Origin: Escherichia phage JM10 | Length of the DNA stretch: 64,000 nucleotides | Strand: one strand, 5' to 3' | Sequence record: PP400777 | Part shown: in pieces, positions 1 through 64,000 of the stretch | How the letters are laid out: each line of letters begins with the position of its first letter | Position numbering within the stretch: the first letter of the stretch is position 1 | Translations under genes and position numbers: made by a program | Notes under the pieces: generated by a model | What the model saw: the letters and a program-made list of their open reading frames with translations, nothing else | What the model was told of the DNA's origin: nothing | The model's database searches: none

Positions 1-44
1 GTAAGAACGCTTACTTTAGACGCGTCTACGTTAAAGGAATTTAA
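1..44 (+). CDS. 3' end of an upstream late structural gene (possibly major capsid protein gene 23), partial
   Basis: Frame 3 is open from the window edge to TAA at 42-44 and is followed by a GC hairpin; position upstream of segD/gene 24 matches T4. Frame 1 is also open, so frame and identity are uncertain. Confidence 0.25.
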   Translation, partial: KNAYFRRVYVKGI

Positions 45-73
45 TGCTTTAACGTTAAAATACATAACCTTAT

Positions 74-91
74 GGGAGACTCCGGTCTCCC
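74..91. terminator. GC-rich hairpin terminator (GGGAGAC-TCCG-GTCTCCC), likely bidirectional
   Basis: Perfect 7-bp inverted repeat with 4-nt loop between convergent genes, T-rich flank. Confidence 0.55.
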
Positions 92-101
92 ATTCTTGTT
101 T

Positions 102-761
102 CTATAGCTTAAAACAATCATCGCGTTCATTAATCCAATTTCTTATAGTTTTTGCGGATACGTTAAAGAATTCGGCAGCGTAATCGTAGTGGTTAAATTC
201 ATGGCCTTTAATAGAAATATCCACAAATACAAATTTCTTACCTTTATTAGAATTCTTTCTAATTTTTGCTTTATGCTCTTCTGATAGTTTTCTACCTTTA
301 AGATGAGAATCTCTATTTTTATAAAACTTTTTATTTGCTATAGATTTGTTTTCTCGATGTTCTTTAGATTCTTTAGAACCTAATTTCTTTTTAGATATTT
401 TGGCCCGAACTTCTTCAGTCATACCAGCTTTTGTCTTTTCGGATAACATCTCACGATACCCAGGTTCCTGTAAAGCTACTATAACAGGATTACCCTTGCC
501 GCCTAAGGCTGCATTATAAGTATCTGTTCTCATGACAAAAGCCTCGTCAACTAGTTCGGCTTCCTTAGCATACATCTCTTCAGATGTTTCGAAATTGAAA
601 AGGATTTCCTTTTTAAAATTCTCTAAGCCGTATTTCTTTATGGATTTTACTATGTTAACCCCGGAACCCATATAAGAATCGTTAACATCTGTAGTGGCAT
701 GGGCTCCAACATAAATCTTGTTATTAATGAGATTGGTTATTTTGTAAATTAAATAATTCAT
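102..761 (-). CDS. segD: GIY-YIG homing endonuclease, SegD-like
   Basis: 219-aa ORF; N-terminal YLIYKITNLINNKIYVGAHATTD matches the GIY-YIG module; lies between gene 23 end and gene 24 as segD does in T4. Confidence 0.6.
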   Translation of the reverse strand: MNYLIYKITNLINNKIYVGAHATTDVNDSYMGSGVNIVKSIKKYGLENFKKEILFNFETSEEMYAKEAELVDEAFVMRTDTYNAALGGKGNPVIVALQEPGYREMLSEKTKAGMTEEVRAKISKKKLGSKESKEHRENKSIANKKFYKNRDSHLKGRKLSEEHKAKIRKNSNKGKKFVFVDISIKGHEFNHYDYAAEFFNVSAKTIRNWINERDDCFKL

Positions 762-764
762 ATT

Positions 765-1031
765 TTATGCTGCTTTGACACGACGGTTGATGATATCACG
801 GAAGTCAATACGATTTTCTTGGATTTTCAGCCAGTTACCAGATTTGTCTTTGGTATGGGTAGAATATTCACCGTTCCACCAGAAGTCAGTTTCATAAGCC
901 AGGGCTTCGTATTTCTTAACCAATGCATTAACTGCATTACCGTTAGGATTGGTACCAAATTTTTCTACCAGAGCTTTGATGTCTTTGTCAAGGTTAGAAA
1001 GTGTGGTACGGATAAAGTTTAATTTGTTCAT
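765..1031 (-). CDS. hypothetical small protein co-transcribed with segD-like gene
   Basis: ORF track 765..1046; the second ATG (MNKLNF...) is preferred because AGGAGA lies 8 nt upstream of it, whereas the first ATG has no SD. Confidence 0.45.
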   Translation of the reverse strand: MNKLNFIRTTLSNLDKDIKALVEKFGTNPNGNAVNALVKKYEALAYETDFWWNGEYSTHTKDKSGNWLKIQENRIDFRDIINRRVKAA

Positions 1032-1060
1032 TTTTAATCTCCTCATGTTTTGATAGGTCT

Positions 1061-1090
1061 ATAGTAACACGACGCTTTTTGTGTGTAAAC
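1061..1090 (-). promoter_or_regulatory. T4-type early promoter (GTTTAC-N18-TACTAT) for the small ORF and segD-like gene
   Basis: Minus strand reads GTTTAC acacaaaaagcgtcgtgt TACTAT, about 30 nt upstream of the ATG. Confidence 0.55.
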
Positions 1091-1096
1091 CACTTT

Positions 1097-1104
1097 TATA
1101 AATA
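1097..1104 (+). promoter_or_regulatory. late promoter TATAAATA for gene 24
   Basis: Exact TATAAATA about 30 nt upstream of the gene 24 start. Confidence 0.65.
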
Positions 1105-1134
1105 AAATTATATTCTCAATAAGGAAAAAATGCA

Positions 1135-2418
1135 ATGAGTAAAATCCAAAAATTATTGCGTGAATCTACAACGTCTACTAGCAACTCAATTGGTCGCCCA
1201 AATCTCGTTGCTTTGACTCGCGCTACGACTAAATTAATATATTCTGACATTGTAGCAACACAAAGAACTAATCAACCTGTTGCTGCTTTTTATGGTATCA
1301 AATATCTTAACCCAGATAACGAATTCACATTTAAAACTGGTGCTACTTATGCTGGCGAAGTTGGATATGTAGACCGAGAAAAAATTACTGAGCTCACAGA
1401 AGAATCAAAAGTCACACTAAATAAAGGCGATTTTTTCAAATATAATAATATCGTCTATAAAGTGTTAGAAGATACACCATTTGCAGATATTCAAGAAAGT
1501 GATCTAGAATTAGCTCTTCAGATTGCAGTCGTTCATTTAAAGGTACGGTTATTTTCAGATGCAGCGGTAACAAGCAAATTTGAAAGCTCTGGTAGCGAAA
1601 TTTCTGATGCAAGATTCCAGATTAATAAATGGCAAACTTCAGTCAAATCTCGCAAACTTAAAACTGGTCTCACGGTTGAATTAGCGCAAGATTTGGAAGC
1701 GAATGGATTTGATGCCCCTAACTTCTTAGAGGATTTGCTTGCTACTGAAATGGCTGATGAAATTAATAAAGATATTCTTCAGTCTTTAATTACTGTATCG
1801 AAACGTTATAAAGTTACTGGAATTACTGACACCGGATTTATTGACTTGAGCTATGCATCCGCTCCAGAAGCAGGTCGTTCATTATATCGAATGGTGTGTG
1901 AAATGGTATCACACATTCAAAAAGAGTCAACTTATACTGCAACGTTTTGTGTAGCCTCAGCTCGTGCAGCTGCTATTCTTGCTGCTTCCGGTTGGTTAAA
2001 ACATAAGCCAGAAGATGACAAGTATCTTTCACAAAATGCTTATGGATTCTTGGCAAATGGATTACCTCTTTACTGCGATACCAACAGTCCATTAGATTAT
2101 GTTATTGTTGGTGTTGTAGAAAATATCGGCGAAAAAGAAATTGTAGGGTCCATCTTTTATGCTCCATACACTGAAGGAGTAGATTTAGATGACCCGGAAC
2201 ATGTCGGTGCTTTTAAAGTTGTAGTTGATCCAGAAAGCTTGCAACCGTCTATTGGTTTATTGGTTAGATACGCTTTATCAGCAAATCCTTACACAGTAGC
2301 AAAAGATGAAAAAGAAGCGAGAATAATTGATGGCGGGGACATGGATAAAATGGCGGGACGTTCAGACTTGTCTGTTTTACTCGGTGTTAAGCTACCAAAA
2401 ATTATTGTTGATGAATAA
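1135..2418 (+). CDS. 24: head vertex protein gp24
   Basis: 427 aa; near-identical to recalled T4 gp24 in sequence and length (...SIGRPNLVALTRATTKLIYSDIVATQRTNQPVAAFYGIKYLNPDNEF...). Confidence 0.93.
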   Translation: MSKIQKLLRESTTSTSNSIGRPNLVALTRATTKLIYSDIVATQRTNQPVAAFYGIKYLNPDNEFTFKTGATYAGEVGYVDREKITELTEESKVTLNKGDFFKYNNIVYKVLEDTPFADIQESDLELALQIAVVHLKVRLFSDAAVTSKFESSGSEISDARFQINKWQTSVKSRKLKTGLTVELAQDLEANGFDAPNFLEDLLATEMADEINKDILQSLITVSKRYKVTGITDTGFIDLSYASAPEAGRSLYRMVCEMVSHIQKESTYTATFCVASARAAAILAASGWLKHKPEDDKYLSQNAYGFLANGLPLYCDTNSPLDYVIVGVVENIGEKEIVGSIFYAPYTEGVDLDDPEHVGAFKVVVDPESLQPSIGLLVRYALSANPYTVAKDEKEARIIDGGDMDKMAGRSDLSVLLGVKLPKIIVDE

Positions 2419-2420
2419 AC

Positions 2421-2448
2421 GAAAAAGGGACCGTAAGGTCCCTTTTTC
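2421..2448. terminator. bidirectional hairpin terminator (GGGACC-GTAA-GGTCCC with A/T-run flanks)
   Basis: Inverted repeat flanked by AAAAA and TTTTT between convergent genes 24 and rnlB. Confidence 0.7.
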
Positions 2449-2449
2449 G

Positions 2450-3448
2450 TTATGATACTAATTCAATCCATGCAGGACGCAGAACATCTTGCACCATTCG
2501 GACTAATTCTTTCTTAACAAGATTCGGATTATCAGATGATGTTAATACAATACCTTCACGAGAAGTTTCTTCCAGAATATCTTGAACAGTCAATCCCATC
2601 ACTTTGCCAAAATCTTTTGGCGTTACAGCCCCAATCTTAGAAATAACATTATTAACACGATTTAATGTAACATAACAAGCTAGAACATCAAGCAAGTTTT
2701 TGTCAATTTCGGTTAATGGAACCTGAGTTTTAATAGGCTTATCAGACTTTTTCTTTTCACTGAATTTAGAGTTCTTGCACTTAATCGCTACACGAGTACC
2801 GTTTGGCAGCCATTTAGGGAAACAAGGCTTCAGAACATAACCTTCTGCAGTATTATCACCAATAACATTAGCATCAAATACACAATTATTTGCTTCTACA
2901 AGGTCTTCCGATGCCGTAGCGTTATAAGCGGCTAAGACGGAATCAAGGTCGTTTGGAATCATGATAAGAGCATCAAATGTTCCACGTCCAAGCATTGGTG
3001 CCATTTTAAAACCAAATTCATTACAGAAATCTTGCATTTCGTAATCGGTCAAATACGTATTATCACCACTTTCTGTATTGATAAGGATATCGAACACATA
3101 AAAATCTTTTTCACCGTAGTCAACACCTTTCTGGATTCCACCACCAGCGAATTCACCGAATACTTGATATGATACGGCTCGAGCTGTGTACATGAATTCC
3201 TGAACGGCTTTAATAGCTTTATCATACTTCTTGAGTACGATTTCATAACCATAAAAATCTTCTGCTGGAAGAATAGGGCCTGTGCGCTTGGCGCATGTGA
3301 CGTTGTCACATTCAATTATTAACGAGAAGTTGGTCCCATGAATTTTCTCACGTGCTACCCAAACACCAGTAGTCAAACCATTAGTGTAGAGTTTTTCAAT
3401 AAACTTAGAGTTGTAGTGGTTTTCAAGACTGCTGTATTTCTTAAACAT
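2450..3448 (-). CDS. rnlB: RNA ligase 2 (Rnl2)
   Basis: 332 aa; nucleotidyltransferase motif [10 protein letters not shown] (lysine adenylation site); close match to recalled T4 Rnl2. Confidence 0.9.
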
Positions 3449-3567
3449 AAATCACCATTATAAATAATAATATCAAAATAATTAGCAGAGACTCTGTCTC
3501 TGACCAGATGTTTAATTTGAATGGATAGAACCTAGATTCATTATACCATCAAAAAATGTAAAGCATA

Positions 3568-3819
3568 CTAGAACTTTATTTCTATCCAGTGCCCATCACG
3601 CTGGTCATGATTAATTTTATACTGAAAGCCATTATCACGTAACCACTGCCCGATTTGCTCGGTGATAGTTAAATCATTCTTTGACGGATAGTACGTGAAT
3701 TGTGTCTGGCCTTTGTCAGCGGCTTTCTCTGCCATCACAGAGAAGTTAGTAATAAAATCACTCAACAAATTAGCTTTAGTGGCCAGAGCCCTTTCTCTTA
3801 ATTCCTGTGCAAAACTCAT
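3568..3819 (-). CDS. hypothetical protein (T4 24.2 position)
   Basis: 83-aa ORF in a minus-strand operon; synteny only. Confidence 0.45.
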   Translation of the reverse strand: MSFAQELRERALATKANLLSDFITNFSVMAEKAADKGQTQFTYYPSKNDLTITEQIGQWLRDNGFQYKINHDQRDGHWIEIKF

Positions 3820-4016
3820 TTCTTCACCTTTTTGTTAATCAAACGTTTACGGTATACAACTTTTTCTTTTGCTTTAAACTTTGACCGAGCTGTCTCGGCT
3901 TTAGTCCATAGTAATCCAACTTCTTTAGGTTGTAAACCGATTTTTTGAGCAATTTCTACGAATGAAAATCCCGCCTCATGTAATGTATAAACTTCAACTT
4001 CAGCTCTCATAATCAA
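3816..4016 (-). CDS. hypothetical small HTH-like protein (T4 24.3 position)
   Basis: 66-aa ORF; GFSFVEIAQKIGLQPKEV resembles a helix-turn-helix; basic C-terminus. Confidence 0.45.
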   Translation of the reverse strand: MIMRAEVEVYTLHEAGFSFVEIAQKIGLQPKEVGLLWTKAETARSKFKAKEKVVYRKRLINKKVKK

Positions 4017-4090
4017 TCCCGTATTATTTGGTTTGTGCCATTATATACATCAATCTCACGTTGTGTTTTGTATGCTTTAAAAACGAAGAA

Positions 4091-4106
4091 AGGGGCCGAA
4101 GCCCCT
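4091..4106 (-). terminator. hairpin terminator downstream of hoc (AGGGGC-UUCG-GCCCCU then U-rich)
   Basis: Inverted repeat followed on the minus strand by UUCUUCGUUUUU. Confidence 0.6.
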
Positions 4107-4111
4107 TACGA

Positions 4112-5242
4112 TTATGGATATGTATAGATGATACCAGTTTCCAAAGCAGTTTTATGGATGATGTATCCATTACGTGATTCTTGAACATCAACTTCTGGAT
4201 AGTCTTTCATCATCTTCTGAAGAGTGTAACGATGCAGGTAGTATTTACTATCTGGATCTTCAGTTTTCCAATCTTTACCTTCTTCAGTCATTTTTTGGAT
4301 TTCATCCATAACCCACCAACCGCACCAGATGTAAGCTGAAGTACGATGTGGAAGAGGATGAACATAAGGTAATTCACCTTCTGGTTCTGGAGCAACTTTA
4401 TCAGTTACCTGAACTTGACCTTCTGCTGTAATAGTTTTGCTATCGTAATCAGTTGCAGTAATAGTTGCAGTAACTTCAATAGTTTGACTTCCAATAGACG
4501 AGGTATCAACGGTATATACATTAGTTGACCCTTCTACAGGAGAAGAATCTTTCTTCCATGAATACGCAATTTGCGCTTCTTCTGGAGCATCCGTAACATT
4601 AGCCGTAAATGTAGCCGAAGCATCTTGCTGAACGTTAATAGAAGGAGGAGTCAATGTAACCTGTGGATTCATTGTCTTCTTATTAACCGTTAATGATACT
4701 TCATTCGAAGTAACTTCCTTTGCATCATAATCTGTCGCAGTTACTTGGGCTACACATTTAATTCTTTTTACTCCACTTGTAGTTGGAGTATAGCTAAATG
4801 TAGAGTTAGTTTCTCCACCAACCTGTGAATCATCTACATACCACTGATACGTAGCAGACGCTCCAGCTGGTTGAGAAGCTAAGGCAGCAGTAAATTGAAC
4901 TGGGGTTCCAATTACTCCAGCTGAAGGACTATTGGGAGTTACTGCCAACGTAGTTGACTGAGTTTTATTTTTAACCGTGATAGTCGTAGTAATTTCTGCT
5001 GTTTCAGCATCAGTATCAGGAATAGTATTTGTTGCAACAACTTTAATTGTTTTTGTTCCAGCAGGTCCTTTTAACACATAATCAAAAGTTTCTGCCGATC
5101 CTACTTGAGGAGCATCGTCTACACTCCATGCATAGGTAATAGTTCCGCCTCCAGTTTCACCACTGGGAGTAGCAGTAAACTGCTTAGTCTCATCTATAAC
5201 TCCAGTAGGTGTTTTAGGAGTTATATCAATTGTAAAAGCCAT
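4112..5242 (-). CDS. hoc: highly immunogenic outer capsid protein Hoc (Ig-like domains)
   Basis: 376 aa; near-identical to recalled T4 Hoc; repeated Ig-like segments and conserved C-terminal capsid-binding region. Confidence 0.92.
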   Translation of the reverse strand: MAFTIDITPKTPTGVIDETKQFTATPSGETGGGTITYAWSVDDAPQVGSAETFDYVLKGPAGTKTIKVVATNTIPDTDAETAEITTTITVKNKTQSTTLAVTPNSPSAGVIGTPVQFTAALASQPAGASATYQWYVDDSQVGGETNSTFSYTPTTSGVKRIKCVAQVTATDYDAKEVTSNEVSLTVNKKTMNPQVTLTPPSINVQQDASATFTANVTDAPEEAQIAYSWKKDSSPVEGSTNVYTVDTSSIGSQTIEVTATITATDYDSKTITAEGQVQVTDKVAPEPEGELPYVHPLPHRTSAYIWCGWWVMDEIQKMTEEGKDWKTEDPDSKYYLHRYTLQKMMKDYPEVDVQESRNGYIIHKTALETGIIYTYP

Positions 5243-5251
5243 AAGTTATCC

Positions 5252-5920
5252 TTATTTTAATGTTACGAAAGAAGAATTACGAGTTTCACGAATTAGAACT
5301 GATCCATCGCGATTAATATAATAAATTAAGCTAAATAATGTTTGGTGAGCAGAAGCGTGCACAAAACTAGTTGGGTGAGATTTCCAATCTGGGGTTTCGG
5401 CTATCCATTGATAAATCCACCAAGGAACAGTAACATATCCTGGGGCTTTGCCTAATTTAATGAGTGTAGGACTAAAATTTTCAGGCAGAACAAAATTTAC
5501 TTCTTTATTTACTTCTGGCTCAGGCTCTTTTTCAGATTCAACAACCTGAGTAATTGCTTCTTCGAATTTATCATGGTCGAATTCTTTTTCTTGTTCGACA
5601 ACTTCTAATACTTCAACTTGTTCTGTTGGAGAATCAAACAACAGAATAGCTTCTTCTTTAACTTCTTCGTTGGTGAAATTAACACCGTCCACATCATCTG
5701 CGGCAGTAATTAAATCAGTAATAGATAATCCATCAGTTTCAGGTAATGGTTCATCAGCCAGTGCGTTAAGAGCTTCTTCGATATCAATAACAATATTATC
5801 GAACGATTTTGTTTTCTTAACACTAATGCCAAATTGTTCTGCATATTCAAACAGTTTAGCTTTAGCTTCCTTTTTATCAGAAAGAGCACGTAACTCTTCA
5901 ATATAGTCTTTATCGATCAT
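5252..5920 (-). CDS. inh: Inh-like protein (inhibitor of prohead protease), acidic
   Basis: 222 aa; position between hoc and uvsW as in T4; identity rests on synteny and size. Confidence 0.55.
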   Translation of the reverse strand: MIDKDYIEELRALSDKKEAKAKLFEYAEQFGISVKKTKSFDNIVIDIEEALNALADEPLPETDGLSITDLITAADDVDGVNFTNEEVKEEAILLFDSPTEQVEVLEVVEQEKEFDHDKFEEAITQVVESEKEPEPEVNKEVNFVLPENFSPTLIKLGKAPGYVTVPWWIYQWIAETPDWKSHPTSFVHASAHQTLFSLIYYINRDGSVLIRETRNSSFVTLK

Positions 5921-5933
5921 GGTATTTCCTCAT

Positions 5934-5941
5934 TATAAATA
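5934..5941 (+). promoter_or_regulatory. late promoter TATAAATA for uvsW
   Basis: Exact TATAAATA about 30 nt upstream of the uvsW ATG. Confidence 0.6.
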
Positions 5942-5970
5942 TAACTATATTTATTACATGGTAATTTGAC

Positions 5971-7485
5971 ATGACTGACATTAAAGTACATTTTTATGAT
6001 TTTAGTCACGTGCGCATTGAATGCGACGAAAGCGTGTTCTATGAATTACGCGACTTTTTTAGCTTTGAAGCCGATGGGTACAAATTCAACCCGCGTTACA
6101 AATATGGGAACTGGGATGGTAGAATTCGACTTTTAGATTACAATCGTTTGTTACCATATGGACTTGTAGGACAAATAAAAAAGTTCTGTAACAATATGAG
6201 TTATTCTGTATGGATTGACCCTAAAATCTTTGAAACCGAAGACCTTACCAGGGAAGATTTTGACGCGTGGCTTTCTAAACAAGAAATTTATTCAGGCAAC
6301 GCCAAAATCGAACCACATTGGTATCAAAAAGATGCCGTATATGAAGGTCTGGTTAATCGTCGTCGAATTTTAAACCTTCCGACATCAGCAGGTAAATCAC
6401 TAATCCAAGCACTTTTAGCTCGATATTATCTAGAGAACTATGAAGGTAAAATTCTCATTATCGTCCCTACAACAGCATTGACAACCCAGATGGCTAATGA
6501 TTTTGTTGATTATCGCTTGTTTAGTCATTCGATGATTAAGAAAATTGGCGGCGGTGCCGATAAAGCGGACAAATCTAAAAACGACGCTCCAATTATTGTT
6601 GGCACATGGCAAACGGTAGTTAAGCAGCCTAAAGAATGGTTCTCTCAGTTCGGTATGATGATGAACGATGAATGCCACTTAGCAACAGGCAAAAGTATTT
6701 CTTCAATCATCTCAGGATTAAATAATTGCATGTTTAAATTCGGTTTATCTGGCTCATTAAGAGACGGAAAAGCCAATGTAATGCAGTACGTAGGTATGTT
6801 CGGCGAAATCTTCCGTCCTGTTAGCACGTCTAAATTAATGGAAGATGGACAGGTAACTGAGCTTAAGATTAATAGTATTTTCCTTCGTTATCCAGACGAA
6901 TTCGCCACCAAATTAAAAGGTAAAACATACCAAGAAGAAGTTAAAATTATTACCGGACTAAAACGTCGTACAAAGTGGATTGCTCAACTTTCGGTCAAAT
7001 TGGCTAAGAAAGACGAGAACGCCTTTGTAATGTTTAAACACGTTACACACGGTAAAGAAATATTTGAAGCTATTAAAGAGCTTGGATACGAAAAAGTTTA
7101 TTACGTATCAGGCGAAGTTGATACTGAAACACGTAACGCGCTTAAAGTCATGGCAGAAAATGGTAAAGGCATTATTATTGTCGCATCATATGGAGTATTC
7201 TCTACTGGTATTTCAGTCAAGAATCTTCATCATGTTATTTTTGCCCATGGTGTTAAATCAAAAATTATCGTACTTCAAACCGTAGGTCGTGTGCTTCGCA
7301 AGCATGGTTCTAAATCTGTTGCTACAGTTTGGGATCTCATCGACGATGCAGGTGTAAAACCTAAATCATTAAATACTAAAAAGAAGTATACTCATCTTAA
7401 TTACTTGTTAAAACACGGTATTGATCGTATCCAACGTTACGCTGATGAGAAATTTAACTATGTAATGAAAACAATTAATTTATAA
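5971..7485 (+). CDS. uvsW: UvsW SF2 DNA/RNA helicase
   Basis: 504 aa; Walker A PTSAGKS, DECH box; near-identical to recalled T4 UvsW. Confidence 0.95.
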   Translation: MTDIKVHFYDFSHVRIECDESVFYELRDFFSFEADGYKFNPRYKYGNWDGRIRLLDYNRLLPYGLVGQIKKFCNNMSYSVWIDPKIFETEDLTREDFDAWLSKQEIYSGNAKIEPHWYQKDAVYEGLVNRRRILNLPTSAGKSLIQALLARYYLENYEGKILIIVPTTALTTQMANDFVDYRLFSHSMIKKIGGGADKADKSKNDAPIIVGTWQTVVKQPKEWFSQFGMMMNDECHLATGKSISSIISGLNNCMFKFGLSGSLRDGKANVMQYVGMFGEIFRPVSTSKLMEDGQVTELKINSIFLRYPDEFATKLKGKTYQEEVKIITGLKRRTKWIAQLSVKLAKKDENAFVMFKHVTHGKEIFEAIKELGYEKVYYVSGEVDTETRNALKVMAENGKGIIIVASYGVFSTGISVKNLHHVIFAHGVKSKIIVLQTVGRVLRKHGSKSVATVWDLIDDAGVKPKSLNTKKKYTHLNYLLKHGIDRIQRYADEKFNYVMKTINL

Positions 7486-7510
7486 GGGCTTCGGCCCTTA
7501 GGAGATAAAA

Positions 7511-7744
7511 ATGGTACTTGAATTTAAACAATTTTTATACGAAGCATCTATTGACGAATTCATGGGTAAAATTGCTAGTTGTCATACCCTAGAAGGGCTT
7601 GAAGAATTGGAAGCTTATTATAAGAAACGTATAAAAGAAACGGAATTAAAAGATACAGATGATATTTCTGTCAGGGATGCCTTAGCAGGTAAGCGTGCCG
7701 AACTTGAAGGCGACGATGATGAGGATGTGGAAGAAGACTTCTAA
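7511..7744 (+). CDS. uvsW.1: UvsW.1 small acidic protein
   Basis: 77-aa ORF immediately downstream of uvsW with SD GGAGA; synteny with T4. Confidence 0.65.
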   Translation: MVLEFKQFLYEASIDEFMGKIASCHTLEGLEELEAYYKKRIKETELKDTDDISVRDALAGKRAELEGDDDEDVEEDF

Positions 7745-7749
7745 TTAAA

Positions 7750-7782
7750 AAAAAGGCCCGACCTTTTTGGAAGGGCCAAAAA
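7750..7782. terminator. bidirectional terminator region with alternative hairpins
   Basis: AAAAAGG-cccga-CCTTTTT and TTTTTGG-aaggg-CCAAAAA overlapping hairpins between convergent uvsW.1 and uvsY.-2. Confidence 0.55.
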
Positions 7783-7803
7783 CCATAGGCAAAAAAGGTA
7801 ACA

Positions 7804-7971
7804 CTATAGTAAAAGTTGGGTTTCGTTCAATTGCTCTTCTGAACTTTCTGAAACCGGCAATTGTTGGACATAGTTATAACAAGGACCAGGATGTGCTGGA
7901 CCTTTGTCTGTTTCAACAACCAATGCAGAATCGATTGGAGTTTTACAGACAACACAAATCTTATCTGACAT
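7804..7971 (-). CDS. UvsY.-2-like small Cys-containing protein
   Basis: 55-aa minus-strand ORF (MSDKICVVCKTPIDSALVVETDKG...) with GGAGG SD; below the 60-aa cutoff of the ORF track; matches recalled T4 uvsY.-2. Confidence 0.6.
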   Translation of the reverse strand: MSDKICVVCKTPIDSALVVETDKGPAHPGPCYNYVQQLPVSESSEEQLNETQLLL

Positions 7972-7999
7972 GATTGCCTCCTAAGTTGAAATTACATAT

Positions 8000-8227
8000 C
8001 TATTTATACACTCTCATATGCATATCAATGCCCATATCTTTAGAATAAAAATATTCATCAAGATATCCGGCAAATTTTCCTTTAATATAAAGGACGTCTT
8101 CACCACACGGGTGGTCTGCCAGGATACGAATATCTTGACGACGTAGACGATACTTTTCCATTAAGAATTTAATTTCAGTTTCAAATTCTTCGTCATTATT
8201 AAAGGCATCTTCAATTGAATAACGCAT
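8000..8227 (-). CDS. UvsY.-1-like protein
   Basis: 75-aa ORF directly downstream of uvsY; synteny. Confidence 0.55.
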   Translation of the reverse strand: MRYSIEDAFNNDEEFETEIKFLMEKYRLRRQDIRILADHPCGEDVLYIKGKFAGYLDEYFYSKDMGIDMHMRVYK

Positions 8228-8640
8228 TATTGCCCCGCTTCAAATTCTCGCATATCTTGGATATGTTTAAGTGCAAAACTACGAGACTTAACTGCGTCAA
8301 GTGCACCACTACAGAACTCAAGTAAAATTCCCCAGTATTGTAAAGTAGTCTCTATTTTAAGCACATCTTTATCTGCAGCCAGGACAGTTTTCATTTCAGA
8401 TTTCTCGTATCGGTCCATACTGAATTCATCACCGTCACCTCGTCCCGAGTAGTAGTCTAATCTTGCTTTTAGAGCAGTTTTCTTCTGAGTCTCTATACGC
8501 AACATTTCTTTACGAATAAATGAGTGCTTACGTAGCCATTTGCTGTATAACTTAACATTATTCGCCGTCTCATATTGCAACTTTGTCGTATCAATAGCTA
8601 AGTCTGCGTCTAACTCTTCCTGTAAATCTTCCAGCTTCAT
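8227..8640 (-). CDS. uvsY: UvsY recombination mediator
   Basis: Internal start MKLEDLQEEL gives 137 aa matching recalled T4 UvsY; the ORF track N-terminal extension is probably untranslated. Confidence 0.9.
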   Translation of the reverse strand: MKLEDLQEELDADLAIDTTKLQYETANNVKLYSKWLRKHSFIRKEMLRIETQKKTALKARLDYYSGRGDGDEFSMDRYEKSEMKTVLAADKDVLKIETTLQYWGILLEFCSGALDAVKSRSFALKHIQDMREFEAGQ

Positions 8641-8695
8641 AATATTCTCTCTTTTAACTAATAATCTCCCGGCTGTATCGGAAGGACCTAAAACC

Positions 8696-8722
8696 ATTAT
8701 ACATATGTCGCCTTGAAGCATT
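8696..8722 (-). promoter_or_regulatory. middle (MotA-dependent) promoter for uvsY: MotA box AATGCTTCA, 12 nt, TATAAT
   Basis: Minus strand reads AATGCTTCA aggcgacatatg TATAAT; the MotA box overlaps the gene 25 stop codon. Confidence 0.6.
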
Positions 8723-9119
8723 ACACTCTATTGCTTGACGCTAACTGAAGTTTAATTTGTTCAATATCGTCAGGGTTATCTACGACCGAAAATCTAATCT
8801 CTACTATAACCGTATAGTCATCATATACTGGCGTTACACTTACAGAAAGTTTGTCGATGCGTGGCTCATAGTTACGGACAGCTGCCTGGATATTACGCTC
8901 AATCGTATCGGCTGTAAGTGGTGTCATGTTCTCGAAAAGTTCGTCGACCAAATCGCATCCAAATTCAGGGTCGAAGGGGCGCGAGCCTTTTCTAGTTGTC
9001 ACTATGCCAAGAAGACTATTTTTAATAGAACGAAGTCCTACAGAACGAGCAACGTCCTTGTTCCAATCCATACGCATTTCTGGGTCGATATCTGAATAAA
9101 GTTTATTGATATTAGACAT
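8721..9119 (-). CDS. 25: baseplate wedge protein gp25
   Basis: 132 aa; size, sequence recall and synteny. Confidence 0.88.
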   Translation of the reverse strand: MSNINKLYSDIDPEMRMDWNKDVARSVGLRSIKNSLLGIVTTRKGSRPFDPEFGCDLVDELFENMTPLTADTIERNIQAAVRNYEPRIDKLSVSVTPVYDDYTVIVEIRFSVVDNPDDIEQIKLQLASSNRV

Positions 9120-9745
9120 TATAGTAACTCAAAGAATTCTTTGAGGCCTCGTATTGTGTGAACGTGTGACGCCCCACATTTGGGACATTTAATAGGGGTT
9201 GCCAGATAAATTGATGGCGACACCAAAAGATTTTTAATATTGATCATGTCATCTTCTGTTATAAGGCCGTAAAGGTCGTTTATTTCTGATTCAGTTAAAT
9301 CTTCAACAGGGATGGACTCTCCATTGACAAAAACGGCCTCAATACATGAAGCAATCATTAATGCGATATTTTTATCATCAAATAATTTAGGTTGACGGAA
9401 CTTAATTTTAATACCGCTGAACGAATACCAGGGATCGGCCTGTTCATCTAATTGAGTGTGCAATAAATTCATATAGACTTGAAATGAATGCCCACAGGAA
9501 CAATTCCAGGTGTGTTCTTGATTCACTTCACCTAACGAATGTGCCCACAGATTTACCAACAATAACTCGGCTTCTTGTTTAGTCAAGTTTTTAGCGTTAG
9601 AGCAATTAGTGATAATATTGTTCACTGCTGATTCAATAGTACCGGTAGCCCGCGCACCTATGAGTCCTAAATATTCTTTTAAAGTAAAGGCTCTACAATT
9701 CACTTCTTTATCGCCTAAACGTACGGTAAACGTATATTTGTACAT
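9119..9745 (-). CDS. 26: baseplate hub protein gp26
   Basis: 208 aa; size and synteny between 25 and 51. Confidence 0.8.
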   Translation of the reverse strand: MYKYTFTVRLGDKEVNCRAFTLKEYLGLIGARATGTIESAVNNIITNCSNAKNLTKQEAELLLVNLWAHSLGEVNQEHTWNCSCGHSFQVYMNLLHTQLDEQADPWYSFSGIKIKFRQPKLFDDKNIALMIASCIEAVFVNGESIPVEDLTESEINDLYGLITEDDMINIKNLLVSPSIYLATPIKCPKCGASHVHTIRGLKEFFELL

Positions 9746-9763
9746 GTTAACTCCTTTATTGTG

Positions 9764-9775
9764 TATTTATAAATA
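9764..9775. promoter_or_regulatory. overlapping divergent late promoters (TATAAATA on both strands) for genes 26/25 and 51
   Basis: TATTTATAAATA contains TATAAATA on plus (9768-9775) and on minus (9764-9771). Confidence 0.6.
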
Positions 9776-9792
9776 ATAGAAAAGGAGTAATT

Positions 9793-10545
9793 ATGGCTAA
9801 TATAATTCGTTGTAAATTACCGGATGGTGTTCATCGTTTTAAGCCGTTCACTGTGGCGGATTATAGAGACTTTTTACTAGTTAGAAATGATATCGAACAT
9901 CGTTCGCCACAAGAACAAAAAGAAATAATTGCCGATCTGATTGATGATTATTTTGGCGAGTACCCTAAAACATGGCAACCATTTATATTCCTGCAAGTTT
10001 TTGCAGGCTCTATAGGCAAAACAAAAGTTCCCGTTATTTTCACTTGCCCTAAATGCTCTAAAGAAAAAACTGCACCATTTGAGATATATCAAAAAGAACT
10101 AGTCGAACCTGAACTTGATGTTGCTGGTATAAAAATACGTTTTTCTTTCCCTGAAAAGTTTTACGACAACAAAGCATTAATGATAAGTGAAAACATAAAA
10201 GAAATATATTATAATGATGAATGGTACCCATGGAATGATTTGACTGAAGAGAACCAAATCCAAGTAATAGAAGCAATAGACATTGACTCGCTCGAGAAGG
10301 TTATTGCTTCTATGAACCCTATTAATTTGACCCTTAGATTAGGTTGTTGTGAACGTCATGTTAAAACATATACTGATATCTTAGAGGTTTTTAAATTGTT
10401 AGTTAACCCTGATGAGATTTTTACATTCTATCAGATAAACCATTCACTAGTAAAGAGTCAATACACATTGGATTCTATTATGCAAATGATTCCTGTTGAA
10501 CGTGGTATTGCTTTAACATTAGTAGAAAAGGACCATAAAAAATGA
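9793..10545 (+). CDS. 51: baseplate hub assembly protein gp51
   Basis: 250 aa; synteny and size. Confidence 0.8.
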
Positions 10546-11714
10546 CAGTATTCCAACGTCCAGGATATCCTAACTTAAGCGTTAAATTATATCAAGATTA
10601 TTCGGCTTGGCAAGAAAATAGATACGTTGAACTCGCGGCAACAATAACAACTTTAACCATGCGAGATTCGCTATATGGAAGAAATGAAGGGATTCTTCAA
10701 TTTTATGACACTAAAAACATCCACACTAAAATGGATGGTAGACAGATAGTCCAAATCTCTGTTTCAAATTCAAACACACCTCTCCAAGTTAGAACTCGAA
10801 TTTATGGATGTAGACATTATTCTGTGTCTGTGGACTCAAAAGGTGACAATATTATTGCAATTGAGCTTGGAACAATACATTCTATAGAGAACCTTAAATT
10901 TGGGCGACCATTCTTCCCTGACGCAGGTGAATCTATACGTGAAATGTTAGGTGTCATATACAAAGACCGTGCGTTAATTACTCCGCCAATAAACACTATT
11001 AATGCTTATGTTCCTGATATTCCTTGGACAAGTACATTTGATGATTATTTGGCATATGTCAGAGAATTAGGACTTGCTACAGCGAGTGATAAGTTCGTAT
11101 TCGTATGGCAAGATATTTTAGGCGTAAACATGATTGACTATGATACTCTTATTGGTCAGGAAGGCATTAAGATGATTGTAGGTGAGCCAAATACTGTAGG
11201 TCAGTATATTCAAGAGCTTGAGTATCCATTAGTATGGGATTTTACCTGGATGACTAAAGCCAACCAATTTACAAGAGACCCTATTAAAAACGCTACAATA
11301 TTCGCCCATTCATTTTTAGATACATCTATTCCGGTTATTGTTACAGGCGATGGTGATAATGCTATTCTTGTGTCAAGATCCGGTGGATATTCCGAAATGA
11401 CCTATCGTAATGGATTTGAAGAAGCAAGTCGTCTTCAGACAATGGCTCAATATGACGGATATGCTAAATGCACTACTACAGGTAATTTTAACATAACGCC
11501 TGCTACTAAAATTATATTTGTTGACCAAAAGAACCAATTCAAATCCGAATTTTACGTGGATGAAGTTATTCATGAGTTATCAAATAACAACTCACAAACT
11601 CATCTGTACATGTTTACCAACTCAATGGTGTTAGAACCTGTTAACCCAGTTAAGGTTAAAAATGAACTTAAATCTGATTCTACCTCTAAAGAAAATAATT
11701 CTACCACAGTCTAA
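10542..11714 (+). CDS. 27: baseplate hub protein gp27
   Basis: 390 aa; ATGA overlap with gene 51; size and synteny. Confidence 0.88.
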
Positions 11715-12195
11715 TAAAAAGGTAATGATTCCTAAATTAGGGCTCAAACATTATAATCTTTTAAAGGACGTTAAAGGCCCTGATGAAAACATGAAAATCT
11801 TAGCTGATTCTATTTGTAAAAATATGAGTCCCGCAGATTTTGATTTTGCATGTCTACACATATTGGAATTTAATAACAAACTTAAGTCTGAAGTTGAAAA
11901 AGACGGATTCACATATAAACTAGATGACGTCTATGTATGCCAACGAACAGAATTCCAATTCCAAGGCAATACTTTTTATTTTAGACCCCCAGGCAAATTT
12001 GAACAATTCGCTACAATCAGTGAAATGCTATCAAATTGCTTAATAAAAGTTAATGACGAAGAGAAAGAAATTTCTTTCCTTGAGATGCCTGCTTTTGTAA
12101 TCAAATGGGCAGAAGACCTTTCGACAACTATTGCTATTCCAGGCCCTAATGGCCCTATTAAGGGTATAGCAGAAATTATTGGATTGCTTGAATGA
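11662..12195 (+). CDS. 28: baseplate hub distal subunit gp28
   Basis: 177 aa; overlaps the gene 27 3' end; size and synteny. Confidence 0.8.
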
Positions 12196-13964
12196 AACCT
12201 GAAGAAATGAAATCCATGCGTAGAAATAAGGTCATTGCCGATAATAAACCACAAAAAGTAGCTGCAACAGCAGCTACCGATTCATTAGAAGCATTGAATA
12301 ACATTTCATCAAAACTAGACGATGTCCAAGCCGCGTCTGAACTCACATCACAAAGTGTAGAAGATAAAGGCAATGGAATTATTGAATCAATTGGAGACTT
12401 AAAGAATTCGACAGATAATACTGCTGAAGGCACAGAGCTTATCGCAGAAGTTATCGAAAAACAAACTGAAGTCACTAAAAGTATAAACGAAGTTTCTAGT
12501 GCAATAAGCTCTAAGTTAGACCGATTAGCTACATTATTAGAGCAAAAATTACAAACGTCTACCGCTGTTCAAAATACAGGAGGCACCTCTCTTGAAGTAA
12601 TTGAGAACGCAATACCTGTTAAAGTGGTTGAGAATGAAACTTCTGATGAGTTGTTTAAAGCATTCCCTACACCTGAAAAGATTGATAATAAGCCAGACGA
12701 AGATTTCTTCCCAGCCCCGGTTCAAGAAAGTGCTAATTCTACTTCCGATTCTAAAGGAGGAATTAGCTTTAAATTGAGCGATAAAATTGCAATGCTCACC
12801 AAAACAGTTCAAACCGGGTTTAATAAATCAATATCAATTTCAGACAGAATTGCTGGAATGCTTTTCAAATACACTATAACGGCTGCTATTGAAGCAGCAA
12901 AAATGGCCGCACTTATTCTTGGTATTGTTATCGGTATTGATTTATTGATAGTCCATTTCAAATATTGGACAGACAAGTTCACTTCTGCCTGGGATTTATT
13001 TGATGAAAACTTTACTAAATTCTCTGATGAAGCTAAAGAGTGGGGTAAATTCTTAAGTGATATATTCACTTCTATTGACTCGATAAAACAAATGTGGGAA
13101 GCTGGAGACTGGGGTGGTTTAACCGTTGCTATTGTCAAAGGTGTAGGAACAGCATTAATGAACTTAGGTGAACTAATTCAATTAGGAATGGCTAAACTCT
13201 CCGCGTCTATATTGCGTGCTATAGGTTTTGGTGATACCGCGGACGAAATAGAAGGACGTGCTTTGGAAGGATTCCAAGAAACTACTGGGAACAAATTAAA
13301 GAAAGAAGACCAAGAGAAAGTCGCTAAATATCAAATGAAGCGTGACGATGGGGAATTAGGAACCGTTTCTAAAGGTCTTGATATGTTACAACGCGGCAAA
13401 ACATTCGTTACTAACTGGGTTCGTGGTAATGACAATAAAGAAGAGTTTAGTACAAGCGATGAGCGTGCTGCGGAATCAGCAAAATTAAAAGAGTTACCTG
13501 AAGAGGAGCGTAAAGAGGCGTATATAAAAGCTAATGAAACTCGTGCGGCACTGGTTAGATTTGAGGATTATATCGATAAAATCGATATGACTAATCCGGA
13601 AAATGCTAAAAACGTCGAGAAGTCTTATGCTGATTTAAGTAAACTTATTAAAGACCCTGAACTTAATAAAACTCCTGTTGTTAAAAAGGAATTAGATGCT
13701 AGATTTGAAAAGCTAAATAATAAAATGGCTGAAGCCAAAAAGGCTCAGACAACAGTTAAGCCTGAATCTTCGTCTAAATCTCCGGAAGCAAAACAAGTTC
13801 AGTCAATAGAGAAAGGACGTGCTTCTGAATCTAAACAACAGCAACCGGTAGCGGCGATTAGTAACACAAATAATGTCGTCAAAAAGAATACCGTAGTCCA
13901 GAATATGACCCCTGTAACAAGTACAACGGCTCCTGGAATTTTCCATGCCACCGGTGTTAATTAA
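12192..13964 (+). CDS. 29: baseplate hub / tail length determinator gp29
   Basis: 590 aa, same length as T4 gp29; ATGA overlap with gene 28. Confidence 0.88.
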   Translation: MKPEEMKSMRRNKVIADNKPQKVAATAATDSLEALNNISSKLDDVQAASELTSQSVEDKGNGIIESIGDLKNSTDNTAEGTELIAEVIEKQTEVTKSINEVSSAISSKLDRLATLLEQKLQTSTAVQNTGGTSLEVIENAIPVKVVENETSDELFKAFPTPEKIDNKPDEDFFPAPVQESANSTSDSKGGISFKLSDKIAMLTKTVQTGFNKSISISDRIAGMLFKYTITAAIEAAKMAALILGIVIGIDLLIVHFKYWTDKFTSAWDLFDENFTKFSDEAKEWGKFLSDIFTSIDSIKQMWEAGDWGGLTVAIVKGVGTALMNLGELIQLGMAKLSASILRAIGFGDTADEIEGRALEGFQETTGNKLKKEDQEKVAKYQMKRDDGELGTVSKGLDMLQRGKTFVTNWVRGNDNKEEFSTSDERAAESAKLKELPEEERKEAYIKANETRAALVRFEDYIDKIDMTNPENAKNVEKSYADLSKLIKDPELNKTPVVKKELDARFEKLNNKMAEAKKAQTTVKPESSSKSPEAKQVQSIEKGRASESKQQQPVAAISNTNNVVKKNTVVQNMTPVTSTTAPGIFHATGVN

Positions 13965-13972
13965 GGATTATT

Positions 13973-15082
13973 ATGATTAGTGTAAAAGAAATAGTAGTAG
14001 ATGCAAAGGATTTAAATAAAGCAATCCCAGTCTCAGAAAGTGCTGGGCAAAGCACTAAAACCGAAACAACTACTAAAACTTATGTTGCTCAATTTCCTAC
14101 AGGAAGAGCAGCCGGAAATGACTCCACAGGAGACTTCCAGGTAACAGACCTTTATAAGAATGGATTATTATTTACCGCGTACAATATGTCTGCACGCGAT
14201 TCAGGATCCCTCAGGAATTTACGTCCGGCATACGCCGGGACTTCATCTAATGGTATCATATCAGATTTAACTGATAATGTGAAAGATGCAGTGACTAAAT
14301 TCTCAAATGGATTGCTTCCTGCCGGAGCTAATAAATCTACTATAAATAAAACTCCTGTTGCTAATATCCTTTTGCCGCGTTCCAAATCTGACGTTGATAC
14401 AACTTCACATCGTTTTAATGATATCGGTGATAGCCTTATTACTAAAGGTGGAGGTACTGCTACGGGTGTTTTAAGTAACATTGCTTCTACTGCAGTTTTT
14501 GGTGCATTAGATTCTATTACTCAAGGGCTTATGGCTGATAATAACGAACAGATTTATACGACTTCTCGTAGTATGTATGGCGGTGCTGAGAACCGTACTA
14601 AAGTCTTTACATGGGATTTAACTCCACGTTCAACTGAAGACCTTATGGCTATTATAAACATTTACCAATATTTTAACTATTTCTCATATGGCGAGACCGG
14701 TAAATCACAATACGCCCAAGAGATTAAAAGTTATTTAGACGAATGGTACCGTTCAACGTTTATTGAGCCTATGACACCAGACGATGCTGTAAAAAATAAG
14801 ACATTGTTTGAAAAGATTACTGCGTCATTAACAAACGTATTAGTTGTAAGCAACCCTACGATTTGGATGGTTAAAAACTTTGGTTATACATCTAAATTTG
14901 ATGGATTAACTGACGTATTTGGCCCATGTCAAATTCAAAGCGTACGTTTTGATAAAACTCCAAATGGACAATTTAATGGTCTCGCTGTTGCTCCTAACTT
15001 ACCATCAACATTTACGTTAGAGATAACAATGCGAGAAATTATTACATTAAACCGTTCTTCACTTTATGCGGGGACTTTCTAA
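13973..15082 (+). CDS. 48: baseplate tail-tube junction protein gp48
   Basis: 369 aa; synteny and size. Confidence 0.88.
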   Translation: MISVKEIVVDAKDLNKAIPVSESAGQSTKTETTTKTYVAQFPTGRAAGNDSTGDFQVTDLYKNGLLFTAYNMSARDSGSLRNLRPAYAGTSSNGIISDLTDNVKDAVTKFSNGLLPAGANKSTINKTPVANILLPRSKSDVDTTSHRFNDIGDSLITKGGGTATGVLSNIASTAVFGALDSITQGLMADNNEQIYTTSRSMYGGAENRTKVFTWDLTPRSTEDLMAIINIYQYFNYFSYGETGKSQYAQEIKSYLDEWYRSTFIEPMTPDDAVKNKTLFEKITASLTNVLVVSNPTIWMVKNFGYTSKFDGLTDVFGPCQIQSVRFDKTPNGQFNGLAVAPNLPSTFTLEITMREIITLNRSSLYAGTF

Positions 15083-16044
15083 TGTACTCTTTAGAAGAAT
15101 TTAATAACCAAGCTATAAATGCAGATTTCCAACGAAACAATATGTTTAGTTGTGTATTTGCTACTACACCGTCGACTAAATCATCTTCACTAATTTCGTC
15201 AATTGGTAGTTTTGCTTATAATAACTTAGGGTTGGATTCAGATTGGCTAGGATTGTCTCAAGGTGATATCAATCAGGGCGTAACAACCCTGATTACAGCA
15301 GGAACACAGAAATTAATTCGAAAATCAGGTATAAGTAAATATCTGATTGGAGCAATGAGTCAACGTACGGTACAAAGCTTGTTAGGTGAGTTCACAGTAG
15401 GAGCTTATCTGATAGACTTCTTCAATATGGCATATAATAATACAGGTTTAATGATTTATTCTGTAAAAATGCCTGAGAACCGATTATCTTATGAAACGGA
15501 TTTCAACTATAACTCACCGAACATCCGAATTACCGGCCGTGAAATGGACCCATTAGTAATAAGCTTTAGAATGGATTCCGAAGCATCTAACTTTAGAGCA
15601 ATGCAAGACTGGGTAAACTCAGTCCAAGACCCTGTAACAGGTCTTCGTGCTTTACCACAAGACGTCGAAGCAGATATTCAGGTTAATTTACATGCACGAA
15701 ATGGTTTACCACATACCGCTGTCATGTTCACCGGATGTATTCCTGTTAGTGTCTCTTCTCCTGAGTTAACGTATGATGGTGATAATCAGATAACAGTTTT
15801 TGATGTAACATTTGCTTATCGCGTTATGCAATCAGGTGCTGTAAATAGACAGGCTGCTTTAGAATGGCTGGAATCAGGACTTATTAGTAGTGTTTCAGGA
15901 ATGTTTGGAAATAATCAGAATGATTCTGGTCTAGGAAGTGCAGTATCAAGACTTTCTAGATTAGGTGGGACTGCTGGTGGTGTGTCTAATATAAACACAT
16001 TGACAGGTGTGGTGAATTCTGCGTCAAGAGTTTTAGGACTATAA
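15082..16044 (+). CDS. 54: baseplate tail-tube initiator gp54
   Basis: 320 aa; TAATG coupling to gene 48; synteny and size. Confidence 0.88.
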   Translation: MYSLEEFNNQAINADFQRNNMFSCVFATTPSTKSSSLISSIGSFAYNNLGLDSDWLGLSQGDINQGVTTLITAGTQKLIRKSGISKYLIGAMSQRTVQSLLGEFTVGAYLIDFFNMAYNNTGLMIYSVKMPENRLSYETDFNYNSPNIRITGREMDPLVISFRMDSEASNFRAMQDWVNSVQDPVTGLRALPQDVEADIQVNLHARNGLPHTAVMFTGCIPVSVSSPELTYDGDNQITVFDVTFAYRVMQSGAVNRQAALEWLESGLISSVSGMFGNNQNDSGLGSAVSRLSRLGGTAGGVSNINTLTGVVNSASRVLGL

Positions 16045-16050
16045 GAAAAA

Positions 16051-16067
16051 GGGAGACAACGTCTCCC
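16051..16067. terminator. bidirectional hairpin terminator GGGAGAC-AAC-GTCTCCC
   Basis: Inverted repeat with A-run upstream and T-run downstream between convergent gene 54 and the alt operon. Confidence 0.65.
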
Positions 16068-16076
16068 TTTAGGGGT

Positions 16077-16370
16077 TTATTTACGGAATGAAAGGAATGC
16101 TGGTGCTCTGAATGGAGTATCATCTTTAGAGTATTTAACTAATACGACCATTGGTACCTCTGTTTCTAAATGACCTGTCACTACACCGATAAAAATTTGA
16201 TCAGTGTGCTCAGGATCACGAAAGTTTTTAAGAGGTTCCATAGCAATATGGAATGCACCTGGGAATACTCGATTCAATTCGTCAATCACAGCTTCGTTAA
16301 AAGCATCATCCGCCGGGATAGCATCTTCAACTACTAGTTCTTGACCATTAAAGCGAAGCATAGATTTCAT
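16077..16370 (-). CDS. hypothetical protein downstream of alt (T4 alt.-1 position)
   Basis: ORF track 16077..16409; start at MKSML preferred (GAGGAA SD, and the early promoter start site would lie downstream of the first ATG). Confidence 0.5.
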   Translation of the reverse strand: MKSMLRFNGQELVVEDAIPADDAFNEAVIDELNRVFPGAFHIAMEPLKNFRDPEHTDQIFIGVVTGHLETEVPMVVLVKYSKDDTPFRAPAFLSFRK

Positions 16371-16399
16371 AACGTTTTCCTCATGTTGTTGATGAAATG

Positions 16400-16429
16400 A
16401 TAGTATCACACATCCATGTGTTTGTAAAC
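16400..16429 (-). promoter_or_regulatory. early promoter GTTTAC-N18-TACTAT embedded in the 3' end of alt
   Basis: Minus strand reads GTTTAC aaacacatggatgtgtga TACTAT; the -35 hexamer abuts the alt stop codon. Confidence 0.55.
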
Positions 16430-18516
16430 TATCCTTGGATAAATTTAAACGGAACTGATTCTAAATCCATTAAAGATGCTAACAATTTCAAACCTTTAGG
16501 TGCACTAGTTTTTTCTACAAATGAGGCAAAAGATACCGGCTCATCTGATTCGATTTCACCCGTCATAGCAACTACCTCGCCTGTTTCCATGAGAACATCA
16601 CCATCGTAAATGACAGCTTCGTCCAACTGGTCTGAGGACATGACTTCAGCTTGAATAAATTTAAGGTTGGATTCTAAACCTGCACCAGTGTCAGATGACG
16701 CATCTGTAATTTTATTTATCTGCAAGAGAATGCCTCTAGGCAAAATAATTTCTTGCTCATTAGGGTGATTACTCAACTGTCCTGGATAAATCACGTTAAC
16801 TTTATGAGCGCCATCAATAGCCCATCCGACGTTAACACGGATTTGTTCTGGCGCATGCATAGCTGTTCTTACTTGACTAGGAGAAATAGTAACACCTTCG
16901 TCATTATTGTCAATGTTAAGCTCTTTGCGAACTTCTTCAGGAGCAAGTCCAAGGGCAACGTTCTCTTTAAACCCACCGAAAATAATAGGAGCTAGTGAAG
17001 TGGAAACATAGTTTCTGAAATAGAATACCTTATTTTTAACCATTGCTTCGTAAATAGGCATTCTGATAGACTGAGCTCTATATAACGTTAGTCCTTCAGG
17101 TAAACGGTCTCCATTTAAAAACGCCGAATCAAGACCATCAATAGCGCGTTTAACTTCATCTTCATCTGCAACATCGTAAAAATCTGGTTTATAACGACCT
17201 AACAACATATTATTGATATCGGTATACGCAGAAGAGGCATATTCACGAATAGCTCGTTTTTCAGCAACAGAGTATTGTTTAGGGTCCCGATTCATTGTTA
17301 TATTAAAGGTGCCTCTAGCCGATTCTCGTGCATAAGTATACATCACATTAGACAAGAACGCTGATTTACGTTGTTTCCAAGTTTTTTCAGATACTTCAGC
17401 TAAAACATCGTCGGCCAGTTGGAAATTATCACGTCTAAAATCTTCAAACCATTCGTCTTTAATAGAGTCTGCAATCTCATTTGCAGCTTCAACAAAAGCA
17501 GCTAATGCTTTAACAGATGTTGTTTTTTCAGTTTTAATTTTCTTAGCAAACTTTTCTAAAGTTTGCTTAATAACACTACCATAAGAAACTTCATCAGCAA
17601 ATCTAAAGGATTCATCAATACGATTATAAATCTTATTTTCGATATCAGCAACTAAAGTGCCTTTTGCTGTGGACGATGCTTGGGCTAGTACGATTTCATA
17701 TGCTTCAGGAAGTAATTCGGCTGTAGCCGGGCCACTAACTTCTTTAGCAGAATTTTCGTATTTCTGGAATAACTCACCTTCTTGGCGGTCAGCTTCTAAA
17801 GATTGACTTGCTGCAATAGCACGACGAGAAATTTTAGTACGAGCAATAACAGGCTTATCTTTACGTTTTTCTTCTACAGCAGCAATAGAACCAGCGATAG
17901 CCGTTTCTTTGGTGACCTTTTCGCCAGTCTTTTTACTCACATAAACTTCGCCAACATCAGAATCTACTTTCGCGTACAACTCTGTGTTAATGTTAGGGAT
18001 GCCTTTAATATCTTCAATGTTGGCATTTTTACGAACCATCATCACATAAGTGTGTTTACCTGTGAATTGATACATTGCCGACAATACTTTAAAACGACCA
18101 CCGGTTTTAGTAGAAACTAAACGAGCAAGAAGAGTTTGAAGCTGCTGACCACGTCCTTTCAATTTCTTGGTAGGGAATCGGAACAGAACTGCATCCATAC
18201 GAAGAGCTTTAACCTGTTCATATACTGTATTGAAAATGGTGTTGATTGCATCAATAGGAGCAGGACCAAGGCCATTTTTCAATTCAGCGAGATTACCCTT
18301 TTCAGACAGACTCATAATAACAACATGGGCGTATTTGTCGCCAAGTTTAACTTGTTTTACAGCGTCGCCTTCGGAAAGGTAAGAGAATAAACGAACTACG
18401 ATGTTTGTATCAACATCACCAATTTTCCAGACTTGTGGAACTTTAGCTTTAGGGTTCAAATTGACGACAGGAAGACTGCCTTCAGATTCAAACACTTCAT
18501 TTAATTGTTCAGACAT
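16429..18516 (-). CDS. alt: Alt ADP-ribosyltransferase (virion-packaged)
   Basis: 695 aa; ART signature elements (Arg, STS in YVSTSLAP, and EQE); sequence recall of T4 Alt; adjacent to gene 30. Confidence 0.88.
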   Translation of the reverse strand: MSEQLNEVFESEGSLPVVNLNPKAKVPQVWKIGDVDTNIVVRLFSYLSEGDAVKQVKLGDKYAHVVIMSLSEKGNLAELKNGLGPAPIDAINTIFNTVYEQVKALRMDAVLFRFPTKKLKGRGQQLQTLLARLVSTKTGGRFKVLSAMYQFTGKHTYVMMVRKNANIEDIKGIPNINTELYAKVDSDVGEVYVSKKTGEKVTKETAIAGSIAAVEEKRKDKPVIARTKISRRAIAASQSLEADRQEGELFQKYENSAKEVSGPATAELLPEAYEIVLAQASSTAKGTLVADIENKIYNRIDESFRFADEVSYGSVIKQTLEKFAKKIKTEKTTSVKALAAFVEAANEIADSIKDEWFEDFRRDNFQLADDVLAEVSEKTWKQRKSAFLSNVMYTYARESARGTFNITMNRDPKQYSVAEKRAIREYASSAYTDINNMLLGRYKPDFYDVADEDEVKRAIDGLDSAFLNGDRLPEGLTLYRAQSIRMPIYEAMVKNKVFYFRNYVSTSLAPIIFGGFKENVALGLAPEEVRKELNIDNNDEGVTISPSQVRTAMHAPEQIRVNVGWAIDGAHKVNVIYPGQLSNHPNEQEIILPRGILLQINKITDASSDTGAGLESNLKFIQAEVMSSDQLDEAVIYDGDVLMETGEVVAMTGEIESDEPVSFASFVEKTSAPKGLKLLASLMDLESVPFKFIQG

Positions 18517-18555
18517 AGTGTTTTCCTTTTAGTAATAATTTATATTTATGCCAAA

Positions 18556-18573
18556 AAGAGCCCGAAGGCTCTT
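18556..18573 (-). terminator. hairpin terminator AAGAGCC-UUCG-GGCUCUU then U-run
   Basis: Inverted repeat followed by UUUUUGG on the minus strand between alt.1 and alt. Confidence 0.6.
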
Positions 18574-18760
18574 AATCCACAATCGGGAGCAAAGTACGAT
18601 AAACTTCAAAATTAGGGCCTTTTTCGTACTTATCAAAATTGTCCATAAAAATATGATAGGAATCGTTATTAGGAAAATCTAATATAATCTGAGAGCAAGA
18701 GGTGGAAACATCTCCACCATCCTTCTTAGCTACAATAACTGTTTCTAAATAAGCTTTCAT
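18572..18760 (-). CDS. hypothetical small protein (T4 alt.1 position)
   Basis: ORF track 18572..18781; internal start MKAYL abuts the gene 30 stop. Confidence 0.4.
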   Translation of the reverse strand: MKAYLETVIVAKKDGGDVSTSCSQIILDFPNNDSYHIFMDNFDKYEKGPNFEVYRTLLPIVD

Positions 18761-20253
18761 TATAAACCTGTCTGGGACCACGGTCCAAATACGTCTTCAA
18801 ACGAATCCGCTTCTGTTTTATCAAAACGGAACCCTTTAATAATTGGAAGGAAAATACCTACAGTACCTTCGCGGCCTTTAGAATGAACCCAACCATTACA
18901 TTCACAATCAGCGATACGTCCAATTAATTTACCTTCACGAGCTTCGGTCATTAATCGTTCACGGTCTAAATCATGACGCTCGTCTAAAGGAATAAGAACC
19001 TTTACGCCATCAACTGTTTTATGAGTTGTATCTTTAAAACCTGAACCACAATCAGTTGTAATACGACGACAACGTGATACGAGTTCGACACCACCTAATT
19101 TGTTAGGGTCTTTAGAGTGTTCATAGTATCCTACAACTTCTAAAGCGATATCAATAACTTCTTTAAATTTAATTAGGTTCTTAGAGCGTTTGTTTTCCCA
19201 ATATGAATCACGGTTTTTAAGGATAATACCTTCAAGACCTTGGTCAACATATTTTTTATAAACCACTTTAGCTTCGTCAAGATTACGAACTAACTGATTT
19301 TCAATTGGCTCAATTCGCTTAAAGCCTTCAGCCATATTTTCAAGAGCAGCAAAACGAACATCGTATTTCTGACCTTTAATTTTGCCATCAGAATAGACTT
19401 CATCTAAAGGAACATAGTCCCAGGCTTGAAGAACCATACCTTCCGCTTCTTTAGGAGAAATAGTCCCTTGAAGAGATTTATTTGCTAAACCATTTGAAGT
19501 GCTACGGTCTACAACTTGTACTTCTTCGGATTCTTCATTATCACCAAATAAGAACGACAGGTCATTTCCTGAGCTCACAGCCTTTTTAATATCAAATGAA
19601 TGATAAACTAATTCACCGTCGATTAAAACCCCATTAGGGTGTCTTTCACGAGCTTCTTTGGTCATTTCCATTAGTTCATCCGCTAATAGAGTAAGACCAT
19701 GGTATTCGTTACCGGCACGAGAAAAGAATTGAACACCATCATCGCGAACTTCAGCGAAACAACGAGCACCATCTGCTTTTAATTGGGCAAATGCGGGCCA
19801 TTTAATATTTTTAGTAATCAATTTCTCGTCATATGCAGATGCTAACATCTGTGGTTGCAATTGAATAAGTCCAGGCCACACCTTATTCGCGATAGACACT
19901 GAAGCACCTACTTCAAGGTCGCGCATCATTACACGACGAAGGACTTCTACATCATCAGGTTTACCGTCAGCGATATAACCCATGAGCTCTTTAATTGCAG
20001 CATTACCAGTGAGTTTACGAGTGGCTAATGTGAACTCAATAAAATCCAACATGTCATCTAATTCGAGAAGACCATACGCTTGAGACCTTTCACCTGGTCC
20101 TGGCCATTTCTTAATATAATACTGGATACCACGTGCATATGTTAAACGATACACACGTTCAAGTAATTTGTTGTCCTTATTTTTCTTAAGGATTTCTTGT
20201 TTTGTTTTAGTAGAACCGATCGCAGCTATTTGGTTTAAAATATCTAAAATCAT
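18760..20253 (-). CDS. 30: ATP-dependent DNA ligase gp30
   Basis: 497 aa; adenylation motif KADGAR; near-identical N-terminus to recalled T4 ligase. Confidence 0.95.
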   Translation of the reverse strand: MILDILNQIAAIGSTKTKQEILKKNKDNKLLERVYRLTYARGIQYYIKKWPGPGERSQAYGLLELDDMLDFIEFTLATRKLTGNAAIKELMGYIADGKPDDVEVLRRVMMRDLEVGASVSIANKVWPGLIQLQPQMLASAYDEKLITKNIKWPAFAQLKADGARCFAEVRDDGVQFFSRAGNEYHGLTLLADELMEMTKEARERHPNGVLIDGELVYHSFDIKKAVSSGNDLSFLFGDNEESEEVQVVDRSTSNGLANKSLQGTISPKEAEGMVLQAWDYVPLDEVYSDGKIKGQKYDVRFAALENMAEGFKRIEPIENQLVRNLDEAKVVYKKYVDQGLEGIILKNRDSYWENKRSKNLIKFKEVIDIALEVVGYYEHSKDPNKLGGVELVSRCRRITTDCGSGFKDTTHKTVDGVKVLIPLDERHDLDRERLMTEAREGKLIGRIADCECNGWVHSKGREGTVGIFLPIIKGFRFDKTEADSFEDVFGPWSQTGL

Positions 20254-20519
20254 TTGATGTCCTCGATTTTGGTTACGGTTCTATTATAAGCCACTTCATC
20301 TAGAAGCGATTTCAGCGTTTTCTGATAAGTGGTAATCCATTTACCGAGCCCTTCAACATAGTATTCTGAAATGTAGATGAACCCTTGTTCAACACACTCT
20401 TTAAATATTTCTGCGTCTTTTACTGAACGAAACAATGGCCAGTCTCGAAAGAACATGTTAACGTGACCGTAGTCACGCGTTGTGTTTTTACCATCTGTAA
20501 TATCATGAACTACAAACAT
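20250..20519 (-). CDS. hypothetical protein (30.1-like)
   Basis: 89-aa ORF with ATGA overlap to gene 30; synteny. Confidence 0.5.
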   Translation of the reverse strand: MFVVHDITDGKNTTRDYGHVNMFFRDWPLFRSVKDAEIFKECVEQGFIYISEYYVEGLGKWITTYQKTLKSLLDEVAYNRTVTKIEDIK

Positions 20520-20528
20520 AATTATCCC

Positions 20529-21344
20529 TTAACAATTTATAGACCAAGTCCATTTAGACGAATCTAAAGGAAAGTTTTGAATCGTCCACCATGGCTGCAT
20601 ATCGGTTGGTCCTGGGGTTCGCCAGGTATACGGATTCGACGGACCACCAATTTGATTAGGCCATGCACCTGGACTTGTTGCACCAGATTCTTTAAGCAAA
20701 TCTGCCAATCGTTTTAAAAGGTCTTCACGATCTGAATCTGAATTATGCTCGGGTGGAACCAAACGAGATTCAATATCATCCCACGTGTGTACACGTTGTG
20801 CAGTACGAGGAATGGCGTCACGTTCACCACGAGCCAACCAATAAATCGGTACATTAAGAATTTCTGCCGCATGGTCACAGTGATGAGCTAAATCGTCAAC
20901 ATAACAAATCACGTTATATTTTGTTTTAGCTAGTTCGAATAATTGTTCCTTTGACGAATCATGACCACACATCATTACTTCAGAAAAGGCGCCTGGGAAC
21001 AAAGCATTCAAATTAAATTGTCTATTCAATCGAGCATCAATTGAATCACCTAGCGCCGTCACGGCTACAAAATTATAGTCTTCTTTTAGTTTATTGATAA
21101 CTCGAAGAGCATCCGAATAAGGCGCTAAGTAACGAATAAAATCAGAGCGATTATATTTTTCTATTAATTGTTTACCAAGGTTATCGTCGGTATTGAATAG
21201 TTTACCAGGAGAAATAAATTTTTCATCCTGAATCATTTTTAAAATATGTTCTAATGGAAGATTATATTTTTGGGCAAAATAAGGAAGTCCAGATTGCCAG
21301 CTTAAACATACACCATCAATATCAGTCAAAATAGTAGGCTTCAT
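20529..21344 (-). CDS. HAD-superfamily hydrolase-like protein (30.2-like)
   Basis: 271 aa; N-terminal ILTDIDGV matches HAD motif I (DxDG[TV]); function not established. Confidence 0.5.
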   Translation of the reverse strand: MKPTILTDIDGVCLSWQSGLPYFAQKYNLPLEHILKMIQDEKFISPGKLFNTDDNLGKQLIEKYNRSDFIRYLAPYSDALRVINKLKEDYNFVAVTALGDSIDARLNRQFNLNALFPGAFSEVMMCGHDSSKEQLFELAKTKYNVICYVDDLAHHCDHAAEILNVPIYWLARGERDAIPRTAQRVHTWDDIESRLVPPEHNSDSDREDLLKRLADLLKESGATSPGAWPNQIGGPSNPYTWRTPGPTDMQPWWTIQNFPLDSSKWTWSINC

Positions 21345-21808
21345 AAAGAGTCTCTTAATAGGTTTAACACATCAATAAATTCAGCTTCGGTTAGTATTGT
21401 ATCATCTTTTGTTAGACCACTAGCCATGCTGTGCTTCAAAATTTTTCCTTTAGAGGCTTGTAAGGCATCACGAAACCCCTTGTTTTGGATCGCGGCTTCA
21501 AAATATGCATTTGTGTATAATTCTTTCCATGCTTCGGAGTATCTTGAAAATGGAACTCCTAACCAGAAGAGAGTCCCACGGTCCTGAGCTCTCGCATAAG
21601 ACCTTCCTGCTTGCTGTGCAGCCAATCCAGACAACCCAAATATACGTCTTTGTTGTTCAACATTTTTCACCTTACATCCTTGGAGAAATCCTTCAAGACC
21701 TCCGAATTGAATACCATCCATAACAAAAGGCCATTGAGCAAAGTTACTTAATGCACATGATGGCCACTTGAAATTACTTCTTATTTCTAATTCAGACATC
21801 TTTAACAC
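21341..21808 (-). CDS. NADAR/YbiA-like domain protein (30.3-like)
   Basis: 155 aa; pattern recalled for T4 gp30.3 family; weak motif-level support only. Confidence 0.45.
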   Translation of the reverse strand: MLKMSELEIRSNFKWPSCALSNFAQWPFVMDGIQFGGLEGFLQGCKVKNVEQQRRIFGLSGLAAQQAGRSYARAQDRGTLFWLGVPFSRYSEAWKELYTNAYFEAAIQNKGFRDALQASKGKILKHSMASGLTKDDTILTEAEFIDVLNLLRDSL

Positions 21809-22010
21809 TTATAATTTCAACATCAGCCCAATGGCCGTATCCTGGTATACGGTCTTCGATAGATAAATTTCCGTCATTTTTAGGCATTTTAATTGACGTA
21901 ACGTATGGTTCTAAACGGTTTTCTGCATAATATGGAAAAACGTCCGTCACACGATAAGTAACTTCAATCATTTCTGTACCAAACAATTTCTGCATCAGTT
22001 TCTTAAACAT
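21792..22010 (-). CDS. hypothetical protein (30.4-like)
   Basis: 72-aa ORF in a compact operon. Confidence 0.4.
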   Translation of the reverse strand: MFKKLMQKLFGTEMIEVTYRVTDVFPYYAENRLEPYVTSIKMPKNDGNLSIEDRIPGYGHWADVEIISVKDV

Positions 22011-22011
22011 A

Positions 22012-22206
22012 TTATCCTCGCTTTAAACATTTGATTACAGACAGTTCTTGGCTCATGCGGACGTCTTCAGTTCCATCAACCCACAGGACTGCATAGGCTT
22101 CTTTAATTACATTACCGTTAATTTTAAAAGCAGGTAAAACCTTTGAAATCATTCCGGGGATACCTATACCTTTTAACTGGACAGTTTGTGATAAGAATAG
22201 TTGCAT
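22012..22206 (-). CDS. hypothetical protein (30.5-like)
   Basis: 64-aa ORF in a compact operon. Confidence 0.4.
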   Translation of the reverse strand: MQLFLSQTVQLKGIGIPGMISKVLPAFKINGNVIKEAYAVLWVDGTEDVRMSQELSVIKCLKRG

Positions 22207-22493
22207 TAGAACCTCATCTGAAATCCGTGTGATTTAACATTACCGCCATAGATGTCAGAGGTATTGACTTCACGTGCGGCGCTAGGGTCGATGTTAATAT
22301 CATAGTTGAGCTTAGTGATTGCTAGGGTGTCACGACCATTGACTGTACGGAATTCTACTGGACAAACCACATCAGCATAAGCCTTAATGGATTCACGAGT
22401 GGGCTGTTTGTCGGCAGGAACATCTTTACCTGCTTTAGAGAAAACAACTTCACAGAAATTTTTACGAGTATCGAAATAAGTGGTCATAAACAT
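22206..22493 (-). CDS. hypothetical protein (30.6-like)
   Basis: 95-aa ORF; TAATG coupling downstream. Confidence 0.45.
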   Translation of the reverse strand: MFMTTYFDTRKNFCEVVFSKAGKDVPADKQPTRESIKAYADVVCPVEFRTVNGRDTLAITKLNYDINIDPSAAREVNTSDIYGGNVKSHGFQMRF

Positions 22494-22507
22494 AATATTT
22501 TCCTCAA

Positions 22508-22523
22508 TAGGGAGCTTCGGCTC
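22508..22523 (-). terminator. GC hairpin GGGAGC-CGAA-GCUCCC (attenuator or terminator)
   Basis: Perfect 6-bp stem with tetraloop; no strong U-run, so efficiency is uncertain. Confidence 0.4.
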
Positions 22524-22532
22524 CCAGTTAAA

Positions 22533-22898
22533 TTAGATATCGAATTCGTTAAGAACTACATCAAAGATTGCTTCGAGATGTTCAGGTTTAGCTCGGTTAC
22601 TCAGGATATGACGAATCCAAGTTTTAACCAGAAGTTTACGATTAACACCGTTCCAGCAAGGATGAGTACCTAAATCACGTTGACGGAAATCGTCATCTAA
22701 TGCAATTTTGAAGTTGGAACCTTCCATCGTGATTGAAACCGTGATACCATTTTCAAAGCGCATATAAACGTAATTAGGAGTCATGCACTGTTCGATTTCG
22801 CACACTGTGCCGTTGTTGTGTTTCCACAGGCAAATAACTTCAGAAGAACCTGGGATACCGTTAGAAACATATTTACGTTCGAAGTTGATGTAGTTCAT
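22533..22898 (-). CDS. hypothetical protein (30.7-like)
   Basis: 121-aa ORF; synteny. Confidence 0.45.
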   Translation of the reverse strand: MNYINFERKYVSNGIPGSSEVICLWKHNNGTVCEIEQCMTPNYVYMRFENGITVSITMEGSNFKIALDDDFRQRDLGTHPCWNGVNRKLLVKTWIRHILSNRAKPEHLEAIFDVVLNEFDI

Positions 22899-22939
22899 TT
22901 TATTCTCCAGTTTGTTTTCGTATTATTTGGTACAGGTCT

Positions 22940-22968
22940 ATAATAACACATCCTACAGGAGAGTAAAC
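22940..22968 (-). promoter_or_regulatory. early promoter GTTTAC-N17-TATTAT
   Basis: Minus strand reads GTTTAC tctcctgtaggatgtgt TATTAT upstream of the 30.7-like ORF. Confidence 0.5.
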
Positions 22969-23004
22969 ATCTTTTTTAACTTTTTCTGCCCTAAACGCAC
23001 AAAA

Positions 23005-23022
23005 GGGAGACTTCGGTCTCCC
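23005..23022 (-). terminator. hairpin terminator GGGAGAC-CGAA-GUCUCCC then UUUUGUG
   Basis: Perfect 7-bp stem with tetraloop immediately after the stop of the 59-aa ORF. Confidence 0.65.
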
Positions 23023-23027
23023 TAAAA

Positions 23028-23207
23028 TTATGCAACAACCTTTCCAAAACGAGAAGCATCATCTCGAAGAACTGCACGTGCTCTGCGCATGATCTTCTCA
23101 ACTGTTTGATTAATACGAGAGTTCGACCCACGCTTGTATCCAGCGCGTTTAGAGGTACCATCAACTTTCTTTTCAACTGCTTTCTTTGCTTTAGCTTGTT
23201 TTGCCAT
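23028..23207 (-). CDS. small basic (Lys/Arg-rich) protein, 59 aa
   Basis: MAKQAKAKKAVEKKV...; ends 5 nt before the terminator hairpin; preferred over the overlapping 61-aa ORF in the track, which reads through the hairpin. Confidence 0.45.
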   Translation of the reverse strand: MAKQAKAKKAVEKKVDGTSKRAGYKRGSNSRINQTVEKIMRRARAVLRDDASRFGKVVA

Positions 23208-23401
23208 TATAAATTCTCTTTAAATGAAAATGCAGGACTTATTGACATTGCCTGCGCAAGCCCTCAAGGGGAACATAGGTTTTGGATATTTAACGACAGG
23301 ATAACCATAAACCTCGTCAATATTCAAGAGGTACACCGTAAAACATAGTTCGACGGCTCCTCGATTTTAACTTCACACTAAGGTAGTGACTCACCTAACA
23401 C

Positions 23402-23650
23402 TTATTTCAGGGTAATAACAAAATGACGTACTGCTTTACGAGCTGCAGAAGCCAAAGGCTTAGCATATTTCAGTTCATCTTTTGCTTCCAGTTCAGAAGC
23501 CAAAGCTGCCTGGACTGGGTTCAGATGTTTGAAATAACGAAGGATTTCAAGAGCTTCGGCTTCAACATCAATAGATGCGCCATAGTTTTCGTGACCGTTA
23601 TTCCATGCGTTTCGTTGCAGTTCAAGAGCGTGTTGTAATTGTTTAATCAT
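23402..23650 (-). CDS. rIII: rIII lysis-inhibition accessory protein
   Basis: 82 aa; near-identical to recalled T4 rIII (MIKQLQHALELQRNAWNNGHENYGASIDVEAEALEILRYF...). Confidence 0.88.
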   Translation of the reverse strand: MIKQLQHALELQRNAWNNGHENYGASIDVEAEALEILRYFKHLNPVQAALASELEAKDELKYAKPLASAARKAVRHFVITLK

Positions 23651-23774
23651 TTTAAATTCTCAATTCGAGATAATATTTAGTAGCCACGTTCGTCTGAATT
23701 TCACCTTCTTTCGACAAGTCTCTCAGTTGTAGGCTACCGCTTAGAAGAGTGTTCTCTTCATATAGTTATTTATA

Positions 23775-24107
23775 TCACTTATAAAGACACGGAATAGCTT
23801 TATAGTGGCATGTTACGAATTTCTGTTTAATTTCTTTAGGTTGTTTAAGTCCCAAAGCCACAAATGGATGTGGAACATTTCGAATTTGTCCAACTGGTAG
23901 TGGAGTCAAATCACCGACTTCAACAAAACCTTCAGGAACATCAGGACCTACAGAATGAACTACACATAGTTCAGGAACTTCACCTTGAACACGTTTACCA
24001 ATCACAAGTCCTGATTCGGTAACTTCTTCATCACCTGCTTGAGCGGGTTCAGAAACCAGAATGACATATTCACCAACAGCACGAATTGGGAGTTGTACTT
24101 CAGACAT
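23775..24107 (-). CDS. 31: co-chaperonin gp31 (GroES analogue)
   Basis: 110 aa; near-identical to recalled T4 gp31. Confidence 0.92.
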
Positions 24108-24137
24108 CTTATTTCCTTGTTGTTTGACGATAGATTA

Positions 24138-24164
24138 ATAATACCATACTATTCGTAAAGCATA
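24138..24164 (-). promoter_or_regulatory. middle promoter for gene 31: MotA box TATGCTTTA, 12 nt, TATTAT
   Basis: Minus strand reads TATGCTTTA cgaatagtatgg TATTAT about 30 nt upstream of the gene 31 ATG. Confidence 0.5.
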
Positions 24165-24473
24165 TTACATAAGAAGCAAACGTTCTACCGGAGTACCATC
24201 AACCGAAATTACTTTATCAAGGCGGAAAGAACGCCACTGACCTAACTTGGTATCGAATGCTCGAACTGATTCACGAGGTTCAGAACGAACTTCTGTTGCC
24301 GGATTGTTATTTTCATATTTGACTTCAAGTTCATCGCGCGAAGCAAACATAGTGCGTACCTCACCGTTAGCCTTTTCAAATACAACACAATGAACGCCTA
24401 CAAACAGAATAGTTTTAATACGTTCACGAAGAACCATAGTTTCTTGTTCAGTTAAAATCATATTATTCACCAC
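24165..24473 (-). CDS. hypothetical protein downstream of cd
   Basis: 102-aa ORF overlapping the cd 3' end by 11 nt; no recognisable motif. Confidence 0.45.
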   Translation of the reverse strand: MVNNMILTEQETMVLRERIKTILFVGVHCVVFEKANGEVRTMFASRDELEVKYENNNPATEVRSEPRESVRAFDTKLGQWRSFRLDKVISVDGTPVERLLLM

Positions 24474-25044
24474 AAAAGTTTCGGATTTGTTCCCAATTCA
24501 GAGAACGAAGATTATTACGAGAGTACTGAATTACTTCAATACCAGCTTGTTTAAGAATGTCTGCCCAATTTTCAGGAGATCTGTCATATAATTCTGCGTA
24601 TACAACCTTTTTAATACCTGACTGTGTAATAGCTTTAGTGCAATCAGGACATGGAGAAAGCGTCGTATATAACGTAGCACCTTCAATAGAATTACCTTTA
24701 CGAGCTGCAAACAAAATGGCATTCAATTCAGCATGGATTTCGTTATTAGCAGACCATGCACTATGAGCGGCCCGATGTTCTTTAGCCAAAACAAAATTAT
24801 CCACCCGTCCAAATGCTGTAGTGCCTTCTTTATGTCCAGCAACGATGACCGGGCTTGGTTTATTCTTCAACCAACCATTTTCGTATGCGTGTTCGCAACA
24901 GTTAACGCCACCTGCAGGTGAACCATTATATCCAGTAGAGATAATGCGTCCATCTTTTTCAATGACGGCACCAACTTTCCATGAACAACATTTTGATTCT
25001 TGAGAAATCAGATATGCAATCTGAAGGTATGTGCTAGCTTTCAT
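24463..25044 (-). CDS. cd: dCMP deaminase
   Basis: 193 aa; zinc-binding deaminase motifs (H-A-E and PCxxC: SPCPDCTKAI); size matches T4 Cd. Confidence 0.9.
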   Translation of the reverse strand: MKASTYLQIAYLISQESKCCSWKVGAVIEKDGRIISTGYNGSPAGGVNCCEHAYENGWLKNKPSPVIVAGHKEGTTAFGRVDNFVLAKEHRAAHSAWSANNEIHAELNAILFAARKGNSIEGATLYTTLSPCPDCTKAITQSGIKKVVYAELYDRSPENWADILKQAGIEVIQYSRNNLRSLNWEQIRNFCGE

Positions 25045-26036
25045 TATTGAACCTTATTAATATAAGTTAACAGCTCTTTAGTTTGTTCCCAACTGATGCA
25101 CGCATCGGTAACGGAAACGCCATAGGACATATTATCAGAAATTTTTTGATTTCCTTCATGTAGGAATGATTCTATCATAATTCCTTTGACCAAATCATTA
25201 GCTGCTAAATTTTTACCAATACCAATTTGATTGCTATAATGCCCAGCAGCGTTTGCATGGCTACAGTCAACCATTACATAATGATTCAGACCTACTGCAC
25301 TTGCTTTGTTAGAAGCTTCTTGAATATCAGAAGAATGATAGTTCGGGCCGTTGGTCCCGCCACGCAATACGATATGCGTATTCTGATTACCTTCAGCTTC
25401 AACAATGCCTACAGTACCATCGACGTCCATACCCATATACCGATGAGGCCAGGCGGCACTATACATCGCGTCTGTAGCTACTTTAATAGAACCATTGGTT
25501 GCGTTCTTGAAGCCTACGCACATCGGTAGACCTGAAGCAATTTCACGATGTGTCTGACTTTCAGTCGTACGGGCGCCAATAGCAACCCATGAGAAAATAC
25601 CAGAAAGATACTTAATCGTGAATGGGTCTAATACTTCAGTTGCTAATGGAAGTCCCATACGTAGAAGTTTACGACACAATGTTCGTGCAACTATAAGACC
25701 GTGGTTCATATCAAAACTTCCGTCAAGATATGGATCATTTACAAGACCTTTCCAACCTACGGTAGTTCGAGGCTTTTCAAAATAAACGCGCATCACTAAC
25801 AGAACATTAGGAAGACGAGTTTGAAGTTCAGCCAGACGTTTGCCGTATTCAACAGCAGCAATAGGGTCATGAATTGAACAAGGACCTACAACAATAAGTT
25901 TGCGTGGGTCTTCACCGTTCATAATCGAATTAACTTGTTCGCGATGAGAAGCCACTTGTGATGCGTAAGCTTCCGACAAAGGAATAATCTCAGCCAGTTC
26001 TTTTGGAGAAATAAGTTTTCCGACGACAGGTAACAT
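25044..26036 (-). CDS. 3-deoxy-D-arabino-heptulosonate-7-phosphate (DAHP) synthase, class I (AroG/AroF/AroH-like)
   Basis: 330 aa; GPCSIHDP, KPRTTVGWKGLVNDP, IGARTTESQTHREIASGL, ILRGG, CSHAN, VTDACISW align with E. coli AroG active-site regions; stop codon overlaps the cd start. Confidence 0.85.
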   Translation of the reverse strand: MLPVVGKLISPKELAEIIPLSEAYASQVASHREQVNSIMNGEDPRKLIVVGPCSIHDPIAAVEYGKRLAELQTRLPNVLLVMRVYFEKPRTTVGWKGLVNDPYLDGSFDMNHGLIVARTLCRKLLRMGLPLATEVLDPFTIKYLSGIFSWVAIGARTTESQTHREIASGLPMCVGFKNATNGSIKVATDAMYSAAWPHRYMGMDVDGTVGIVEAEGNQNTHIVLRGGTNGPNYHSSDIQEASNKASAVGLNHYVMVDCSHANAAGHYSNQIGIGKNLAANDLVKGIMIESFLHEGNQKISDNMSYGVSVTDACISWEQTKELLTYINKVQ

Positions 26037-26156
26037 AACAATCCTTAGGAGATATAAACAGATTCTGATTCAACAATACCTTTAACCGGATTAGACAGGC
26101 TAAGTTGGTAGTGCTCAGATTTATGACCATTCTCGATAGTAATGAGATAACTCTCA

Positions 26157-26393
26157 TTATAGTGTTCCATATACTCGAGTTGCTTCAACTAAACCGTCAC
26201 TGCCTAATTTAAGGCTAGTAATCTGGTCACCATCTTTAGGATTAACGATTATGAGAAAAGAACGTGGAGATTCTTGAATAACTCGTAATGTTGCATCCTG
26301 GAAACGTTCAGACACTTTATTGATGAGTGCTTGAGCAAATTCTTTTACTTTAATCTGAAATTCGTGTACTGTAATTGGATTTTCACTTAGCAT
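26157..26393 (-). CDS. hypothetical protein
   Basis: 78-aa ORF downstream of an early promoter. Confidence 0.4.
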   Translation of the reverse strand: MLSENPITVHEFQIKVKEFAQALINKVSERFQDATLRVIQESPRSFLIIVNPKDGDQITSLKLGSDGLVEATRVYGTL

Positions 26394-26421
26394 TTCGATT
26401 TCCTCATTGTATTGGTAGAGT

Positions 26422-26451
26422 TATAGTATCACAACTCCACCATGTTGTAAA
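26422..26451 (-). promoter_or_regulatory. early promoter GTTTAC-N18-TACTAT
   Basis: Minus strand reads GTTTAC aacatggtggagttgtga TACTAT in the intergenic gap. Confidence 0.5.
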
Positions 26452-26454
26452 CCA

Positions 26455-26730
26455 TTAAATTGCTTTGCATTCAATTTTTTGTGTACCGAAATTGATATCG
26501 CATTGGATAACTAAATCACCGTCAAGATCAAATACCACTATGACGTGTGCAGACCCAGGGAGAAGAGTAATAGCAATAGAATCTACTTGGTCTGGGAGCA
26601 AAGCATTGAGTACATGAGTTAGTTGAGCATTAACTCTGAGTTCGGCTGCATTATCAAGCACTTCAAACATATTATTAGCAATAATCTGACTGAAGACTAC
26701 CTTTACAATTTCAGAATAAGTTGGGAACAT
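26455..26730 (-). CDS. hypothetical protein
   Basis: 91-aa ORF; synteny with the T4 cd.x cluster. Confidence 0.4.
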   Translation of the reverse strand: MFPTYSEIVKVVFSQIIANNMFEVLDNAAELRVNAQLTHVLNALLPDQVDSIAITLLPGSAHVIVVFDLDGDLVIQCDINFGTQKIECKAI

Positions 26731-26737
26731 AATTACC

Positions 26738-26962
26738 TCAGTGCACAGTATTTACTTTAACTCGAACAACAAATTGCTCGGTCGGTTCACCGACGGGAAC
26801 AAACTCTACATAATATTCACCTTTGTAACTAGTATTCAGATCATTACGAATTCCTGCGAGTTTGTTGATTAATGTAGGACTCATATTAAGTCCCACTAGT
26901 TTACGAAGCATTTTGTATGCTTCATCTTCGATTTCATGATGTTTATCGTACATAGTTTTCAT
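26738..26962 (-). CDS. hypothetical protein
   Basis: 74-aa ORF. Confidence 0.4.
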   Translation of the reverse strand: MKTMYDKHHEIEDEAYKMLRKLVGLNMSPTLINKLAGIRNDLNTSYKGEYYVEFVPVGEPTEQFVVRVKVNTVH

Positions 26963-27133
26963 TTAACCATTCAATTGCCTGGTCGACGTTATCAAATATA
27001 CCGCCGTCCAAACGTTCTTCATGCTCATAGTCCAGCACATCAATACCGAACTGCCCATTTACTAAAGGCCAGGCTACAAACAAATATTCTTTATGCTGTT
27101 CGATGGCCTCAATCACTTCATATAATCGTTTCA

Positions 27134-27134
<1 letters not shown>
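26943..27134 (-). CDS. hypothetical protein
   Basis: 63-aa ORF abutting the pseT stop. Confidence 0.4.
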
Positions 27135-28220
<1,086 letters not shown>

Positions 28221-28221
<1 letters not shown>

Positions 28222-28520
28222 TATTTTATTCCTAAGAAAGTTTCAAGAATACGAATGTTATGCTCGCGCCGGTCTTTATTAATTTCAGCAACGTTTTTAT
28301 TAATTGACGTACTTCTAACGTTTGAAGAAATAAATTTAATCATATGACTTTTGAGTTGTTGCAAATCCAACCCTTTTTCTTTAGCAGCTTTACGAAGAGC
28401 TTTACCTGCTTCATCTAGTGCCTTTGCTGCATCTTTGTCATAATTGACAAGTGACATTCCATGGCAGATATCAATATACTCATCAGACCGTTTGATGTAA
28501 TTCTCTAGTAACGTTTTCAT
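28221..28520 (-). CDS. hypothetical protein
   Basis: 99-aa ORF directly downstream of an early promoter. Confidence 0.45.
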
Positions 28521-28548
28521 TTAGATTTCCTCAATTATCCATAGGAGC

Positions 28549-28578
28549 ATTATACTCTGCTCCCGAGAGTTTGTAAAC
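28549..28578 (-). promoter_or_regulatory. early promoter GTTTAC-N18-TATAAT with a palindrome spanning the -10
   Basis: Minus strand reads GTTTAC aaactctcgggagcagag TATAAT; GGAGCA/TGCTCC inverted repeat flanks the -10. Confidence 0.6.
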
Positions 28579-28802
28579 TATTTTACTAAAGATTCAATAT
28601 ACTCATGAAGAGCTTTAGTCGCTACTGCCCACTTATTCTGATATTCATTTTTCAGATTAGCACGAGACTGAACTAACAAGCGGTCATTAGTCGGAGGCAA
28701 AGATTCTAATCGTTGAATCTGGCGCCCATAAATCATAGCCGCCATTTCAGATTCATAGATAAGCCCTTTAATGTATTCATGCTGTTCTTTAGTCATTGGC
28801 AT
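28578..28802 (-). CDS. hypothetical protein
   Basis: 74-aa ORF. Confidence 0.4.
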   Translation of the reverse strand: MPMTKEQHEYIKGLIYESEMAAMIYGRQIQRLESLPPTNDRLLVQSRANLKNEYQNKWAVATKALHEYIESLVK

Positions 28803-29083
28803 TTTTCCTCTTTTAAACCACTACGATAATAACATAACATAGTCTTCTGGTCATGTACATATCTTTTTACGTCGTTTAACCAGATACGAAATTCTTGAGA
28901 GTCTTCAAATGGCATTCCAACCCATGGATTACCATCAATAACCTTTACTTGCCATTTCTGGTTATATTCAACAATAGATTCAGGCCATGGCGGATGTAAA
29001 GTTTCTTTAGGGCTTAAGGGCACATCCTGGGCACATCCAGCCAAAATGCCAATAGATAATACAACTGCGGTTAATTTAATCAT
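28793..29083 (-). CDS. predicted lipoprotein
   Basis: 96 aa; N-terminal signal peptide with lipobox (MIKLTAVVLSIGILAGC). Confidence 0.5.
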   Translation of the reverse strand: MIKLTAVVLSIGILAGCAQDVPLSPKETLHPPWPESIVEYNQKWQVKVIDGNPWVGMPFEDSQEFRIWLNDVKRYVHDQKTMLCYYRSGLKEEKCQ

Positions 29084-29436
29084 TCTGAGAGCTTCCTGAG
29101 GTCTTCTGCAAAGGAATCGAAGGACCTGTTGATTTGTTTTTCGACCAATCCTGGTTTACTTGCCACCACGTTCTTCTTCTTCGAATCCTTACGGAGCTTT
29201 TCATTTTCGGCCTTAAGTTGGTCAACTAAAACACGGTTCTTATACGTCATTTCTTCGATTGACTGATATTGAACCTTGAAGTCGTCTAATACTTTAGCAT
29301 TGTTTTTAGCGGTCTCTTTGACAGAAGCTAATTCAGTATTCAACGAATCAACTTTGTTGTTTAAGACAACTATTGTTACCGTAGAAACTAGAGCAAAAGC
29401 TGCTACTATAGCGTAAATAGGATTTACTTTAAGCAT
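29080..29436 (-). CDS. predicted membrane-anchored coiled-coil protein
   Basis: 118 aa; N-terminal hydrophobic helix (IYAIVAAFALVSTVTIVVL) followed by a charged, heptad-like region. Confidence 0.45.
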   Translation of the reverse strand: MLKVNPIYAIVAAFALVSTVTIVVLNNKVDSLNTELASVKETAKNNAKVLDDFKVQYQSIEEMTYKNRVLVDQLKAENEKLRKDSKKKNVVASKPGLVEKQINRSFDSFAEDLRKLSE

Positions 29437-29924
29437 GTTTTAATAATCTCAATGATTTCATCTCGGGATAATCCATTGATAAGAACGGTTTTCAAACCAT
29501 CACACTGGATTTTGTACGATTCAAACAATACACACAACTCTTCTGCTGTATGATATGGACTTGAAATTCCGAGACGGTTGAATTTGTCGGTAAGAGGGTC
29601 GCAAATAATATAGAATTTGATACCTGCGATATGTACGTTTGGTTGACTAATATTAATGAACACATTAGCGTCATATTTAGTCAAATTGTTTTGAAGAAAT
29701 TCTACCATAGCATTAACTGCTTCTGGCAACGCTTCGCGTTTCTCTTCAGCGTATCGGGTTGAATACTCTTTTTGTTTTACTTTCTTTTTAAGATTTTTGG
29801 CCAGTGTAACACGTAGGTCAGTAAGATAACCAACTGGACGTCCTTTCTTAAAGACCCGGATTCCGTCAGTTGTATCTCCAAAAGCGGTTACGACCATATC
29901 GTTAGTAATCAATTGCATATTCAT
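29424..29924 (-). CDS. alc: probable Alc (transcription terminator for cytosine-containing DNA)
   Basis: Position between rnlA and pseT as in T4; start at MNMQ (GAGGAG SD, 166 aa, close to the 167 aa of T4 Alc) preferred over the ORF-track start; an early promoter lies upstream. Confidence 0.5.
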   Translation of the reverse strand: MNMQLITNDMVVTAFGDTTDGIRVFKKGRPVGYLTDLRVTLAKNLKKKVKQKEYSTRYAEEKREALPEAVNAMVEFLQNNLTKYDANVFINISQPNVHIAGIKFYIICDPLTDKFNRLGISSPYHTAEELCVLFESYKIQCDGLKTVLINGLSRDEIIEIIKTCLK

Positions 29925-29954
29925 AATTTTCTCCTCGTGTTGTTGATAAAAGCC

Positions 29955-29984
29955 ATAGTAACACCTTCCTTGGTGTTTGTAAAC
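29955..29984 (-). promoter_or_regulatory. early promoter GTTTAC-N18-TACTAT
   Basis: Minus strand reads GTTTAC aaacaccaaggaaggtgt TACTAT between the rnlA stop and the alc start. Confidence 0.5.
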
Positions 29985-29986
29985 CA

Positions 29987-31120
<1,134 letters not shown>

Positions 31121-31137
31121 TCAGTTAGTTTTTTTAA

Positions 31138-31167
31138 ATTGTACCACAATCCTTGTGGTATGTAAAC
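31138..31167 (-). promoter_or_regulatory. early promoter GTTTAC-N18-TACAAT with spacer palindrome CCACAAGGATTGTGG
   Basis: Minus strand reads GTTTAC ataccacaaggattgtgg TACAAT; the -35 hexamer overlaps the denA stop. Confidence 0.5.
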
Positions 31168-31577
31168 TACTTTTTCTTATGTTGGATATTCCAAGGCGGG
31201 TTGAACTTTTTGATAAAAAGCGGTTCTTCAAGGTCCATTGTTGCGATGGTCATTGAACCAAGTTCGTTGGTGACTGAAAGGTCAAAACATTGGCGGGCCC
31301 AGAATTCAACCTTTTTGCCTTGCATTAAGGCATCCAAAATCATAAGTGATTTTCTTGAATCTGAAGTCTGGTCTTTTCGATTTATGGCTGTTCGATAATA
31401 GTTAATGCGTTTCTTTAAATTCTTGGTTTTACCAATATACACAAGTTCGTCATCTATAGCAATAGCATATATGACATTTTTCTTATTAGGGACATCAACT
31501 GTTTTAATTGTTGCATCTTCTAATAGCTCCAATTCTGTATATTTAATAAAGGAATATTCGGCGGCGATATCTTTCAT
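31167..31577 (-). CDS. denA: endonuclease II (GIY-YIG-like)
   Basis: 136 aa; near-identical to recalled T4 DenA (...VIYAIAIDDELVYIGKTKNLKKRINYYR...). Confidence 0.92.
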   Translation of the reverse strand: MKDIAAEYSFIKYTELELLEDATIKTVDVPNKKNVIYAIAIDDELVYIGKTKNLKKRINYYRTAINRKDQTSDSRKSLMILDALMQGKKVEFWARQCFDLSVTNELGSMTIATMDLEEPLFIKKFNPPWNIQHKKK

Positions 31578-31585
31578 AATAAAGT

Positions 31586-31599
31586 GGGACCGAAGTCCC
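31586..31599 (-). terminator. hairpin GGGAC-UUCG-GUCCC between nrdB and denA
   Basis: 5-bp GC stem with UUCG tetraloop; weak U-tract. Confidence 0.4.
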
Positions 31600-31603
31600 G
31601 TCC

Positions 31604-32106
31604 TTAGAAATATTTTTTGTATGAATTGATTACATTTTGGTCTACATCATTATCAATTTGTGCGACAAGATAAGAACTGATTTCAACTTCTTGTGGGGCT
31701 GCTTGAACCAAATCAGAGTTCAAATACTCACGAATCCATGGAATAGGATGACGAGTTGATACGTCTTTAAGAGGACATGGCAGACCACAACTACGCATAC
31801 GAGACACGGTAAGATAATCCACAAATTCACTTAGGATTTTAACATTTAGACCTGGAAGAGCACCATCTTTAAACAAGTGTTCAGCCCATTCTTTTTCTTG
31901 AGCGTTAACTTCCATGAAAATATCAACTGCTTCTTGTTCACACTCTTGAGCAATTTTGACCCATTCATCACCGTCTTCGCCATCTTGTAAAGCACGAATA
32001 ATATATTGAGTGCCCTTGAGGTGGAGCTGTTCATCACGAGCAATGAACTTCATAATCTTGGCATTACCTTCCATAATTTCCATGTTCTTATGGAAGTTAA
32101 AGGTAC
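31604..32106 (-). CDS. nrdB: ribonucleotide reductase beta subunit NrdB, exon 2
   Basis: Exon 2 encodes (C)TFNFHKNMEIMEGNAK... through the C-terminus; frame joins exon 1 across the intron to give about 392 aa. Confidence 0.85.
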
Positions 32107-33197
32107 CGTTATGTTCGATTGAGCTCGCTAATTCTCAACCCGTTCTCTTATGAACTGCTACATATTACTATGCAGACCAGACTATATCACAATCCCAGAG
32201 GGATTCTCCCCATTTCGAGTCGCTTGACCCTACGTCCGAAGACTAGTCGTTGAACCTTGCTTTGCAATTGTCGCCGTGCCATCGTTTATATGTTGATGGT
32301 GATAAATCTTTCTTATCACAATATGGACAATTCAATTGAATTCTATTTGGATTTAATTTACATCTGTCATTATGTTTTAGATAAAATCCAGGACCTTTAC
32401 CAATGTGACCGCAGAAATCACATGTGATTTCTTTTTGTGCAGGATGGGTTCCGTTCTTAACCATTTCTAATGTTTTTGCTGATGTTCTTTTCTTATGGTC
32501 TTCTGATAAGAAATGATGTGAACCGTCATTTACCCGTTTTGATTGAGTTTCTGACTGCATTTTACCACCGCAAAATACATGAGTACCTTCTTTTATAGCT
32601 GCAATATTGCGTTCTTTAACTTTTGCAATATGCTCAGCTTGTTGAAAATTATGTATACCTAATGCAACTCTATTTAAATTAGATTTACGCTGTATTTCAC
32701 CGTCTAAAAGATGAAATGTACCATTTTCTATCTTAGATTTAATAGAGGCAATATTTTTAGCTCGTACTTCAGGGATATTAAAAATCTGGATTTCTCTAGA
32801 TTTTGCGGCTTTAGAAGCTAATTCAGAAATTTCTTCAGGAGAATATTTCATTCTAAGCTTTATAGCATGACAAGCCTGGTAATCTTTTTGAGCTAAATGT
32901 ATATCATAATGTTCCTGTATAGAAAGGCACATCAAATTATCTAAATCATTATTTTCACGGTTACCGTCTTTATGATGGATTTCGTATGTTCTTCCATCAG
33001 AATCTTTAGGTATAGGTCCGTTAGCATCTATCCAAATTTTTCTATAGTTCAATTGTGCATCCTCTTAAAAGTATAATCATATTTATATTATACTAATTAA
33101 AGGTGCAAGCAAAACCTTGGCTGCTAGTTTTCCTATAAAGGACTTTCCAGCAATTAAAGGAGTTTTCGATAAACGTTACCGTTTAAAGGCGCATTTT
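32107..33197 (-). mobile_element. group I intron in nrdB (about 1091 nt) carrying I-TevIII
   Basis: Exon 1 ORF terminates in-frame directly after ...RFYVSFA while conserved NrdB sequence resumes about 1.1 kb downstream; exon 1 ends in U and the intron ends in G; an HNH endonuclease ORF lies inside. Confidence 0.8.
32243..33052 (-). CDS. I-TevIII: HNH homing endonuclease I-TevIII (full length, 269 aa)
   Basis: HNH motif EIHHKDGNRENNDLDNL and C-terminal Cys/His zinc-finger-like region; matches the intact I-TevIII recalled from phage RB3 rather than the truncated T4 form. Confidence 0.8.
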   Translation of the reverse strand: MNYRKIWIDANGPIPKDSDGRTYEIHHKDGNRENNDLDNLMCLSIQEHYDIHLAQKDYQACHAIKLRMKYSPEEISELASKAAKSREIQIFNIPEVRAKNIASIKSKIENGTFHLLDGEIQRKSNLNRVALGIHNFQQAEHIAKVKERNIAAIKEGTHVFCGGKMQSETQSKRVNDGSHHFLSEDHKKRTSAKTLEMVKNGTHPAQKEITCDFCGHIGKGPGFYLKHNDRCKLNPNRIQLNCPYCDKKDLSPSTYKRWHGDNCKARFND

Positions 33198-33873
33198 ACG
33201 CAAAAGATACATAAAAACGAATAGCTTCTAAGGCATTAATAACGTGCAAACAGAGGTAAAGAGATTTCATTAAAGCACGTTTAGCTTCGGCTTCTTGTTT
33301 AATAGCTCGGTTTAAACGAAAGTCGGCATCAGGAGATTCTTTAGCTAGTTCTACAAATTCTTTAGCATTTTCCCAATGACGAGTCTTGACTAGAACATCA
33401 TCGTAATATTTACCTATTGATTCAGCTCGTTTCATGATTGCTTCGTCTAATACAATCTCATCAAATACCTTAGATGGATCTGTATAAAGATTTCGCATAA
33501 TATGAGTATATGAACGAGAGTGAATAGTTTCACTGAAAGTCCATGTAGCAACCCATGTATCTAATGAAGGGTCTGAAAGCAATGACATAAGTACCGCAGA
33601 TGGTGCTCTACCTTGGATAGAATCTAATAATGATTGATACTTAAGGTTGTTGGTAAAGATGTCCTGTTGGAACTGTGGAAGCTTATTGAACTGCGCAGAG
33701 TCCAACATCAAGTTTACCTCTTCTGGACGCCAGAAAAACGACAATTGCTTTTCAATAAGTTCTTCAAAAACTTTATGACGCTGAATATCATACCGTGCGA
33801 GGCCAAGACCAGAACCAAAGAACATCGGTTCATTCAAAACATCGACTTGTTGTGTGTTAAAAACTGTACTCAT
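33198..33873 (-). CDS. nrdB: ribonucleotide reductase beta subunit NrdB, exon 1
   Basis: N-terminal 225 codons near-identical to recalled T4 NrdB (MSTVFNT...ALEAIRFYVSFA). Confidence 0.85.
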
Positions 33874-33926
33874 TATATTTTCTCACTTAGTTTAACTCAT
33901 CCATGAGTAAATTATAATCAAAAGTC

Positions 33927-36182
33927 TTAAAGCTTACAAGCAGAACAATCTTCAGCTTTTGGAGTTTCTAGTTCATAGTCGTCAGTACCAGAACCGTCGC
34001 GAGTATTATGATAGTAGAGGTTTTTACCGCCAAAGTACCAGAAGTAAAGCAAATCGTCAAGCATTACAGACATTGGCACTTTACCTTTCTCAAATACTGC
34101 AGGGTCATAGTAAGTATTAGCAGAAGCAGATTGGCACACCCATTTCAACATGATAGCAACTTGGGTCAAATAAGGTTTATTACCTTTCTTAGCAAGTTTC
34201 CACGCATAGTCGTAAAGACTCATGTTATGTTCGATATTAGGAACAACCTGTCGGAAGTTGCCTTCTTTAGATTCTTTAATACTTACTGGACCGCGTGGGG
34301 GCTCAATCCCGTTTGTAGAGTTTGATACTTGACTGCTTGACTCACAAGGCATGAGTGCAGACAACGTTGAGTTACGAATTCCATGTTCTTTGAGTTCAGC
34401 TCGAAGTTCTTCCCAGTCACAGACGTAGTTCGGGGCTGCGATTTGGTCAATCTTTTTATTGTACCAGTCGATAGGTAATTCGCCTCTAGACCATTTAGTG
34501 TCTGAATAATACTCGCAACATCCTTTTTCTTTGGCGAGTTTGATTGATGCTTTGATAAGGCCATATTGCAATCTCTCAAACAATTCATGAGTCAAATCGT
34601 TAGCGTCTTCATATGAAGCAAAGTTGCTTGCTAACCATGCAGCATAGTTCGTCACACCAACACCGAGGTTTCGACGCTTTTTAGCTTTTAAAGCTTCTGG
34701 AACCGGATAATCTTGATAGTCTAACAGGTTATCAAGTGCACGTACTTGTACTTCAGCAAGTTCATTAATTTTATCTTGGTCCTGCCAATCAAAGTTATCT
34801 AACACGAATGCAGACAACGTGCACAACCCGATTTCAGCATCAGGACTATTCACATCATTAGTTGGAATAGCGATTTCACAACATAAGTTACTCTGACGAA
34901 TTGGAGCTTTTTCACGAATAAATGGAGTGTAGTTGTTCGTGTTATCAACGAATTGCGGATAAATTCGAGCAGTACCAGAGCGTTCAGTCATGAACAATTC
35001 AAAGAGTTCTAGTGCTTTGATTCTTTTCTTTCTGATTGTTGGGTCTTTTTCAGCTTTCTCATAAAGCTCACGGAATTTATCTTGATCTTCAAAGAACGAG
35101 TAATACAGTTCGCCTGACATTTCGTGAGGGCTAAATAAAGTAATATAATCATTTTTACCAAGGCGTTCCATCATAAGGTCATTAATCTGAATTCCGTAGT
35201 CCATATGTCGAATACGGTTTTCATCCACGCCTTTGTTATTTTTCAGAACCAATAGGTTCTCTACTTCTAAGTGCCACATTGGATAATACGCTGTAGCAGC
35301 ACCACCACGAATACCGCCTTGAGAACAAGATTTTACTGCAGTTTGGAAATGTTTCCAGAATGGAATAACACCCGTATGTCGAACTTCACCCATACCGATC
35401 TTAGAACCTTCTGCACGAAGCATACCAACGTTGATGCCGATACCGGCTCGTTTAGAAATATATTCAATAATTGATGCTGAAGTTTTGTTAATAGATTTTA
35501 AGGAATCACCGGCTTCAATAACTACACAACTAGAGAACTGGCGAGTTGGAGTACGAGCACCTGCCATAATTGGGGTTGGCAATGAAACTTGATGAGTAGA
35601 AACGGCATCATAAAAACGAATAATATGTTTCAAACGGTCATGAGTTTCGTCTTGGTGTAAGGCCATGCCAATAGCCATGATAGCAAACTGTGGAGTTTCA
35701 TAAATCTTCCCAGTTGTTTTATCTTTAACTAGATATTTTTCTTTAAGCTGCATAGCACCAGCATAAGTCAGGTCAAAGTCTCGTTCATGTTTAATCTGTG
35801 AATCGAGATAAATGATTTCTTCTGCTGAATATTGAGACAACAACTCAGGATCGTATTTGCCTTCATTAACACAGTAAGAAATATGGTCGATAAAAGCAGG
35901 CGGTTCAAACTGCCCATATACATCTTTACGAAGTGCAAACATTAGCCCTTTGGCGGCGACATAATGATAATCAGGTTCTTCGACAGAAATCAAGTTAGCT
36001 GCAACTTTAATACAAATCTTCTGAATATCTTTGGTGCTCATCCCATCGACAAGATGGGTCTTAATTTCTTCGTATAATTCATATGGGTCGATTTGTGTTC
36101 CTTCACATTGCCAAGTTAAGACTTGAATAATTTTCTGTGCATCAAAATTTTGGGATACACCACTGCTCTTAGTTACTTGCAT
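33927..36182 (-). CDS. nrdA: ribonucleotide reductase alpha subunit NrdA
   Basis: 751 aa; class Ia RNR large-subunit features; synteny nrdB-nrdA-td. Confidence 0.95.
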   Translation of the reverse strand: MQVTKSSGVSQNFDAQKIIQVLTWQCEGTQIDPYELYEEIKTHLVDGMSTKDIQKICIKVAANLISVEEPDYHYVAAKGLMFALRKDVYGQFEPPAFIDHISYCVNEGKYDPELLSQYSAEEIIYLDSQIKHERDFDLTYAGAMQLKEKYLVKDKTTGKIYETPQFAIMAIGMALHQDETHDRLKHIIRFYDAVSTHQVSLPTPIMAGARTPTRQFSSCVVIEAGDSLKSINKTSASIIEYISKRAGIGINVGMLRAEGSKIGMGEVRHTGVIPFWKHFQTAVKSCSQGGIRGGAATAYYPMWHLEVENLLVLKNNKGVDENRIRHMDYGIQINDLMMERLGKNDYITLFSPHEMSGELYYSFFEDQDKFRELYEKAEKDPTIRKKRIKALELFELFMTERSGTARIYPQFVDNTNNYTPFIREKAPIRQSNLCCEIAIPTNDVNSPDAEIGLCTLSAFVLDNFDWQDQDKINELAEVQVRALDNLLDYQDYPVPEALKAKKRRNLGVGVTNYAAWLASNFASYEDANDLTHELFERLQYGLIKASIKLAKEKGCCEYYSDTKWSRGELPIDWYNKKIDQIAAPNYVCDWEELRAELKEHGIRNSTLSALMPCESSSQVSNSTNGIEPPRGPVSIKESKEGNFRQVVPNIEHNMSLYDYAWKLAKKGNKPYLTQVAIMLKWVCQSASANTYYDPAVFEKGKVPMSVMLDDLLYFWYFGGKNLYYHNTRDGSGTDDYELETPKAEDCSACKL

Positions 36183-36217
36183 ATATTCCTCAGTATAGGT
36201 TGATAGACATTACTCCA

Positions 36218-36240
36218 AACGGGATAGTATTTATCCCGTT
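36218..36240 (-). other. 9-bp stem hairpin in the nrdA 5' leader region
   Basis: AACGGGATA-gtatt-TATCCCGTT perfect inverted repeat 36 nt upstream of the nrdA ATG. Confidence 0.4.
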
Positions 36241-36269
36241 AATTTATTATACACTTTTAAACTGAAGCG

Positions 36270-36524
36270 TTAATTATCCTCAGCAATAATTTCTTCATAT
36301 TCTTTAGGTGTCAAGACCGTGATATCGAAATAAACCAACGGTTCTTTTTCTATACCGAATCCACCACAGAATTCACGATATTCATAAATTCGTTCATGTG
36401 AATAACAAATGAATCGTTCACCTTTAACTGTGATTTCACTATTTGGTGAAGGGATATCCAGTTCACTTGGATTTTTCATTTCAAAAATTGTGGTGCCATA
36501 TGAATTAATAAAACGTAAAATCAT
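36270..36524 (-). CDS. hypothetical protein (nrdA.1-like)
   Basis: 84-aa ORF between td exon 2 and nrdA; synteny. Confidence 0.45.
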   Translation of the reverse strand: MILRFINSYGTTIFEMKNPSELDIPSPNSEITVKGERFICYSHERIYEYREFCGGFGIEKEPLVYFDITVLTPKEYEEIIAEDN

Positions 36525-36525
36525 T

Positions 36526-36837
36526 TTATACCGCCATTTTAGCTTTGATAGCTGGATGAGATTCGTAATTTTTAAGAACGAAATCAGAATGTGTCATCGT
36601 TCCAGTAACCCAGTCCATTTGGATTTTTGTAGGCCAATTCTCAAAATTACTAGGCCAATTAATTTCAAGAGAACACAACTCTTTAGGTTCACGACGAAGA
36701 ACTTCTTTGCATTGTTCTACATGATTGCTGTAGATATGTGTGTTGCCGCCTGAGAACACTAAATCACCTGGGATAAGGTTACACATCTTCGCTACAATAT
36801 GCGTCAAGGCAGCGTACGAGGCAATGTTGAACGGTAG
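36526..36837 (-). CDS. td: thymidylate synthase, exon 2
   Basis: Encodes LPFNIASYAALTHIVAKMCNLIPGDL... to the C-terminus; joins exon 1 to give 286 aa, as in T4 Td. Confidence 0.9.
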   Translation of the reverse strand, partial: LPFNIASYAALTHIVAKMCNLIPGDLVFSGGNTHIYSNHVEQCKEVLRREPKELCSLEINWPSNFENWPTKIQMDWVTGTMTHSDFVLKNYESHPAIKAKMAV

Positions 36838-37853
36838 CATTATGTTCAGATAAGGTCGTTAATCTTATCCCGGAATTATATCCAGCTGCATGTCACCATG
36901 CAGAGCAGACTATATCTCCAACTTGTTAAAGCAAGTTGTCTATCGTTTCGAGTCACTTGACCCTACTCCCTAAAGGGATAGTCGTTAGGCATTTATGTAG
37001 AACCAATTCCACTTATCAGATTTTACACGGTAAGTAACTAATCCTGATGAAATTTCAAAATGTCTAGCCGCATCGGCTGCACATTCAAAAATAATCCCAT
37101 CGCATGAAATCTTTTTGATGTTAGCTGGCTTTTTGCCTTTCATCTTTTCAGATAGTTTAGTTTTAGTTTTTTCTGAATGTTTGTGATTAAAGAACGGGTT
37201 ATTTTCACCTGAACGTTTTCGGCACTTTCCACAAGTATCGGCCGAAGATGGTATGCGAACACCGCATTTACAAAACTTGTGGTTTTCTGGATTCCATCGG
37301 CCATTTTTACTTCCGTGTTTACCATAAAGAGCTTTCCGACCGTCAGGACCAAGCTTAAGCATCTTAGCTTTAACAGTTTCAGCTCGTTTCTTAGCAATTT
37401 CTTCTTTTAATGGATGATTTGAAAGCACATCGCCAAAAGACGCATCAGCAATATTATATCCATTAATTTTAGAATTTAGCTCTTTAATCCAAAAATTTTC
37501 TCGTTCAATAATCAAATCTTTCTCATATGTAATTTCTTCCAGTACAGAGCATTCAAAAACATTACCATGTTTATTAAAAGACCTTTGAAATTTTATAGAA
37601 GAGTGAACACCGTTTTCAAGGTCTTTAAAATGTCTCTTCCATCTTTTCTCAAAATCTTTAGCACTTCCAACATACACTTTACCGTTTAAAGTGTTTTTAA
37701 TCTGATAAATTCCGCTTTTCATAAACACCTCTTTTTATATAGAAGTATTTATTAAAGGGTAGTCCTACAATTTAGCACGGGATTGTCTACTAGAGAGGTC
37801 CCCCGTTTAGATAGATTACAAGTATAAGTCACCTTATACCTAGGCCTAAATTA
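36838..37853 (-). mobile_element. group I intron in td (1016 nt) carrying I-TevI
   Basis: Intron 5' end TAATTTAGGCCTAGGTATAAGGTGACTTATACTTGTAATC... and 3' end ...GAACATAATG closely match the recalled T4 td intron; exon 1 ends in U, intron ends in G. Confidence 0.9.
36985..37728 (-). CDS. I-TevI: GIY-YIG homing endonuclease I-TevI
   Basis: 247-aa ORF; GIYQIKNTLNGKVYVGSAKDFEKRWKRH GIY-YIG module and C-terminal DNA-binding region; near-identical to recalled T4 I-TevI. Confidence 0.92.
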   Translation of the reverse strand: MFMKSGIYQIKNTLNGKVYVGSAKDFEKRWKRHFKDLENGVHSSIKFQRSFNKHGNVFECSVLEEITYEKDLIIERENFWIKELNSKINGYNIADASFGDVLSNHPLKEEIAKKRAETVKAKMLKLGPDGRKALYGKHGSKNGRWNPENHKFCKCGVRIPSSADTCGKCRKRSGENNPFFNHKHSEKTKTKLSEKMKGKKPANIKKISCDGIIFECAADAARHFEISSGLVTYRVKSDKWNWFYINA

Positions 37854-39237
<1,384 letters not shown>

Positions 39238-39271
39238 TTTATTCTCCTCTTCACTTTTATTTTATAGGGCT

Positions 39272-39301
39272 ACTATAACATAGCCCTATCTTGTTATAAA
39301 C
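39272..39301 (-). promoter_or_regulatory. early promoter-like GTTTAT-N18-TATAGT with palindrome ATAGGGCTA/TAGCCCTAT
   Basis: Minus strand reads GTTTAT aacaagatagggctatgt TATAGT; 9-bp inverted repeat spans the spacer and -10. Confidence 0.45.
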
Positions 39302-39693
39302 TACTTTTTAAAGGTTTTTTGCAAAAGTTTGATGATTTCGTCGACGTTGGTTTCATCTACGATACAATTGATTTTTGTTACACCTAAAGCTATACCTTCG
39401 TTAGTAGATTGAGGCTTTACTAAATCTACCTCAATAAAGTATTTGAACTCGTCAGGATAAATCTCAAAATAAGTTTCAATTTCACCACCGGCAGAACATA
39501 CAGTACCATCTTCCATAGTTACACTTACTACGTTTGACGTATCGCTATCATAATCAGGTTCCATTCCGTTTACAACAAAACTAGGCCCGTGGAGTTCAAT
39601 CAATTTTAACATCTTAGCGTTATTATGTGGTGCTTCTTGAACAAAGTCATCTTTAAATAAAGGGTTAATGATATAAGATTTTCCGATTTCCAT
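39301..39693 (-). CDS. hypothetical protein (frd.2/frd.3 position)
   Basis: 130-aa ORF downstream of an early promoter. Confidence 0.45.
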   Translation of the reverse strand: MEIGKSYIINPLFKDDFVQEAPHNNAKMLKLIELHGPSFVVNGMEPDYDSDTSNVVSVTMEDGTVCSAGGEIETYFEIYPDEFKYFIEVDLVKPQSTNEGIALGVTKINCIVDETNVDEIIKLLQKTFKK

Positions 39694-39722
39694 TTTGATT
39701 TCCTCATGTTGTTGATAGGTTT

Positions 39723-39751
39723 ATACTAACACATCCAGGGAAGAAGTAAAC
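39723..39751 (-). promoter_or_regulatory. early promoter GTTTAC-N17-TAGTAT
   Basis: Minus strand reads GTTTAC ttcttccctggatgtgt TAGTAT about 30 nt upstream of the ATG at 39693. Confidence 0.5.
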
Positions 39752-39782
39752 AACTTTTTCGGCAATTTACAGATACTCAAAA

Positions 39783-39800
39783 GGGAGACCGAAGTCTCCC
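39783..39800 (-). terminator. terminator after gene 32: GGGAGAC-UUCG-GUCUCCC then UUUUGAG
   Basis: Perfect 7-bp GC stem with UUCG tetraloop 7 nt after the gene 32 stop. Confidence 0.7.
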
Positions 39801-39806
39801 AATTTA

Positions 39807-40706
39807 TTATAGACCAGCTAACAGGTCATCGAGGTCGCCATCGTCAGAAGACGAGGAACTCATGAAGTCATCTTCAGTTTTTGCAGAACCAAAGGCTTCC
39901 ATGTCTTTATCAAAATCGTCAAGGTCAGAAGCAACTTTATCTGCAACAGAAGCTGCGGCAGCTGCTGCACCACCAAGAGCGGCAGTACCAAGAACTTGAT
40001 TAAATTTAGTATTCAATTCTTCAAACGATTTGAACTTATCTTTAGAAGTCATTTCAGAAAGGTCAACCATTTGTTCGAACAATTCTTTCTGGAAAGATTC
40101 ATCATCAATGTTTGGAATCGCAGATTGATTCAGGAATTTAGATTCGTCGTAGTTACTGAAACCAGAAACCTGTTTAACTTTCAGCACAAAGTTAGCACCT
40201 TCCCATGGGCAAGTTACATCAACTGGAGTTTCACCCATTTCAGTATCGACTGCAATCATTGCATTGATTTTGTCCCAAATCTTTTTACCGAAACGATATT
40301 TAAATACTTTACCTTCATTATCTGGAGCTTGTGGGTCTTTAACAACCAGAATATTAGCCCAATAAGAAGTTTTACGTTTCAGTTGAGAATATTCAGTTTT
40401 GTTGGTATTGTACAGGTCATTTTTACTAATGTACTGACATACAGGACAAGAGTCATAATCGCCGTGTGTAGATGAACAGGTTTCAATATACCATTTACCA
40501 TTTTTCTTGAACCCGTGGTTAACAAGAATTGTAAACGGAAGTGCGTCATCTGTTTTTGCCGGCAGGAAACGAATTACCGCTTGACCATTACCGGATGCAT
40601 CGAGTTTCAGCTTCCATTCACCTTTATCTTCTGAAGAGAAACCTTTGTTACCATTCAGTTTAGCCATCTGAGCTGCGAGGTCTGCGGTACTTTTACGTTT
40701 AAACAT
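39807..40706 (-). CDS. 32: single-stranded DNA-binding protein gp32
   Basis: 299 aa; zinc-binding [10 protein letters not shown] region; acidic C-terminal tail; near-identical to recalled T4 gp32. Confidence 0.95.
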
Positions 40707-40822
40707 TTTATTTGCCTTTATTTAGATTATTTAATTTATTTACAGTTGGTTGCTACGACACTTATACCTCGTAGCTGGTATGATTTATTTATAAAGTAAT
40801 TTTAACACACAAGAAATAAAGC
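40707..40822 (-). promoter_or_regulatory. gene 32 leader: late promoter TATAAATA (40786-40793), hairpin (40752-40775) and AU-rich translational operator
   Basis: Minus strand has TATAAATA, then GCTACGA-ggtataagtg-TCGTAGC, then repeated UAAAUAAAUUAAAUAAUCUAAAUAAA before the ATG, like the T4 gp32 autoregulatory operator. Confidence 0.6.
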
Positions 40823-41476
40823 TTAATACTTACATGATTTGATTGTTTCTATGAACAATTTCTTAGCAGCATTTCCATCGATTTGAAGTATTTTTCGATA
40901 TGCCTTTAATTTAGTAGAATAATTTTGCCAGACTAAGTTATCGGTGAGTTCGTCGTGCTTATCTATAATATTCAAAAATGAGTCCAATAATAAGAAAGTC
41001 TCAAATGAAATTATATTGCTTTGTAGCAATTTGAATATGTAGCTCGACTGAACGTTATTATTATAATCAAATATCTCTTGAAGCGCACTAACTTCAACTT
41101 TCTTACTGAAATAGTAGATGTTACGTACGTCTTCAGCAAACGTCTCTTTAGCTTGTTTGAGACGTCCAATATATTCCCTATAGAAAACTAATGCATCAGC
41201 GTCTGATATCTCACCAATCCATGCGTCTTGGTTAGCAACTAAGTTGCTTATGAATATCAAGGTGAGTTCCTTCAATTTATATTTCTCTGCTAGTTTTTCA
41301 AAGAAATATTTATCTCGACGTTTTTGATACGCATTATCCGAAACACGCATGCACCAGTTATATTTGATTACGTCATACCGACCACCAAAGTGGTTTTTGC
41401 ACATCAAGTATAGTTTATATACTGATTTACCGTTAATATACCGTTCTCCGCCAGGAGGCATGCGTATTTTAATCAT
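40823..41476 (-). CDS. 59: helicase loader gp59
   Basis: 217 aa; near-identical to recalled T4 gp59. Confidence 0.93.
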   Translation of the reverse strand: MIKIRMPPGGERYINGKSVYKLYLMCKNHFGGRYDVIKYNWCMRVSDNAYQKRRDKYFFEKLAEKYKLKELTLIFISNLVANQDAWIGEISDADALVFYREYIGRLKQAKETFAEDVRNIYYFSKKVEVSALQEIFDYNNNVQSSYIFKLLQSNIISFETFLLLDSFLNIIDKHDELTDNLVWQNYSTKLKAYRKILQIDGNAAKKLFIETIKSCKY

Positions 41477-41811
41477 AATAAGAAATCTAACGTATTAGTT
41501 TTTTCACCACGAGCAACTGATGGGCGAAGCATGTTTTCGTCAATTGCTTCGCTTGTAATTTTTTCAACAATTCCTGTAGGAATAAATTTAGCAAATTGTG
41601 TTTCTGGAATAGAATTTTCTTCCAAGAAAGCAGTTGTTGCTTCTAAATAAGACATACCAAATTGTTCAACCATGGATTCGATAATGAATCCGTTTTCTTG
41701 TCGGTCAAGCAATTTAGCGATATCATCTTTATCATGTTTTACTGCTAATTCTTGTTCAGATAAACCGGCCTCATCAACCGGTTTAATATCACTTAGTGAA
41801 AACTGTGTCAT
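41473..41811 (-). CDS. 33: late transcription co-activator gp33
   Basis: 112 aa; near-identical to recalled T4 gp33; ATGA overlap with gene 59. Confidence 0.92.
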   Translation of the reverse strand: MTQFSLSDIKPVDEAGLSEQELAVKHDKDDIAKLLDRQENGFIIESMVEQFGMSYLEATTAFLEENSIPETQFAKFIPTGIVEKITSEAIDENMLRPSVARGEKTNTLDFLL

Positions 41812-42058
41812 AAAGCTCGACTACCTCTTCGTTTTCAGCTTCAAATTGATCACGAGCGTCTTTATGATAAAGAACTAACAAACGATTAAACATTTTTCCA
41901 TCAACGCCAAGCTCTTCTTTAGCACGAGTACGAATGTCTTTAATCAGTTCATTATAACCAGAAATTTTAAGTTTGTTATCAGAAGCTTCCTTGACTAGTT
42001 TAGCCAGTTCTTCACCATGCACATCTTGATTAAATTCAACTGCTTCTTTCTTAGCCAT
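41789..42058 (-). CDS. dsbA: double-stranded DNA-binding protein DsbA
   Basis: Start at MAKKE (GAGG SD) gives 89 aa matching T4 DsbA; the ORF-track N-terminal extension is rejected. Confidence 0.88.
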   Translation of the reverse strand: MAKKEAVEFNQDVHGEELAKLVKEASDNKLKISGYNELIKDIRTRAKEELGVDGKMFNRLLVLYHKDARDQFEAENEEVVELYDTVFTK

Positions 42059-42065
42059 GTTTACC

Positions 42066-42983
42066 TCAGAATTCATTAATTACACTTGTTAATTTAGAAA
42101 GACCAGATTTTACAAAGTATGAATAAATCTTGCCTTTAGGTTGTTGTTTATATGAGTTATAATACTCTATAATGGTTGAAGCAATATTATCAGGTATATA
42201 ATCAAAATCAATGAGAACCAAATTTTCTTGATACCGTTTATATTCTTCTGCACTTAATAATACTTCAGCTTGAGAACGGTCATTAGCAATTGCTTCAATA
42301 ATTGATGTTTTCATACTTGGAGTTCGTTCACCATCAACTCTGGTAAACCAGAAGTCACCACGAACTCGAACAGATGCAACGCCGTCTTTACGGTCACCTT
42401 TAAGAATTTTAGTCATGCAATCAATTTCAGCAGAACAGTTCTTAATTTTAACCCATTTTTTCTGTGGTGGCGACCACTGTTTAACGTTAGGATATTTGTG
42501 TAATTGTGTAAAGTCACCATCTGATGCAACAATACATACCTTATGACCAGCTAATGACAAATATTTAGTTAATACACCGATATGGTCATCCGCTTCATAC
42601 TTGTCAATATCCATTACAACGTATGGCATGTATTTCTTAATCTCATCAACAACTTGATGGAGTGCAGTAAAATATCCTTCCCAATCCCACTTTGAAGCTT
42701 CACGATCGGTTTTACGATTTTTCTTGTAATAGTAAGCAAAGTCACGACGCCAATAACCTGAAGTAGCATTATCCATACACAATACAAATTTTGTATAGCC
42801 TTGCTTACGGAACATCACTACGTTTTTACGAATTGAATTCAAGATTACATGGCGAACCATTGGTATCGTAATTTTATCGCCGTCTTCAAAGTTGTTTAAT
42901 GCGGCTGCCAATGCAATGTTACTAAAGTCGGCAAGTGCAATACCTTCTTTATAATCTTCATCCAACATCATTTCTAAATCCAT
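42066..42983 (-). CDS. rnh: RNase H (5'-3' exonuclease, FEN family)
   Basis: 305 aa; near-identical to recalled T4 RNase H. Confidence 0.93.
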   Translation of the reverse strand: MDLEMMLDEDYKEGIALADFSNIALAAALNNFEDGDKITIPMVRHVILNSIRKNVVMFRKQGYTKFVLCMDNATSGYWRRDFAYYYKKNRKTDREASKWDWEGYFTALHQVVDEIKKYMPYVVMDIDKYEADDHIGVLTKYLSLAGHKVCIVASDGDFTQLHKYPNVKQWSPPQKKWVKIKNCSAEIDCMTKILKGDRKDGVASVRVRGDFWFTRVDGERTPSMKTSIIEAIANDRSQAEVLLSAEEYKRYQENLVLIDFDYIPDNIASTIIEYYNSYKQQPKGKIYSYFVKSGLSKLTSVINEF

Positions 42984-43015
42984 ATGAACCTCTTGTTCAG
43001 TTAGTCAACTTTTCT

Positions 43016-43044
43016 ATAGTAACACACTCATTTGAAAGCGTAAA
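43016..43044 (-). promoter_or_regulatory. early promoter GTTTAC-N17-TACTAT for rnh
   Basis: Minus strand reads GTTTAC gctttcaaatgagtgtg TACTAT about 30 nt upstream of the rnh ATG. Confidence 0.55.
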
Positions 43045-43047
43045 CTG

Positions 43048-43055
43048 GTATAAAT
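43048..43055 (+). promoter_or_regulatory. late promoter TATAAATA for gene 34
   Basis: Exact TATAAATA 31 nt upstream of the gene 34 ATG. Confidence 0.65.
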
Positions 43056-43086
43056 AAGTATTATTGAAACAATAAAGGAAAAACGA

Positions 43087-46000
43087 ATGGCCGACATCAA
43101 ACGTAAGTTCAGAGCCGAAGACGGTCTGGACGCCGGTGGCGACAAGATTGTTAACGTAGCATTAGCCGACCGTACAGTAGGTACTGATGGCGTAAACGTT
43201 GACTTCCTGGTACAAGAAAACACCGTTCAAGTATATGATTCTACGCGTGGATATAACAAAGGATTTGTTGTTCTTTATGACAACCGTTTATATCAAGCAA
43301 TAAATGATATCGTGTCTCCTTCCGGGGCATTTAACCTTTTACAATGGCGTGCAGTTCGTACTGATGCACAATGGATAACTGTCGCTTCTGGGACTTATCA
43401 ACTTTCTTCAGGTGAATCGATTTCGGTTAACACTGGTGCCGGCAATGATATGGTTTTCACGTTGCCGAATACGCCGGTTGATGGTGATACTGTTGTTTTG
43501 GCTGATATTGGTGGAAGAACCGGGACAGTTAAAGTACAGATTAACGCGTCTGTGCAGAGTATTTTAAACTTTAGAGGTGAACAAGTTCGTACAGTTTTAA
43601 TGACGCGCCCACGTTCACAACTATTGTTTGTGTTTAGTAATCGTTTGTGGCAGATGTATATTATCGATTATGGTAAAGAATCAATCACTGTTACACCTGC
43701 GACACCATATCAAGCACAAGCAAATGATTTTATCGTTCGTCGTTTTACTAGTGCAGCACCAATCAACATTACACTTCCACGTAATGCTAACAATGGTGAT
43801 ATAATCCACCTAGTTGATTTAGATAAATTAAACCCACTGTATCATACAATTGTTAAAACATTTGATGATACAACGTCTATCGGTGAAGTCGGGACTCATA
43901 TTGCCGAAGGCAGAAATGACTCTGACGCGTTTTTTGTTTTTGATGCTGCAAATAGTTTATGGCGTATACGGGAAGGCGACCAGAAATCGCGTCTTCGTAT
44001 TATCCGTGCGGATTCAAATATTCGTCCAAATGAAGAAGTTCTTATTTTTGGCACAAATAACGCTACAACCGGAACTATTAATCTTACGCTGCCTTCTGGA
44101 ATTTTGAGTGGTGACACTGTTAAAATTTCAATGAACTACATGCGTAAAGGCCAAACAGTAAAAATTAAAGCTGCCGAAGGTGATACAATTGCTTCTTCTG
44201 TTGCATTGCTTCAGTTCCCTAAACGTTCTGAATATCCACCTGATGCTCAATGGGTCTCTGTTACTGAACTAGAATTCAATGGCACTACTTCATATGTTCC
44301 TGTATTAGAATTAGCGTATATCGAAGACACCGTTGCTGGTACACGTTATTGGGTTGTTCAACAAAACGTCCCGACTGTAGAACGTGTTGATGCTGGAACT
44401 GATGCTACACGAGCTCGTTTAGGTGTTATTGCTCTTGCTACTCAAGCGCAAGCAAATGTTGATTTAGAGAATACTCCAGCTAAAGAAGTGGCTATTACTC
44501 CTGAAACGTTGGCAAATCGTACAGCAACTGAAACTCGACGCGGTATCGCTAAAATTGCTACAACAGCACAAGTTAATCAGGATTCTACTGCAACATTTGT
44601 GGATGATACTATCGTTACGCCTAAGAAATTAAATGAGCGTACAGCGACTGAAACTCGTCGCGGTTTAGCAGAAATAGCTACTCAAGCAGAGACTGATGCT
44701 GGGACTGATGATACAACTATTATCACTCCTAAGAAATTACAGGCACGTCAGGGTTCAGAAACTCTGTCTGGTATAGTTAAATATGTATCGACTGCTTCAG
44801 CTACTCCTGCTGCTACTCGTGGAACTGCAGGCACTAACGTTTATAATAAAGACACAACTACGTTAACTATTTCGCCTAAAGCTCTCGATCAGTATAAAGC
44901 GACTTCTACTCAACAGGGTGCTACTATTCTGGCTCTTGAAAGTGAAGTAATTGCTGGTCAATCCCAAGCAGGTTATTCTCACGCTGTAGTAACTCCTGAA
45001 ACACTACATAAGAAAACTTCTACTGATGGACGTATTGGTTTAATTGAAATTGCTACGCAAGAAGAAACTAATGCTGGGACTGATTATACACGTGCAGTAA
45101 CGCCTAAGACGTTAAATGATAGGAAAGCTACGGAAGGATTATCCGGCATAGCCGAACTTGCTACGCAAGTTGAATTTGATACTGGAACTGACGATACTCG
45201 TATCTCAACTCCACTGAAAATTAAAACTCATTTTGATTCTTCTGACCGTACCAGTGTTAATTCTGATTCCGGACTTATTGAAGAAGGAACCTTGTGGAAC
45301 CATTATACTCTTGATATTTCTAAAGCAAATGAAACACAACGTGGCACACTTCGCGTAGCGACCCAGGCAGAATCTAATACAGGAACTTTAGATGATGTTC
45401 TTATTACTCCTAAAAAGCTTTTAGGGACTAAGTCCACTGAAACGTCTGAAGGCGTAATTAAGGTTGCTACTCAGGCTGAAACTGTAACAGGAACTTCTGC
45501 TAATACTGCTGTATCTCCAAAAAATTTAAAATGGATTGCGCAGAGTGAACCTACCTGGGCAGCTACTACTGCGATAAGAGGTTTTGTTAAAACTTCATTC
45601 GGTTCTATTACATTTGTTGGCGACGATACTCAAGGTAGTACACAGGACCTGAATCTTTACGAGAAAAATAGTTATGCTATTTCTCCATATGAATTAAATC
45701 GCGTATTAGCAAATTATTTGCCATTGAAAGCTAAAGCTGTAGATAGTAATTTATTAGATGGACTAGATTCATCTCAGTTCATTCGTAGGGATATTGCACA
45801 GACGGTTAATGGTTCACTAACCTTAACCCAACAAACGAATCTGAGTGCCCCTCTTGTATCATCTAGTACTGCTACGTTTGGTGGTTCAGTTTCGGCAAAT
45901 AGTACATTAACTATTTCTAACTCTGGAACAGCAACTCGTCTGATTTTTGAAAAAGGACCTCAAACTGGAACTAACCCAGCGCAGACGATGACTATCAGAG

Positions 46001-46962
46001 TTTGGGGAAATCAGTTTGGCGGCGGATCAGATACATCACGTTCTACTGTATTTGAAGTTGGAGATGAAACATCTAATCACTTTTATTCTCAACGTAATAA
46101 AGCTGGGAATATAACGTTTAGCATTAACGGTACTGTGATGCCGATAAATGTTAACGCTTCAGGTTCTTTGAACGCTAACGGCGTTGCAACATTTGGTAGT
46201 TCAGTTACAGCCAATGGTGAATTCATTAGCAAGTCTGCAAATGCATTTAGAGTAATTAGTGGTGATTACGGATTCTTTATTCGTAATGATGCTGCTAATA
46301 CCTATTTTATGCTCACTGCATCAGGTGATCAGACCGGTGGTTTTAATGGATTACGCCCATTATTAATTAATAATCAATCCGGTCAGATTACAATTGGTGA
46401 AGGCTTAATCGTTGCCAAAGGTGCTACTATAAATTCAGGTGGTTTGACTGTTAACTCGAGAATTCGTTCTCATGGTACTAAAACATCTGATTTATATACC
46501 CGTGCACCAACATCTGATACTGTAGGATTCTGGTCAATAGATATTAACGATTCAGCCACTTATAACCAATTCCCTGGTTATTTTAAAATGGTTGAAAAAA
46601 CTAATGAAGTGACTGGACTTCCATACTTAGAACGTGGCGAAGAAGTTAAATCTCCTGGTACATTGACTCAGTTTGGTAATACACTTGATTCACTTTACCA
46701 AGATTGGATTACTTATCCAACAACTCCAGAAGCACGTACCACTCGCTGGACACGTACATGGCAGAAAACTAAAAATTCTTGGTCAAGTTTTGTTCAGGTA
46801 TTTGATGGAGGTAACCCTCCTCAACCATCTGATATTGGTGCTTTACCATCTGATAATGCTACAATGGGGAATCTTACTATTCGTGATTTCTTAAGGATTG
46901 GTAATGTCCGCATTATTCCAGACCCTGTGAATAAATCTGTTAAATTCGAGTGGATTGAATAA
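43087..46962 (+). CDS. 34: long tail fibre proximal subunit gp34
   Basis: 1291 aa (T4 gp34 is 1289); internal fibre repeats (x-ATETRRG-x-A-x-IAT-x-A-x-x-GTDDT-x-I-TPKKL). Confidence 0.93.
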   Translation: MADIKRKFRAEDGLDAGGDKIVNVALADRTVGTDGVNVDFLVQENTVQVYDSTRGYNKGFVVLYDNRLYQAINDIVSPSGAFNLLQWRAVRTDAQWITVASGTYQLSSGESISVNTGAGNDMVFTLPNTPVDGDTVVLADIGGRTGTVKVQINASVQSILNFRGEQVRTVLMTRPRSQLLFVFSNRLWQMYIIDYGKESITVTPATPYQAQANDFIVRRFTSAAPINITLPRNANNGDIIHLVDLDKLNPLYHTIVKTFDDTTSIGEVGTHIAEGRNDSDAFFVFDAANSLWRIREGDQKSRLRIIRADSNIRPNEEVLIFGTNNATTGTINLTLPSGILSGDTVKISMNYMRKGQTVKIKAAEGDTIASSVALLQFPKRSEYPPDAQWVSVTELEFNGTTSYVPVLELAYIEDTVAGTRYWVVQQNVPTVERVDAGTDATRARLGVIALATQAQANVDLENTPAKEVAITPETLANRTATETRRGIAKIATTAQVNQDSTATFVDDTIVTPKKLNERTATETRRGLAEIATQAETDAGTDDTTIITPKKLQARQGSETLSGIVKYVSTASATPAATRGTAGTNVYNKDTTTLTISPKALDQYKATSTQQGATILALESEVIAGQSQAGYSHAVVTPETLHKKTSTDGRIGLIEIATQEETNAGTDYTRAVTPKTLNDRKATEGLSGIAELATQVEFDTGTDDTRISTPLKIKTHFDSSDRTSVNSDSGLIEEGTLWNHYTLDISKANETQRGTLRVATQAESNTGTLDDVLITPKKLLGTKSTETSEGVIKVATQAETVTGTSANTAVSPKNLKWIAQSEPTWAATTAIRGFVKTSFGSITFVGDDTQGSTQDLNLYEKNSYAISPYELNRVLANYLPLKAKAVDSNLLDGLDSSQFIRRDIAQTVNGSLTLTQQTNLSAPLVSSSTATFGGSVSANSTLTISNSGTATRLIFEKGPQTGTNPAQTMTIRVWGNQFGGGSDTSRSTVFEVGDETSNHFYSQRNKAGNITFSINGTVMPINVNASGSLNANGVATFGSSVTANGEFISKSANAFRVISGDYGFFIRNDAANTYFMLTASGDQTGGFNGLRPLLINNQSGQITIGEGLIVAKGATINSGGLTVNSRIRSHGTKTSDLYTRAPTSDTVGFWSIDINDSATYNQFPGYFKMVEKTNEVTGLPYLERGEEVKSPGTLTQFGNTLDSLYQDWITYPTTPEARTTRWTRTWQKTKNSWSSFVQVFDGGNPPQPSDIGALPSDNATMGNLTIRDFLRIGNVRIIPDPVNKSVKFEWIE

Positions 46963-46970
46963 GAGGTATT

Positions 46971-48098
46971 ATGGAAAAATTTATGGCTAAGTTTGGACAA
47001 GGATACGTCCAAACGCCATTTTTATCGGAAAGCAATTCAGTACGATTTAAATTAAGCATAGCGGGATCTTGCCCGCTATCAACATCTCCTGCTTATATTA
47101 AGTTCCAGGATAATCCACTTGGGTCCCAGGTTTTTTCTGTTGGATTAAACGTTCGTGTAATAAATCCTACAACAGGTGCAGTAGTTGAATCTAAGTCATA
47201 TAATTTCTCTACTGAAAACGACGCCACGTCAAGTGCATTTGTTACTTACATGGACACATATGCTTCAAATTTTATATTTGCTCTTGTTACTAACGCTAAA
47301 ACAAACTTTCCTCCTGAAGTTCTCGCATGGTTTACCAAAGCTGGGAGTTCTGCTATTCCATTAGCTCAACAAGTTTTAAATATAGTGGACATTTCTTATT
47401 CTGCATTTTATATTTCTGGTAAGAACGCTATAGCACTAGAACATATTAAGTATAGTAATAAGAAAACTTCAACCGACTATAGTACACCACTTGATGTTGT
47501 GTACGACACTATCGATGATATTGGTGCTACCGGCTTCCCTAGTCGTACGTACGAATCGACAGACACATTTTTATCTGCTGTTGGAGGTACTAATAACGAA
47601 ATTAAAAGGATGCCTACAACATCCCTTATTACACCTCTCGCTGGGTATAAATTGAAGCCTGGAGATTTCCTTTATATGAAATTCCAACTAATGGCAGATG
47701 CTGATTTGTTAGCACAAGGGACGACACGACTTTCTATTCGTTTCTTTAAATCTCCTTCTACTTCACCTATTTCATTTAAGGATATAAACTTTGATGGGGG
47801 TGCAGGTGAATGGAAGATATATGAAGACTACATAGAAATTCCTGCTGGTGCTGACGGGTTCACGATTTATTGTTATCGTACAGCTCCAGTCGGGCAAGGC
47901 GGATTAAGAAACGTTATATTCACTGAAGTGTCATGTAATGGAAGCGTTTCAAAACCTGCTGAGTTTGGTATAAATGGTATTCGTGTAAATTATGTTTCAG
48001 AATCTTTAAGTGCCCCAGACATAATGACATTACCTACTCAATCTTCAACTGATACTGGTAAGGTATTTGGACAAGAATTTAAAGAAGCATCAGAATAA
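46971..48098 (+). CDS. 35: long tail fibre hinge connector gp35
   Basis: 375 aa; synteny and size. Confidence 0.88.
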   Translation: MEKFMAKFGQGYVQTPFLSESNSVRFKLSIAGSCPLSTSPAYIKFQDNPLGSQVFSVGLNVRVINPTTGAVVESKSYNFSTENDATSSAFVTYMDTYASNFIFALVTNAKTNFPPEVLAWFTKAGSSAIPLAQQVLNIVDISYSAFYISGKNAIALEHIKYSNKKTSTDYSTPLDVVYDTIDDIGATGFPSRTYESTDTFLSAVGGTNNEIKRMPTTSLITPLAGYKLKPGDFLYMKFQLMADADLLAQGTTRLSIRFFKSPSTSPISFKDINFDGGAGEWKIYEDYIEIPAGADGFTIYCYRTAPVGQGGLRNVIFTEVSCNGSVSKPAEFGINGIRVNYVSESLSAPDIMTLPTQSSTDTGKVFGQEFKEASE

Positions 48099-48103
48099 AT
48101 TTA

Positions 48104-48121
48104 GGGAGACTTCGGTCTCCC
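48104..48121 (+). terminator. hairpin GGGAGAC-UUCG-GUCUCCC after gene 35
   Basis: Perfect 7-bp stem with tetraloop followed by AUUUUUG; identical 18-mer to the element at 23005. Confidence 0.6.
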
Positions 48122-48128
48122 ATTTTTG

Positions 48129-48136
48129 TATAAATA
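48129..48136 (+). promoter_or_regulatory. late promoter TATAAATA for genes 36-37
   Basis: Exact TATAAATA 25 nt upstream of the gene 36 ATG. Confidence 0.65.
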
Positions 48137-48160
48137 TGGTATACATATAAGGAGACAACT

Positions 48161-48823
48161 ATGGCCGATTTAAAAGCTGGTAGTACAACTGGCGGTGCTG
48201 TTATATGGCATCAAGGTAATTTCCCTTTAATGCCAGCAGGTGATGACGTCCTGTATAAAACGTTTAAACTCTATTCAGAATATAATAAACCACAAGCTGC
48301 TGATAACGATTTCGTTTCTAAAGCTAATGGTGGTACTTACGCTGCAACTGTTCGATTTAACGGAGGCGTACATGTTCCTACTGTAGGTAGTAGTCAACAG
48401 TGTGGTGTTTATCCAGGTAACGGTGATGCAGCTACTTTTGATATGGCAAATATTGACATCGTTTCGTGGAATGGTATTGGTTTTAAGTCATCACAAGGTT
48501 CAGCAGACCGAACTGTTGTTATTAACGCTCGTACCGGTGATATTAATACGAAAGGCGTTGTATCTGCTTCAGGACAAGTAAGAAGCGATATGACTGCTCC
48601 GGTTGCAGCAAATGATCTCACAAGAAAAGATTATGTTGATGGACGAATAAATATTGTTACGGATAACGCAAATTCCCGTGTATTGCGTAAAGGCGATACA
48701 ATGACTGGTACTTTAACAGCACCAAACTTTTTCTCACAGAATCCGGCGTCTGAGGCTAATCATGTTCCTCGTTTCGACCAGATTGTAATTAAAGATTCTG
48801 TTCAAGATTTCGGCTATTATTAA
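48161..48823 (+). CDS. 36: long tail fibre distal connector gp36
   Basis: 220 aa; synteny and size. Confidence 0.88.
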
Positions 48824-48831
48824 GAGGACTT

Positions 48832-51800
48832 ATGGCTACTTTAAAACAAATACAATTTAAAAGAAGCAAAACCGCAGGTGCACGTCCTGCTGCTTCAGTA
48901 TTAGCCGAAGGTGAATTGGCTATAAACTTAAAAGATAGAACAATTTTTACTAAAGATGATACAGGAAATATCATTGATCTAGGTATTGCTAAAGGCGGTC
49001 AAATTGATGGAAATGTAACTATTGATGGAACTTTACGCGTCAATGGACCAATAAACAACTTTGGAAATTTTTCTACAAGTGGTACTATTACGGCAAGTAA
49101 TATTGTTTCTGCTACAGTATTCAGATCAACATCCGGTTCATTTTATACAAGAGCAATAAATGATACTGCAAAGGCCCATCTTTGGTTTGAAAATACAAAT
49201 GGCTCAGAACGTGGCGTTTTATATTCAAACCCGCAGTCTGAAAATGAAGGCGTAATTACAATGCGTGTTCGTCAAGGAACCGCTGCGGAAGCTCAAAATT
49301 CAGAATTTCATTTCATTTCTACTGATGGCGGTATCTTCCAGGCACGCAAATTAACTGCTTTAACTTCTATTAGTACACCAACTATTAGTGTTAATTTAAT
49401 TAATCATGATTCTAAATCATTTGGACAATATGATTCACAATCTTTGGTTAACTATGTTTATCCTGGAACTGGTGAAACGAATGGTGTAAACTATCTTCGT
49501 AAAGTTTGCGCTACGTCCGGTGGTACAATTTATCATGAAATTGTTACTGCACAAAAAGGCCTGTCTGATGAAGTTTCTTGGTGGACTGGTAATACACCAT
49601 TATTTAAACTATATGGTATTCGTAGCGACGGCAGACTGATTATCCGCAATAGCCTGGCCATCGGTACTGTGACGGGAGGGTTTCCGTCAAGCGATTATGG
49701 CAATGTTGAGGCACTAGGAAATATATTTCTTGCTTTAGGTGATAACGGGACAGGTTTACGCTATCGAAAAACCGGGGTATTTGATTTCGTTGGTTCTGGA
49801 CTATCTGTCGCATCTATTACACCTGACAGTTTCCGTAGTACTCGTAAAGGTATATTTGGTCGTTCCGAGGACCAAGGCGCAACTTGGATAATGCCTGGGA
49901 CCAACGCCGCGTTTTTAACGGTTCAAACACAGGCTGATGAAAACACTGCTGGAGACGGTCAAACCCATATTGGATATAATTCTGGCGGGAAAATGTCCCA
50001 CTATTTCCGTGGTAAAGGCCAAACTAATATTAATACTCAAGAAGGCATGGAAGTTAACCCGGGTATTTTGAAATTGGTAACTGGCTCTAATAACGTACAG
50101 TTTTATGCTAACGGAACAGTATCTTCAATACAAAGAATTAAATTTGATAATGGATTAGTTCTTACTGGTGCTAGACCCGATGGTATTCAACTTGATGCTC
50201 CTACAACAACAGATGGCACTAAAACTATATTGTGGGCCGGCGGTACTCGTGAGGGTCAGAATAAAAGTTATGTATCTATTAAAGCATGGGGTAATTCATT
50301 TAACGCATCTGGCGATCGTAATCGTGAAACGGTTTTTGAAGTAGCTGATGGACAAGGATATTATTTCTACGCTCAACGTACTAATCCTGCGTCAGGTCAA
50401 ACAGTAGGTCCGGTTAACTTTAAATTTAACGGAACTGTCGAAACAGGCCATATCATAGGCCTTGGTAATATAAGTGCCTCCGGTACAGGTTCTTTTGGTG
50501 GCAATGTTACTATGTCTAACGGTTTGTTTGTCCAAGGTGGTTCTTCTATTACTGGACAAGTTAAAATCGGCGGAACAGCTGATGCATTAAGAATTTGGAA
50601 TGCTGAATACGGGGCTATTTTCCGTCGTTCTGAAGATAAACTTTATATTATTCCAACTCCACAAAATGCTGGTGAATCAGGTGGTATTTCTAATTTACGT
50701 CCATTTACCATGACTCTTAGTACTGGTAAAATGGAATTTAAACATGATGTTGGACTTGGTGATAACGGCTCCGGTGGAAGCATATTATTTGTAGATAACA
50801 CTAACAAAGCCACTACTAATAACGGTCGTTTATACGTTAATATGACAAGTGATGCTATAGTGCTTAATGCTCCTACACAAGAAACATCTAACTTTATCCA
50901 AGGACGCAAAGCTAACGTCACTAAATGGTATGTTGGTATTGGCGACAGTGGTGATTCTGTTCGTATGCATAGCTATGCATATTCCCACGGCTTGGTATTA
51001 AGTGCTAACTCCGTTGATATTACTAAACCGTTAAAAGTTGGTAATGCTCAATTCGGTACTGATGGTAATATCACCGGTGGTTCTGGTAACTTTGCCAACT
51101 TGAACACCACAATAAATAACCTTAAGACGGATATCGTCTCAAGTTATCCAATTGGCGCTCCGATTCCTTGGCCAACGGATACTCCTCCTGACGGTTACGC
51201 TATTATGGAAGGTCAGACTTTTGATAAGTCTGCATACCCAAAATTGGCTATGGCTTACCCATCTGGCGCTCTGCCTGATATGCGTGGTCAAACTATCAAG
51301 GGTAAACCATCTGGGCGTGCTGTATTAAGTACAGAAGCCGATGGTGTTAAGTCACATAGCCATAGTGCAAGTGCATCAAGCACAGATTTGGGTACTAAAA
51401 ACACATCAAGTTTTGATTATGGTACTAAAACCTCTTCAAGCTTTGATTATGGTACGAAGACTAGCAATACAACAGGTAACCATAACCATACAGTAAGCGG
51501 TACTACTGGTGCAGCAGGTAACCACCAGCACTCACAAACCGGTCCAAGGGGTCCTAATAATCAACCAACAGGAATATTTCCTAATGGATCTACTCTAATT
51601 AGTGGAACCCAGGTTGTTGGTTTTGGCCTAAGCAACGGTGTCGTGCCTGGTTCAAGCCAATATATTGCAAAGTCATCGACAGAAGGTAACCATACACACT
51701 CTTGGTCTGGTACTACTAGCTCTACGGGTAACCATGCTCATACTGTAGGTATTGGTGCTCACACTCACACGGTAGGTATTGGTGCTCATTCTCATACTGT

Positions 51801-51903
51801 TGCAATTGGTTCCCATGGACATACAATAACTGTAAATGCCACAGGAAATACAGAAAACACAGTTAAAAACGTTGCTTTTAACTATATCGTTCGTTTAGCA
51901 TAA
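48832..51903 (+). CDS. 37: long tail fibre distal subunit gp37 (receptor-binding tip)
   Basis: 1023 aa; C-terminal His-x-His repeats ([39 protein letters not shown]), the T4 gp37 iron-binding needle signature; ends ...NYIVRLA. Confidence 0.93.
51391..51462 (+). repeat. tandem 30-bp repeat (about 2.4 copies) inside the gene 37 tip region
   Basis: ggtactaaaaacacatcaagttttgattat / ggtactaaaacctcttcaagctttgattat / ggtacgaagact, encoding [24 protein letters not shown]. Confidence 0.8.
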
Positions 51904-51907
51904 GGAG

Positions 51908-51925
51908 AAGGGACTTCTGTCCCTT
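51908..51925 (+). terminator. hairpin AAGGGAC-UUCU-GUCCCUU then UUUUAU after gene 37
   Basis: 7-bp stem plus U-run immediately after the gene 37 stop. Confidence 0.6.
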
Positions 51926-51933
51926 TTTATAAT

Positions 51934-52485
51934 ATGAAACTCTATCACTATTATTTTGACACTAAAGAATTTTACAAAGAAGAAAATTATAAACCATTAA
52001 AAGGCGTAGGATTTCCGGCTCATTCGACACCAAAAAAACCTTTAGACCCTAAAGAAGGCTATGCTGTTGTATTTGATGAACGCGAACAAGAATGGGTATA
52101 TGTTGAAGACCATCGTGGAAAAACAGTATGGACTTATGATAAGCAAAAAATTGTTATTGACACTCCAGGTGCTCTTCAAAATGTTACTACAGAAGAACCC
52201 GGTGAATTTGACATTTGGACCGACGACGGGTGGAAGGAAGATGAAGCATATAAACGCGTAGTTCAACGTGATAAGAAAATTCATGAACTCTATAAATTAT
52301 TCAGTGTTTTAAGTTCTCTTATCGACGCAGAGGTTGCTAATAGAGAAGAAAAACGAAAATTTAAAGAGCTCAAAAAATTCTTTGCCCTTTTAGAAAAACA
52401 TGAACATCTTGGCGGCGAATTCCCTAAATTCCCTGACCTTGAAAATAAATCTATTATCAAAGCGATTATAAATATCTTTAAGTAA
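51934..52485 (+). CDS. 38: gp38, T4-type long tail fibre assembly chaperone
   Basis: 183 aa, same length as T4 gp38; N-terminus MKLYHYYFDTKEFYKEENYKP matches recalled T4 gp38. Confidence 0.88.
   Translation: MKLYHYYFDTKEFYKEENYKPLKGVGFPAHSTPKKPLDPKEGYAVVFDEREQEWVYVEDHRGKTVWTYDKQKIVIDTPGALQNVTTEEPGEFDIWTDDGWKEDEAYKRVVQRDKKIHELYKLFSVLSSLIDAEVANREEKRKFKELKKFFALLEKHEHLGGEFPKFPDLENKSIIKAIINIFK
52467..52474 (+). promoter_or_regulatory. late promoter TATAAATA for holin t (inside the gene 38 3' end)
   Basis: Exact TATAAATA 20 nt upstream of the t ATG. Confidence 0.55.
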
Positions 52486-52494
52486 GGAGGTATT

Positions 52495-53154
52495 ATGGCA
52501 ACACCAAAAGTGTCATTTTCGCCTGGTGATATTCTATTTGGGTTGCTAGATCGTATTTTCAAAGATAACGCTACTGGAAAGGTTTTAATGTCCCGAGTAG
52601 CGGTAATTATTCTTTTGTTCCTAATGGCACTAATATGGTACAAAGGAAGTATTTTGCTGGATTATTATGTAAGAGCTAAGTATGATACTTATACTGAAAT
52701 AATCCAAAAAGAACGAGCTTTACGTTTTGAATCTGCGGCTCTAGAACAACTGCAAATAGTTCATATCTCATCTGGTGCAGATTTTAGTGCTGTGTATTCT
52801 TTCAGACCTAAAAACTTAAATTATTTTGTCGACCTTATAGCTTATGAAGGCAAACTACCTAGCACAATTTCTGAAAAGTCCCTTGGCGGATTCCCAGTGG
52901 ATAAAACGGCCAATGAATATATAATTCATTTAAGTGGCCGTCATTTCTCATCTAAATCAGAATTTGCATTTTTGCCTACAAAATCTAAGACTGCCGAACT
53001 TTCTTATATGTATAGTTGTCCATACTTTAATTTGGATAACATCTATGCTGGAACTGTGACGATGTATTGGTATAAGGGGAGTAATATACTTGAGGAAGAT
53101 CGCTTAGCGGCTATATGCAACCAAGCGATCCGAATACTAGGAAGGGCTAAATAA
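52495..53154 (+). CDS. t: holin T
   Basis: 219 aa; single N-terminal transmembrane segment and large periplasmic domain; near-identical to recalled T4 holin. Confidence 0.92.
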   Translation: MATPKVSFSPGDILFGLLDRIFKDNATGKVLMSRVAVIILLFLMALIWYKGSILLDYYVRAKYDTYTEIIQKERALRFESAALEQLQIVHISSGADFSAVYSFRPKNLNYFVDLIAYEGKLPSTISEKSLGGFPVDKTANEYIIHLSGRHFSSKSEFAFLPTKSKTAELSYMYSCPYFNLDNIYAGTVTMYWYKGSNILEEDRLAAICNQAIRILGRAK

Positions 53155-53427
53155 TTAGTTGTTAGAATACATCGCTAAATGACGATAAATATTTTCAAAA
53201 CCTTCATTGAATTCACTAATCAGTGTTTTCTTTTCTTCGGCAGTTAAATTTGTAATTAGTTTTCTGAACGAATTCTGATTTAGCTGCCGACCATCTTTTT
53301 TAATTCCAATCTCATTCAAGAATCCGATGAAACTTGCTCGGTCTTCAACAATATCTTCCCTAGAGAATTTAATCAAAATAGAAGCAATAGTAATAATTTC
53401 ACGTACGATTTCAATGTCTTTATTCAT
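53155..53427 (-). CDS. asiA: anti-sigma-70 factor AsiA
   Basis: 90 aa; near-identical to recalled T4 AsiA (MNKDIEIVREIITIASILIKFSREDIVE...). Confidence 0.92.
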   Translation of the reverse strand: MNKDIEIVREIITIASILIKFSREDIVEDRASFIGFLNEIGIKKDGRQLNQNSFRKLITNLTAEEKKTLISEFNEGFENIYRHLAMYSNN

Positions 53428-53461
53428 AACGTTTTATTCATTCCACTTAATTGATAGGAGT

Positions 53462-53491
53462 ATAGTACCATTATCAGTGTTGATTGTAAAC
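53462..53491 (-). promoter_or_regulatory. early promoter GTTTAC-N18-TACTAT for asiA
   Basis: Minus strand reads GTTTAC aatcaacactgataatgg TACTAT; overlaps the 3' end of the upstream small ORF. Confidence 0.55.
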
Positions 53492-53635
53492 GGCTTTTTC
53501 TACGCTTTTAACGTAATTGGTATAGTCTTCCTGTTCGTACGAGTGTAAGGCCAAGAACAGAGCTAATAGTTCATTATAGACTAAAGCCTCACGCTCACGT
53601 TCGGCCTCTACTACGTTCTGAAGATTATGGCTCAT
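53474..53635 (-). CDS. hypothetical small protein
   Basis: 53 aa from internal start MSHNLQ; 11-nt overlap with the arn stop. Confidence 0.4.
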   Translation of the reverse strand: MSHNLQNVVEAEREREALVYNELLALFLALHSYEQEDYTNYVKSVEKAVYNQH

Positions 53636-53924
53636 ATTGTTCCTTATAACTATCAATGTAGTCCTGTATGTCAAAGAATGACATTTCATATTCTAGGACA
53701 TTAAGAGCCTGTTCTTCAGTGTAGTCAGAACCAAATACGATAGTGATTTCACCGGGTTTAGAATGACTGAAATCAACACTAAACTCAATTCGAGAACAGA
53801 CTTCATCTTCCATATCTACGATAACACTACGACACACTTCTCGGTTAACCTGATAAAGCTCTGCAAGTTCTTCACATCGAATAACAAGTTCAGTGGCAGG
53901 ATTTTCTTTGATTTTAGTAAGCAT
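53625..53924 (-). CDS. arn: probable Arn (anti-restriction, McrBC inhibitor; acidic DNA-mimic-like)
   Basis: 99 aa from MLTKIKENPATELVIRCEEL; highly acidic; position next to asiA as in T4; identity by recall and synteny. Confidence 0.5.
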   Translation of the reverse strand: MLTKIKENPATELVIRCEELAELYQVNREVCRSVIVDMEDEVCSRIEFSVDFSHSKPGEITIVFGSDYTEEQALNVLEYEMSFFDIQDYIDSYKEQYEP

Positions 53925-54007
53925 AGTCTTTACCCTTATGTTTTTGTTTGCGTTTAGATTGAAGTTCTGATTTCTTCTTGTCCTTATGGACAGAAGCCTT
54001 ATTGAAA

Positions 54008-54223
54008 TCATGTTTTGCTACAAGATTGTTCATAATGATTTATAACCTCGTTTAAACATTTGTCTGTGAAAGAAAACTTTTTAGCCACAGAACATTCGAT
54101 AATGTGTTCTTTCAAATCTTTAGAGACAGTATAATCCATCTCAGTAATAAAGTGGCGAATTAAAGCTTTATTCTTATCATTAACAGAATTAAAATAATCT
54201 GCTTTAGAATCAATTATTCTCAT
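54008..54223 (-). CDS. hypothetical protein
   Basis: 71-aa ORF in the asiA-motA operon. Confidence 0.4.
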   Translation of the reverse strand: MRIIDSKADYFNSVNDKNKALIRHFITEMDYTVSKDLKEHIIECSVAKKFSFTDKCLNEVINHYEQSCSKT

Positions 54224-54491
54224 CGTATAATTTCCTTAATTGATATTGAAACGAGCTAATAATTTCTTCGTTCATTTTAATATACATGTCGCGCAAGAAA
54301 GGTTTTAACCCATCACGAATAATTGCTAACGTATCACCTTTACATAAATTAACCAAATAAGGATGGTCTAAAGCATCCCAACCAGGCTGATTAGCATACA
54401 TACCATAGTTTTCTTCCATCATATGATTAAGACGTTTGATATCTTGGATACGTGATTCAATAGCATCTTTCTGGAGTTGTTTAATATTCAT
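54210..54491 (-). CDS. hypothetical protein
   Basis: 93-aa ORF. Confidence 0.4.
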   Translation of the reverse strand: MNIKQLQKDAIESRIQDIKRLNHMMEENYGMYANQPGWDALDHPYLVNLCKGDTLAIIRDGLKPFLRDMYIKMNEEIISSFQYQLRKLYDENN

Positions 54492-54952
54492 TAGTAAAGG
54501 TCCTCAGAGTAAAGTTCTTTTTCATTACCACCACGTTCAATACGTACTTGGCCAGCGTAAGTTGCAATAATCATTGCTTCTTCACGTGTCCAATAATTAC
54601 TATATTGGTCAATAAACCCTTGGTCATCATCACAAACTTGTTGAGTAACTAATTGAGGTTTAACTACATCTAAAACTTCTGCCATATCTTTAGAATAATG
54701 ACGAACTCCAGGAATAATAAGAGTTCGTCCATCTTTTAATTTAAAACGGTTGGCTGCACAGACAATTCGTCGTTGATACTTTTGGTTTTCATCCCAATAC
54801 AAAGTCTGCCAACAGATTTCAGGAACTTCATCTAAAACATTTTGTTCTGTATATTCACCGCCGTAAGAAGCTAATTTAGCAGCCAGACTTTCCGGAGTCT
54901 CACGCGACAAAGCTTTATCTAACAGAGCTAAACGTTCTTTAAAAGTTTTCAT
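54491..54952 (-). CDS. hypothetical protein, 153 aa
   Basis: ORF with ATGA-type junctions on both sides; no recognisable motif. Confidence 0.45.
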
Positions 54953-55278
54953 TTAAACCATCCTTTAATACGTTGCCAAATAGATTTTTGTGCTTGTTTA
55001 TTTACACCAATCGAACGAATAACCGGTTGTGACTGCTGATATTCTTTATAATCTTCTTTATAGATTTCGTAAGCGGCATCAACAAATGAACTGATCGCTG
55101 CCATGTAGTTTTTACGAAGGCCAAATGGCGCGTCATTATTTTCACGAATAACCGTATATTGGCCTGCTTTAATCTTTACAATTGTCCCTAAATAAGCCCC
55201 GTGGTACCAAATATCCCATCCTTCCTGAGTAGGTTCTGCACATTTACGAAGTTCGTTAATAATATTCAGCTTATTCAT
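54949..55278 (-). CDS. hypothetical protein, 109 aa
   Basis: ORF overlapping upstream neighbour by 4 nt. Confidence 0.45.
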
Positions 55279-55288
55279 TATGTATTCC

Positions 55289-55921
55289 TCACAGTACGTT
55301 AGTTACAAGGGTAATGATTTCTTTGGACACATTAGGGAAGTCAATGTAAGTATATTTACCACCGATCTTAATCTTAACATCGTTTTCAAGAGAAGTAAAC
55401 AGCTTTGATTCAGTTTCTGACATGTTGTATGCAAAGATTCTAAGAGAACCATCTCGACGAATTTCGATCTGACGAATACCTAGAACTCGTTTTGCAAATC
55501 GAACTTCCAAGTTACTACGGTTTTCACCAATTTCTTTAACTTCAACTTTATCTTTAATATTTTCAAAAACAAAGTTTGCTAATTCATGCATTTCAGGAGT
55601 AACTCCACGTGCTTTTCTAGTGTTACGTTTCTGAAGAAGTTCCGGAGCATTTTCTTGGGCAAAGAGGTCTGCAGCTTTTTGGATAATATCCATTGCTTCG
55701 CCTGTTGCTACAAGTCCATCACCGGATTTTTCGACTAAACCTTTCTTAATCAATACACCAATGTTAGAGTTAACAACCGATGCATTGTATTCCGCTTCCA
55801 GAGCTTCACGGACATTGGCAGCAGTGGTGAAGTTGTTCTTAATGATATAAACCATTATTGCAGCAGTTTTTTCATTCAGAGCGTTTTCAGAAGCTTTGAT
55901 GATGTAAGTAACTTTAGACAT
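55289..55921 (-). CDS. motA: middle-transcription activator MotA
   Basis: 210 aa; near-identical N-terminus to recalled T4 MotA. Confidence 0.92.
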   Translation of the reverse strand: MSKVTYIIKASENALNEKTAAIMVYIIKNNFTTAANVREALEAEYNASVVNSNIGVLIKKGLVEKSGDGLVATGEAMDIIQKAADLFAQENAPELLQKRNTRKARGVTPEMHELANFVFENIKDKVEVKEIGENRSNLEVRFAKRVLGIRQIEIRRDGSLRIFAYNMSETESKLFTSLENDVKIKIGGKYTYIDFPNVSKEIITLVTNVL

Positions 55922-55960
55922 TTCATTTCTCCAATTTAGTTGTTTTGTTTTGATAGGTCT

Positions 55961-55989
55961 ATAATATCATGTTTGAAGCACATGTAAAC
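55961..55989 (-). promoter_or_regulatory. early promoter GTTTAC-N17-TATTAT for motA
   Basis: Minus strand reads GTTTAC atgtgcttcaaacatga TATTAT about 40 nt upstream of the motA ATG. Confidence 0.55.
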
Positions 55990-56014
55990 TGTTTTGTGAG
56001 AAAAATGCACAAAA

Positions 56015-56030
56015 GGGAGCTTCGGCTCCC
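56015..56030 (-). terminator. hairpin GGGAGC-CGAA-GCUCCC then UUUUGUG
   Basis: 6-bp GC stem with tetraloop and U-tract between gene 52 and motA. Confidence 0.6.
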
Positions 56031-56106
56031 TAATCATGTTTGTCCAACCAATACAGCCAAATCACTAGTGCAGCTATTGCACCGAGAAATCCTAAGGCTA
56101 GGGCAC

Positions 56107-57432
56107 TCAAAGTGCCTCCAAGTCTTTAGTGTACTCTGTCACAACATCAGTAGACTTCCAATACTCATTTTCTTCTTTCTTAGCTTTAGCTTCTTCTGCT
56201 AGTTTACGTGCTTCATCGGAAGTGATATGGAAGATGTTAAGACCTACCAGTTTATCGACATGTTCTTTATACATTTCGATTTGTGCTAGCTCTTCAGTCA
56301 AAGCTTTACGGGTCTTGCCTTGAATCACAATTTCACCGTTGATAACTTTTTTGATGAAGTGTGCCTTAGCAAAAGCCAGTTTAAATGCTTTTTCAGATTC
56401 AAGGATTTTATTGTCAATACGTTTCTGAACGTAAGTCTTACGGACTTCAACAAAATCTTTGATTAAGTCCACTACGTTATCGTAGACCGCTAATTTACCC
56501 TTTTCATTAATCACTGCGATGTTTTGTGAACGACGTTCGATGAGACTAAAATCTTTCATGATTTTTTCATGACGTAGCTCTTCATCATCAGGAAGCGAGT
56601 ACTCTTTACGGAACTTCACCTTAAACCCAAAGCCGTGTTCACCACAATCATCTTCCCATGAGATTAGACCTTTGTCTTCCAACGGGTCGAGAACCTTACT
56701 CACATACGTTTCACGGTCGAATTTATATGGGATTTCAGTTATCTGCATTTGAGTGCGAGATGTGAACTTATACGTTCCGTGAATCTCATAACGCCCATCA
56801 ACTTCATGTACTTCACCACGGAATTCCGGGAATTCAACTTTTGGCTTAGTGACATTTTTACCTTGAAGAGCTTGTAATACAGCCTTTTTGACTGATTTAA
56901 AACTATGAGGCAGAATATTTGTTGCGTAACCGGTTGCAATACCAGAGACGCCATTCAAAAGAACTGTCGGAATAATAGGAAGATAGAATTTTGGTGGAAT
57001 GTGTTCTTTATCTTCATGAGCTGGAGCATATTCAGTATCTTTATATACGTTATAGAAATTTTTACTTACACGAGCAAAAATATAACGAGATGCTGCAGCT
57101 TTTTGAACTGTTCGAGAACCAAAGTTGCCTTGGCCATCTAACAGTGGATAGTTGTTGTTCCATGTGTTAGCCATCAATGCACCTGCATCTTGTGCAGAAG
57201 ATTCTCCATGATGATAACCTAAATCTGCAACACCGCCTGCAATTGACGCAAGTTTATGAAATTTTTCTTTATTACCACGAGCCAAATCTAACGCACGATG
57301 AACCACAAAACGTTGAACCGGCTTAAATCCATCAATCATGTTTGGGATTGCACGGTTTTCAACGGTGTACATAGCATATGCTAAGGCTTCGTTATCAATA
57401 ATACTTTTTAGATTACGAGAATTCAATTGCAT
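56107..57432 (-). CDS. 52: DNA topoisomerase II medium subunit gp52
   Basis: 441 aa; near-identical to recalled T4 gp52 (...AIPNMIDGFKPVQRF...). Confidence 0.95.
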   Translation of the reverse strand: MQLNSRNLKSIIDNEALAYAMYTVENRAIPNMIDGFKPVQRFVVHRALDLARGNKEKFHKLASIAGGVADLGYHHGESSAQDAGALMANTWNNNYPLLDGQGNFGSRTVQKAAASRYIFARVSKNFYNVYKDTEYAPAHEDKEHIPPKFYLPIIPTVLLNGVSGIATGYATNILPHSFKSVKKAVLQALQGKNVTKPKVEFPEFRGEVHEVDGRYEIHGTYKFTSRTQMQITEIPYKFDRETYVSKVLDPLEDKGLISWEDDCGEHGFGFKVKFRKEYSLPDDEELRHEKIMKDFSLIERRSQNIAVINEKGKLAVYDNVVDLIKDFVEVRKTYVQKRIDNKILESEKAFKLAFAKAHFIKKVINGEIVIQGKTRKALTEELAQIEMYKEHVDKLVGLNIFHITSDEARKLAEEAKAKKEENEYWKSTDVVTEYTKDLEAL

Positions 57433-57436
57433 ATTT

Positions 57437-57577
57437 TCACCATATTAATGAACGAATAACCATTATAACATCTGAAATGAAAAGCACTACTTGGATTAGT
57501 CCAAACATCACACCGTAGTACAGAACCGTAAGCAACGACAAGAGCCCGAAGGCTCCTGCTAAGATTTTCTTAATCAT
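57437..57577 (-). CDS. small hydrophobic membrane protein, 46 aa (ac/52.1-like)
   Basis: MIKKILAGAFGLLSLLTVLYYGVMFGLIQVVLFISDVIMVIRSLIW; below the ORF-track cutoff; TAATG overlap with the upstream small ORF. Confidence 0.45.
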   Translation of the reverse strand: MIKKILAGAFGLLSLLTVLYYGVMFGLIQVVLFISDVIMVIRSLIW

Positions 57578-57723
57578 TACTCGCCTTTTAACACATTAAG
57601 AAGAGCTAAGACCGCTAAGGTACCTTGTGATACCGCCTGTTGAAATACTGTTGTTTCGCCTGTAACTAAAGTGCTAACGAATAAAAACGACCAACACAGC
57701 AATGCAATAATCCATGCTACCAT
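57577..57723 (-). CDS. small hydrophobic membrane protein, 48 aa (ac/52.1-like)
   Basis: MVAWIIALLCWSFLFVSTLVTGETTVFQQAVSQGTLAVLALLNVLKGE; below the ORF-track cutoff. Confidence 0.45.
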   Translation of the reverse strand: MVAWIIALLCWSFLFVSTLVTGETTVFQQAVSQGTLAVLALLNVLKGE

Positions 57724-57775
57724 TTTAATTACCTCAAAAATAAATTAAAGGCCCAACTTAATAGGCCCGTATAAA

Positions 57776-58222
57776 TTAGTAACTCTGAAGAATGAATTTG
57801 AAGTTATCAGCCAGAAGACGGTTCATTTCAGTGAGTGTTTGATATTCTGATGTATGATTGCGAGTGAATGCCAGAGCCAATTGTCCTTTACCATAACCAG
57901 TGGTCAGTGGTTTCATGTTCTTAGCTGCAACAAAGATTACATCATATTCAATATTGTTAGTGCCCATAGTACGGGCTAGTTGCGAACGGCCTTGACGAAT
58001 GTGAGAAAGAATTGCATCCAACCCTTGTTTAGAACGTTGACGTCCTACAAAGAATCGTGCTGCTACTTGTCGCCAGTCAGATGAACCTTTAACAAAGAAG
58101 TAAAAACCTTCACGAGAACGAAACTCTTTAGAAACTTCAGAACCGTATTCGCCATTACGAACTACTGCAACAACTTCACCGCCAACTGCCAGAAGGTCTT
58201 TACGAGTTAAATATTTGGACAT
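57776..58222 (-). CDS. ndd: nucleoid disruption protein Ndd
   Basis: 148 aa; C-terminal region ...[25 protein letters not shown]...[18 protein letters not shown]...LADNFKF matches recalled T4 Ndd. Confidence 0.8.
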
Positions 58223-58255
58223 GCTAATTTCCTCAATTGATTAATGTTTTTGTAA

Positions 58256-58285
58256 TCCATGAGAGCATTATACTCTGCTCTCAAG
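58256..58285 (-). promoter_or_regulatory. early promoter-like element (TTGTAC-N18-TATAAT) with palindrome, paralogue of the element at 28549
   Basis: About 85% identical over about 45 bp to 28533-28590; GAGAGCA/TGCTCTC inverted repeat flanks the -10. Confidence 0.5.
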
Positions 58286-58298
58286 AGTTTGTACAATT

Positions 58299-58520
58299 TT
58301 ATTCGGCCATATCAGAACGTTCAAAAAGCTCTTCAACAGTTAAACATTCAGTGTCATCTTCAATAAAGAATCGAGTCCAACACGTTGGGGCGATACAGTT
58401 ATGAGTTTGTCCGGCGATAGAAGCTACACGAATAAGCTGCTGACCATTATTCAGAACAAATTTTTCACCAATTTCAACATCTTTAAAAAGCTTAGCCATT
58501 TTGTATTCCTCATGTTTCAA
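58299..58520 (-). CDS. hypothetical protein (ndd.x position)
   Basis: 73-aa ORF. Confidence 0.4.
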   Translation of the reverse strand: MKHEEYKMAKLFKDVEIGEKFVLNNGQQLIRVASIAGQTHNCIAPTCWTRFFIEDDTECLTVEELFERSDMAE

Positions 58521-58569
58521 TAGGACTACTATATCATAGTCCTACTTAGTTGTAAACACTTTTATGAAA

Positions 58570-59046
58570 TTAAAGATGAAGATACCACCCGTTGTAGTTG
58601 CTCTTGCGGATGATTTTCTTTAGGTCTTCATGGTCTCCCACGAACTTTATAGAATAAGAGAAGACGTCAGGTGAGGTTTCTTTGACATTCAATATAATAA
58701 TACAGTCAGCGACTCGATGATTAAGGAAGGGCCCTATGTTGATTCCGTTGCCACCCGGATAATCACCACTGTATCCTGTGGTAACCGAAATCCATTTAGA
58801 ATCTATCTGGTGTGTCTTGACTTCTACACGAATTCCACAATACTTGGGATGGGCTAACACGTCCCATGCATACGTGTACGGGTCTTCTACGTCTTCAATA
58901 CCTTTGTTAACATATCCGTCTAGCCAATTTGCTACTACATACTCTGCAAAGACCGCAACCTTACAACGTCGAACAACGTCTTCTTTTATTTGACCTGGAT
59001 CTTGTTTCAACGAGTACCGAGCAGTATCAGCAATCTTCACCTTCAT
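58570..59046 (-). CDS. hypothetical protein at the T4 denB position
   Basis: ORF track 58570..59190; internal start MKVKIAD (158 aa) avoids overlap with the upstream ORF; identity as endonuclease IV not verified. Confidence 0.4.
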   Translation of the reverse strand: MKVKIADTARYSLKQDPGQIKEDVVRRCKVAVFAEYVVANWLDGYVNKGIEDVEDPYTYAWDVLAHPKYCGIRVEVKTHQIDSKWISVTTGYSGDYPGGNGINIGPFLNHRVADCIIILNVKETSPDVFSYSIKFVGDHEDLKKIIRKSNYNGWYLHL

Positions 59047-59062
59047 TTCACTAGTCAAAAAC

Positions 59063-59350
59063 TCATTCGACAGGATAAATGTCGGAAGACTCTTCAGCCT
59101 CAACAGCCCCAAGTTCGTCTTTATCATAGATACCTCTGATGTGTAGTTCGCCAAAATAAATGCGGTCACCTTCTTCAAGATATTCTGCATCTACCGGCGG
59201 GATTTCAATAACAACTTCGTCACATTCTAACCAGCCATAGTGTGCATCGCCAGGATGTTTTACCAATTTAGCACAATAAACTGATTTACACTTATGATGA
59301 CCACGAAGATTAGCAATTTTGGATTCTGATACGTCAAATGGATGAATCAT
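59063..59350 (-). CDS. hypothetical acidic protein
   Basis: 95-aa ORF downstream of rIIB. Confidence 0.4.
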   Translation of the reverse strand: MIHPFDVSESKIANLRGHHKCKSVYCAKLVKHPGDAHYGWLECDEVVIEIPPVDAEYLEEGDRIYFGELHIRGIYDKDELGAVEAEESSDIYPVE

Positions 59351-59370
59351 AATTACCCCTAAAGAAAAAA

Positions 59371-59386
59371 GGGGACCGAAGTCCCC
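59371..59386 (-). terminator. terminator after rIIB: GGGGAC-UUCG-GUCCCC then UUUUUUCUUU
   Basis: Perfect 6-bp GC stem with UUCG loop and long U-tract 6 nt after the rIIB stop. Confidence 0.75.
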
Positions 59387-59391
59387 AATTA

Positions 59392-60318
59392 TTATTCTGC
59401 AAATAATTCAGTAACGTCTGAAATTACTTCGTAACGACAAGTACGCATCTTAGCATCGCCATAGTCAACTGGGATAGATACAACATCACGTGGATGAACT
59501 TTAACCTTAACAACTTTATCTGAGCTAGAACCAAAGTGGCGAATATAAGATTTAGCACAAACGTGGAGACCGCGAGAACAGGTTTGAGTATCATCGTCGT
59601 TAACTCGAGTACGAGGCATTGAAACAACTTTACCTGGGGAGTTATCAAATGTACCACTATAGCAGTCTAAATAGTCCTTACGAACTACTTTCCACGCATA
59701 GAAATGACCATCTTCAGTGATTTCAATATCATTTGCAACCAAGAAGTCGAATAAACGTTGTACAGCTTTTTCGCTCGGGTTTTCTAACAGGTTTTCAAGG
59801 AATGGCAGATAGAATTTAAAGTCTTCACCTTTTTCCATAGAATCAATAATACGATTAACCAGGCCAGAACGAATCTCTATACCTTGATAAAATAAACTAC
59901 CACCTTCAATAACAACATTACCGTCAACAAACTTACTAATAGCTTTCTTGATGTTAATAAGTTCGACAGCTTTACTAAGGTTTCCTGCGACCAGATTAGC
60001 TTTAATTTCTTCAAAATTTGCATGACTTGATGGAGTCGCATTGTATGCTACGCGTCCTTCAATAATTGAAATAAATTTAGATGACGCGTTCCATACGATT
60101 TCAGGACGATGGCCGCCGATAATAGGTTCATCATTTTCTGGAACTTCTTCAACTTTCGAAGTCTCATCTTCGGCTTTAAAATTCTTAACAATCTTACGAA
60201 GAGTATCTGTTGAAATGTCGAAGTAATCAGCAATTTCCCGACGGGTCCATTGACCTGATTCAACCAGTCTGTAAGCTTCTAACTGTTCTTCTTGGGACAA
60301 GCATTTGATATTGTACAT
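59392..60318 (-). CDS. rIIB: rIIB protein
   Basis: 308 aa; near-identical C-terminal half to recalled T4 rIIB. Confidence 0.93.
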   Translation of the reverse strand: MYNIKCLSQEEQLEAYRLVESGQWTRREIADYFDISTDTLRKIVKNFKAEDETSKVEEVPENDEPIIGGHRPEIVWNASSKFISIIEGRVAYNATPSSHANFEEIKANLVAGNLSKAVELINIKKAISKFVDGNVVIEGGSLFYQGIEIRSGLVNRIIDSMEKGEDFKFYLPFLENLLENPSEKAVQRLFDFLVANDIEITEDGHFYAWKVVRKDYLDCYSGTFDNSPGKVVSMPRTRVNDDDTQTCSRGLHVCAKSYIRHFGSSSDKVVKVKVHPRDVVSIPVDYGDAKMRTCRYEVISDVTELFAE

Positions 60319-60327
60319 AATGTTTCC

Positions 60328-62541
60328 TTATTTGGCCGCTTCCACGGCCTTCATGAATTTAACGATTTGAGCGACCTGTTCTTTGGAAAGAGCACCACGT
60401 CGTCCCATGTATTCTGACACAATATGATAATTGGTTTCGAATTCAATAACCATTTTATCATCATTATCGTAAGCATTATCTTTAAGCTTATCGAAAATTT
60501 TAGCACACAATTCTAACTTCTTATTCAGGTCTGTATTAGTAGCACCTGCGAATCGATTCCATCCCCAGCGATTATTTACTGTGGAGAGTTTTGCAAAATC
60601 TTTACTGATTTCTTTGTTCTTAGAGCTAAAATACTTACTAAGGAAGTTAAGCTCTTCATTACGAGTAATATGATTCAAATAAGGCTGTGCTCTACGACTT
60701 GGTGATACATACTCATCATAATCCACTTTATCAATTAGCGTAATATAGTCATTAATTGATTTTTCGAACAAGCATTCTACTTCACCAAGTTTACGAACTT
60801 TCTTAGCAATCTGTGGACGGACTACAGTGAACTCTTTAATATCTGACAAATCAGCAATACGGGTCAAGAAATTAGAGTCATAGTTCAACCAACCTTTATC
60901 TGCGTCAAGACATTCAGCATTAGAACGATTACGAACTATAGCATAACCTTGGATTTCACCAGCTTCACTCGCTGGAATAAAGAGATCTTCCGATACCCAA
61001 ACATCGTTTTCATTCTTAAAGAACCGATGAGCACTTGGGGATTTAGGACGAGGCTGGGATGAACGTTCTTTAACTTCAATCCACGGTTTAACTAATGCAA
61101 GAATTTCAGATGTCTTATAAAATTTAAGGCTATCACCAGCGAAAATAACCTTTAATCGTTCCAGAAGTTTCATTGCAACTTCATCTTCCGGGTTAATGAA
61201 TAATACGCTACTACCCCATCCGGAAGGAACCTTATCAACGAGTGTTGATGCATCGGTGGAAGTCAAAGCATCGTTCAGAGCACGCATCATTGGTACGCGG
61301 CCTTTCACATCGTCAATAACGATATCAATATGCTTACGACTAATACCTAGCAGGCTATTAATTGAAATAGTTGCAGACGAGCTTCCGCTTTCACGAATAC
61401 GACGAAGTCGTGGGTCTGAAACTATATCATATACAACGCCAAGGTTGCACCATTCAGGTCCCATTTTAAAACGTTTGTACAACTCAGAATAAGTTAGTTG
61501 TTCTTTAGAGTATTTCAGTGATTCGATATTAGAACCGGCTTTTTCCATATATTTACGAGCAGAGTAACCAAGAGAATCGATTTCACGGAATACATGACGT
61601 GGATATTTACAATCAATCCATTTCTTAGAATCTTCAGCGAACAATTTAGCATCGATTTCTGCAACGCGTTTATGGATATTTGCTACTGTACGTTTATCAA
61701 ATGACAATGCTTCACGAGACGGGGCTACATCTAGTTCACCCATAGGGAATTTAATATAAGCTGTAGTGCATCGCGTCATCATCCATGTTTGTTCTTTAAT
61801 AACACTTCCAATTGGATATACAATACCACCATAAACAGCCATGATATTACCACGTTCACCCCATGGAGCTTCCTTGGCTAAATAAACATCATCGAATTCC
61901 GGGAAGTATTTGATATCTTTAACACCACGAACTTCTGCAATATTGCCGAGAGGACGCATAACATAAGCAATTTCGGATGCGAACTTTTCAAAATCTTCTG
62001 GGTTAACAGGCACAACTACTTCTACACCCGTACGGTCATCAGGGCCCATCTTATCTACAAAGGTTGGCTTAATTTGTGGACCCGTGTCATCTTGGTAGAT
62101 TACGTAACCACGAACTTCACCGTTGTGATAAGACGTAAGGTTAAACGTATCGGTATATGCTAGTGGAGCTTTAGAGCCGAGTCCGAATCCACCAATAAAA
62201 TCGTTACTCGATGTTTTAGTTGAAGCAAAATATGAGTTATAAATTCCTGGTTCTTCATCATTACCACGAATAGTGAAATCACTCATACCAGGACCAAAGT
62301 CTCGAACTACAAAACGTGGGTCTAAACGACCTGGAGCCTGAACAATAAACTTATCAGTGCAACCATTAAGAATTTGTCCATCGATACAGTTTGTGATTAA
62401 TTCACGTACACAAGCCAATTCTTTGTTTGTATAAAGGTCATTAGACAAAATCTTATAAACTTTGCTATTGCCTTGAATAGTGAATGCTGTGCTCTTACCG
62501 CCTGAACCAATAATCGTTTCTTTAGCCGTTTCAATAATCAT
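60328..62541 (-). CDS. rIIA: rIIA protein
   Basis: 737 aa; N-terminal GHKL-type ATPase-like region; synteny rIIA-rIIB. Confidence 0.92.
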   Translation of the reverse strand: MIIETAKETIIGSGGKSTAFTIQGNSKVYKILSNDLYTNKELACVRELITNCIDGQILNGCTDKFIVQAPGRLDPRFVVRDFGPGMSDFTIRGNDEEPGIYNSYFASTKTSSNDFIGGFGLGSKAPLAYTDTFNLTSYHNGEVRGYVIYQDDTGPQIKPTFVDKMGPDDRTGVEVVVPVNPEDFEKFASEIAYVMRPLGNIAEVRGVKDIKYFPEFDDVYLAKEAPWGERGNIMAVYGGIVYPIGSVIKEQTWMMTRCTTAYIKFPMGELDVAPSREALSFDKRTVANIHKRVAEIDAKLFAEDSKKWIDCKYPRHVFREIDSLGYSARKYMEKAGSNIESLKYSKEQLTYSELYKRFKMGPEWCNLGVVYDIVSDPRLRRIRESGSSSATISINSLLGISRKHIDIVIDDVKGRVPMMRALNDALTSTDASTLVDKVPSGWGSSVLFINPEDEVAMKLLERLKVIFAGDSLKFYKTSEILALVKPWIEVKERSSQPRPKSPSAHRFFKNENDVWVSEDLFIPASEAGEIQGYAIVRNRSNAECLDADKGWLNYDSNFLTRIADLSDIKEFTVVRPQIAKKVRKLGEVECLFEKSINDYITLIDKVDYDEYVSPSRRAQPYLNHITRNEELNFLSKYFSSKNKEISKDFAKLSTVNNRWGWNRFAGATNTDLNKKLELCAKIFDKLKDNAYDNDDKMVIEFETNYHIVSEYMGRRGALSKEQVAQIVKFMKAVEAAK

Positions 62542-62553
62542 ATTTTTCTCTCA

Positions 62554-62754
62554 TCACAAGTTACGTTTAAAAATTTCTGCTACTTCAAGAAGTTCTTCTT
62601 TAGTAGCTGTATCGGTTTGTATTTTATATCGAATTTCTTTAAAGCGTTCTTTAAAGGACTCTGCTGACTCGATATCAAAAAATCTTTGGATAAGCCGGAA
62701 TTCCCGGAGCACTGCTTTATCAAAAAGTTCCAAGTCCACGTTATATGTTCTCAT
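62554..62754 (-). CDS. rIIA.1-like small protein
   Basis: 66-aa ORF immediately upstream of rIIA. Confidence 0.55.
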   Translation of the reverse strand: MRTYNVDLELFDKAVLREFRLIQRFFDIESAESFKERFKEIRYKIQTDTATKEELLEVAEIFKRNL

Positions 62755-62779
62755 AATATTCTCTTCAGTAGATTCCTAG

Positions 62780-62830
62780 GGCACTATTACTAAAGACCAT
62801 ATAATCTATCATCTTATGTGTAATAGTGCC
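62780..62830. repeat. 11-bp perfect inverted repeat (GGCACTATTAC / GTAATAGTGCC) with 29-nt spacer
   Basis: Lies in the 92-bp gap between the glycosyltransferase-like ORF and rIIA.1. Confidence 0.7.
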
Positions 62831-62846
62831 TCAGGCGATTCAGGAT

Positions 62847-63947
62847 TTACGCTGTGAAGATTTTATCCCACATCGCAACAACTGCATCTCGGTTATACTT
62901 CTTCCATACTGCTTCAGCACGTTTAACTCGAGCTTCGTATGTGTCAGTGAATTCTAATACAGCTTTTGTGTAAAGCGCAACTACTTCTTTCTTAGGAGTA
63001 GAGGAATCAATTTCTACACGCACAGTATCTGGGTCGTATTCGAATGTCGCATGAGGATAATCCTTAAAAACTAACTGGATTACAGGGACACCTTTAGAGA
63101 TGGCTTCAATAGAACTATTCTCTACCGTACCTGTGTCAGGACACGTATTAATAAGTGCTTTAGCTGTTTTAAGACGTTCCATGATTTCACTGTGTGGAGC
63201 ATCAATAATAACAGGATATTTAGCTGGTGGGGCCCATTTGCTTGGACAATAACCAATACCATTTTCGCCTAGTGCTTTAATTGCTTCGAGAGCAACATCA
63301 GTACGACGCATTTTAGTGTCATAACGTTGTGCACTAATAATCAGATCAGTCGCCGGAAGAACTTCAGGTTTCTCATTCAAACAAATAACCGGATAATCTT
63401 CGGCTTCAAACAACGGATTTGCTCGCCAATAATCATAATCAATTTTGTCAGTCAGACCTGAAGTCATATAACAATATTTGCGTTCAAATTCACGGAAGGC
63501 TTTAGTAGGAGCATAACTCTTACCACCGTTCTTATGAATTTGAATAGTCTGGTCCCAAATTTGAACAATGCCACGAGATACCGGTTCAAATGGTGTTGCC
63601 ATAAAATTCTTATGAACTTTAGAGAGACCTGCGTCTTTAATTGCCTGAACGGTTAGTTTAGTCGGTTCCATAGTAACAACAAAATCGTATTCATGGATGC
63701 CGGCTAGTTCAACAATCTTACGAGCCATAGTATAACTCATACCTAGACTGAATTTTGTCAGATGACCAACAGGATGATGATTAACCTTCCAATCACCAAA
63801 TGTGTCATTATCAAAACCGATATAATCAATATCAGCACCGATGGACACAAGATATTTCAACACATTTAAATGTACTGCTTCAAGACCACCTTGTACACGG
63901 TCAGGATTAAATGGGACTGCGCGAGATGGGATAAACATAACTTTCAT
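62847..63947 (-). CDS. putative GT-B fold glycosyltransferase (GT4-like), 366 aa
   Basis: N-terminus MKVMFIP...PFNPDRVQGGLEAVHLNVLKYLVSIGADIDYI resembles the GT-B N-terminal signature; C-terminal TGTVENSSIEAISKGVPVIQ resembles the nucleotide-sugar-binding EA..G.PVI motif. Confidence 0.45.
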   Translation of the reverse strand: MKVMFIPSRAVPFNPDRVQGGLEAVHLNVLKYLVSIGADIDYIGFDNDTFGDWKVNHHPVGHLTKFSLGMSYTMARKIVELAGIHEYDFVVTMEPTKLTVQAIKDAGLSKVHKNFMATPFEPVSRGIVQIWDQTIQIHKNGGKSYAPTKAFREFERKYCYMTSGLTDKIDYDYWRANPLFEAEDYPVICLNEKPEVLPATDLIISAQRYDTKMRRTDVALEAIKALGENGIGYCPSKWAPPAKYPVIIDAPHSEIMERLKTAKALINTCPDTGTVENSSIEAISKGVPVIQLVFKDYPHATFEYDPDTVRVEIDSSTPKKEVVALYTKAVLEFTDTYEARVKRAEAVWKKYNRDAVVAMWDKIFTA

Positions 63948-63973
63948 AATTAAGCCTTATTAAAATTAAAATG

Positions 63974-63991
63974 AAGCTCCCGAAGGAGCTT
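63974..63991 (-). terminator. hairpin AAGCUCC-UUCG-GGAGCUU then U/A-rich tract
   Basis: 7-bp stem with tetraloop upstream of the glycosyltransferase-like ORF; likely terminates the gene beyond the window edge. Confidence 0.55.
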
Positions 63992-64000
63992 AGGACATCC

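Follow-up and report, generated by a model that had tools for sequence, protein, structure and literature searches.

A SegD-type endonuclease gene behind a resident early gene between head genes 23 and 24 of a T-even phage

Introduction

How much of the minus-strand DNA that lies between two late head genes of a T4-like phage belongs to a mobile element, and how much was there beforehand? The question arises from the junction of genes 23 and 24 at the left end of a 64-kb stretch of Escherichia phage JM10, here called the window, whose numbering is used throughout. A preliminary description of this junction, made from the letters alone, saw a segD-like endonuclease gene with its own early promoter, a small partner ORF and a terminator that bounded the whole. 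A fresh reading of the window finds every one of these features at the coordinates given to it. What belongs to what is another matter. The account that I propose, and consider distinctly probable, is that a SegD-type homing endonuclease gene sits here as a bare ORF behind a resident early gene of 88 codons, so that neither the promoter nor the small ORF is to be counted as part of the mobile element.

The locus and its relatives

The features on which the argument turns are these:

1-44, plus strand: 3' end of gene 23 (major head protein), with its stop codon TAA at 42-44, from the JK45 annotation at the matching position
72-93, plus strand: intrinsic terminator hairpin of gene 23, called on this strand only; resident, outside the segD insertion
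102-761, minus strand: predicted segD-type free-standing GIY-YIG homing endonuclease gene, 219 aa (phrog_314, TIGR01453, profile and fold matches to I-TevI)
107 to about 775, minus strand: DNA absent from empty-site phages according to junction alignments, comprising the segD ORF and about 14 nt
765-1031, minus strand: resident early gene, 88 aa (phrog_6003; orf173 of JS98, orf166 of IME08)
1039-1044, minus strand: GAGGAG, the Shine-Dalgarno sequence for the 88-aa gene, whose ATG follows after 7 nt; kept in all lineages
1061-1090, minus strand: early-type sigma-70 promoter GTTTAC-N18-TACTAT, with TG at -15/-14, assigned to the 88-aa gene
1097-1104, plus strand: T4-type late promoter TATAAATA of gene 24, a pattern match kept in all compared phages
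1135-2418, plus strand: gene 24 (capsid vertex protein), the right-hand neighbor, from the ORF list and the JK45 annotation

The two minus-strand ORFs are separated by 3 nt and share a reading frame, and the early promoter that precedes them stands back to back with the late promoter of gene 24. Neither ORF arose by chance, since both have clear homologues: the 219-aa protein matches phrog_314 with E = 5e-54 and the 88-aa protein matches phrog_6003 with E = 1.5e-48. Nor is the region new. Over positions 1-1200 the identity to Shigella phage JK45, and to Escherichia phages AV109, AV114, AV115 and AV116, is 99.8%, and the JK45/AV genomes already annotate both ORFs, as 'homing endonuclease (segD gene product)' and 'hypothetical protein', so the segD gene of the window is one already annotated in published relatives. 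An endonuclease gene behind a small phage early gene is an ordinary arrangement for T4-like phages. The GC content of segD is 32.7%, against 37.7% for the window, and a search of the 64 kb found no second SegD-like gene.

The 219-aa protein

The larger ORF is predicted to encode a SegD-type, I-TevI-like GIY-YIG endonuclease, which is what the preliminary description took it to be. Besides its match to PHROG 314 ('homing endonuclease'), the protein is recognized by the PADLOC homing-endonuclease models and, over its full length, by NCBIfam TIGR01453 ('group I intron endonuclease'), the last at 57.4 bits, just over the curated cut-off of 56.05. Its Pfam matches lie below their gathering cut-offs (16.2 vs 22.6 for PF01541, GIY-YIG; 20 vs 25 for PF19835, SegE_GIY-YIG), and precomputed matches to PF19835, PF01541 and PF07460 are present on its close relatives. 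Within the T4 group the best full-length match is SegD at the 23/24 locus itself (T4, T6, TadeuszReichstein), with 58% identity over 100% of the protein. Other Seg-type proteins match only the N-terminal 40-60%.

Searched against the PDB as a single sequence, neither the 219-aa nor the 88-aa protein found a match. A profile built from 36 relatives of the 219-aa protein matched three PDB sequences, all of them I-TevI, with E = 5.6e-4 for the DNA-binding domain (1i3j, residues 147-214) and E = 0.0078 for the catalytic domain (1mk0). The alignment places the GIY and YIG motifs at the N-terminus, some 10-11 residues from each other, as L4-I5-Y6 and Y17-V18-G19, and Y6, Y17 and G19, invariant in the 36 relatives, fall on the I-TevI residues of the same numbers. 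E67 is aligned with E75 of I-TevI (position 75 of 1mk0, an E75A mutant) and N83 with N90, both invariant in the family alignment. The I-TevI segment that holds catalytic Arg27 is an insertion relative to the SegD family profile and has no aligned counterpart; in its place stand invariant H21, T23, D28 and Y30-M-G32-S33-G34, typical of the SegD/SegE subgroup.

The AF2 model (pLDDT 84 overall, above 88 over residues 1-80) leads to the same relative, and its first domain has the I-TevI catalytic fold, a three-stranded sheet with helices at its sides. Its top four PDB matches by Foldseek are domains of I-TevI and nothing else is credible: the catalytic-domain structures 1mk0 and 1ln0 are matched with TM 0.63-0.68, normalized to the target, and the catalytic and DNA-binding domains both with probability 1.00. 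The domain plan is an I-TevI-like catalytic domain at about 1-90, a helical, NUMOD3-like linker and a C-terminal helix-turn-helix DNA-binding domain at about 180-219.

Resident and inserted DNA

If the promoter, the small ORF and the hairpin traveled with segD, one would look for them in its company. They are found without it. SQ17 (a Mosigvirus) and MX01 and JS98 (Dhakavirus) have all three between genes 23 and 24, nearly identical to those of the window, and no segD. Records covering a query made from the empty site number 77, of which 37 have segD and about 40 do not. Comparison across these sequences shows that the promoter, the 88-aa gene and the hairpin are resident and pre-exist in phages that lack segD.

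Alignment of the occupied sites (window, JK45, UP19, IME08, 04086) with the empty ones (SQ17, MX01, JS98) places the left edge of the extra DNA directly after position 106 (...TTTCTATA|) and the right edge at about 775, within the last codons of the 88-aa gene. The empty site reads TCTATA-CTATGCAAT-CTTAAC, and in the occupied one CTATGCAAT is replaced by the 660-nt segD ORF and about 14 nt. The inserted segment, some 670 bp, thus gives the 88-aa gene a new stop and altered final codons: a small protein that ends in ...RRVKIA* at empty sites ends in ...RRVKAA* at occupied ones (...KAE* and ...KVEA* in other alleles), and several synonymous changes at 765-783 accompany it. The junctions are identical in Mosigvirus and Dhakavirus backbones.

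From these alignments I infer that segD came as an ORF only and brought neither a promoter nor a ribosome-binding site nor a terminator. In the event so pictured, the bare ORF would have entered a Mosigvirus-like T-even phage between the last codons of the 88-aa gene and the terminator of gene 23.

The 88-aa gene

The minus-strand ORF at 765-1046 can be read as 93 aa, or as 88 aa from the ATG at 1031. The shorter form, chosen in the preliminary description by its Shine-Dalgarno sequence, is favored because GAGGAG lies 7 nt upstream of that ATG and because the diverged homologue in AV112 has no in-frame ATG further upstream. Nor is the small ORF the N-terminus of segD in the wrong frame: in segD-less phages it ends at its own stop codon, and the two ORFs are separate.

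The distribution of the gene speaks against either role offered for it earlier, accessory factor or remnant. Members of PHROG 6003 occur in 132 phage records, most of them without this segD. Close forms are present in Dhakavirus, in some Mosigvirus and in Gaprivervirus phages, and other Mosigviruses, such as AV112 and AV118, have a form only about 35% identical at the same site and behind the same promoter. A form 41% identical is found as far away as the unrelated Acinetobacter phage ABPH49 (Vequintavirinae), where the small genes around it are unrelated and no endonuclease adjoins it. The gene is absent from T4 and most Tequatroviruses.

Searches with the protein itself say less about what it does. 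The AF2 model is confident (pLDDT 93) and consists of a helix, a second helix, a beta-hairpin and a final helix; the fold search gave no informative match, that of BFVD being to a member of its own family. There was no match in Pfam or PADLOC, and the one in NCBIfam, at 12.8 bits, is meaningless. Neither sequence nor fold searches found any similarity to SegD or to any nuclease. A word-indexed protein search returned 7 close relatives and an exhaustive HMMER search of 1.84 billion representatives gave 7 matches. Among the HMMER matches, two long proteins (P0129 and P0132) are repetitive and adhesin-like and share only a short DxSGNW-like motif, and a third (P0130) resembles a chimeric contig; all three are regarded as spurious. 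By its sequence and distribution the 88-aa gene is best taken as an independent, conserved early gene, neither accessory to SegD nor left over from it. It would be no partner of the endonuclease and would do nothing for it beyond supplying transcription.

Promoter, hairpin and expression

T4 early promoters have a GTTTAC-like -35 element, a -10 element of the form TAnnnT, 17-18 nt between them and an extended -10 TG. A match to such a consensus does not by itself rise above chance in this AT-rich DNA, where the scan gave 5 promoter-like sites and 8.6 were expected. Conservation carries more weight. Across six lineages (JK45/SQ17, JS98/IME08, UP19, AV112, VR7 and T4-type phages) the -35 element is kept (GTTTAC, or ATTTAC in T4), as are the -10 element (TACTAT, CATAAT or TATTAT) and the 18 nt between them, and TG at -15/-14 is kept in all but VR7. 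Since the hexamers and their spacing stay while the sequence of the spacer varies freely, more than chance is at work, and the early promoter at 1061-1090 is very probably real.

It is not, however, the endonuclease's own, as had been thought. The same promoter precedes the 88-aa gene in phages with segD and in those without it (SQ17, MX01, JS98) and so belongs to that gene. It is also the only recognizable promoter on the minus strand upstream of segD: a motif scan of minus-strand positions 1-1140 found neither the late motif (TATAAATA) nor a MotA-box middle promoter. Probably, then, segD uses the promoter of the 88-aa gene.

The hairpin stem described earlier, 74-80 paired with 85-91 around the loop TCCG, is present and can be extended to 72-93 (9 bp), yet it does not bound an endonuclease cassette. 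On the plus strand it is followed by the T-run TCTTGTTTCT; read on the minus strand, it gives way to AUAAGGUUAUG, which makes no U-run, and the scan called no minus-strand terminator. Because the T-run is on the plus strand only, the hairpin is to be read as the terminator of gene 23. It too is present in segD-less SQ17, MX01 and JS98, and it is 100% conserved in T4-like phages of Serratia and Enterobacter.

How might an ORF so poorly equipped be expressed? No Shine-Dalgarno sequence precedes the segD ATG. The stop codon of the small gene lies 3 nt from that start, and the junction TAA-AAT-ATG is identical in all four segD-bearing backbones. No RNA structure that would sequester the start was found (fold z-score 0.77). 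I suggest that segD would be transcribed by read-through from the early promoter of the 88-aa gene and, since only AAT separates the small gene's TAA from the segD ATG, that it may be translated by termination-reinitiation coupled to that gene.

Movement of segD between lineages

Relatives on two sorts of backbone allow the history of segD to be set beside that of its neighbors. When the JK45 group (Mosigvirus backbones mobillu, ATK47 and SQ17) is compared with the Dhakavirus phages UP19, IME08 and 04086, identity is 82-84% over the final 1 kb of gene 23 and 67-70% over the first 1 kb of gene 24. The N-terminal half of segD is 93-98% identical in the same comparison, and the C-terminal half, between UP19 and the JK45 group, 99-100%. 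Since segD is 93-100% identical between backbones that reach only 67-84% identity in genes 23 and 24, it must have moved horizontally; these identities show that its passage from one phage lineage to another is much younger than the divergence of the capsid genes on either side.

The tracts around the insertion are short. UP19 has a JS98-like backbone on both sides and, within it, a JK45-type tract from about position 11 to about 425. IME08 and JS98 form a near-isogenic pair, with 98-100% identity across 4 kb, and near the insertion their substitutions fall into just two tight clusters, at 26-66 and 765-777. The segD copies examined, seven in number, are all intact. Taken as sequence comparison, this pattern of identity within and around segD is what a homing endonuclease gene that leaves short co-conversion tracts would be expected to produce.

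The mechanism would run as follows. In a mixed infection the enzyme would cut relatives that lack segD near the junction of gene 23 and the small gene, and repair would then copy segD along with short tracts on either side. The carrier's own DNA would be shielded by the insertion and by the altered tail of the small gene. One observation counts against this: SQ17, which is empty, is the same as JK45, which is occupied, across positions 1-81, so a carrier would have no protection from sequence difference if the cut site lay there. Another bears on the tracts. MX01 has a Dhakavirus backbone with a JK45-type intergenic module and no segD, and therefore exchange at this locus is possible without the endonuclease; the breakpoint near position 11 may be a general module boundary.

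The locus had been called a known site of marker exclusion, and this finds no support in what has been written on it. Sokolov et al. (2018), in the only experimental study of SegD, reportedly found that the T4 enzyme does not initiate homing, to go by the title of the work. According to a 2010 review, it had not been determined whether segD is mobile, and the target was unknown (PMC2988022).

Alternative explanations

The most serious challenge to a homing account comes from the observations just given. Perhaps the SegD-type gene is real but no active homing element in these phages, its patchy presence and mosaic flanks having come about through ordinary homologous recombination at a module boundary, with the enzyme idle or in some other role, such as cutting competitors elsewhere. 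The title of the Sokolov study and the review's entries on mobility and target both suit this idea, and so do the exchange of the same intergenic module by MX01 without segD and the identical left flanks of SQ17 and JK45. I nevertheless think it unlikely. Recombination at a boundary does not readily explain why segD is so much more similar across genera than the genes beside it, why at least two genera share the insertion point to the very nucleotide, with short tracts of conversion closely around it, or why every copy examined is intact. Moreover, a strong and conserved early promoter lies directly upstream of the allele in the window, which differs from what the review describes for T4 (PMC2988022). 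By contrast, the arrangement first imagined, a self-contained mobile cassette of early promoter, accessory ORF (cofactor or endonuclease remnant), segD and terminator, is very improbable. That the two ORFs are co-oriented, nearly touching and in frame is what first suggests it, and segD of the T4 type does carry a promoter-like element in the equivalent position, one that empty T4-like sites lack. But the approximately 40 records that hold promoter, small ORF and hairpin without segD already refute it. It is hard to reconcile, too, with a diverged small-ORF homologue filling the site in AV112 and AV118 behind the same promoter, with another homologue in an Acinetobacter phage with no endonuclease beside it, with a T4-type segD that works without the small ORF, and with a small protein that resembles neither SegD nor any nuclease.

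The shared reading frame invites one further thought, that some ribosomes read through the TAA, so that part of the product is a fusion of the two proteins, an idea prompted by the in-frame TAA AAT ATG kept in all segD-bearing backbones. I find it still harder to credit than the cassette. Two ORFs fall in frame one time in three; the junction belongs to the inserted DNA, so that its constancy reflects common descent; and neither a read-through context nor an RNA structure (by the z-score above) is there to assist. A bare segD ORF behind a resident early gene thus remains the account I prefer. A bolder one would join to an early-expressed, actively homing SegD in the window the supposition that the JK45-type locus is ancestral and that the T4 form descends from it, the 88-aa gene having been lost. 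Taken together these make a quite doubtful proposition, somewhat more so than recombination without homing. Were it true, T4 segD would have been left behind an unrecognized early-type promoter, ATTTAC-N18-TATTAT, with a leader of the same 29 nt, and in the allele of the window read-through and coupling would express SegD early, against a target in the stop-codon region of the 88-aa gene, unlike the T4 endonucleases that have been described.

Whichever is right, the significance of the finding goes little beyond correct annotation. It does suggest a small correction, that in this lineage, and possibly in T4, segD stands behind an early-type promoter and is not transcriptionally orphaned. It also offers natural pairs of occupied and empty sites (JK45 or AV114 vs SQ17; IME08 vs JS98) in which the insertion is defined to the nucleotide, convenient substrates for asking whether any SegD enzyme homes.

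Comparison with known systems

Besides JK45, the Dhakavirus IME08 has segD and orf166 disposed in the same way. Its segD allele differs in length (223 aa) and is 90% identical, with most of the differences in the C-terminal, DNA-binding half. The GenBank annotations of IME08 and JK45 name the genes but are silent on segD being the inserted part and on the promoter being that of the small gene.

T4 SegD, which lies between genes 23 and 24 in T4, T6 and PP01, is alike in locus, antisense orientation, length class and I-TevI-like architecture. Its left junction, which follows closely on the gene 23 terminator, is related to that of the window, and the 58% identity between the proteins extends over their full length. 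A check against the T4 locus, suggested in the preliminary description, thus finds the same position and orientation but no 88-aa gene. Instead, segD of T4 stands directly behind the promoter-like ATTTAC-N18-TATTAT, with GGAG near its start and a 29-nt leader, the same length as the leader before the 88-aa gene in the window. Homology between the two leaders was considered and set aside, as the approximately 55% identity seen by eye is too weak in AT-rich sequence. The empty site of most Tequatroviruses, exemplified by RB51, is a bare spacer of about 85 nt that holds only the terminator and the late promoter of gene 24, without small ORF or promoter-like element. Since RB51 lacks that element, the T4-type insertion would be some 790 bp long and bring the element with it, whereas the insertion in the window is the ORF only.

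I-TevI, encoded in the td intron of T4, is the sole PDB relative of the 219-aa protein by profile and by fold, and like it has an N-terminal GIY-YIG catalytic domain, an extended linker and a C-terminal helix-turn-helix DNA-binding domain. The likeness stops short of identity: the sequences agree at only about 23% of positions, the Arg27 segment of I-TevI is replaced in the 219-aa protein, no zinc finger is evident there, and the segD of the window is free-standing, not intron-encoded.

Finally, there are the other seg genes of T4. SegA, SegB, SegC, SegE, SegF and SegG home with co-conversion of flanking markers. They are likewise encoded by free-standing GIY-YIG genes between conserved genes and are present in some phages and absent from others (PMC2988022). 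Several T4 seg genes have no translation initiation region of their own and abut or overlap an upstream ORF (PMC2988022), much as segD does in the window. Promoters specific to T4 endonucleases are middle or late and never early, none specific to segD has been identified in T4, and its transcripts are expected to be vanishingly rare (PMC2988022). In the window, by contrast, the only promoter upstream of segD is of the early type, and it belongs to another gene.

Module exchange at the genes 23/24 locus

There is a Dhakavirus, MX01, whose entire 23/24 intergenic module is of the JK45/SQ17 type: the terminator, the 88-aa gene and its promoter are all present (equivalent to about window 11-1135), and segD is absent. 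The left breakpoint, at window position about 11, is common to this phage and to the segD+ phages UP19 and 04086. That the breakpoint coincides in all three suggests a recombination boundary roughly within the final 10 codons of gene 23. JK45 itself is placed by the NCBI taxonomy under Tequatrovirus jaykay, and the phages closest to it in the 23/24 region (SQ17, mobillu, ATK47 and the AV-series) are classed as Mosigvirus.

Distant T4-like phages of Serratia, Enterobacter and Kosakonia conserve the hairpin and T-run of the gene 23 terminator (window 70-105) at 97-100%. JK45-type segD+ phages have TCCG as the hairpin loop; phages with an empty site and IME08/04086-type segD+ alleles have TTCG. 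Two MotA-box-like sequences, [AT][AT]TGCTT[TC]A, are found on the plus strand, both probably chance matches:

Window 43-51, plus strand, directly past the gene 23 stop codon
Window 265-273, plus strand, within segD and antisense to it

Structure of segD alleles and their neighbor

Across segD of the window and of the records L005, L007 and L008, three alleles are nearly identical in the N-terminal, catalytic half (window 102-430; 92-98% nucleotide identity), and in the C-terminal, DNA-binding half (window 431-761) they reach just 68-82%. The alleles are further separated by a 4-aa C-terminal indel (219 aa vs 223 aa). The type of left flank following the gene 23 stop codon tracks the C-terminal type of segD, an association that could reflect either linkage or adaptation to the target. 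The segD of T4_7t1, a laboratory T4 mutant clone, is annotated as two overlapping coding sequences (L013 401-1061) and is apparently frameshifted.

At window 759-767, the 88-aa ORF and segD lie in the same reading frame, separated solely by TAA AAT, so that read-through of the TAA would yield a fusion protein. The shared frame is probably chance, expected once in three. The 88-aa protein has a homologue, 41% identical, in ABPH49, an Acinetobacter phage of the Vequintavirinae (L012 2501-2767), where it lies among small, unrelated hypothetical genes. The family is predicted to have a small orphan fold (AF2 model, pLDDT 93), with no structural relatives found in the PDB or among viral structures.

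Comparison with Dhakavirus and T4

Gene 24 is present in the window as one copy, unlike in the Dhakavirus phages IME08, JS98 and UP19, which carry two tandem copies, 24a and 24b (L005 2642-4206, L006 1-1899, L008 2626-4190).

According to a 2010 review (PMC2988022), a segD-specific promoter could not be located in T4. T4 and T4-like phages carry ATTTAC-N18-TATTAT, with TG at -15/-14, followed by a 29-nt leader and then segD:

L004 (a T4-type phage) 1425-1502
L013 (T4_7t1) 335-402

This promoter-like element is missing from empty T4-like sites (RB51, L009). Upstream of T4-type segD, the element and its leader correspond to window 1031-1090, the element taking the position of the 88-aa gene's promoter.

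Follow-up and report, generated by a model that had tools for sequence, protein, structure and literature searches.

A DAHP synthase gene of T4-like phages predicted to encode a naturally feedback-insensitive enzyme

The 64,000-nucleotide stretch of Escherichia phage JM10 DNA analyzed here (record PP400777; hereafter the window) carries a gene for a type I-alpha DAHP synthase (DAHPS) that is predicted to be, and probably is, naturally insensitive to feedback inhibition. DAHP synthase forms DAHP from PEP and erythrose-4-phosphate (E4P), the committed step of the shikimate pathway. Carbon entry to the route is governed by the enzyme (PMC11845039). In sequence alignments, nearly all departures of the phage lineage from its cellular relatives fall in the allosteric pocket or at the N-terminus. 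The explanation that we favor, and hold as a whole with moderate confidence, is that the gene encodes a catalytically competent, feedback-insensitive DAHPS and has long belonged to the accessory genes of T4-like phages that infect Enterobacterales, occupying the place between cd.2 and cd.1/cd.

An ATG-started ORF of 330 codons plus a stop exactly fills the interval assigned to the gene (Table 1). The 330-amino-acid product matches Pfam family PF00793 (E=7e-75; 251.8 bits versus a cutoff of 25.5) and scores 427 bits against NCBIfam model TIGR00034 (aroFGH; cutoff 173.2) and 454.8 against PRK12755 (cutoff 343). The PHROG profile phrog_5045 is matched over the full length, residues 1–330 (E=9e-182), and the best match in a PDB search is AroF (E=1.5e-104). 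An earlier note on this DNA, written from the sequence alone and without naming the strand, which is the minus strand, had identified a class I DAHP synthase and proposed a database comparison. The similarity proves to be far beyond chance, and the identification stands as type I-alpha, with profile scores far above cutoffs and every metal and substrate ligand kept. All motifs quoted in that note are found in the translation, except that "ILRGG" is actually "VLRGG" (THIVLRGG). KDO8P synthase, the other branch of PF00793, was considered and rejected. KdsA-type enzymes are marked by a KANRS-type motif instead of KPRT, whereas this protein has KPRTTVGWKG and NCBIfam gives DAHPS models only.

Table 1. 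Features of the DAHPS locus (positions in the window)
Feature	Position	Strand	Evidence or remarks
DAHP synthase gene, type I-alpha, phage clade, 330 aa + stop	25044..26036	-	ORF, profile matches, AlphaFold model
Short N-terminus, MLPVVGKLIS	26007..26036	-	~8 residues shorter than cellular enzymes; without AroG Asp6/Asp7 equivalent
Span of four metal-ligand codons	25104..25880	-	C53 25878-80; H260 25257-59; E289 25170-72; D311 25104-06; codons verified
Remodelled allosteric pocket, first part	25395..25616	-	I141 25614-16; K142 25611-13; G146 25599-601; I147 25596-98
Remodelled allosteric pocket, second part	25395..25616	-	P171 25524-26; Y200 25437-39; A214 25395-97
Shine–Dalgarno-like AAGGA, 5 nt upstream of DAHPS ATG	26042..26046	-	Sequence read directly; function inferred
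TAATG overlap of DAHPS stop and cd start	25042..25046	-	Also right-hand TAATGA repeat copy bounding the cassette
cd, dCMP deaminase, downstream neighbor	24463..25044	-	PF00383, E=2e-26
Small ORF	26045..26188	-	Part downstream of 26156: C-terminal piece of another, foreign cd.2 gene (DUF7320)
Cassette of 1113 nt (cd.2' fragment + DAHPS)	25047..26159	-	Without counterpart in RB69; direct TAATGA repeats at both ends
cd.2 (DUF7320), upstream neighbor	26157..26393	-	Pfam E=8e-36; 97% identical to RB69 cd.2
pseT polynucleotide kinase/phosphatase, left landmark of locus	27134..28033	-	PF25109 and PF13671

The catalytic apparatus is intact at the level of individual residues. The catalytic Cys, His, Glu, and Asp are all kept, with C53, H260, E289, and D311 aligning with AroG C61, H268, E302, and D326, as the earlier note had claimed for the AroG metal and PEP ligands. 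The codons of substrate ligands R83, K88, R90, T91, R156, K177, and R225 lie inside the span of the metal-ligand codons. In AroG numbering, the PEP/E4P ligands R92, K97, R99, T100 (KPRT), G163-A164-R165, K186, and R234 are present without exception in the window protein and throughout the phage clade; the ligand roles of the AroG residues are those of its crystal structures. Across 31 phage-clade sequences, 13/13 catalytic and substrate positions are invariant, and the metal and substrate ligands are also invariant in the ~98 cellular sequences of the alignment. An AlphaFold model (pLDDT 94), which was read for fold and secondary structure only, superposes on the solved DAH7PS structures 4HSN, 1GG1, and 8E0U with an rmsd of about 1.5 A (TM 0.94–0.96). 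It keeps the (beta/alpha)8 barrel and the beta6a/6b hairpin (strands 198–203 and 209–214), and residues 1–10 are modelled as coil.

The gene is tightly packed against its downstream neighbor. As previously noticed, its stop codon overlaps the cd start: the DAHPS TAA and the cd ATG have one A in common, at 25044 (minus strand, GTTCAATAATGAAAGCT), an arrangement that likely reflects translational coupling. The claim that the gene has its own Shine–Dalgarno sequence also agrees with the DNA, where a presumably functional AAGGA precedes the ATG. A promoter and terminator scan of positions 23000–31500 gave counts as in shuffled controls (28 versus 25.8; 6 versus 5.2). Because these scans are no better than chance, co-transcription of DAHPS with cd is inferred only from gene packing. 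A TTTACA-17-TACTAT element upstream of cd.2 (26451..26423) is a mere lead for a promoter.

The earlier statement that the T4 locus holds only small cd.x ORFs is correct for the T4-type (PP01) and RB69 maps, and cd.2 abuts cd in the RB69 annotation. Alignment of the window and RB69 DNAs delimits the cassette with a register that is ambiguous by 6 nt. Within the small ORF upstream of the gene, the DUF7320 match spans Pfam positions 43–76 of 78, and the cd.2' fragment is identical to Kanagawavirus cd.2 at 20 of 31 residues versus 10 of 31 for the window's own cd.2. By sequence comparison, this small ORF is a recombination scar.

A phage gene for DAHPS is, as such, already known. The same gene is present in 212 phage records, most of them labelled DAHPS, aroF, or AroG, and it has its own PHROG, phrog_5045. 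When the cd–pseT locus was surveyed as the earlier note had suggested, the gene was found in the identical slot and orientation in six T4-like genera: Mosigvirus, Kanagawavirus, Winklervirus, Kagamiyamavirus, Marfavirus, and Bragavirus. That note had staked its claim of novelty on the gene not being routinely annotated here in close relatives; with the gene annotated at precisely this place in JS09 and in five further genera, the claim has to be abandoned. The annotated T4-like copies (JS09_0232, HX01, Shf125875 "AroG", PEi20, and Klebsiella KLB31) are the same gene at the same pseT–cd locus. Identity to the window copy is 98–100% within Mosigvirus and 58–77% in other genera, and the window gene is a typical phrog_5045 member with no difference from the others. 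One paper names the gene an auxiliary metabolic gene (AMG), proposing this role in aromatic amino acid supply for the Klebsiella phage KLB31 copy (PMC11845039). This passing mention was the only one in the searchable full-text literature, where no enzyme assays, expression data, or knockouts of any phage DAHPS were found. Likewise, no comments on the allosteric site or a cassette scar were found in phage DAHPS records and papers in the searchable literature.

Several observations indicate that the gene has a long history in phages. The phage copies form one clade (200/200 NJ bootstraps), no cellular homologue exceeds ~55% identity, and the GC content of the gene is 41%, versus 52% for E. coli aroF and aroG. 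This identity ceiling, the phage-like GC content, and the monophyly of the phage copies rule out recent capture from the host. The divergence of the gene parallels that of cd and gp31, and the window DNA is 97.7% identical to Mosigvirus genomes. Values of dN/dS between genera are 0.14–0.24, which show constraint in general terms only since dS is saturated at this distance (pS 0.6–0.79); on these ratios, the clade is judged to be under purifying selection. The gene is nevertheless dispensable, because RB69 and all Tequatroviruses lack it. The earlier description of the gene as integrated rather than recently inserted is therefore only partly sustained: its GC content and tight packing with cd agree with it, but the Mosigvirus copy sits within an indel of 1113 nt that bears a recombination scar, and RB69 is without the gene.

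The case for altered regulation comes from the inhibitor pocket. In an unbiased scan, 329 alignment columns were searched for positions conserved in both the phage and cellular groups but differing between them. Only seven columns have this property, and they correspond to the AroG changes P150I, Q151K, D155G, L156I, S180P, F209Y, and T223A, which in phage numbering are, in the same order, I141, K142, G146, I147, P171, Y200, and A214. Five of the seven belong to a set of 11 positions named in print as contacting the inhibitor or as sites of feedback resistance (hypergeometric P=3e-7; site list from PMC9529685). The canonical pocket residues P150, Q151, S180, and F209 of AroG are replaced by I141, K142, P171, and Y200 in all phage-clade sequences. 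In AroG, P150L confers complete feedback resistance, S180F and F209A/S are feedback resistant, and Q151 and S180 touch the main chain of the inhibitor (PMC9529685). The replacements seen in the phages (P to I, Q to K, S to P, F to Y) differ from those tested experimentally; F to Y is a conservative change, and the Lys could still bind a carboxylate. The equivalents of AroG D146, L179, and V221 are kept, and the beta6a/6b regulatory hairpin, as retained in the model, counts against loss of feedback.

The second departure is at the N-terminus, where every phage-clade member has 6–10 residues before the AroG-L17 column, versus at least 14 in every cellular homologue. An artefactual truncation was ruled out, as there is no in-frame upstream start after the preceding stop and 31/31 clade members start at the same place. 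The Asp6/Asp7 region of AroG is part of an N-terminal extension supplying inhibitor-binding residues. According to its title, the 2014 study by Zhang et al. (cited in PMC5879953) obtained feedback-resistant DAHPS by N-terminal domain engineering.

These features can be assembled into a model in which DAHPS is probably co-transcribed and translationally coupled with dCMP deaminase. The phage lineage has lost the first ~8 N-terminal residues and fixed the seven pocket substitutions, most likely with the consequence that its enzyme has escaped inhibition by Phe, Tyr, and Trp. After the phage has shut off host gene expression, the shikimate pathway would then go on receiving carbon regardless of aromatic amino acid pools. 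The data themselves show the identity of the gene, the fold, the conserved ligands, the purifying selection, the synteny, and the changes in the pocket, from which activity of the enzyme, its release from feedback, the timing of expression, and the benefit are deduced. The phage might benefit through aromatic amino acids for its proteins, through chorismate-derived cofactors, or both. The window ORFs encode 4.4% Phe and 4.0% Tyr; the corresponding values for E. coli proteins are lower, at about 3.9% and 2.8%.

It is also possible that the benefit lies in chorismate-derived cofactors and not in aromatic amino acids. Candidates would be pABA and folate (for the phage's heavy thymidylate and hydroxymethyl-dCMP synthesis and for baseplate folate), as the earlier note speculated, or quinones. 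In rich media, aromatic amino acids switch off the host enzymes; a DAHPS blind to feedback would sustain the flow of chorismate there, and the predicted insensitivity would pay most when these amino acids are abundant. Moreover, the gene lies among nucleotide-metabolism genes, with cd adjacent, frd and td about 12 kb away, and frd, td, nrdA, and nrdB all within 13 kb. For the pABA/folate idea in particular, the window offers nothing for or against besides frd and td. However, closeness of genes in the early regions of T4-like phages says little about common function, no pab or fol biosynthetic gene was found alongside in any locus examined (six genera), and T4 and RB69 have equal folate needs without the gene. 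A purely cofactor-directed benefit appears unlikely.

We consider it somewhat less likely still that this is an ordinary AroF-like, Tyr-sensitive DAHP synthase that remains feedback regulated and merely adds enzyme copies during infection. AroF is indeed the nearest isozyme, with the shortest mean distance (0.81) in addition to the top PDB match, and identities of the phage protein to E. coli AroF, AroG, and AroH are 51%, 47%, and 44%. The score for the AroG (Phe-sensitive) equivalog NF006723 is 364 bits, below the cutoff of 568, and that for the AroH (Trp-sensitive) model NF009396 is 384.8, below 463. The AroG-Ser211 column is Gly, as in AroF, and the previously proposed label "AroG-type" is accordingly withdrawn. 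Retention of the D146, L179, and V221 equivalents and of the hairpin would also suit a regulated AroF-like enzyme, as would the label "aroF, Tyr-sensitive" in many GenBank records. Those labels come from similarity transfer, however. D155 and four of the published inhibitor-site positions carry other residues in all phage copies, the N-terminus is truncated, and divergence is concentrated at the pocket with the P value given above. Of the AroF Tyr-pocket residues P148, Q152, and S181, the equivalents of Q152 and S181 are replaced. In the tree, the phage copies fall outside every cellular sequence that was sampled.

Another reading, which we regard as improbable, is that the remodelled pocket has turned into a new site of regulation by a different effector, or that the phage protein forms mixed assemblies with host AroF/G/H subunits and changes how these are regulated. 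The seven replacement residues (I141, K142, G146, I147, P171, Y200, and A214) are 97–100% conserved in a clade where identity has fallen to 55%, and the pocket that contains the new Lys ordinarily receives the carboxylate of an amino acid. Their invariance would fit a retuned site equally well as a dead one. Such conservation carries little specific weight, however, given that 40% of all columns in the phage clade are at least 95% conserved and the pocket residues sit in highly conserved motifs. A ligand cannot be proposed from sequence, and mixed oligomers are uncertain at 47–51% identity to the host enzymes. If, against these odds, the former Phe/Tyr pocket, with its strictly conserved replacement residues, does respond to a metabolite of relevance to the phage or to contacts made by host DAHPS subunits, pathway entry would be phage-controlled and not merely unregulated. 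Finally, a neutral passenger, or a drain on PEP and E4P instead of a source of product, would suit an accessory gene that lies on a mobile cassette and is missing from RB69 and Tequatrovirus, but is very improbable in view of the low dN/dS, the invariant ligands, and retention in six genera at saturated dS. A drain would need no conserved product-forming chemistry downstream and is left a small probability by the sequence data.

If the predicted feedback insensitivity is true, the phage enzyme would clearly exemplify how a virulent enterobacterial phage overrides the end-product control placed on an amino acid pathway, and would be a ready-made feedback-resistant DAHPS for the engineering of aromatic compounds. 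Natural pairs with and without the gene (JS09-type versus RB69) would then open the question of why a T4-like phage needs shikimate flux to direct testing.

Compared with E. coli AroF (Tyr-sensitive; PDB 6AGM) and the wider type I-alpha family (AroG, AroH, and N. meningitidis DAH7PS), the phage copy matches all metal, PEP, and E4P ligands, shares the barrel and hairpin, and has Gly at the Tyr/Phe selectivity position. It differs in being about 8–9 residues shorter at the N-terminus, in its pocket at AroG positions 150, 151, 155, 156, 180, 209, and 223, and in short deletions at two places, near residues 275 and 300. Engineered feedback-resistant enzymes (aroG P150L, S180F, F209S, and D146N; aroF P148L; N-terminally engineered AroG) are altered in the same regions, since the phage changes also hit P150, Q151, S180, F209, and the N-terminus. 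In contrast to these mutants, the phage changes are natural, combine several positions, and use other replacement residues, and the resistance is a prediction. Classical phage AMGs that seize a rate-limiting host step follow the same logic as the one suggested here, with a single phage enzyme placed at the flux-controlling entry of a pathway, although the pathway is a different one and the argument for DAHPS is drawn from sequence.

The window gene encodes a type I-alpha DAHP synthase (DAHPS) that is AroF-like, not AroG-type. This assignment follows from profile scores, identities, fold, and invariant ligands. The protein matches Pfam PF00793 (E=7e-75), NCBIfam TIGR00034, the aroFGH equivalog (427 bits, cutoff 173), and PRK12755 (455 bits, cutoff 343), and scores below cutoff with the AroG-specific (364 bits, cutoff 568) and AroH-specific (385 bits, cutoff 463) models. 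Among solved structures it matches E. coli AroF best (6AGM, E=1.5e-104), with identities of 51% to AroF, 47% to AroG, and 44% to AroH. An AlphaFold model (pLDDT 94, pTM 0.92) superimposes on type I-alpha DAH7PS of N. meningitidis and E. coli with TM values of 0.94–0.96 and an rmsd of about 1.5 Å. Residue conservation was read from an alignment of 129 sequences. The metal, PEP, and E4P ligands of the AroG crystal structures (C61, R92, K97, R99, T100, G163, A164, R165, K186, R234, H268, E302, and D326) are invariant at 13 of 13 positions in the window protein and all phage homologs. An earlier sequence-only note was therefore correct in identifying a DAHP synthase with its catalytic residues kept, but wrong in calling it AroG-type.

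The ORF reported in that note was recovered, with a Shine–Dalgarno-like sequence (AAGGA) 5 nt ahead of the ATG. All of the motifs listed there occur in the translation, except that ‘ILRGG’ reads ‘VLRGG’. The minus strand reads ...GTTCAATAATGAAAGCT, and thus the stop codon of DAHPS (TAA) shares one base with the start codon (ATG) of the gene that follows, a dCMP deaminase (PF00383, E=2e-26); an overlap had been noted. From this tight packing we infer that DAHPS is co-transcribed with cd; consensus scans at the locus gave no informative signal on this point.

Features of the window and of the loci compared with it
Feature	Coordinates	Strand	Remark
DAHPS ORF	25044..26036	-	330 codons, ATG start; ORF listing
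Stretch spanning the DAHPS stop/cd start	25052..25036	-	sequence read
cd	24463..25044	-	193 aa
Small ORF between cd.2 and DAHPS	26045..26188	-	41–47 aa; JS09_0231, GenBank hypothetical protein; Pfam DUF7320 C-terminal half
Direct TAATGA repeats bounding cassette	25041..25046 and 26154..26159		stop/start overlaps of adjacent genes
Single-copy junction, RB69 locus (L011)	8250..8255
RB69 cd (L011)	7743..8252		annotated 169 aa
cd.1 homolog, X20 and EcS1 loci (L007/L008)	4483..4839		between DAHPS and cd
Proteus phage PM2 locus (L010), variable slot	2106..2822		homing endonuclease, two extra small ORFs
Aeromonas phage HJ05 DAHPS (L012)	3899..5062		annotated ‘hypothetical protein’
nrdB region	32243..33873	-
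HNH endonuclease ORF	32243..33052	-
nrdB ORF	33196..33873	-	first half of RNR small-chain profile
td	36985..38402	-	thymidylate synthase
I-TevI-like GIY-YIG homing endonuclease ORF	36985..37728
td ORF	37851..38402		profile positions 1–175 of 266

The window is from a Mosigvirus, 97.7% identical to vB_EcoM_PTE-Eco05 over 8 kb and about 96% identical to JS09. By tblastn, 212 phage records contain the DAHPS protein, and in 139 of these, mostly Escherichia and Shigella Mosigvirus, it is at least 95% identical to the window protein. The protein has its own PHROG (phrog_5045, E=9e-182; category ‘moron, auxiliary metabolic gene and host takeover’), and JS09 has DAHPS (JS09_0232) annotated at precisely this position. 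Because relatives carry the annotation at this locus, the proposal that the gene is a novel auxiliary metabolic gene (AMG) falls; it is already known as an annotated, uncharacterized phage AMG. A DAHP synthetase of Kanagawavirus KLB31 has been proposed to aid in making aromatic amino acids (2025 paper, PMC11845039). No experimental studies of any phage DAHPS were found in the literature searched. The 99% identical cluster representative, P0001, is labeled ‘3-deoxy-7-phosphoheptulonate synthase [Escherichia coli]’ by NCBI. Its contig, 170,875 bp long, is almost certainly the genome of a Mosigvirus that was submitted as part of a bacterial assembly. Such a label could mislead AMG screens that rely on taxonomy.

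The arrangement pseT–DAHPS–cd, in the same orientation, occurs in six genera: Mosigvirus (window and JS09, the latter ∼98% identical to the window DAHPS), Kanagawavirus (Entb_45 and PEi26, 77%), Winklervirus (X20, 67%), Kagamiyamavirus (EcS1, 68%), Marfavirus (PhiKpNIH-6, 67%), and Bragavirus (PM2, 58%). The ORF separating DAHPS from cd in X20 is a homolog of T4-type cd.1, and therefore the slot is cd.2 / DAHPS / cd.1/cd. Tequatrovirus PP01 has the order cd.2–cd.1–cd without DAHPS, and in RB69, also a Mosigvirus, cd.2 directly adjoins cd. The slot is otherwise variable, as in PM2. In X20 and EcS1, the start of the overlap is set by DAHPS itself: its last 20 nt or so also belong to the cd.1 homolog. 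The cd gene of RB69 is annotated as shorter than those of the window, JS09, and PP01 (193 aa) and is followed by a 76-nt gap; possible reasons are a frameshift, an altered C-terminus, or differing annotation in RB69.

DAHPS is an old resident of T4-like phages, selectively maintained yet dispensable. Recent capture from the host is rejected: divergence between genera (77, 68, 66, and 58%) parallels that of cd (83, 71–75, 80, and 65%) and gp31; GC content (41.4%) equals that of pseT (41.4%), with E. coli aroF/aroG at 52%; and the 31 phage-clade sequences form a single bipartition in 200 of 200 NJ bootstraps. A search of 5.8 billion proteins shows a gap between the two groups: identities of phage-clade members (319–343 aa) extend from 99% to about 55%, and cellular enzymes of many phyla (341–388 aa) come next at 50–54%. 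A basal phage-clade member, P0022, is on a metagenomic contig that also has a T4-family gene. Values of dN/dS between genera are 0.14–0.24, with dS saturated.

Within Mosigvirus, a small ORF between cd.2 and DAHPS belongs to the same family as cd.2, DUF7320. Its homologous part (ESYLITIENGH...VESESVYIS) is identical at 20/31 positions to Kanagawavirus cd.2 and at 18/30 to Marfavirus cd.2, and at only 10/31 to the window's own cd.2. The ORF is a C-terminal piece of an additional, foreign cd.2, and thus probably a pseudogenic scar left by the recombination through which DAHPS arrived. The window and RB69 are nearly identical through cd.2 to ...CTATAATGA, and again from ...CAATAATGAAAGC at the cd start; they differ by a 1113-nt block, flanked by the direct TAATGA repeats, that holds this fragment and DAHPS. 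The cassette therefore derives from another T4-like phage with cd.2 directly before DAHPS, as in Kanagawavirus and Marfavirus. Either RB69 never received the cassette or it lost it precisely between the repeats. The repeats, with a single copy at the RB69 junction, suggest that microhomology at gene boundaries mediates cassette gain or loss in T4-like phages. The view that the gene was not recently inserted thus holds for its age in these phages but not for its mobility among them.

The 329 columns common to AroG and the window protein were scanned for positions with at least 80% cellular conservation, at least 93% phage-clade conservation, and a different residue. Only seven qualify (AroG to phage): P150I, Q151K, D155G, L156I, S180P, F209Y, and T223A. 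According to a protein-engineering study of feedback resistance (PMC9529685), resistance of AroG is complete with P150L and is also conferred by S180F and by F209A/S; the inhibitor main chain is touched by Q151 and S180, and a D155 salt bridge stabilizes the inhibitor region. Five of the seven are among 11 positions named in that study (hypergeometric P=3e-7); the remaining two are close in sequence, 156 beside 155 and 223 near V221. Ahead of the AroG-L17 column, every phage-clade protein has 6–10 residues and any cellular one at least 14, the phage start being about 8 residues later. Given this late start, and with no alternative upstream start in the ORF listing for the window gene, the AroG Asp6/Asp7 segment is absent from the phage enzymes. 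In the AroG–Phe structure, Asp6/Asp7 of the neighboring subunit bind the inhibitor's amino group. N-terminal engineering reportedly yields feedback-resistant enzymes (Zhang et al. 2014, cited in PMC5879953). Residues 1–10 are coil in the AlphaFold model, and the beta6a/6b hairpin is kept.

From the pocket changes and the missing segment together, the phage enzyme is predicted to be naturally insensitive to feedback inhibition. However, the replacements are not the reported P150L, S180F, or F209A/S, F209Y is conservative, and Lys at the Q151 position could still bind an anion. The conservation of the new residues within the phage clade would also fit an inhibitor site that is retuned rather than lost, although in this clade conservation reaches 95% or more at 40% of all columns. 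What usefully remains is a sharp, testable prediction that allosteric control is lost or retuned, and the cassette provides a defined natural presence/absence difference for testing it.

Non-canonical pockets also occur elsewhere. The unrelated, non-T4-like phage HJ05 (79 kb) has a DAHPS of its own, acquired independently and 38% identical, in which the catalytic residues are intact and the pocket residues are not the canonical ones (PQ to AH, S180 to P). This is a hint of repeated acquisition or evolution of such sites in phages. Two cellular homologs, P0108 and P0118, have long N-termini and a different pocket (QPMAAG..., S180 to P, F209 to H), and may belong to a cellular subfamily that is unregulated or regulated differently.

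Flux through the shikimate pathway is controlled at its entry step, which DAHPS catalyzes (PMC11845039), and the E. coli enzymes are restrained by Phe, Tyr, and Trp (PMC5879953). Once the phage stops host transcription, host enzyme levels could not be raised, and a feedback-blind phage DAHPS would let carbon continue into the pathway. One plausible purpose is extra Phe and Tyr for phage proteins; these make up 4.4% and 4.0% of the window ORFs, and E. coli contents are lower. Another plausible purpose is a supply of chorismate for folate, as proposed in the earlier note, or for quinones, at times when aromatic amino acids are plentiful. The window contains frd, td, nrdA, and nrdB, but at no surveyed locus is DAHPS accompanied by a pab or fol gene.

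Two of these genes appear interrupted. The nrdB ORF covers only half of its profile and is followed by an HNH endonuclease ORF, suggesting that an intron or a homing endonuclease has inserted there. Likewise, td appears split, with its partial ORF followed by an I-TevI-like endonuclease ORF, an arrangement that resembles the T4 td group I intron.

Follow-up and report, generated by a model that had tools for sequence, protein, structure and literature searches.

The closest described relatives of the elements analyzed here are the promoter-early stem-loops (PeSLs) of the coliphages RB49 and phi1 (Arbiol et al. 2010, PMC2839356). In these phages, one PeSL stem-loop reduced the expression of a downstream lacZ about as much as rrnB T1, and the cassettes recombine with each other, thereby shuffling ORFans and giving rise to mini-circles, with one crossover mapped inside the loop (Arbiol et al. 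2010, PMC2839356). PeSLs were later described in T4/PST and KVP40/nt-1 as well, where the promoter consensus is TTTACW N17 TAYWAT (Comeau et al. 2014, PMC4122927). RB69 is mentioned in neither of these papers (PMC2839356, PMC4122927), and in the study that lists the RB69 promoters (Nolan 2006, PMC1524935), a term search for 'palindrom', 'stem-loop' and 'inverted repeat' found none of the three. Hairpins in early promoters are not discussed in the review of T4 transcription either.

The window, that is, the whole 64,000-nucleotide stretch of DNA analyzed here (Escherichia phage JM10, record PP400777), is by sequence identity that of an RB69-like (Mosigvirus) T4-type phage: over positions 27000-30000, the identity is 96.7% with RB69 and reaches 98.3% with other Mosigvirus phages. 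The early genes of the window are carried by the minus strand, so that the two promoter cassettes at the center of this study, P1 and P2, have to be read as reverse complements; all features below lie on that strand. The two contain a 46-nt repeat pair (28537-28582 and 58255-58300; family D8 of the repeat finder) with 85% identity, in agreement with the first-pass annotation, which had described near-duplicate elements of about that similarity.

The P1 cassette (28521..28580) extends from the stop codon of pseT.1, TAG (28580-28578), to the position just before the ATG (28520) of a 99-aa ORF, a homologue of RB69ORF231c that matched no Pfam family. The stop codon belongs to an A/T-rich stretch, gtaaaaTAGTTTACA, directly 5' of the −35 hexamer TTTACA (28572..28577), which was located by the consensus scan. 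Read along the minus strand, the order is TAG TTTACA aactctcg GGAGCA gagtataa TGCTCC tatggat ... GAGG ... ATG. The left arm of the inverted repeat, (G)GGAGCA (28558..28564), occupies promoter positions of approximately −22 to −16, with the outermost G engaged in a G.U pair at the RNA level. The −10 hexamer TATAAT (28549..28554) lies in the hairpin loop, with its final T serving as the first base of the right arm, TGCTCC(T) (28543..28549, positions −7 to −1). The rule that places the start 7 nt from the −10 box predicts initiation at the A at 28542, and the Shine-Dalgarno sequence GAGG follows at 28532-28529. With 11 of 12 consensus matches, P1 is the best-scoring promoter in the 6-kb region 26000-32000.

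The P2 cassette (58223..58301) is built in the same manner, from the ndd.1 stop codon TAA (58301-58299), in the A/T-rich stretch gaaTAAaatTGTACA immediately 5' of the −35 hexamer TGTACA (58290..58295), to the position just before the ATG of ndd (58222), a gene whose identity was confirmed by Pfam (PF06591, E = 4e-89). Here, the minus-strand order is TGTACA aactct TGAGAGCA gagtataa TGCTCTCA tggat ... GAGG ... ATG, with the left arm TGAGAGCA at 58276..58283, the −10 hexamer TATAAT, again in the loop, at 58267..58272, the right arm TGCTCTCA at 58260..58267 (positions −7 to +1) and the Shine-Dalgarno GAGG at 58234-58231. Transcription is predicted to start from the A at 58260.

Both promoters have a 17-bp spacer (TTTACA-17-TATAAT in P1 and TGTACA-17-TATAAT in P2), an 8-nt loop containing the −10 box, a right arm ending at about −1/+1, and a distance of 8-9 nt between GAGG and ATG. 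The stem comprises 6(+1 G.U) bp in P1 and 8 bp in P2, and the folding energy of the segment is −11.4 and −12.6 kcal/mol, respectively, compared to about −4 for shuffled sequences. Thus, the inverted repeats around the −10 box that the first-pass annotation had reported, GGAGCA/TGCTCC in P1 and its counterpart in P2, are indeed there. Four of the 7 differences between P1 and P2 fall in the stem, and all 4 preserve or lengthen the pairing; from P1 to P2, the changes are G:C to A:T, G.T to G:C and C/A to T:A.

Judged by their sequences, P1 and P2 are sigma-70-type early promoters and would be expected to be active as such. Their earlier annotation as early promoter elements is supported by the consensus matches and by independent prediction of the RB69 orthologues: alignment identifies P1 with Pe:136687 and P2 with Pe:165022 of the published RB69 early promoter list (Nolan 2006). 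In T4, the region upstream of ndd lacks an early promoter and contains only a GGCCG...CGGCC hairpin of unrelated sequence, and P2 is therefore not traceable to T4 by position.

Compared part for part with the PeSLs of RB49 and phi1, the two cassettes show the same succession of a stop codon in an A/T-rich stretch, a sigma-70-type promoter, a stem-loop, a Shine-Dalgarno sequence and a start codon, and the stem-loop takes the place described for those phages, between −35 and −10 or overlapping −10. G-T pairs were already noted in the RB49/phi1 stems and, as in those phages, the cassettes are repeated in the genome, adjoin novel ORFs and lie at junctions of insertions, deletions and replacements among close relatives. 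However, the association with novel ORFs is not universal, given that P2 precedes the conserved ndd gene. The RB49 stems typically pair runs of G with runs of C whereas the stems analyzed here are of mixed sequence (GGAGCA, TAGGNCTA); the RB49 promoters are near-perfect TTGACA/TATAAT whereas the −35 element here is of the T4 type, GTTTAC; and, unlike in RB49, the right arm reuses the conserved 'AGNCCTAT' block at −6 to +3. Furthermore, terminator and mini-circle activities were demonstrated for the RB49/phi1 PeSLs whereas the cassettes of the window are candidates for such activities. With the T4/PST and KVP40/nt-1 PeSLs, the cassettes share the promoter consensus TTTACW N17 TAYWAT. Those elements are characterized by the stem motif AGNA-loop-TCNT and are located at gene-exchange junctions that include the ndd.4/.5 region (PMC4122927); in PST, the stem-loops lie just upstream of the promoter (PMC4122927, Fig. 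3 legend), as opposed to inside the promoter and across the −10 box here.

All the features that define a PeSL at the sequence level are present in P1 and P2. We conclude that these are very probably PeSL-type cassettes with a selected hairpin, that is, representatives of a composite promoter-hairpin element that is already known from other T4-type phages and is not new in kind. The first-pass annotation had surmised that such elements might double as terminators for the upstream gene and promoters for the downstream gene, which is the published PeSL model (PMC2839356).

Three other systems invite comparison. Intrinsic (Rho-independent) terminators likewise place a stable RNA hairpin just after a stop codon, and the distribution of the promoter hairpins complements that of the predicted terminators, but the promoter hairpins differ in lacking a U tract and in having a long, 8-nt loop. 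The morons of lambdoid phages also are small accessory genes with transcription signals of their own; however, these signals are neither a vehicle of mobility nor a conserved repeat family, whereas the elements in question combine promoter and hairpin in a single repeat that is itself the recombination site. In the promoters of the N4 virion RNA polymerase, an inverted repeat is similarly integral to an early promoter, but the N4 hairpin, with a 5-7 bp stem and a 3-nt loop, is extruded from DNA and recognized by the phage RNA polymerase, in contrast to the ordinary sigma-70 promoter and the evidence for an RNA hairpin in the present case.

Hairpins of this kind recur in the early promoters of the window, all on the minus strand. 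A second subfamily of cassettes includes the one upstream of ndd.1 (58521..58557), with GTTTACA followed by the stem TAGGACTA (58544-58537), the loop tgatatag and the stem TAGTCCTA (58528-58521), and another at 39264..39301, with GTTTATA, the stem ATAGGGCTA (39289-39281), the loop tgttatag and the stem TAGCCCTAT (39272-39264), the palindrome spanning the −10 box; relative to the 58557 cassette, an A:T pair is replaced by G:C in the cassette at 39301. The early promoter of rnlA (31138..31167), homologous to the T4 promoter upstream of ndd.6, contains a stem located entirely in the spacer (TACCACAA, 31160-31153; loop gga; TTGTGGTA, 31149-31142). Both of the additional palindromes that had been pointed out in the first-pass annotation are accordingly present, that at 31138-31167 inside the spacer and that at 39272-39301 across −10. 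The early promoter at 29955..29984 also has a spacer stem, AACACC aaggaa GGTGTT (29960-29977), and that at 26413..26452 has a 13-pair stem (three of the pairs G.U) around part of the −10 box, within a palindrome at 26413-26442; the folding energy of its sense RNA is −18.3 kcal/mol, and its RB69 orthologue, Pe:134561, folds to −16.9 in the sense and to −8.1 in the antisense orientation.

The sequences of these stems are diverse. Within a single genome, unrelated stems such as GGAGCA, GAGAGCA, TAGGACTA, TAGGGCTA, GGTACAGG and GGTGGAGTT coexist with still others, the loop length ranges from 3 to 10 nt, and the position of the stem varies as well. Nevertheless, in most of the strong stems, the −10 box lies in the loop in a fixed register, with the right arm starting from −7. 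Such a strong preference is not required by a role at the RNA level only.

The excess of structure in these promoters over chance expectation is large. Of the 15 early promoters that were curated in the window, 6 contain a perfect stem of 6 bp or more, and comparison of the folding energies of the −33 to +3 segments with those of shuffled sequences gave a combined p of ~1e-9. For a promoter set that was not of our own choosing, we turned to Nolan et al. 2006 (PMC1524935, Additional file 3), where 58 early promoters are predicted for RB69, of which 56 were readable in the available loci (L063, L064 and L043). The mean folding energy of these 56 segments was −7.8 kcal/mol compared to −2.9 kcal/mol for the shuffles (mean z of −2.5; t-test p = 7e-11), and a significantly stable hairpin (p <= 0.01) was detected at 21 of them.

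The resemblance of P1 to P2 likewise can be measured against the entire set. Across the 703 pairs formed by the 38 RB69 promoters with 17-bp spacers, the mean identity was 53% (sd 11%), and the P1-P2 pair, at 83%, ranked 14th. Several other subfamilies of RB69 promoters are 85-98% identical. P1 and P2 are a genuine subfamily, but one among several, with two copies in the window and four in RB69 (Pe:136687, 165022, 72069 and 42515).

Evidence that the hairpin is a target of selection comes from covariation. A search of IMG/VR for regions upstream of ndd relatives yielded only 3 near-identical loci and was replaced by DNA pattern scans. For the focal family, the pattern ACAAACT N9 AGAGTATAAT N8 GGAT, in which the flanks and the loop are fixed and 7 of the 8 stem pairs are unconstrained, was run against IMG/VR and metagenome contigs and recovered 17 distinct sequences, with 97.8% of the stem cells paired. 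Double-sided changes were observed at 4 of the 8 pairs (G:C to A:U, G:C to C:G, C:G to U:A, and, at one pair, an exchange among G.U, A:U and G:C). None of 500 shuffles matched these values, and when the partners were slid by 1-3 columns, only 37-54% of the cells were paired. In the seven inner pairs, the one-sided changes were all to G.U or U.G, never to A.C. An analogous scan for the second subfamily, which includes the window cassettes at 58557 and 39301 and in which four inner pairs were left unconstrained, gave 25 distinct sequences with 98.5% pairing and 16 double-change cells, again with no match in 500 shuffles; three mismatches of the A.C type occurred in two of its members (L044 and L060). 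Because the covariation holds with the stem positions left free in the scans, the conclusion that selection acts on the stem rather than on the sequence as such is well supported. The suggestion in the first-pass annotation that the differences between the copies are compensatory and reflect selection for the stem is thereby substantiated, in the related phages as well as in the second subfamily.

Whether selection sees the hairpin in RNA or in DNA is addressed by the strand on which it folds better. For all 56 RB69 promoters, sense and antisense folding did not differ significantly (Wilcoxon p = 0.12). We then restricted the comparison, by a symmetric criterion, to segments with a folding energy of −9 kcal/mol or lower for at least one of the strands (n = 24); in this set, the sense RNA was the more stable in 19 of 24 cases (binomial p = 0.007), with a mean difference of −2.6 kcal/mol. 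The strand bias is thus significant only in the structured subset. Given that each G.U pair in the sense strand corresponds to an A.C mismatch in the antisense strand, the bias favors a hairpin in the sense RNA over a cruciform or a symmetric site in double-stranded DNA. Moreover, if transcription starts at the base of the right arm, 7 nt from the −10 box, the RNA made from the promoter itself would not contain the left arm, and hence the hairpin could fold only in read-through RNA coming from the upstream gene.

From this follows a prediction that was set before the data were seen, namely, that promoters with a canonical terminator upstream need no hairpin. Using the published TransTerm list for RB69, we identified 8 promoters preceded by a terminator at a distance of up to 30 nt; none of these has a strong hairpin compared to 21 of the 48 other promoters (Fisher one-sided p = 0.017; Mann-Whitney p = 0.01 for the same split), a test that involves only 8 promoters and whose outcome may be partly accounted for by kinship of promoter subfamilies. 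When the limit was set at 130 nt, the counts were 0 of 10 versus 21 of 46 (p = 0.005). This mutual exclusion fits a role of the hairpin at the end of the upstream transcript. The surmised combination of terminator and promoter gains indirect support from this separation of in-promoter hairpins from canonical upstream terminators and from the more stable folding of the sense strand.

The promoter hairpins are not, however, canonical intrinsic terminators, a possibility that we considered and rejected. An intrinsic terminator is expected to be a G+C-rich hairpin with a run of U beginning 0-2 nt after it. No U tract follows the stems (the tails are UAUGGAUA, UGGAUUAC, AAAAUAAA and UUGAAACA), and a terminator consensus scan of the region 26000-32000 flagged none of the promoter hairpins. 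The canonical terminators of this phage look quite different, consisting of GGGAGACTTCGGTCTCCC and trailing Ts (repeat family D4). By the standard model, the promoter hairpins would be weak intrinsic terminators at best. A literature search for maps of 3' ends or start sites in T4 or RB69 found nothing usable, and a search of the whole window against Rfam returned no matches at the gathering threshold.

Several explanations other than an effect on read-through transcription have to be weighed against these observations. It is known that 3' stem-loops protect RNA against PNPase and RNase II, and the hairpin might be an RNA-stability element only: polymerase would not be stopped, endonucleolytic cleavage would occur in the downstream leader, and the stem-loop would provide a protective 3' end that blocks 3'-to-5' exonucleases. 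The missing U tracts are in line with such a scenario, the G.U covariation and the sense-strand bias suit any role at the RNA level, and even the exclusion by terminators fits because a terminator hairpin already supplies a protective 3' end. Nevertheless, the GGAG (RegB) motifs in the downstream leaders, inspected by eye, do not track the presence of the hairpin, and the one PeSL stem-loop that was assayed lowered the expression of the downstream reporter (PMC2839356), which points to a block rather than to stabilization alone; we consider this explanation unlikely, although it deserves serious attention. The palindrome might instead function in DNA, either as a hairpin or cruciform that is extruded on the supercoiled, injected DNA and aids open complex formation, or as a structure-specific target (of endonuclease VII or gp46/47) that creates recombination hot spots. 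The fixed register in which most of the strong stems enclose the −10 box would make sense under this hypothesis, and so would the location of the cassettes at recombination junctions, including the crossover within the loop (Arbiol 2010, PMC2839356). What makes this improbable in our view is that G.U pairs are common and that the antisense strand, with its A.C mismatches, folds worse in 19 of the 24 cases, whereas a cruciform needs both strands to pair. In addition, the stems that lie wholly in the spacer (31167 and 29984) leave no single geometry relative to RNA polymerase, and exclusion by terminators would be unexpected for a function intrinsic to the promoter. Stems of 6-9 bp with 8-nt loops are, besides, poor candidates for extrusion in general.

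A combination of the two levels, in which extrusion of the DNA would present a single-stranded −10 box to sigma-70 while the RNA form would end the upstream transcripts, strikes us as quite improbable. If true, it would imply structure-assisted promoters for the host polymerase, the sigma-70 equivalent of what is known from N4. That the −10 box is held almost invariably in an 8-nt loop, with positions −7 to +1 forming the right arm, may be more than a solution to a packing problem. We give very little credence to the remaining two explanations. One of these was raised in the first-pass annotation, in the form of a binding site for a dimeric protein; this would be an operator covering the −10 box, by which a phage or host regulator would shut off early transcription. 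A dyad centered on the −10 box is a classic position for a repressor, and T4-type phages do shut off their early promoters, but the many unrelated stems per genome share no half-site, they covary freely between phages, the loop length and the stem position vary, and the tolerated G.U pairs break the symmetry of the DNA, so that a dimeric regulator is unlikely. The other, hardly more credible, is that no function is selected at all, the stems being the product of gene conversion between repeats and of one-step template switching in quasi-palindromes. The cassettes do recombine, and mutations in T4 are known to arise by template-switch correction of quasi-palindromes. However, a process of this kind does not explain a pairing of ~98% that persists across several genera and among paralogues with 5-8 different stem sequences, or the 2.5-sd excess of folding energy over shuffles on the genome scale, and it predicts neither the strand bias nor the absence of hairpins near terminators.

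We favor, with moderate confidence, the explanation as a whole that P1 and P2 are PeSL cassettes in which the hairpin acts at the 3' end of the upstream transcript. Each cassette starts with the stop codon of the upstream gene, continues with a strong sigma-70 early promoter, and ends where the gene that follows has its Shine-Dalgarno sequence and start codon. Because nearly all of the intergenic space is taken up by the promoter, the hairpin is built from the free part of the spacer (the left arm) and positions −7 to +1 (the right arm). The hairpin would mark or make the 3' end of the upstream transcript; read-through would be attenuated, the stem-loop at the 3' end would also protect the upstream message, and each cassette would be transcriptionally insulated. 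The attenuation could take the form of a pause, or of a weak release, over the A/U-rich hybrid at −10 to +10. We infer such an effect of the hairpin on RNA polymerase or on RNA decay, and the chances that its role is specifically attenuation or 3'-end formation of read-through RNA appear to us evenly balanced.

The other component of the model is that genes are swapped, lost and gained through homologous recombination between the cassettes, which are repeats of ~45-60 bp. The focal cassette is found upstream of at least 7 unrelated genes across Mosigvirus, Dhakavirus and Gaprivervirus; in the phages of the latter two genera, it is nearly unchanged although the neighboring genes differ. Following the same small upstream ORF and the cassette, there is an ORF231c-like gene, a 165-aa gene or a 178-aa gene, depending on the phage, and other copies of the cassette are located 5' of ndd and of at least three further genes. 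The ORF231c-like gene is either absent from the pseT regions of T4-type phages or promoterless there; in Tequatrovirus e11/2, it abuts pseT.1 with no promoter in between. When aligned with RB69, the window lacks gene 30.8 and RB69ORF270c, and the alignments on either side of the two junctions share 93 and 54 nt, in both cases inside duplicated promoter cassettes (Pe:131670/132117 and Pe:165283/165795). The 58557 promoter of the window is a chimera, with the 5' part of Pe:165795 and the 3' part of Pe:165283. P1 and P2 themselves do not lie at junctions of insertions or deletions between the window and RB69.

Taken together, these results add the RB69 (Mosigvirus), Dhakavirus and Gaprivervirus lineages to those with PeSLs. 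Compared with the original PeSL descriptions, what appears to be new is the covariation of the stem, the sense-strand bias and the complementarity with canonical terminators. For the annotation of these phages, there is a double caution: ~40% of the early promoters overlap a structured RNA element, and terminator predictors that require a U tract miss these elements. The analysis also suggests, in a concrete form that lends itself to testing, how early genes can be insulated from each other despite their dense packing, and it shows how short promoter repeats provide the seams along which accessory genes are exchanged.

A conserved block, TA(G/A)NCCTATCAA, located immediately 3' of the −10 hexamer at about −6 to +6, is common to most of the early promoters; we observed it across the early promoters of the window (for example, those at 1090, 22968, 39751 and 55989) and at three RB69 loci (L043, L063 and L064). 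The block is present in early promoters with and without the hairpin, and the right arm of the hairpin-bearing promoters is this same block, reused. The spacer stem TACCAC...GTGGTA is common to the T4 ndd.6 promoter and the rnlA promoter of the window (31138-31167, minus strand). The T4 motA promoter is without a spacer stem and has a canonical terminator upstream. In T4, the ndd.6 and motA promoters match exactly over approximately 35 nt starting at the −10 element.

In Tequatrovirus e11/2 (NC_024125; positions 800-815 of locus L007), the promoter cassette is absent between pseT.1 and an ORF231c-like gene; the stop codon of pseT.1 overlaps the start of that gene (TAAATG). Because the gene follows pseT.1 without the cassette in this phage, the two are separable.

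RB69 gene 30.8 and RB69ORF270c are missing from the JM10 window, and both junctions fall within duplicated early-promoter cassettes. At the 30.8 junction (window 22882-22975; RB69 131663-132017, locus L043), the flanking alignments overlap by 93 nt, and at the RB69ORF270c junction (window 58520-58574; RB69 165286-165744, the same locus), by 54 nt. RB69ORF245c is likewise missing, with a 25-nt overlap near window 39691-39716, in the leader/Shine-Dalgarno region.

Other repeats were detected as well. One, repeat family D4, is a hairpin of the canonical terminator type, present three times (74-106, 23005-23037 and 48104-48136); it reads GGGAGAC(T/C)TCGGTCTCCC, its loop is of the UUCG type, and a T-rich stretch comes after it. 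The tail-fibre gene region carries short tandem repeats on the plus strand, namely two copies of a 30-nt unit (51374-51433; family D13) and three copies of a 27-nt unit (51737-51817; family D6).

Compared with RB69, nrdB and td are both interrupted on the minus strand. The nrdB insert (about 1.1 kb; 32106-33200) encodes a 269-aa HNH endonuclease ORF (32243-33052, minus strand), the N-terminus of which we take to resemble I-TevIII. The Rfam model Intron_gpI matches this insert at 32158-32398 (E = 6e-6), but its score of only 33.9 bits falls short of the 50 set as the gathering score, so the whole-window gathering search overlooked it. The td insert (about 1.0 kb; 36837-37855) encodes a 247-aa I-TevI-like GIY-YIG endonuclease (36985-37728, minus strand) with I-TevI DNA-binding, zinc-finger and GIY-YIG Pfam domains; no group I intron match was found in this insert in Rfam at E ≤ 0.01.

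Finally, a 1.1-kb segment absent from RB69 and flanked by cd and cd.2 (window 25047-26142; aligned counterpart RB69 134236-134254) carries a 330-aa ORF (25044-26036, minus strand) that Pfam assigns to the DAHP synthetase I family (PF00793; E = 7e-75). The ORF is possibly an auxiliary metabolic gene.

Follow-up and report, generated by a model that had tools for sequence, protein, structure and literature searches.

An RB3-type nrdB group I intron with a full-length I-TevIII gene in the Mosigvirus-like Escherichia phage JM10

Introduction

A group I intron carrying the gene for the homing endonuclease I-TevIII was reportedly described in nrdB of phage RB3 by Eddy and Gold in 1991. In the RB3 records (X59078.1 and KM606994.1), the nrdB annotation is a join of two pieces that enclose I-TevIII. 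The RB3 enzyme is a dimer which cuts at -14/-16 and makes the intron mobile (PMC1865063, Robbins et al. 2007), and its mutagenesis has shown that H26, H27, N39 and H48 are required for catalysis, while the zinc fingers (C211, C214, C242 and C245) are required for DNA binding (PMC1865063). In plasmid-to-phage crosses, homing of the RB3 intron exceeded that of the inactive T4 donor more than 40-fold.

The nrdB intron of T4 is a shorter relative. The T4 record (NC_000866) also gives nrdB as a two-piece join and describes I-TevIII as defective by deletion, adding that RB3 has the active form, and the mobility of the T4 nrdB intron depends on MobE (PMC2790892). Both the T4 and the RB3 nrdB introns have been described as self-splicing (PMC2988022, PMC2790892). 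For the three intron endonucleases of T4, middle and late promoters have been mapped, and the inhibitory hairpin ahead of them forms solely on transcripts that begin upstream. A homing-site-like operator over the promoter was demonstrated for I-TevI only and proposed for I-TevIII (PMC2988022).

In this study, we analysed a stretch of 64,000 nucleotides from Escherichia phage JM10 (PP400777), referred to below as the window. An earlier note, made from the sequence alone, had proposed that nrdB is interrupted between 32107 and 33197 by a group I intron encoding a full-length I-TevIII. The insert is almost certainly an RB3-type nrdB group I intron with a full-length I-TevIII gene, carried here by a Mosigvirus-like T-even phage. 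The element itself is already known and is common in sequenced T-even-like phages; its surroundings in the JM10 genome are also described.

Results

Interruption of nrdB and restoration of its reading frame

The insert in nrdB is 1091 nt long (33197..32107), so the coordinates proposed earlier proved exact; the strand, which had been left out, is the minus strand (Table 1). The exon-1 ORF (33873..33196) has the C-terminus ...RFYVSFA (...ALEAIRFYVSFA) followed by TAA, and the nrdB frame picks up again at 32106, after a Cys codon split T/GT by the intron, with TFNFHKNMEIMEGNAK, in line with the stop and the restart about 1.1 kb further on that had been read from the sequence. The 5' boundary (33198/33197) reads ...UCUUUUGCGU/AAAAUGCGCC... 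and the 3' boundary (32107/32106) reads ...CGAACAUAACG/GUACCUUUAACUUCCAUAAG..., with exon 2 beginning GUACC. When 33873..33198 was joined to 32106..31604, an in-frame ORF of 1179 nt was obtained, which encodes an NrdB of 392 aa. The predicted ligated-exon junction across 33198/32106 is ...TTTTGCGT/GTACCTTT, and the predicted junction in the spliced RNA is ...UUUGCGU/GUACCUUU.

The joined NrdB and that of phage JK42 (392 aa), which has no intron in nrdB, aligned with zero gaps and 94% identity. The Pfam profile Ribonuc_red_sm gave a single continuous match to the joined protein (positions 9-271, 124 bits), compared with 69 and 42 bits for the separate pieces (profile positions 9-141 and 177-271). 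As the exons join in frame, the alignment with JK42 is free of gaps and the Pfam match is continuous, a frameshift or a chance break of nrdB is excluded. A frameshift or sequencing error had been named in the earlier note as one of the findings that would overturn its reading. No evidence was found in support of a sequencing or assembly artefact, and such an origin is hardly conceivable for a 1091-nt insert that has precise boundaries, leaves two frames that join perfectly and is found, at 99% identity or higher, in dozens of phage genomes sequenced independently of one another.

Downstream of nrdB lie denA and rnlA (Table 1), an arrangement which is the usual T-even gene order.

Table 1. Positions of the nrdB intron, its helices, its ORF and neighbouring features in the window
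Feature	Position	Strand	Remarks
nrdB exon 1	33873..33198	-	225 codons and base 1 of the Cys codon; Pfam Ribonuc_red_sm positions 9-141
RB3-type tract	32076..33375	-	Intron plus flanking exon: 178 nt on the exon-1 side (33375..33198), 31 nt on the exon-2 side (32106..32076)
Group I intron	32107..33197	-	1091 nt; starts AAAAUGCGCC, ends ...CAUAACG; terminal G at 32107; phase 1
P1	33189..33201	-	Exon GCGU (33201..33198) with intron GCGC (33192..33189); 4 bp, invariant
P2 hairpin	33171..33184	-	AAACG-GUAA-CGUUU; 3 of 5 pairs compensatory among variants
P3 5' strand	33162..33157	-	Invariant among variants
P4-P5 domain	33153..33121	-	Conserved P and Q elements AAUUGCUGGAAAG / CUAGCAGCC; invariant
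P6 5' strand	33114..33109	-	
Putative I-TevIII operator	33114..33095	-	Intron positions 84-103; 17/20 match to the spliced exon junction (homing site)
Hairpin	33061..33103	-	Ribosome-binding site of the ORF, AAGAGG (33066..33061), paired with upstream CCUUU
I-TevIII ORF	32243..33052	-	Encodes 269 aa; starts with TTG, like the RB3 ORF; contains an HNH domain and two zinc fingers
3' core half	32178..32265	-	Catalytic core
P6 3' strand	32265..32260	-	
P7 5' strand	32249..32244	-	
P7.1	32243..32234	-	
P7.2	32230..32217	-	
P3 3' strand	32211..32206	-	
P8	32205..32191	-	
P7 3' strand	32184..32178	-	
Peripheral 3' helices	32117..32175	-	
P9	32175..32158	-	
P9.1	32155..32142	-	
P9.2	32140..32117	-	
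nrdB exon 2	32106..31604	-	Starts with the last two bases (GT) of the Cys codon; continues as TFNFHKNMEIMEGNAK... up to the stop
denA	31167..31577	-	Endonuclease II, 136 aa, GIY-YIG
rnlA	29987..31111	-	RNA ligase 1, 374 aa
td intron	36841..37850	-	Second group I intron; exon 1 38402..37851 ends ...VDVFLG; exon 2 about 36840..36526
td intron ORF	37728..36985	-	247 aa, I-TevI-like, GIY-YIG-type N-terminus

Identity of the insert

The insert is identical to the RB3 nrdB intron (X59078.1, KM606994.1) at 1088 of 1091 positions (99.7%), and only one of the three base changes is non-synonymous. The gene, the insertion site, the length and the 269-aa ORF with its TTG start are all shared with RB3. With the T4 intron, it shares the insertion site, the RNA core and the region of the late promoter and hairpin, and 590 of the 598 aligned bases are identical (98.7%). 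The T4 intron, at 598 nt, is without 493 nt (approximately JM10 intron positions 210-702), leaving a 97-aa remnant from which the HNH domain is gone. The statement in the earlier note that T4 has a shorter intron with an inactive I-TevIII therefore agrees with the T4 sequence as well as with the literature (PMC1865063, PMC2988022, PMC2790892). The endpoints of the T4 deletion lie in an imperfect direct repeat, GAAGAnCATA, represented in JM10 by GAAGAACATA (32994..32985) and GAAGACCATA (32503..32494).

When the insert was compared by megablast with 50,697 phage records, 128 matched, and in 84 of these the match took in 80% of the sequence or more; the full-length form of the intron is found in at least 84 public phage genomes. 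All of the sequence-level features that define the RB3-type nrdB intron and I-TevIII family are present in JM10, save for the curated Rfam score.

RNA core of the intron

With Rfam at its gathering threshold, there were zero matches in the whole 64-kb window. With relaxed filters, the Intron_gpI model (RF00028) aligned to 32398..32158 with 33.9 bits (E = 1.5e-6), and the R element (GUUCAACGACUA) and the S element (GAUAUAGUCU) fitted the consensus with high posterior probability. This match to the group I model, a check that the earlier note had suggested, lies in the 3' core and falls below the gathering score of 50. This shortfall was considered as an argument against an intron and was dropped, as the proven nrdB intron of T4 scored 35.7 bits with the same model, likewise below 50 and as a partial alignment. 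The shortfall is therefore a limit of the model rather than of the element, the score being pulled down by the large ORF insert and the extra P7.1 and P7.2 helices.

The ORF-less cores of seven distinct variants were aligned, and a P1-P9.2 model was drawn with a P3/P7 pseudoknot and the subgroup-IA helices P7.1 and P7.2, the subgroup being the label used in the annotation of the T4 record. The position of each helix in the window was confirmed on the sequence. Across the 79 pairs of P1-P9.2 and the hairpin ahead of the ORF, all 553 cells (79 pairs in 7 variants) held standard pairs, a figure that is biased because the helix model was drawn from the JM10 sequence; the compensatory changes are free of this bias. 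Two-sided, compensatory changes were found in 8 pairs (3 in P2, 2 in P9.2 and 1 each in P7.2, P9 and the hairpin), a number reached by 0 of 500 shuffles, and the slid controls had 0 such pairs. P6 and P8 showed one-sided changes that preserve pairing, and P1, P3, P4, P5 and P7 were invariant across the 7 variants, so that covariation is uninformative for them.

U33198, the last base of exon 1, pairs as a U.G wobble with G33192 of the internal guide sequence in P1, at the 5' splice site. The I-TevIII ORF is looped out of P6, and its final two sense codons (AAC GAC) together with the UAG stop fall in the 5' strand of P7 (CGACUA). A P10 pairing of the guide region with the first bases of exon 2 was sought by eye; none was convincing, and P10 was omitted from the model.

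An interrupted nrdB could also be produced without RNA splicing, if a free-standing HNH gene had split nrdB into two polypeptides that are translated separately and then reassemble. Such genes-in-pieces have reportedly been described for nrdA and mobE of Aeromonas phage Aeh1. In JM10, the exon-1 frame does stop at TAA, an ATG at 32083 (MEIMEGNAK) opens a 159-aa ORF in exon 2, and many automatic annotations list two nrdB CDSs. Nevertheless, separate translation of the pieces would lose the conserved CTFNFHKN segment, while the insert has every hallmark of a group I intron, together with a set of helices supported by covariation, and is nearly identical to the T4 intron, which is self-splicing according to the literature. 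In addition, the 309-nt versions that carry no ORF keep the RNA core, which can be understood only with selection acting on the RNA itself. We therefore regard separate translation as very improbable and a spliced group I intron as the appropriate description. As the JM10 intron is 98.7-99.7% identical to those of T4 and RB3, guanosine-dependent self-splicing of its RNA would be expected.

A second group I intron was observed in td (Table 1), where Intron_gpI gave 36.2 bits at 36886..37116, below the gathering score. In both T4 and JM10, the td intron with I-TevI resembles the nrdB intron in occupying a nucleotide-metabolism gene, in looping its ORF out of the core and in having a similar 3' core. 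It differs in its GIY-YIG endonuclease, its target gene and its 5' half.

The I-TevIII ORF

The 269-aa ORF carries the HNH motif EIHHKDGNRENNDLDNL at residues 24-40, within a match to Pfam HNH_3 (E = 6e-13, residues 4-48), and two C-terminal CX2CX12-13HX3C clusters, which start from residues 211 (C211/C214) and 242 (C242/C245). Both the HNH motif and the Cys/His clusters had been recognised in the earlier note, and its assignment of the intact form to the RB3 type also holds, since the protein differs from the RB3 enzyme (CAA41802.1 / AIT72961.1) by one residue only, D23Y. All of the residues required by the mutagenesis of the RB3 enzyme (H26, H27, N39 and H48, and C211, C214, C242 and C245) are kept. 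The JM10 protein is therefore apparently intact and may be an active homing endonuclease, as was suggested before.

The D23Y substitution lies three residues ahead of the catalytic H26. Tyr23 is also found in G2469, in PTE-Eco05 and in SEA1, whose copy is 90% diverged, which makes D23Y a common natural allele, judged from these sequences, rather than a private lesion. Several phages matched the JM10 protein at 99.6% tblastn identity, with a single mismatch that was read as the TTG start codon, and their I-TevIII appears to be the same as that of JM10. By tblastn, 87 records had at least 80% of I-TevIII, and about 40 had only the T4-type or a similarly short C-terminal remnant.

When the I-TevIII sequence was searched against the PDB, no solved relative was found. 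At residues 74-114, a marginal Pfam match to FlgM (anti-sigma-28; 26.2 bits, the cutoff being 25) was taken as spurious, and is probably caused by a linker rich in Lys, Ser and Ala.

Expression signals ahead of the ORF

The ribosome-binding site of the ORF would be sequestered in the hairpin listed in Table 1, the loop of which holds TATAAATA (33087..33080), the T4-type late-promoter consensus. The hairpin has a predicted energy of -9.8 kcal/mol and is marginally above its shuffles in stability (z = -1.67), which is weak evidence when taken alone; its one compensatory pair is in SG1. In the window, TATAAATA occurs 13 times against 7.7 expected, which is no significant enrichment. The assignment of a putative late promoter is therefore drawn from homology to T4 and not from the occurrence of the motif.

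In U5 and SG1, the loop of the hairpin has GUAUAAUAUGAUUAUAC instead of TATAAATA, and an alternative hairpin of U5 has been mentioned (PMC2988022). These copies of the intron may express their ORF differently, if at all.

Mosaic exons around the insertion site

The best 10-kb match of the window was to Mosigvirus mar005p1 (G2469), at 97.3% identity, and in 50-nt bins the exons match those of JK42 and G2469 at 100% across most of nrdB. Compared with RB3, the intron is 99.7% identical, while exon 1 and exon 2 are 86% and 77% identical, this range of 77-86% applying outside a tract from -178 to +31. Within this tract, which comprises about 210 bp of exon in all (Table 1), JM10 differs from RB3 by one mismatch (in 33375..33198).

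Between -170 and -75, JM10 differs from JK42 at dozens of positions. G2469, in which the intron is also present, retains Mosigvirus sequence to about -75 and near the junction differs from the intron-less JK42 only at -4, -1 and +2. The RB3-type tract looks like a co-conversion tract of homing, as exon co-conversion is expected from double-strand-break repair (PMC2988022), and the comparison with G2469 suggests that the homing events in the two phages were separate or were resolved differently. On balance, we lean towards the view that the intron came recently, by homing, from a Tequatrovirus (RB3-like) donor into the Mosigvirus-like lineage of JM10, in an event which was independent of that in G2469, a phage of the same species, or was resolved unlike it.

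RB3 is a Tequatrovirus with mobE between nrdA and nrdB, whereas JM10 is Mosigvirus-like and has no mobE. The spacer between nrdA (36182..33927) and nrdB in JM10 is only 53 nt (33874..33926), and mobE is absent from it, as it is in RB69, JK42 and G2469; T4 has mobE at this position, as RB3 does. The RB3-type tract also stops short of the 5' end of nrdB. With no mobE acquired and a tract of this extent, homing initiated by I-TevIII would fit better than homing initiated by MobE (PMC2790892).

The JM10 copy of I-TevIII could nevertheless be inactive or weakened, through D23Y or the loss of a partner, in which case the intron would splice but be a stagnant passenger like that of T4. This would be in keeping with the position so close to H26 of D23Y, the one residue by which the protein departs from the RB3 enzyme that was tested, with the frequent decay of the ORF among introns of this family (as in those of 598, 592, 420 and 309 nt), and with a window that has no mobE to mobilise the intron in trans. 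Against this, the ORF is of full length with every residue proven by mutagenesis kept, and apparently identical proteins are encoded by several phages. Y23 occurs in many phages, including the diverged SEA1, so that it may be the older allele and the Asp of RB3 the variant. The RB3-type exon tract, centred on the cut site of I-TevIII, also fits homing driven by the enzyme. We consider an inactive copy to be unlikely, and prefer the reading that JM10 retains a potentially active I-TevIII.

Other patches of exon 1, at 33773..33674 and 33473..33376 (gene positions 101-200 and 401-498), are also unlike JK42 and G2469 (78-88%), and the nrdB stretches 151-200 and 401-500 are nearer to RB69 (94-96%), which points to further mosaicism in nrdB that is unrelated to the tract next to the intron.

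Size variants of the nrdB intron

Among the variants, the long forms are 1083 nt in U5, 1093 nt in S16 and SEA1, and 1088 nt in Bp7. The short forms are 598 nt in T4, 592 nt in AV114, 420 nt in SG1 and 309 nt in DCP80, the last being a natural version that has no ORF and keeps the RNA core whole.

In JM10, the I-TevIII ORF is flanked by a 7-nt direct repeat, ACAATTG (33056..33050 and 32271..32265). The 309-nt intron of DCP80 (PQ671644.1, 1501..1809) corresponds to an exact deletion between these two repeats, which suggests that the repeat pair is a route by which the I-TevIII ORF can be lost. In the same record, the region of nrdB exon 1 (1296..1500) has no annotated CDS but contains 60 nt or more of exon-1-like sequence, and a DNA primase gene on the opposite strand lies only approximately 205 nt from the intron. 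Possible explanations are a rearrangement, truncation of nrdB or a fault of the assembly.

Discussion

Based on homology to the T4 and RB3 experiments, we infer that splicing, promoter use, cleavage and homing occur in JM10 as follows. Transcription of nrdB would run through the intron, and the RNA would form a core of helices P1-P9.2, in which the ORF loops out from P6. An external guanosine would attack after U33198, and the 3'-OH of exon 1, once free, would attack after the terminal G at 32107, joining T/GT and giving the 392-aa NrdB. Late in infection, transcripts would start from the late promoter of the intron itself. As these would be without the 5' arm of the hairpin, the ribosome-binding site would be exposed and I-TevIII could be translated. 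The enzyme would then be expected, by the same homology, to cleave and home, with double-strand-break repair copying the intron and some of the flanking exon into the cut genome.

Recognising the intron is of value for annotation, as many deposited genomes show this locus as two nrdB fragments and a "hypothetical protein". It gives the correct 392-aa NrdB and flags what is apparently, from its sequence, an active homing endonuclease.

The size series of 1091, 598, 592, 420 and 309 nt reflects the gain-and-decay cycle of homing endonuclease genes, and the mosaic of the exons would be a clear example from nature of co-conversion with homing across T-even genera. Both are textbook phenomena, and the cross-genus mosaic tract is the only mildly new aspect. 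RB69 and T4, the type members of the two phage groups, are reported not to recombine (PMC6024577). If the homing event proposed for JM10 is true, it would mean that the intron has been transferred repeatedly across genera, between phage groups whose type members reportedly do not recombine.
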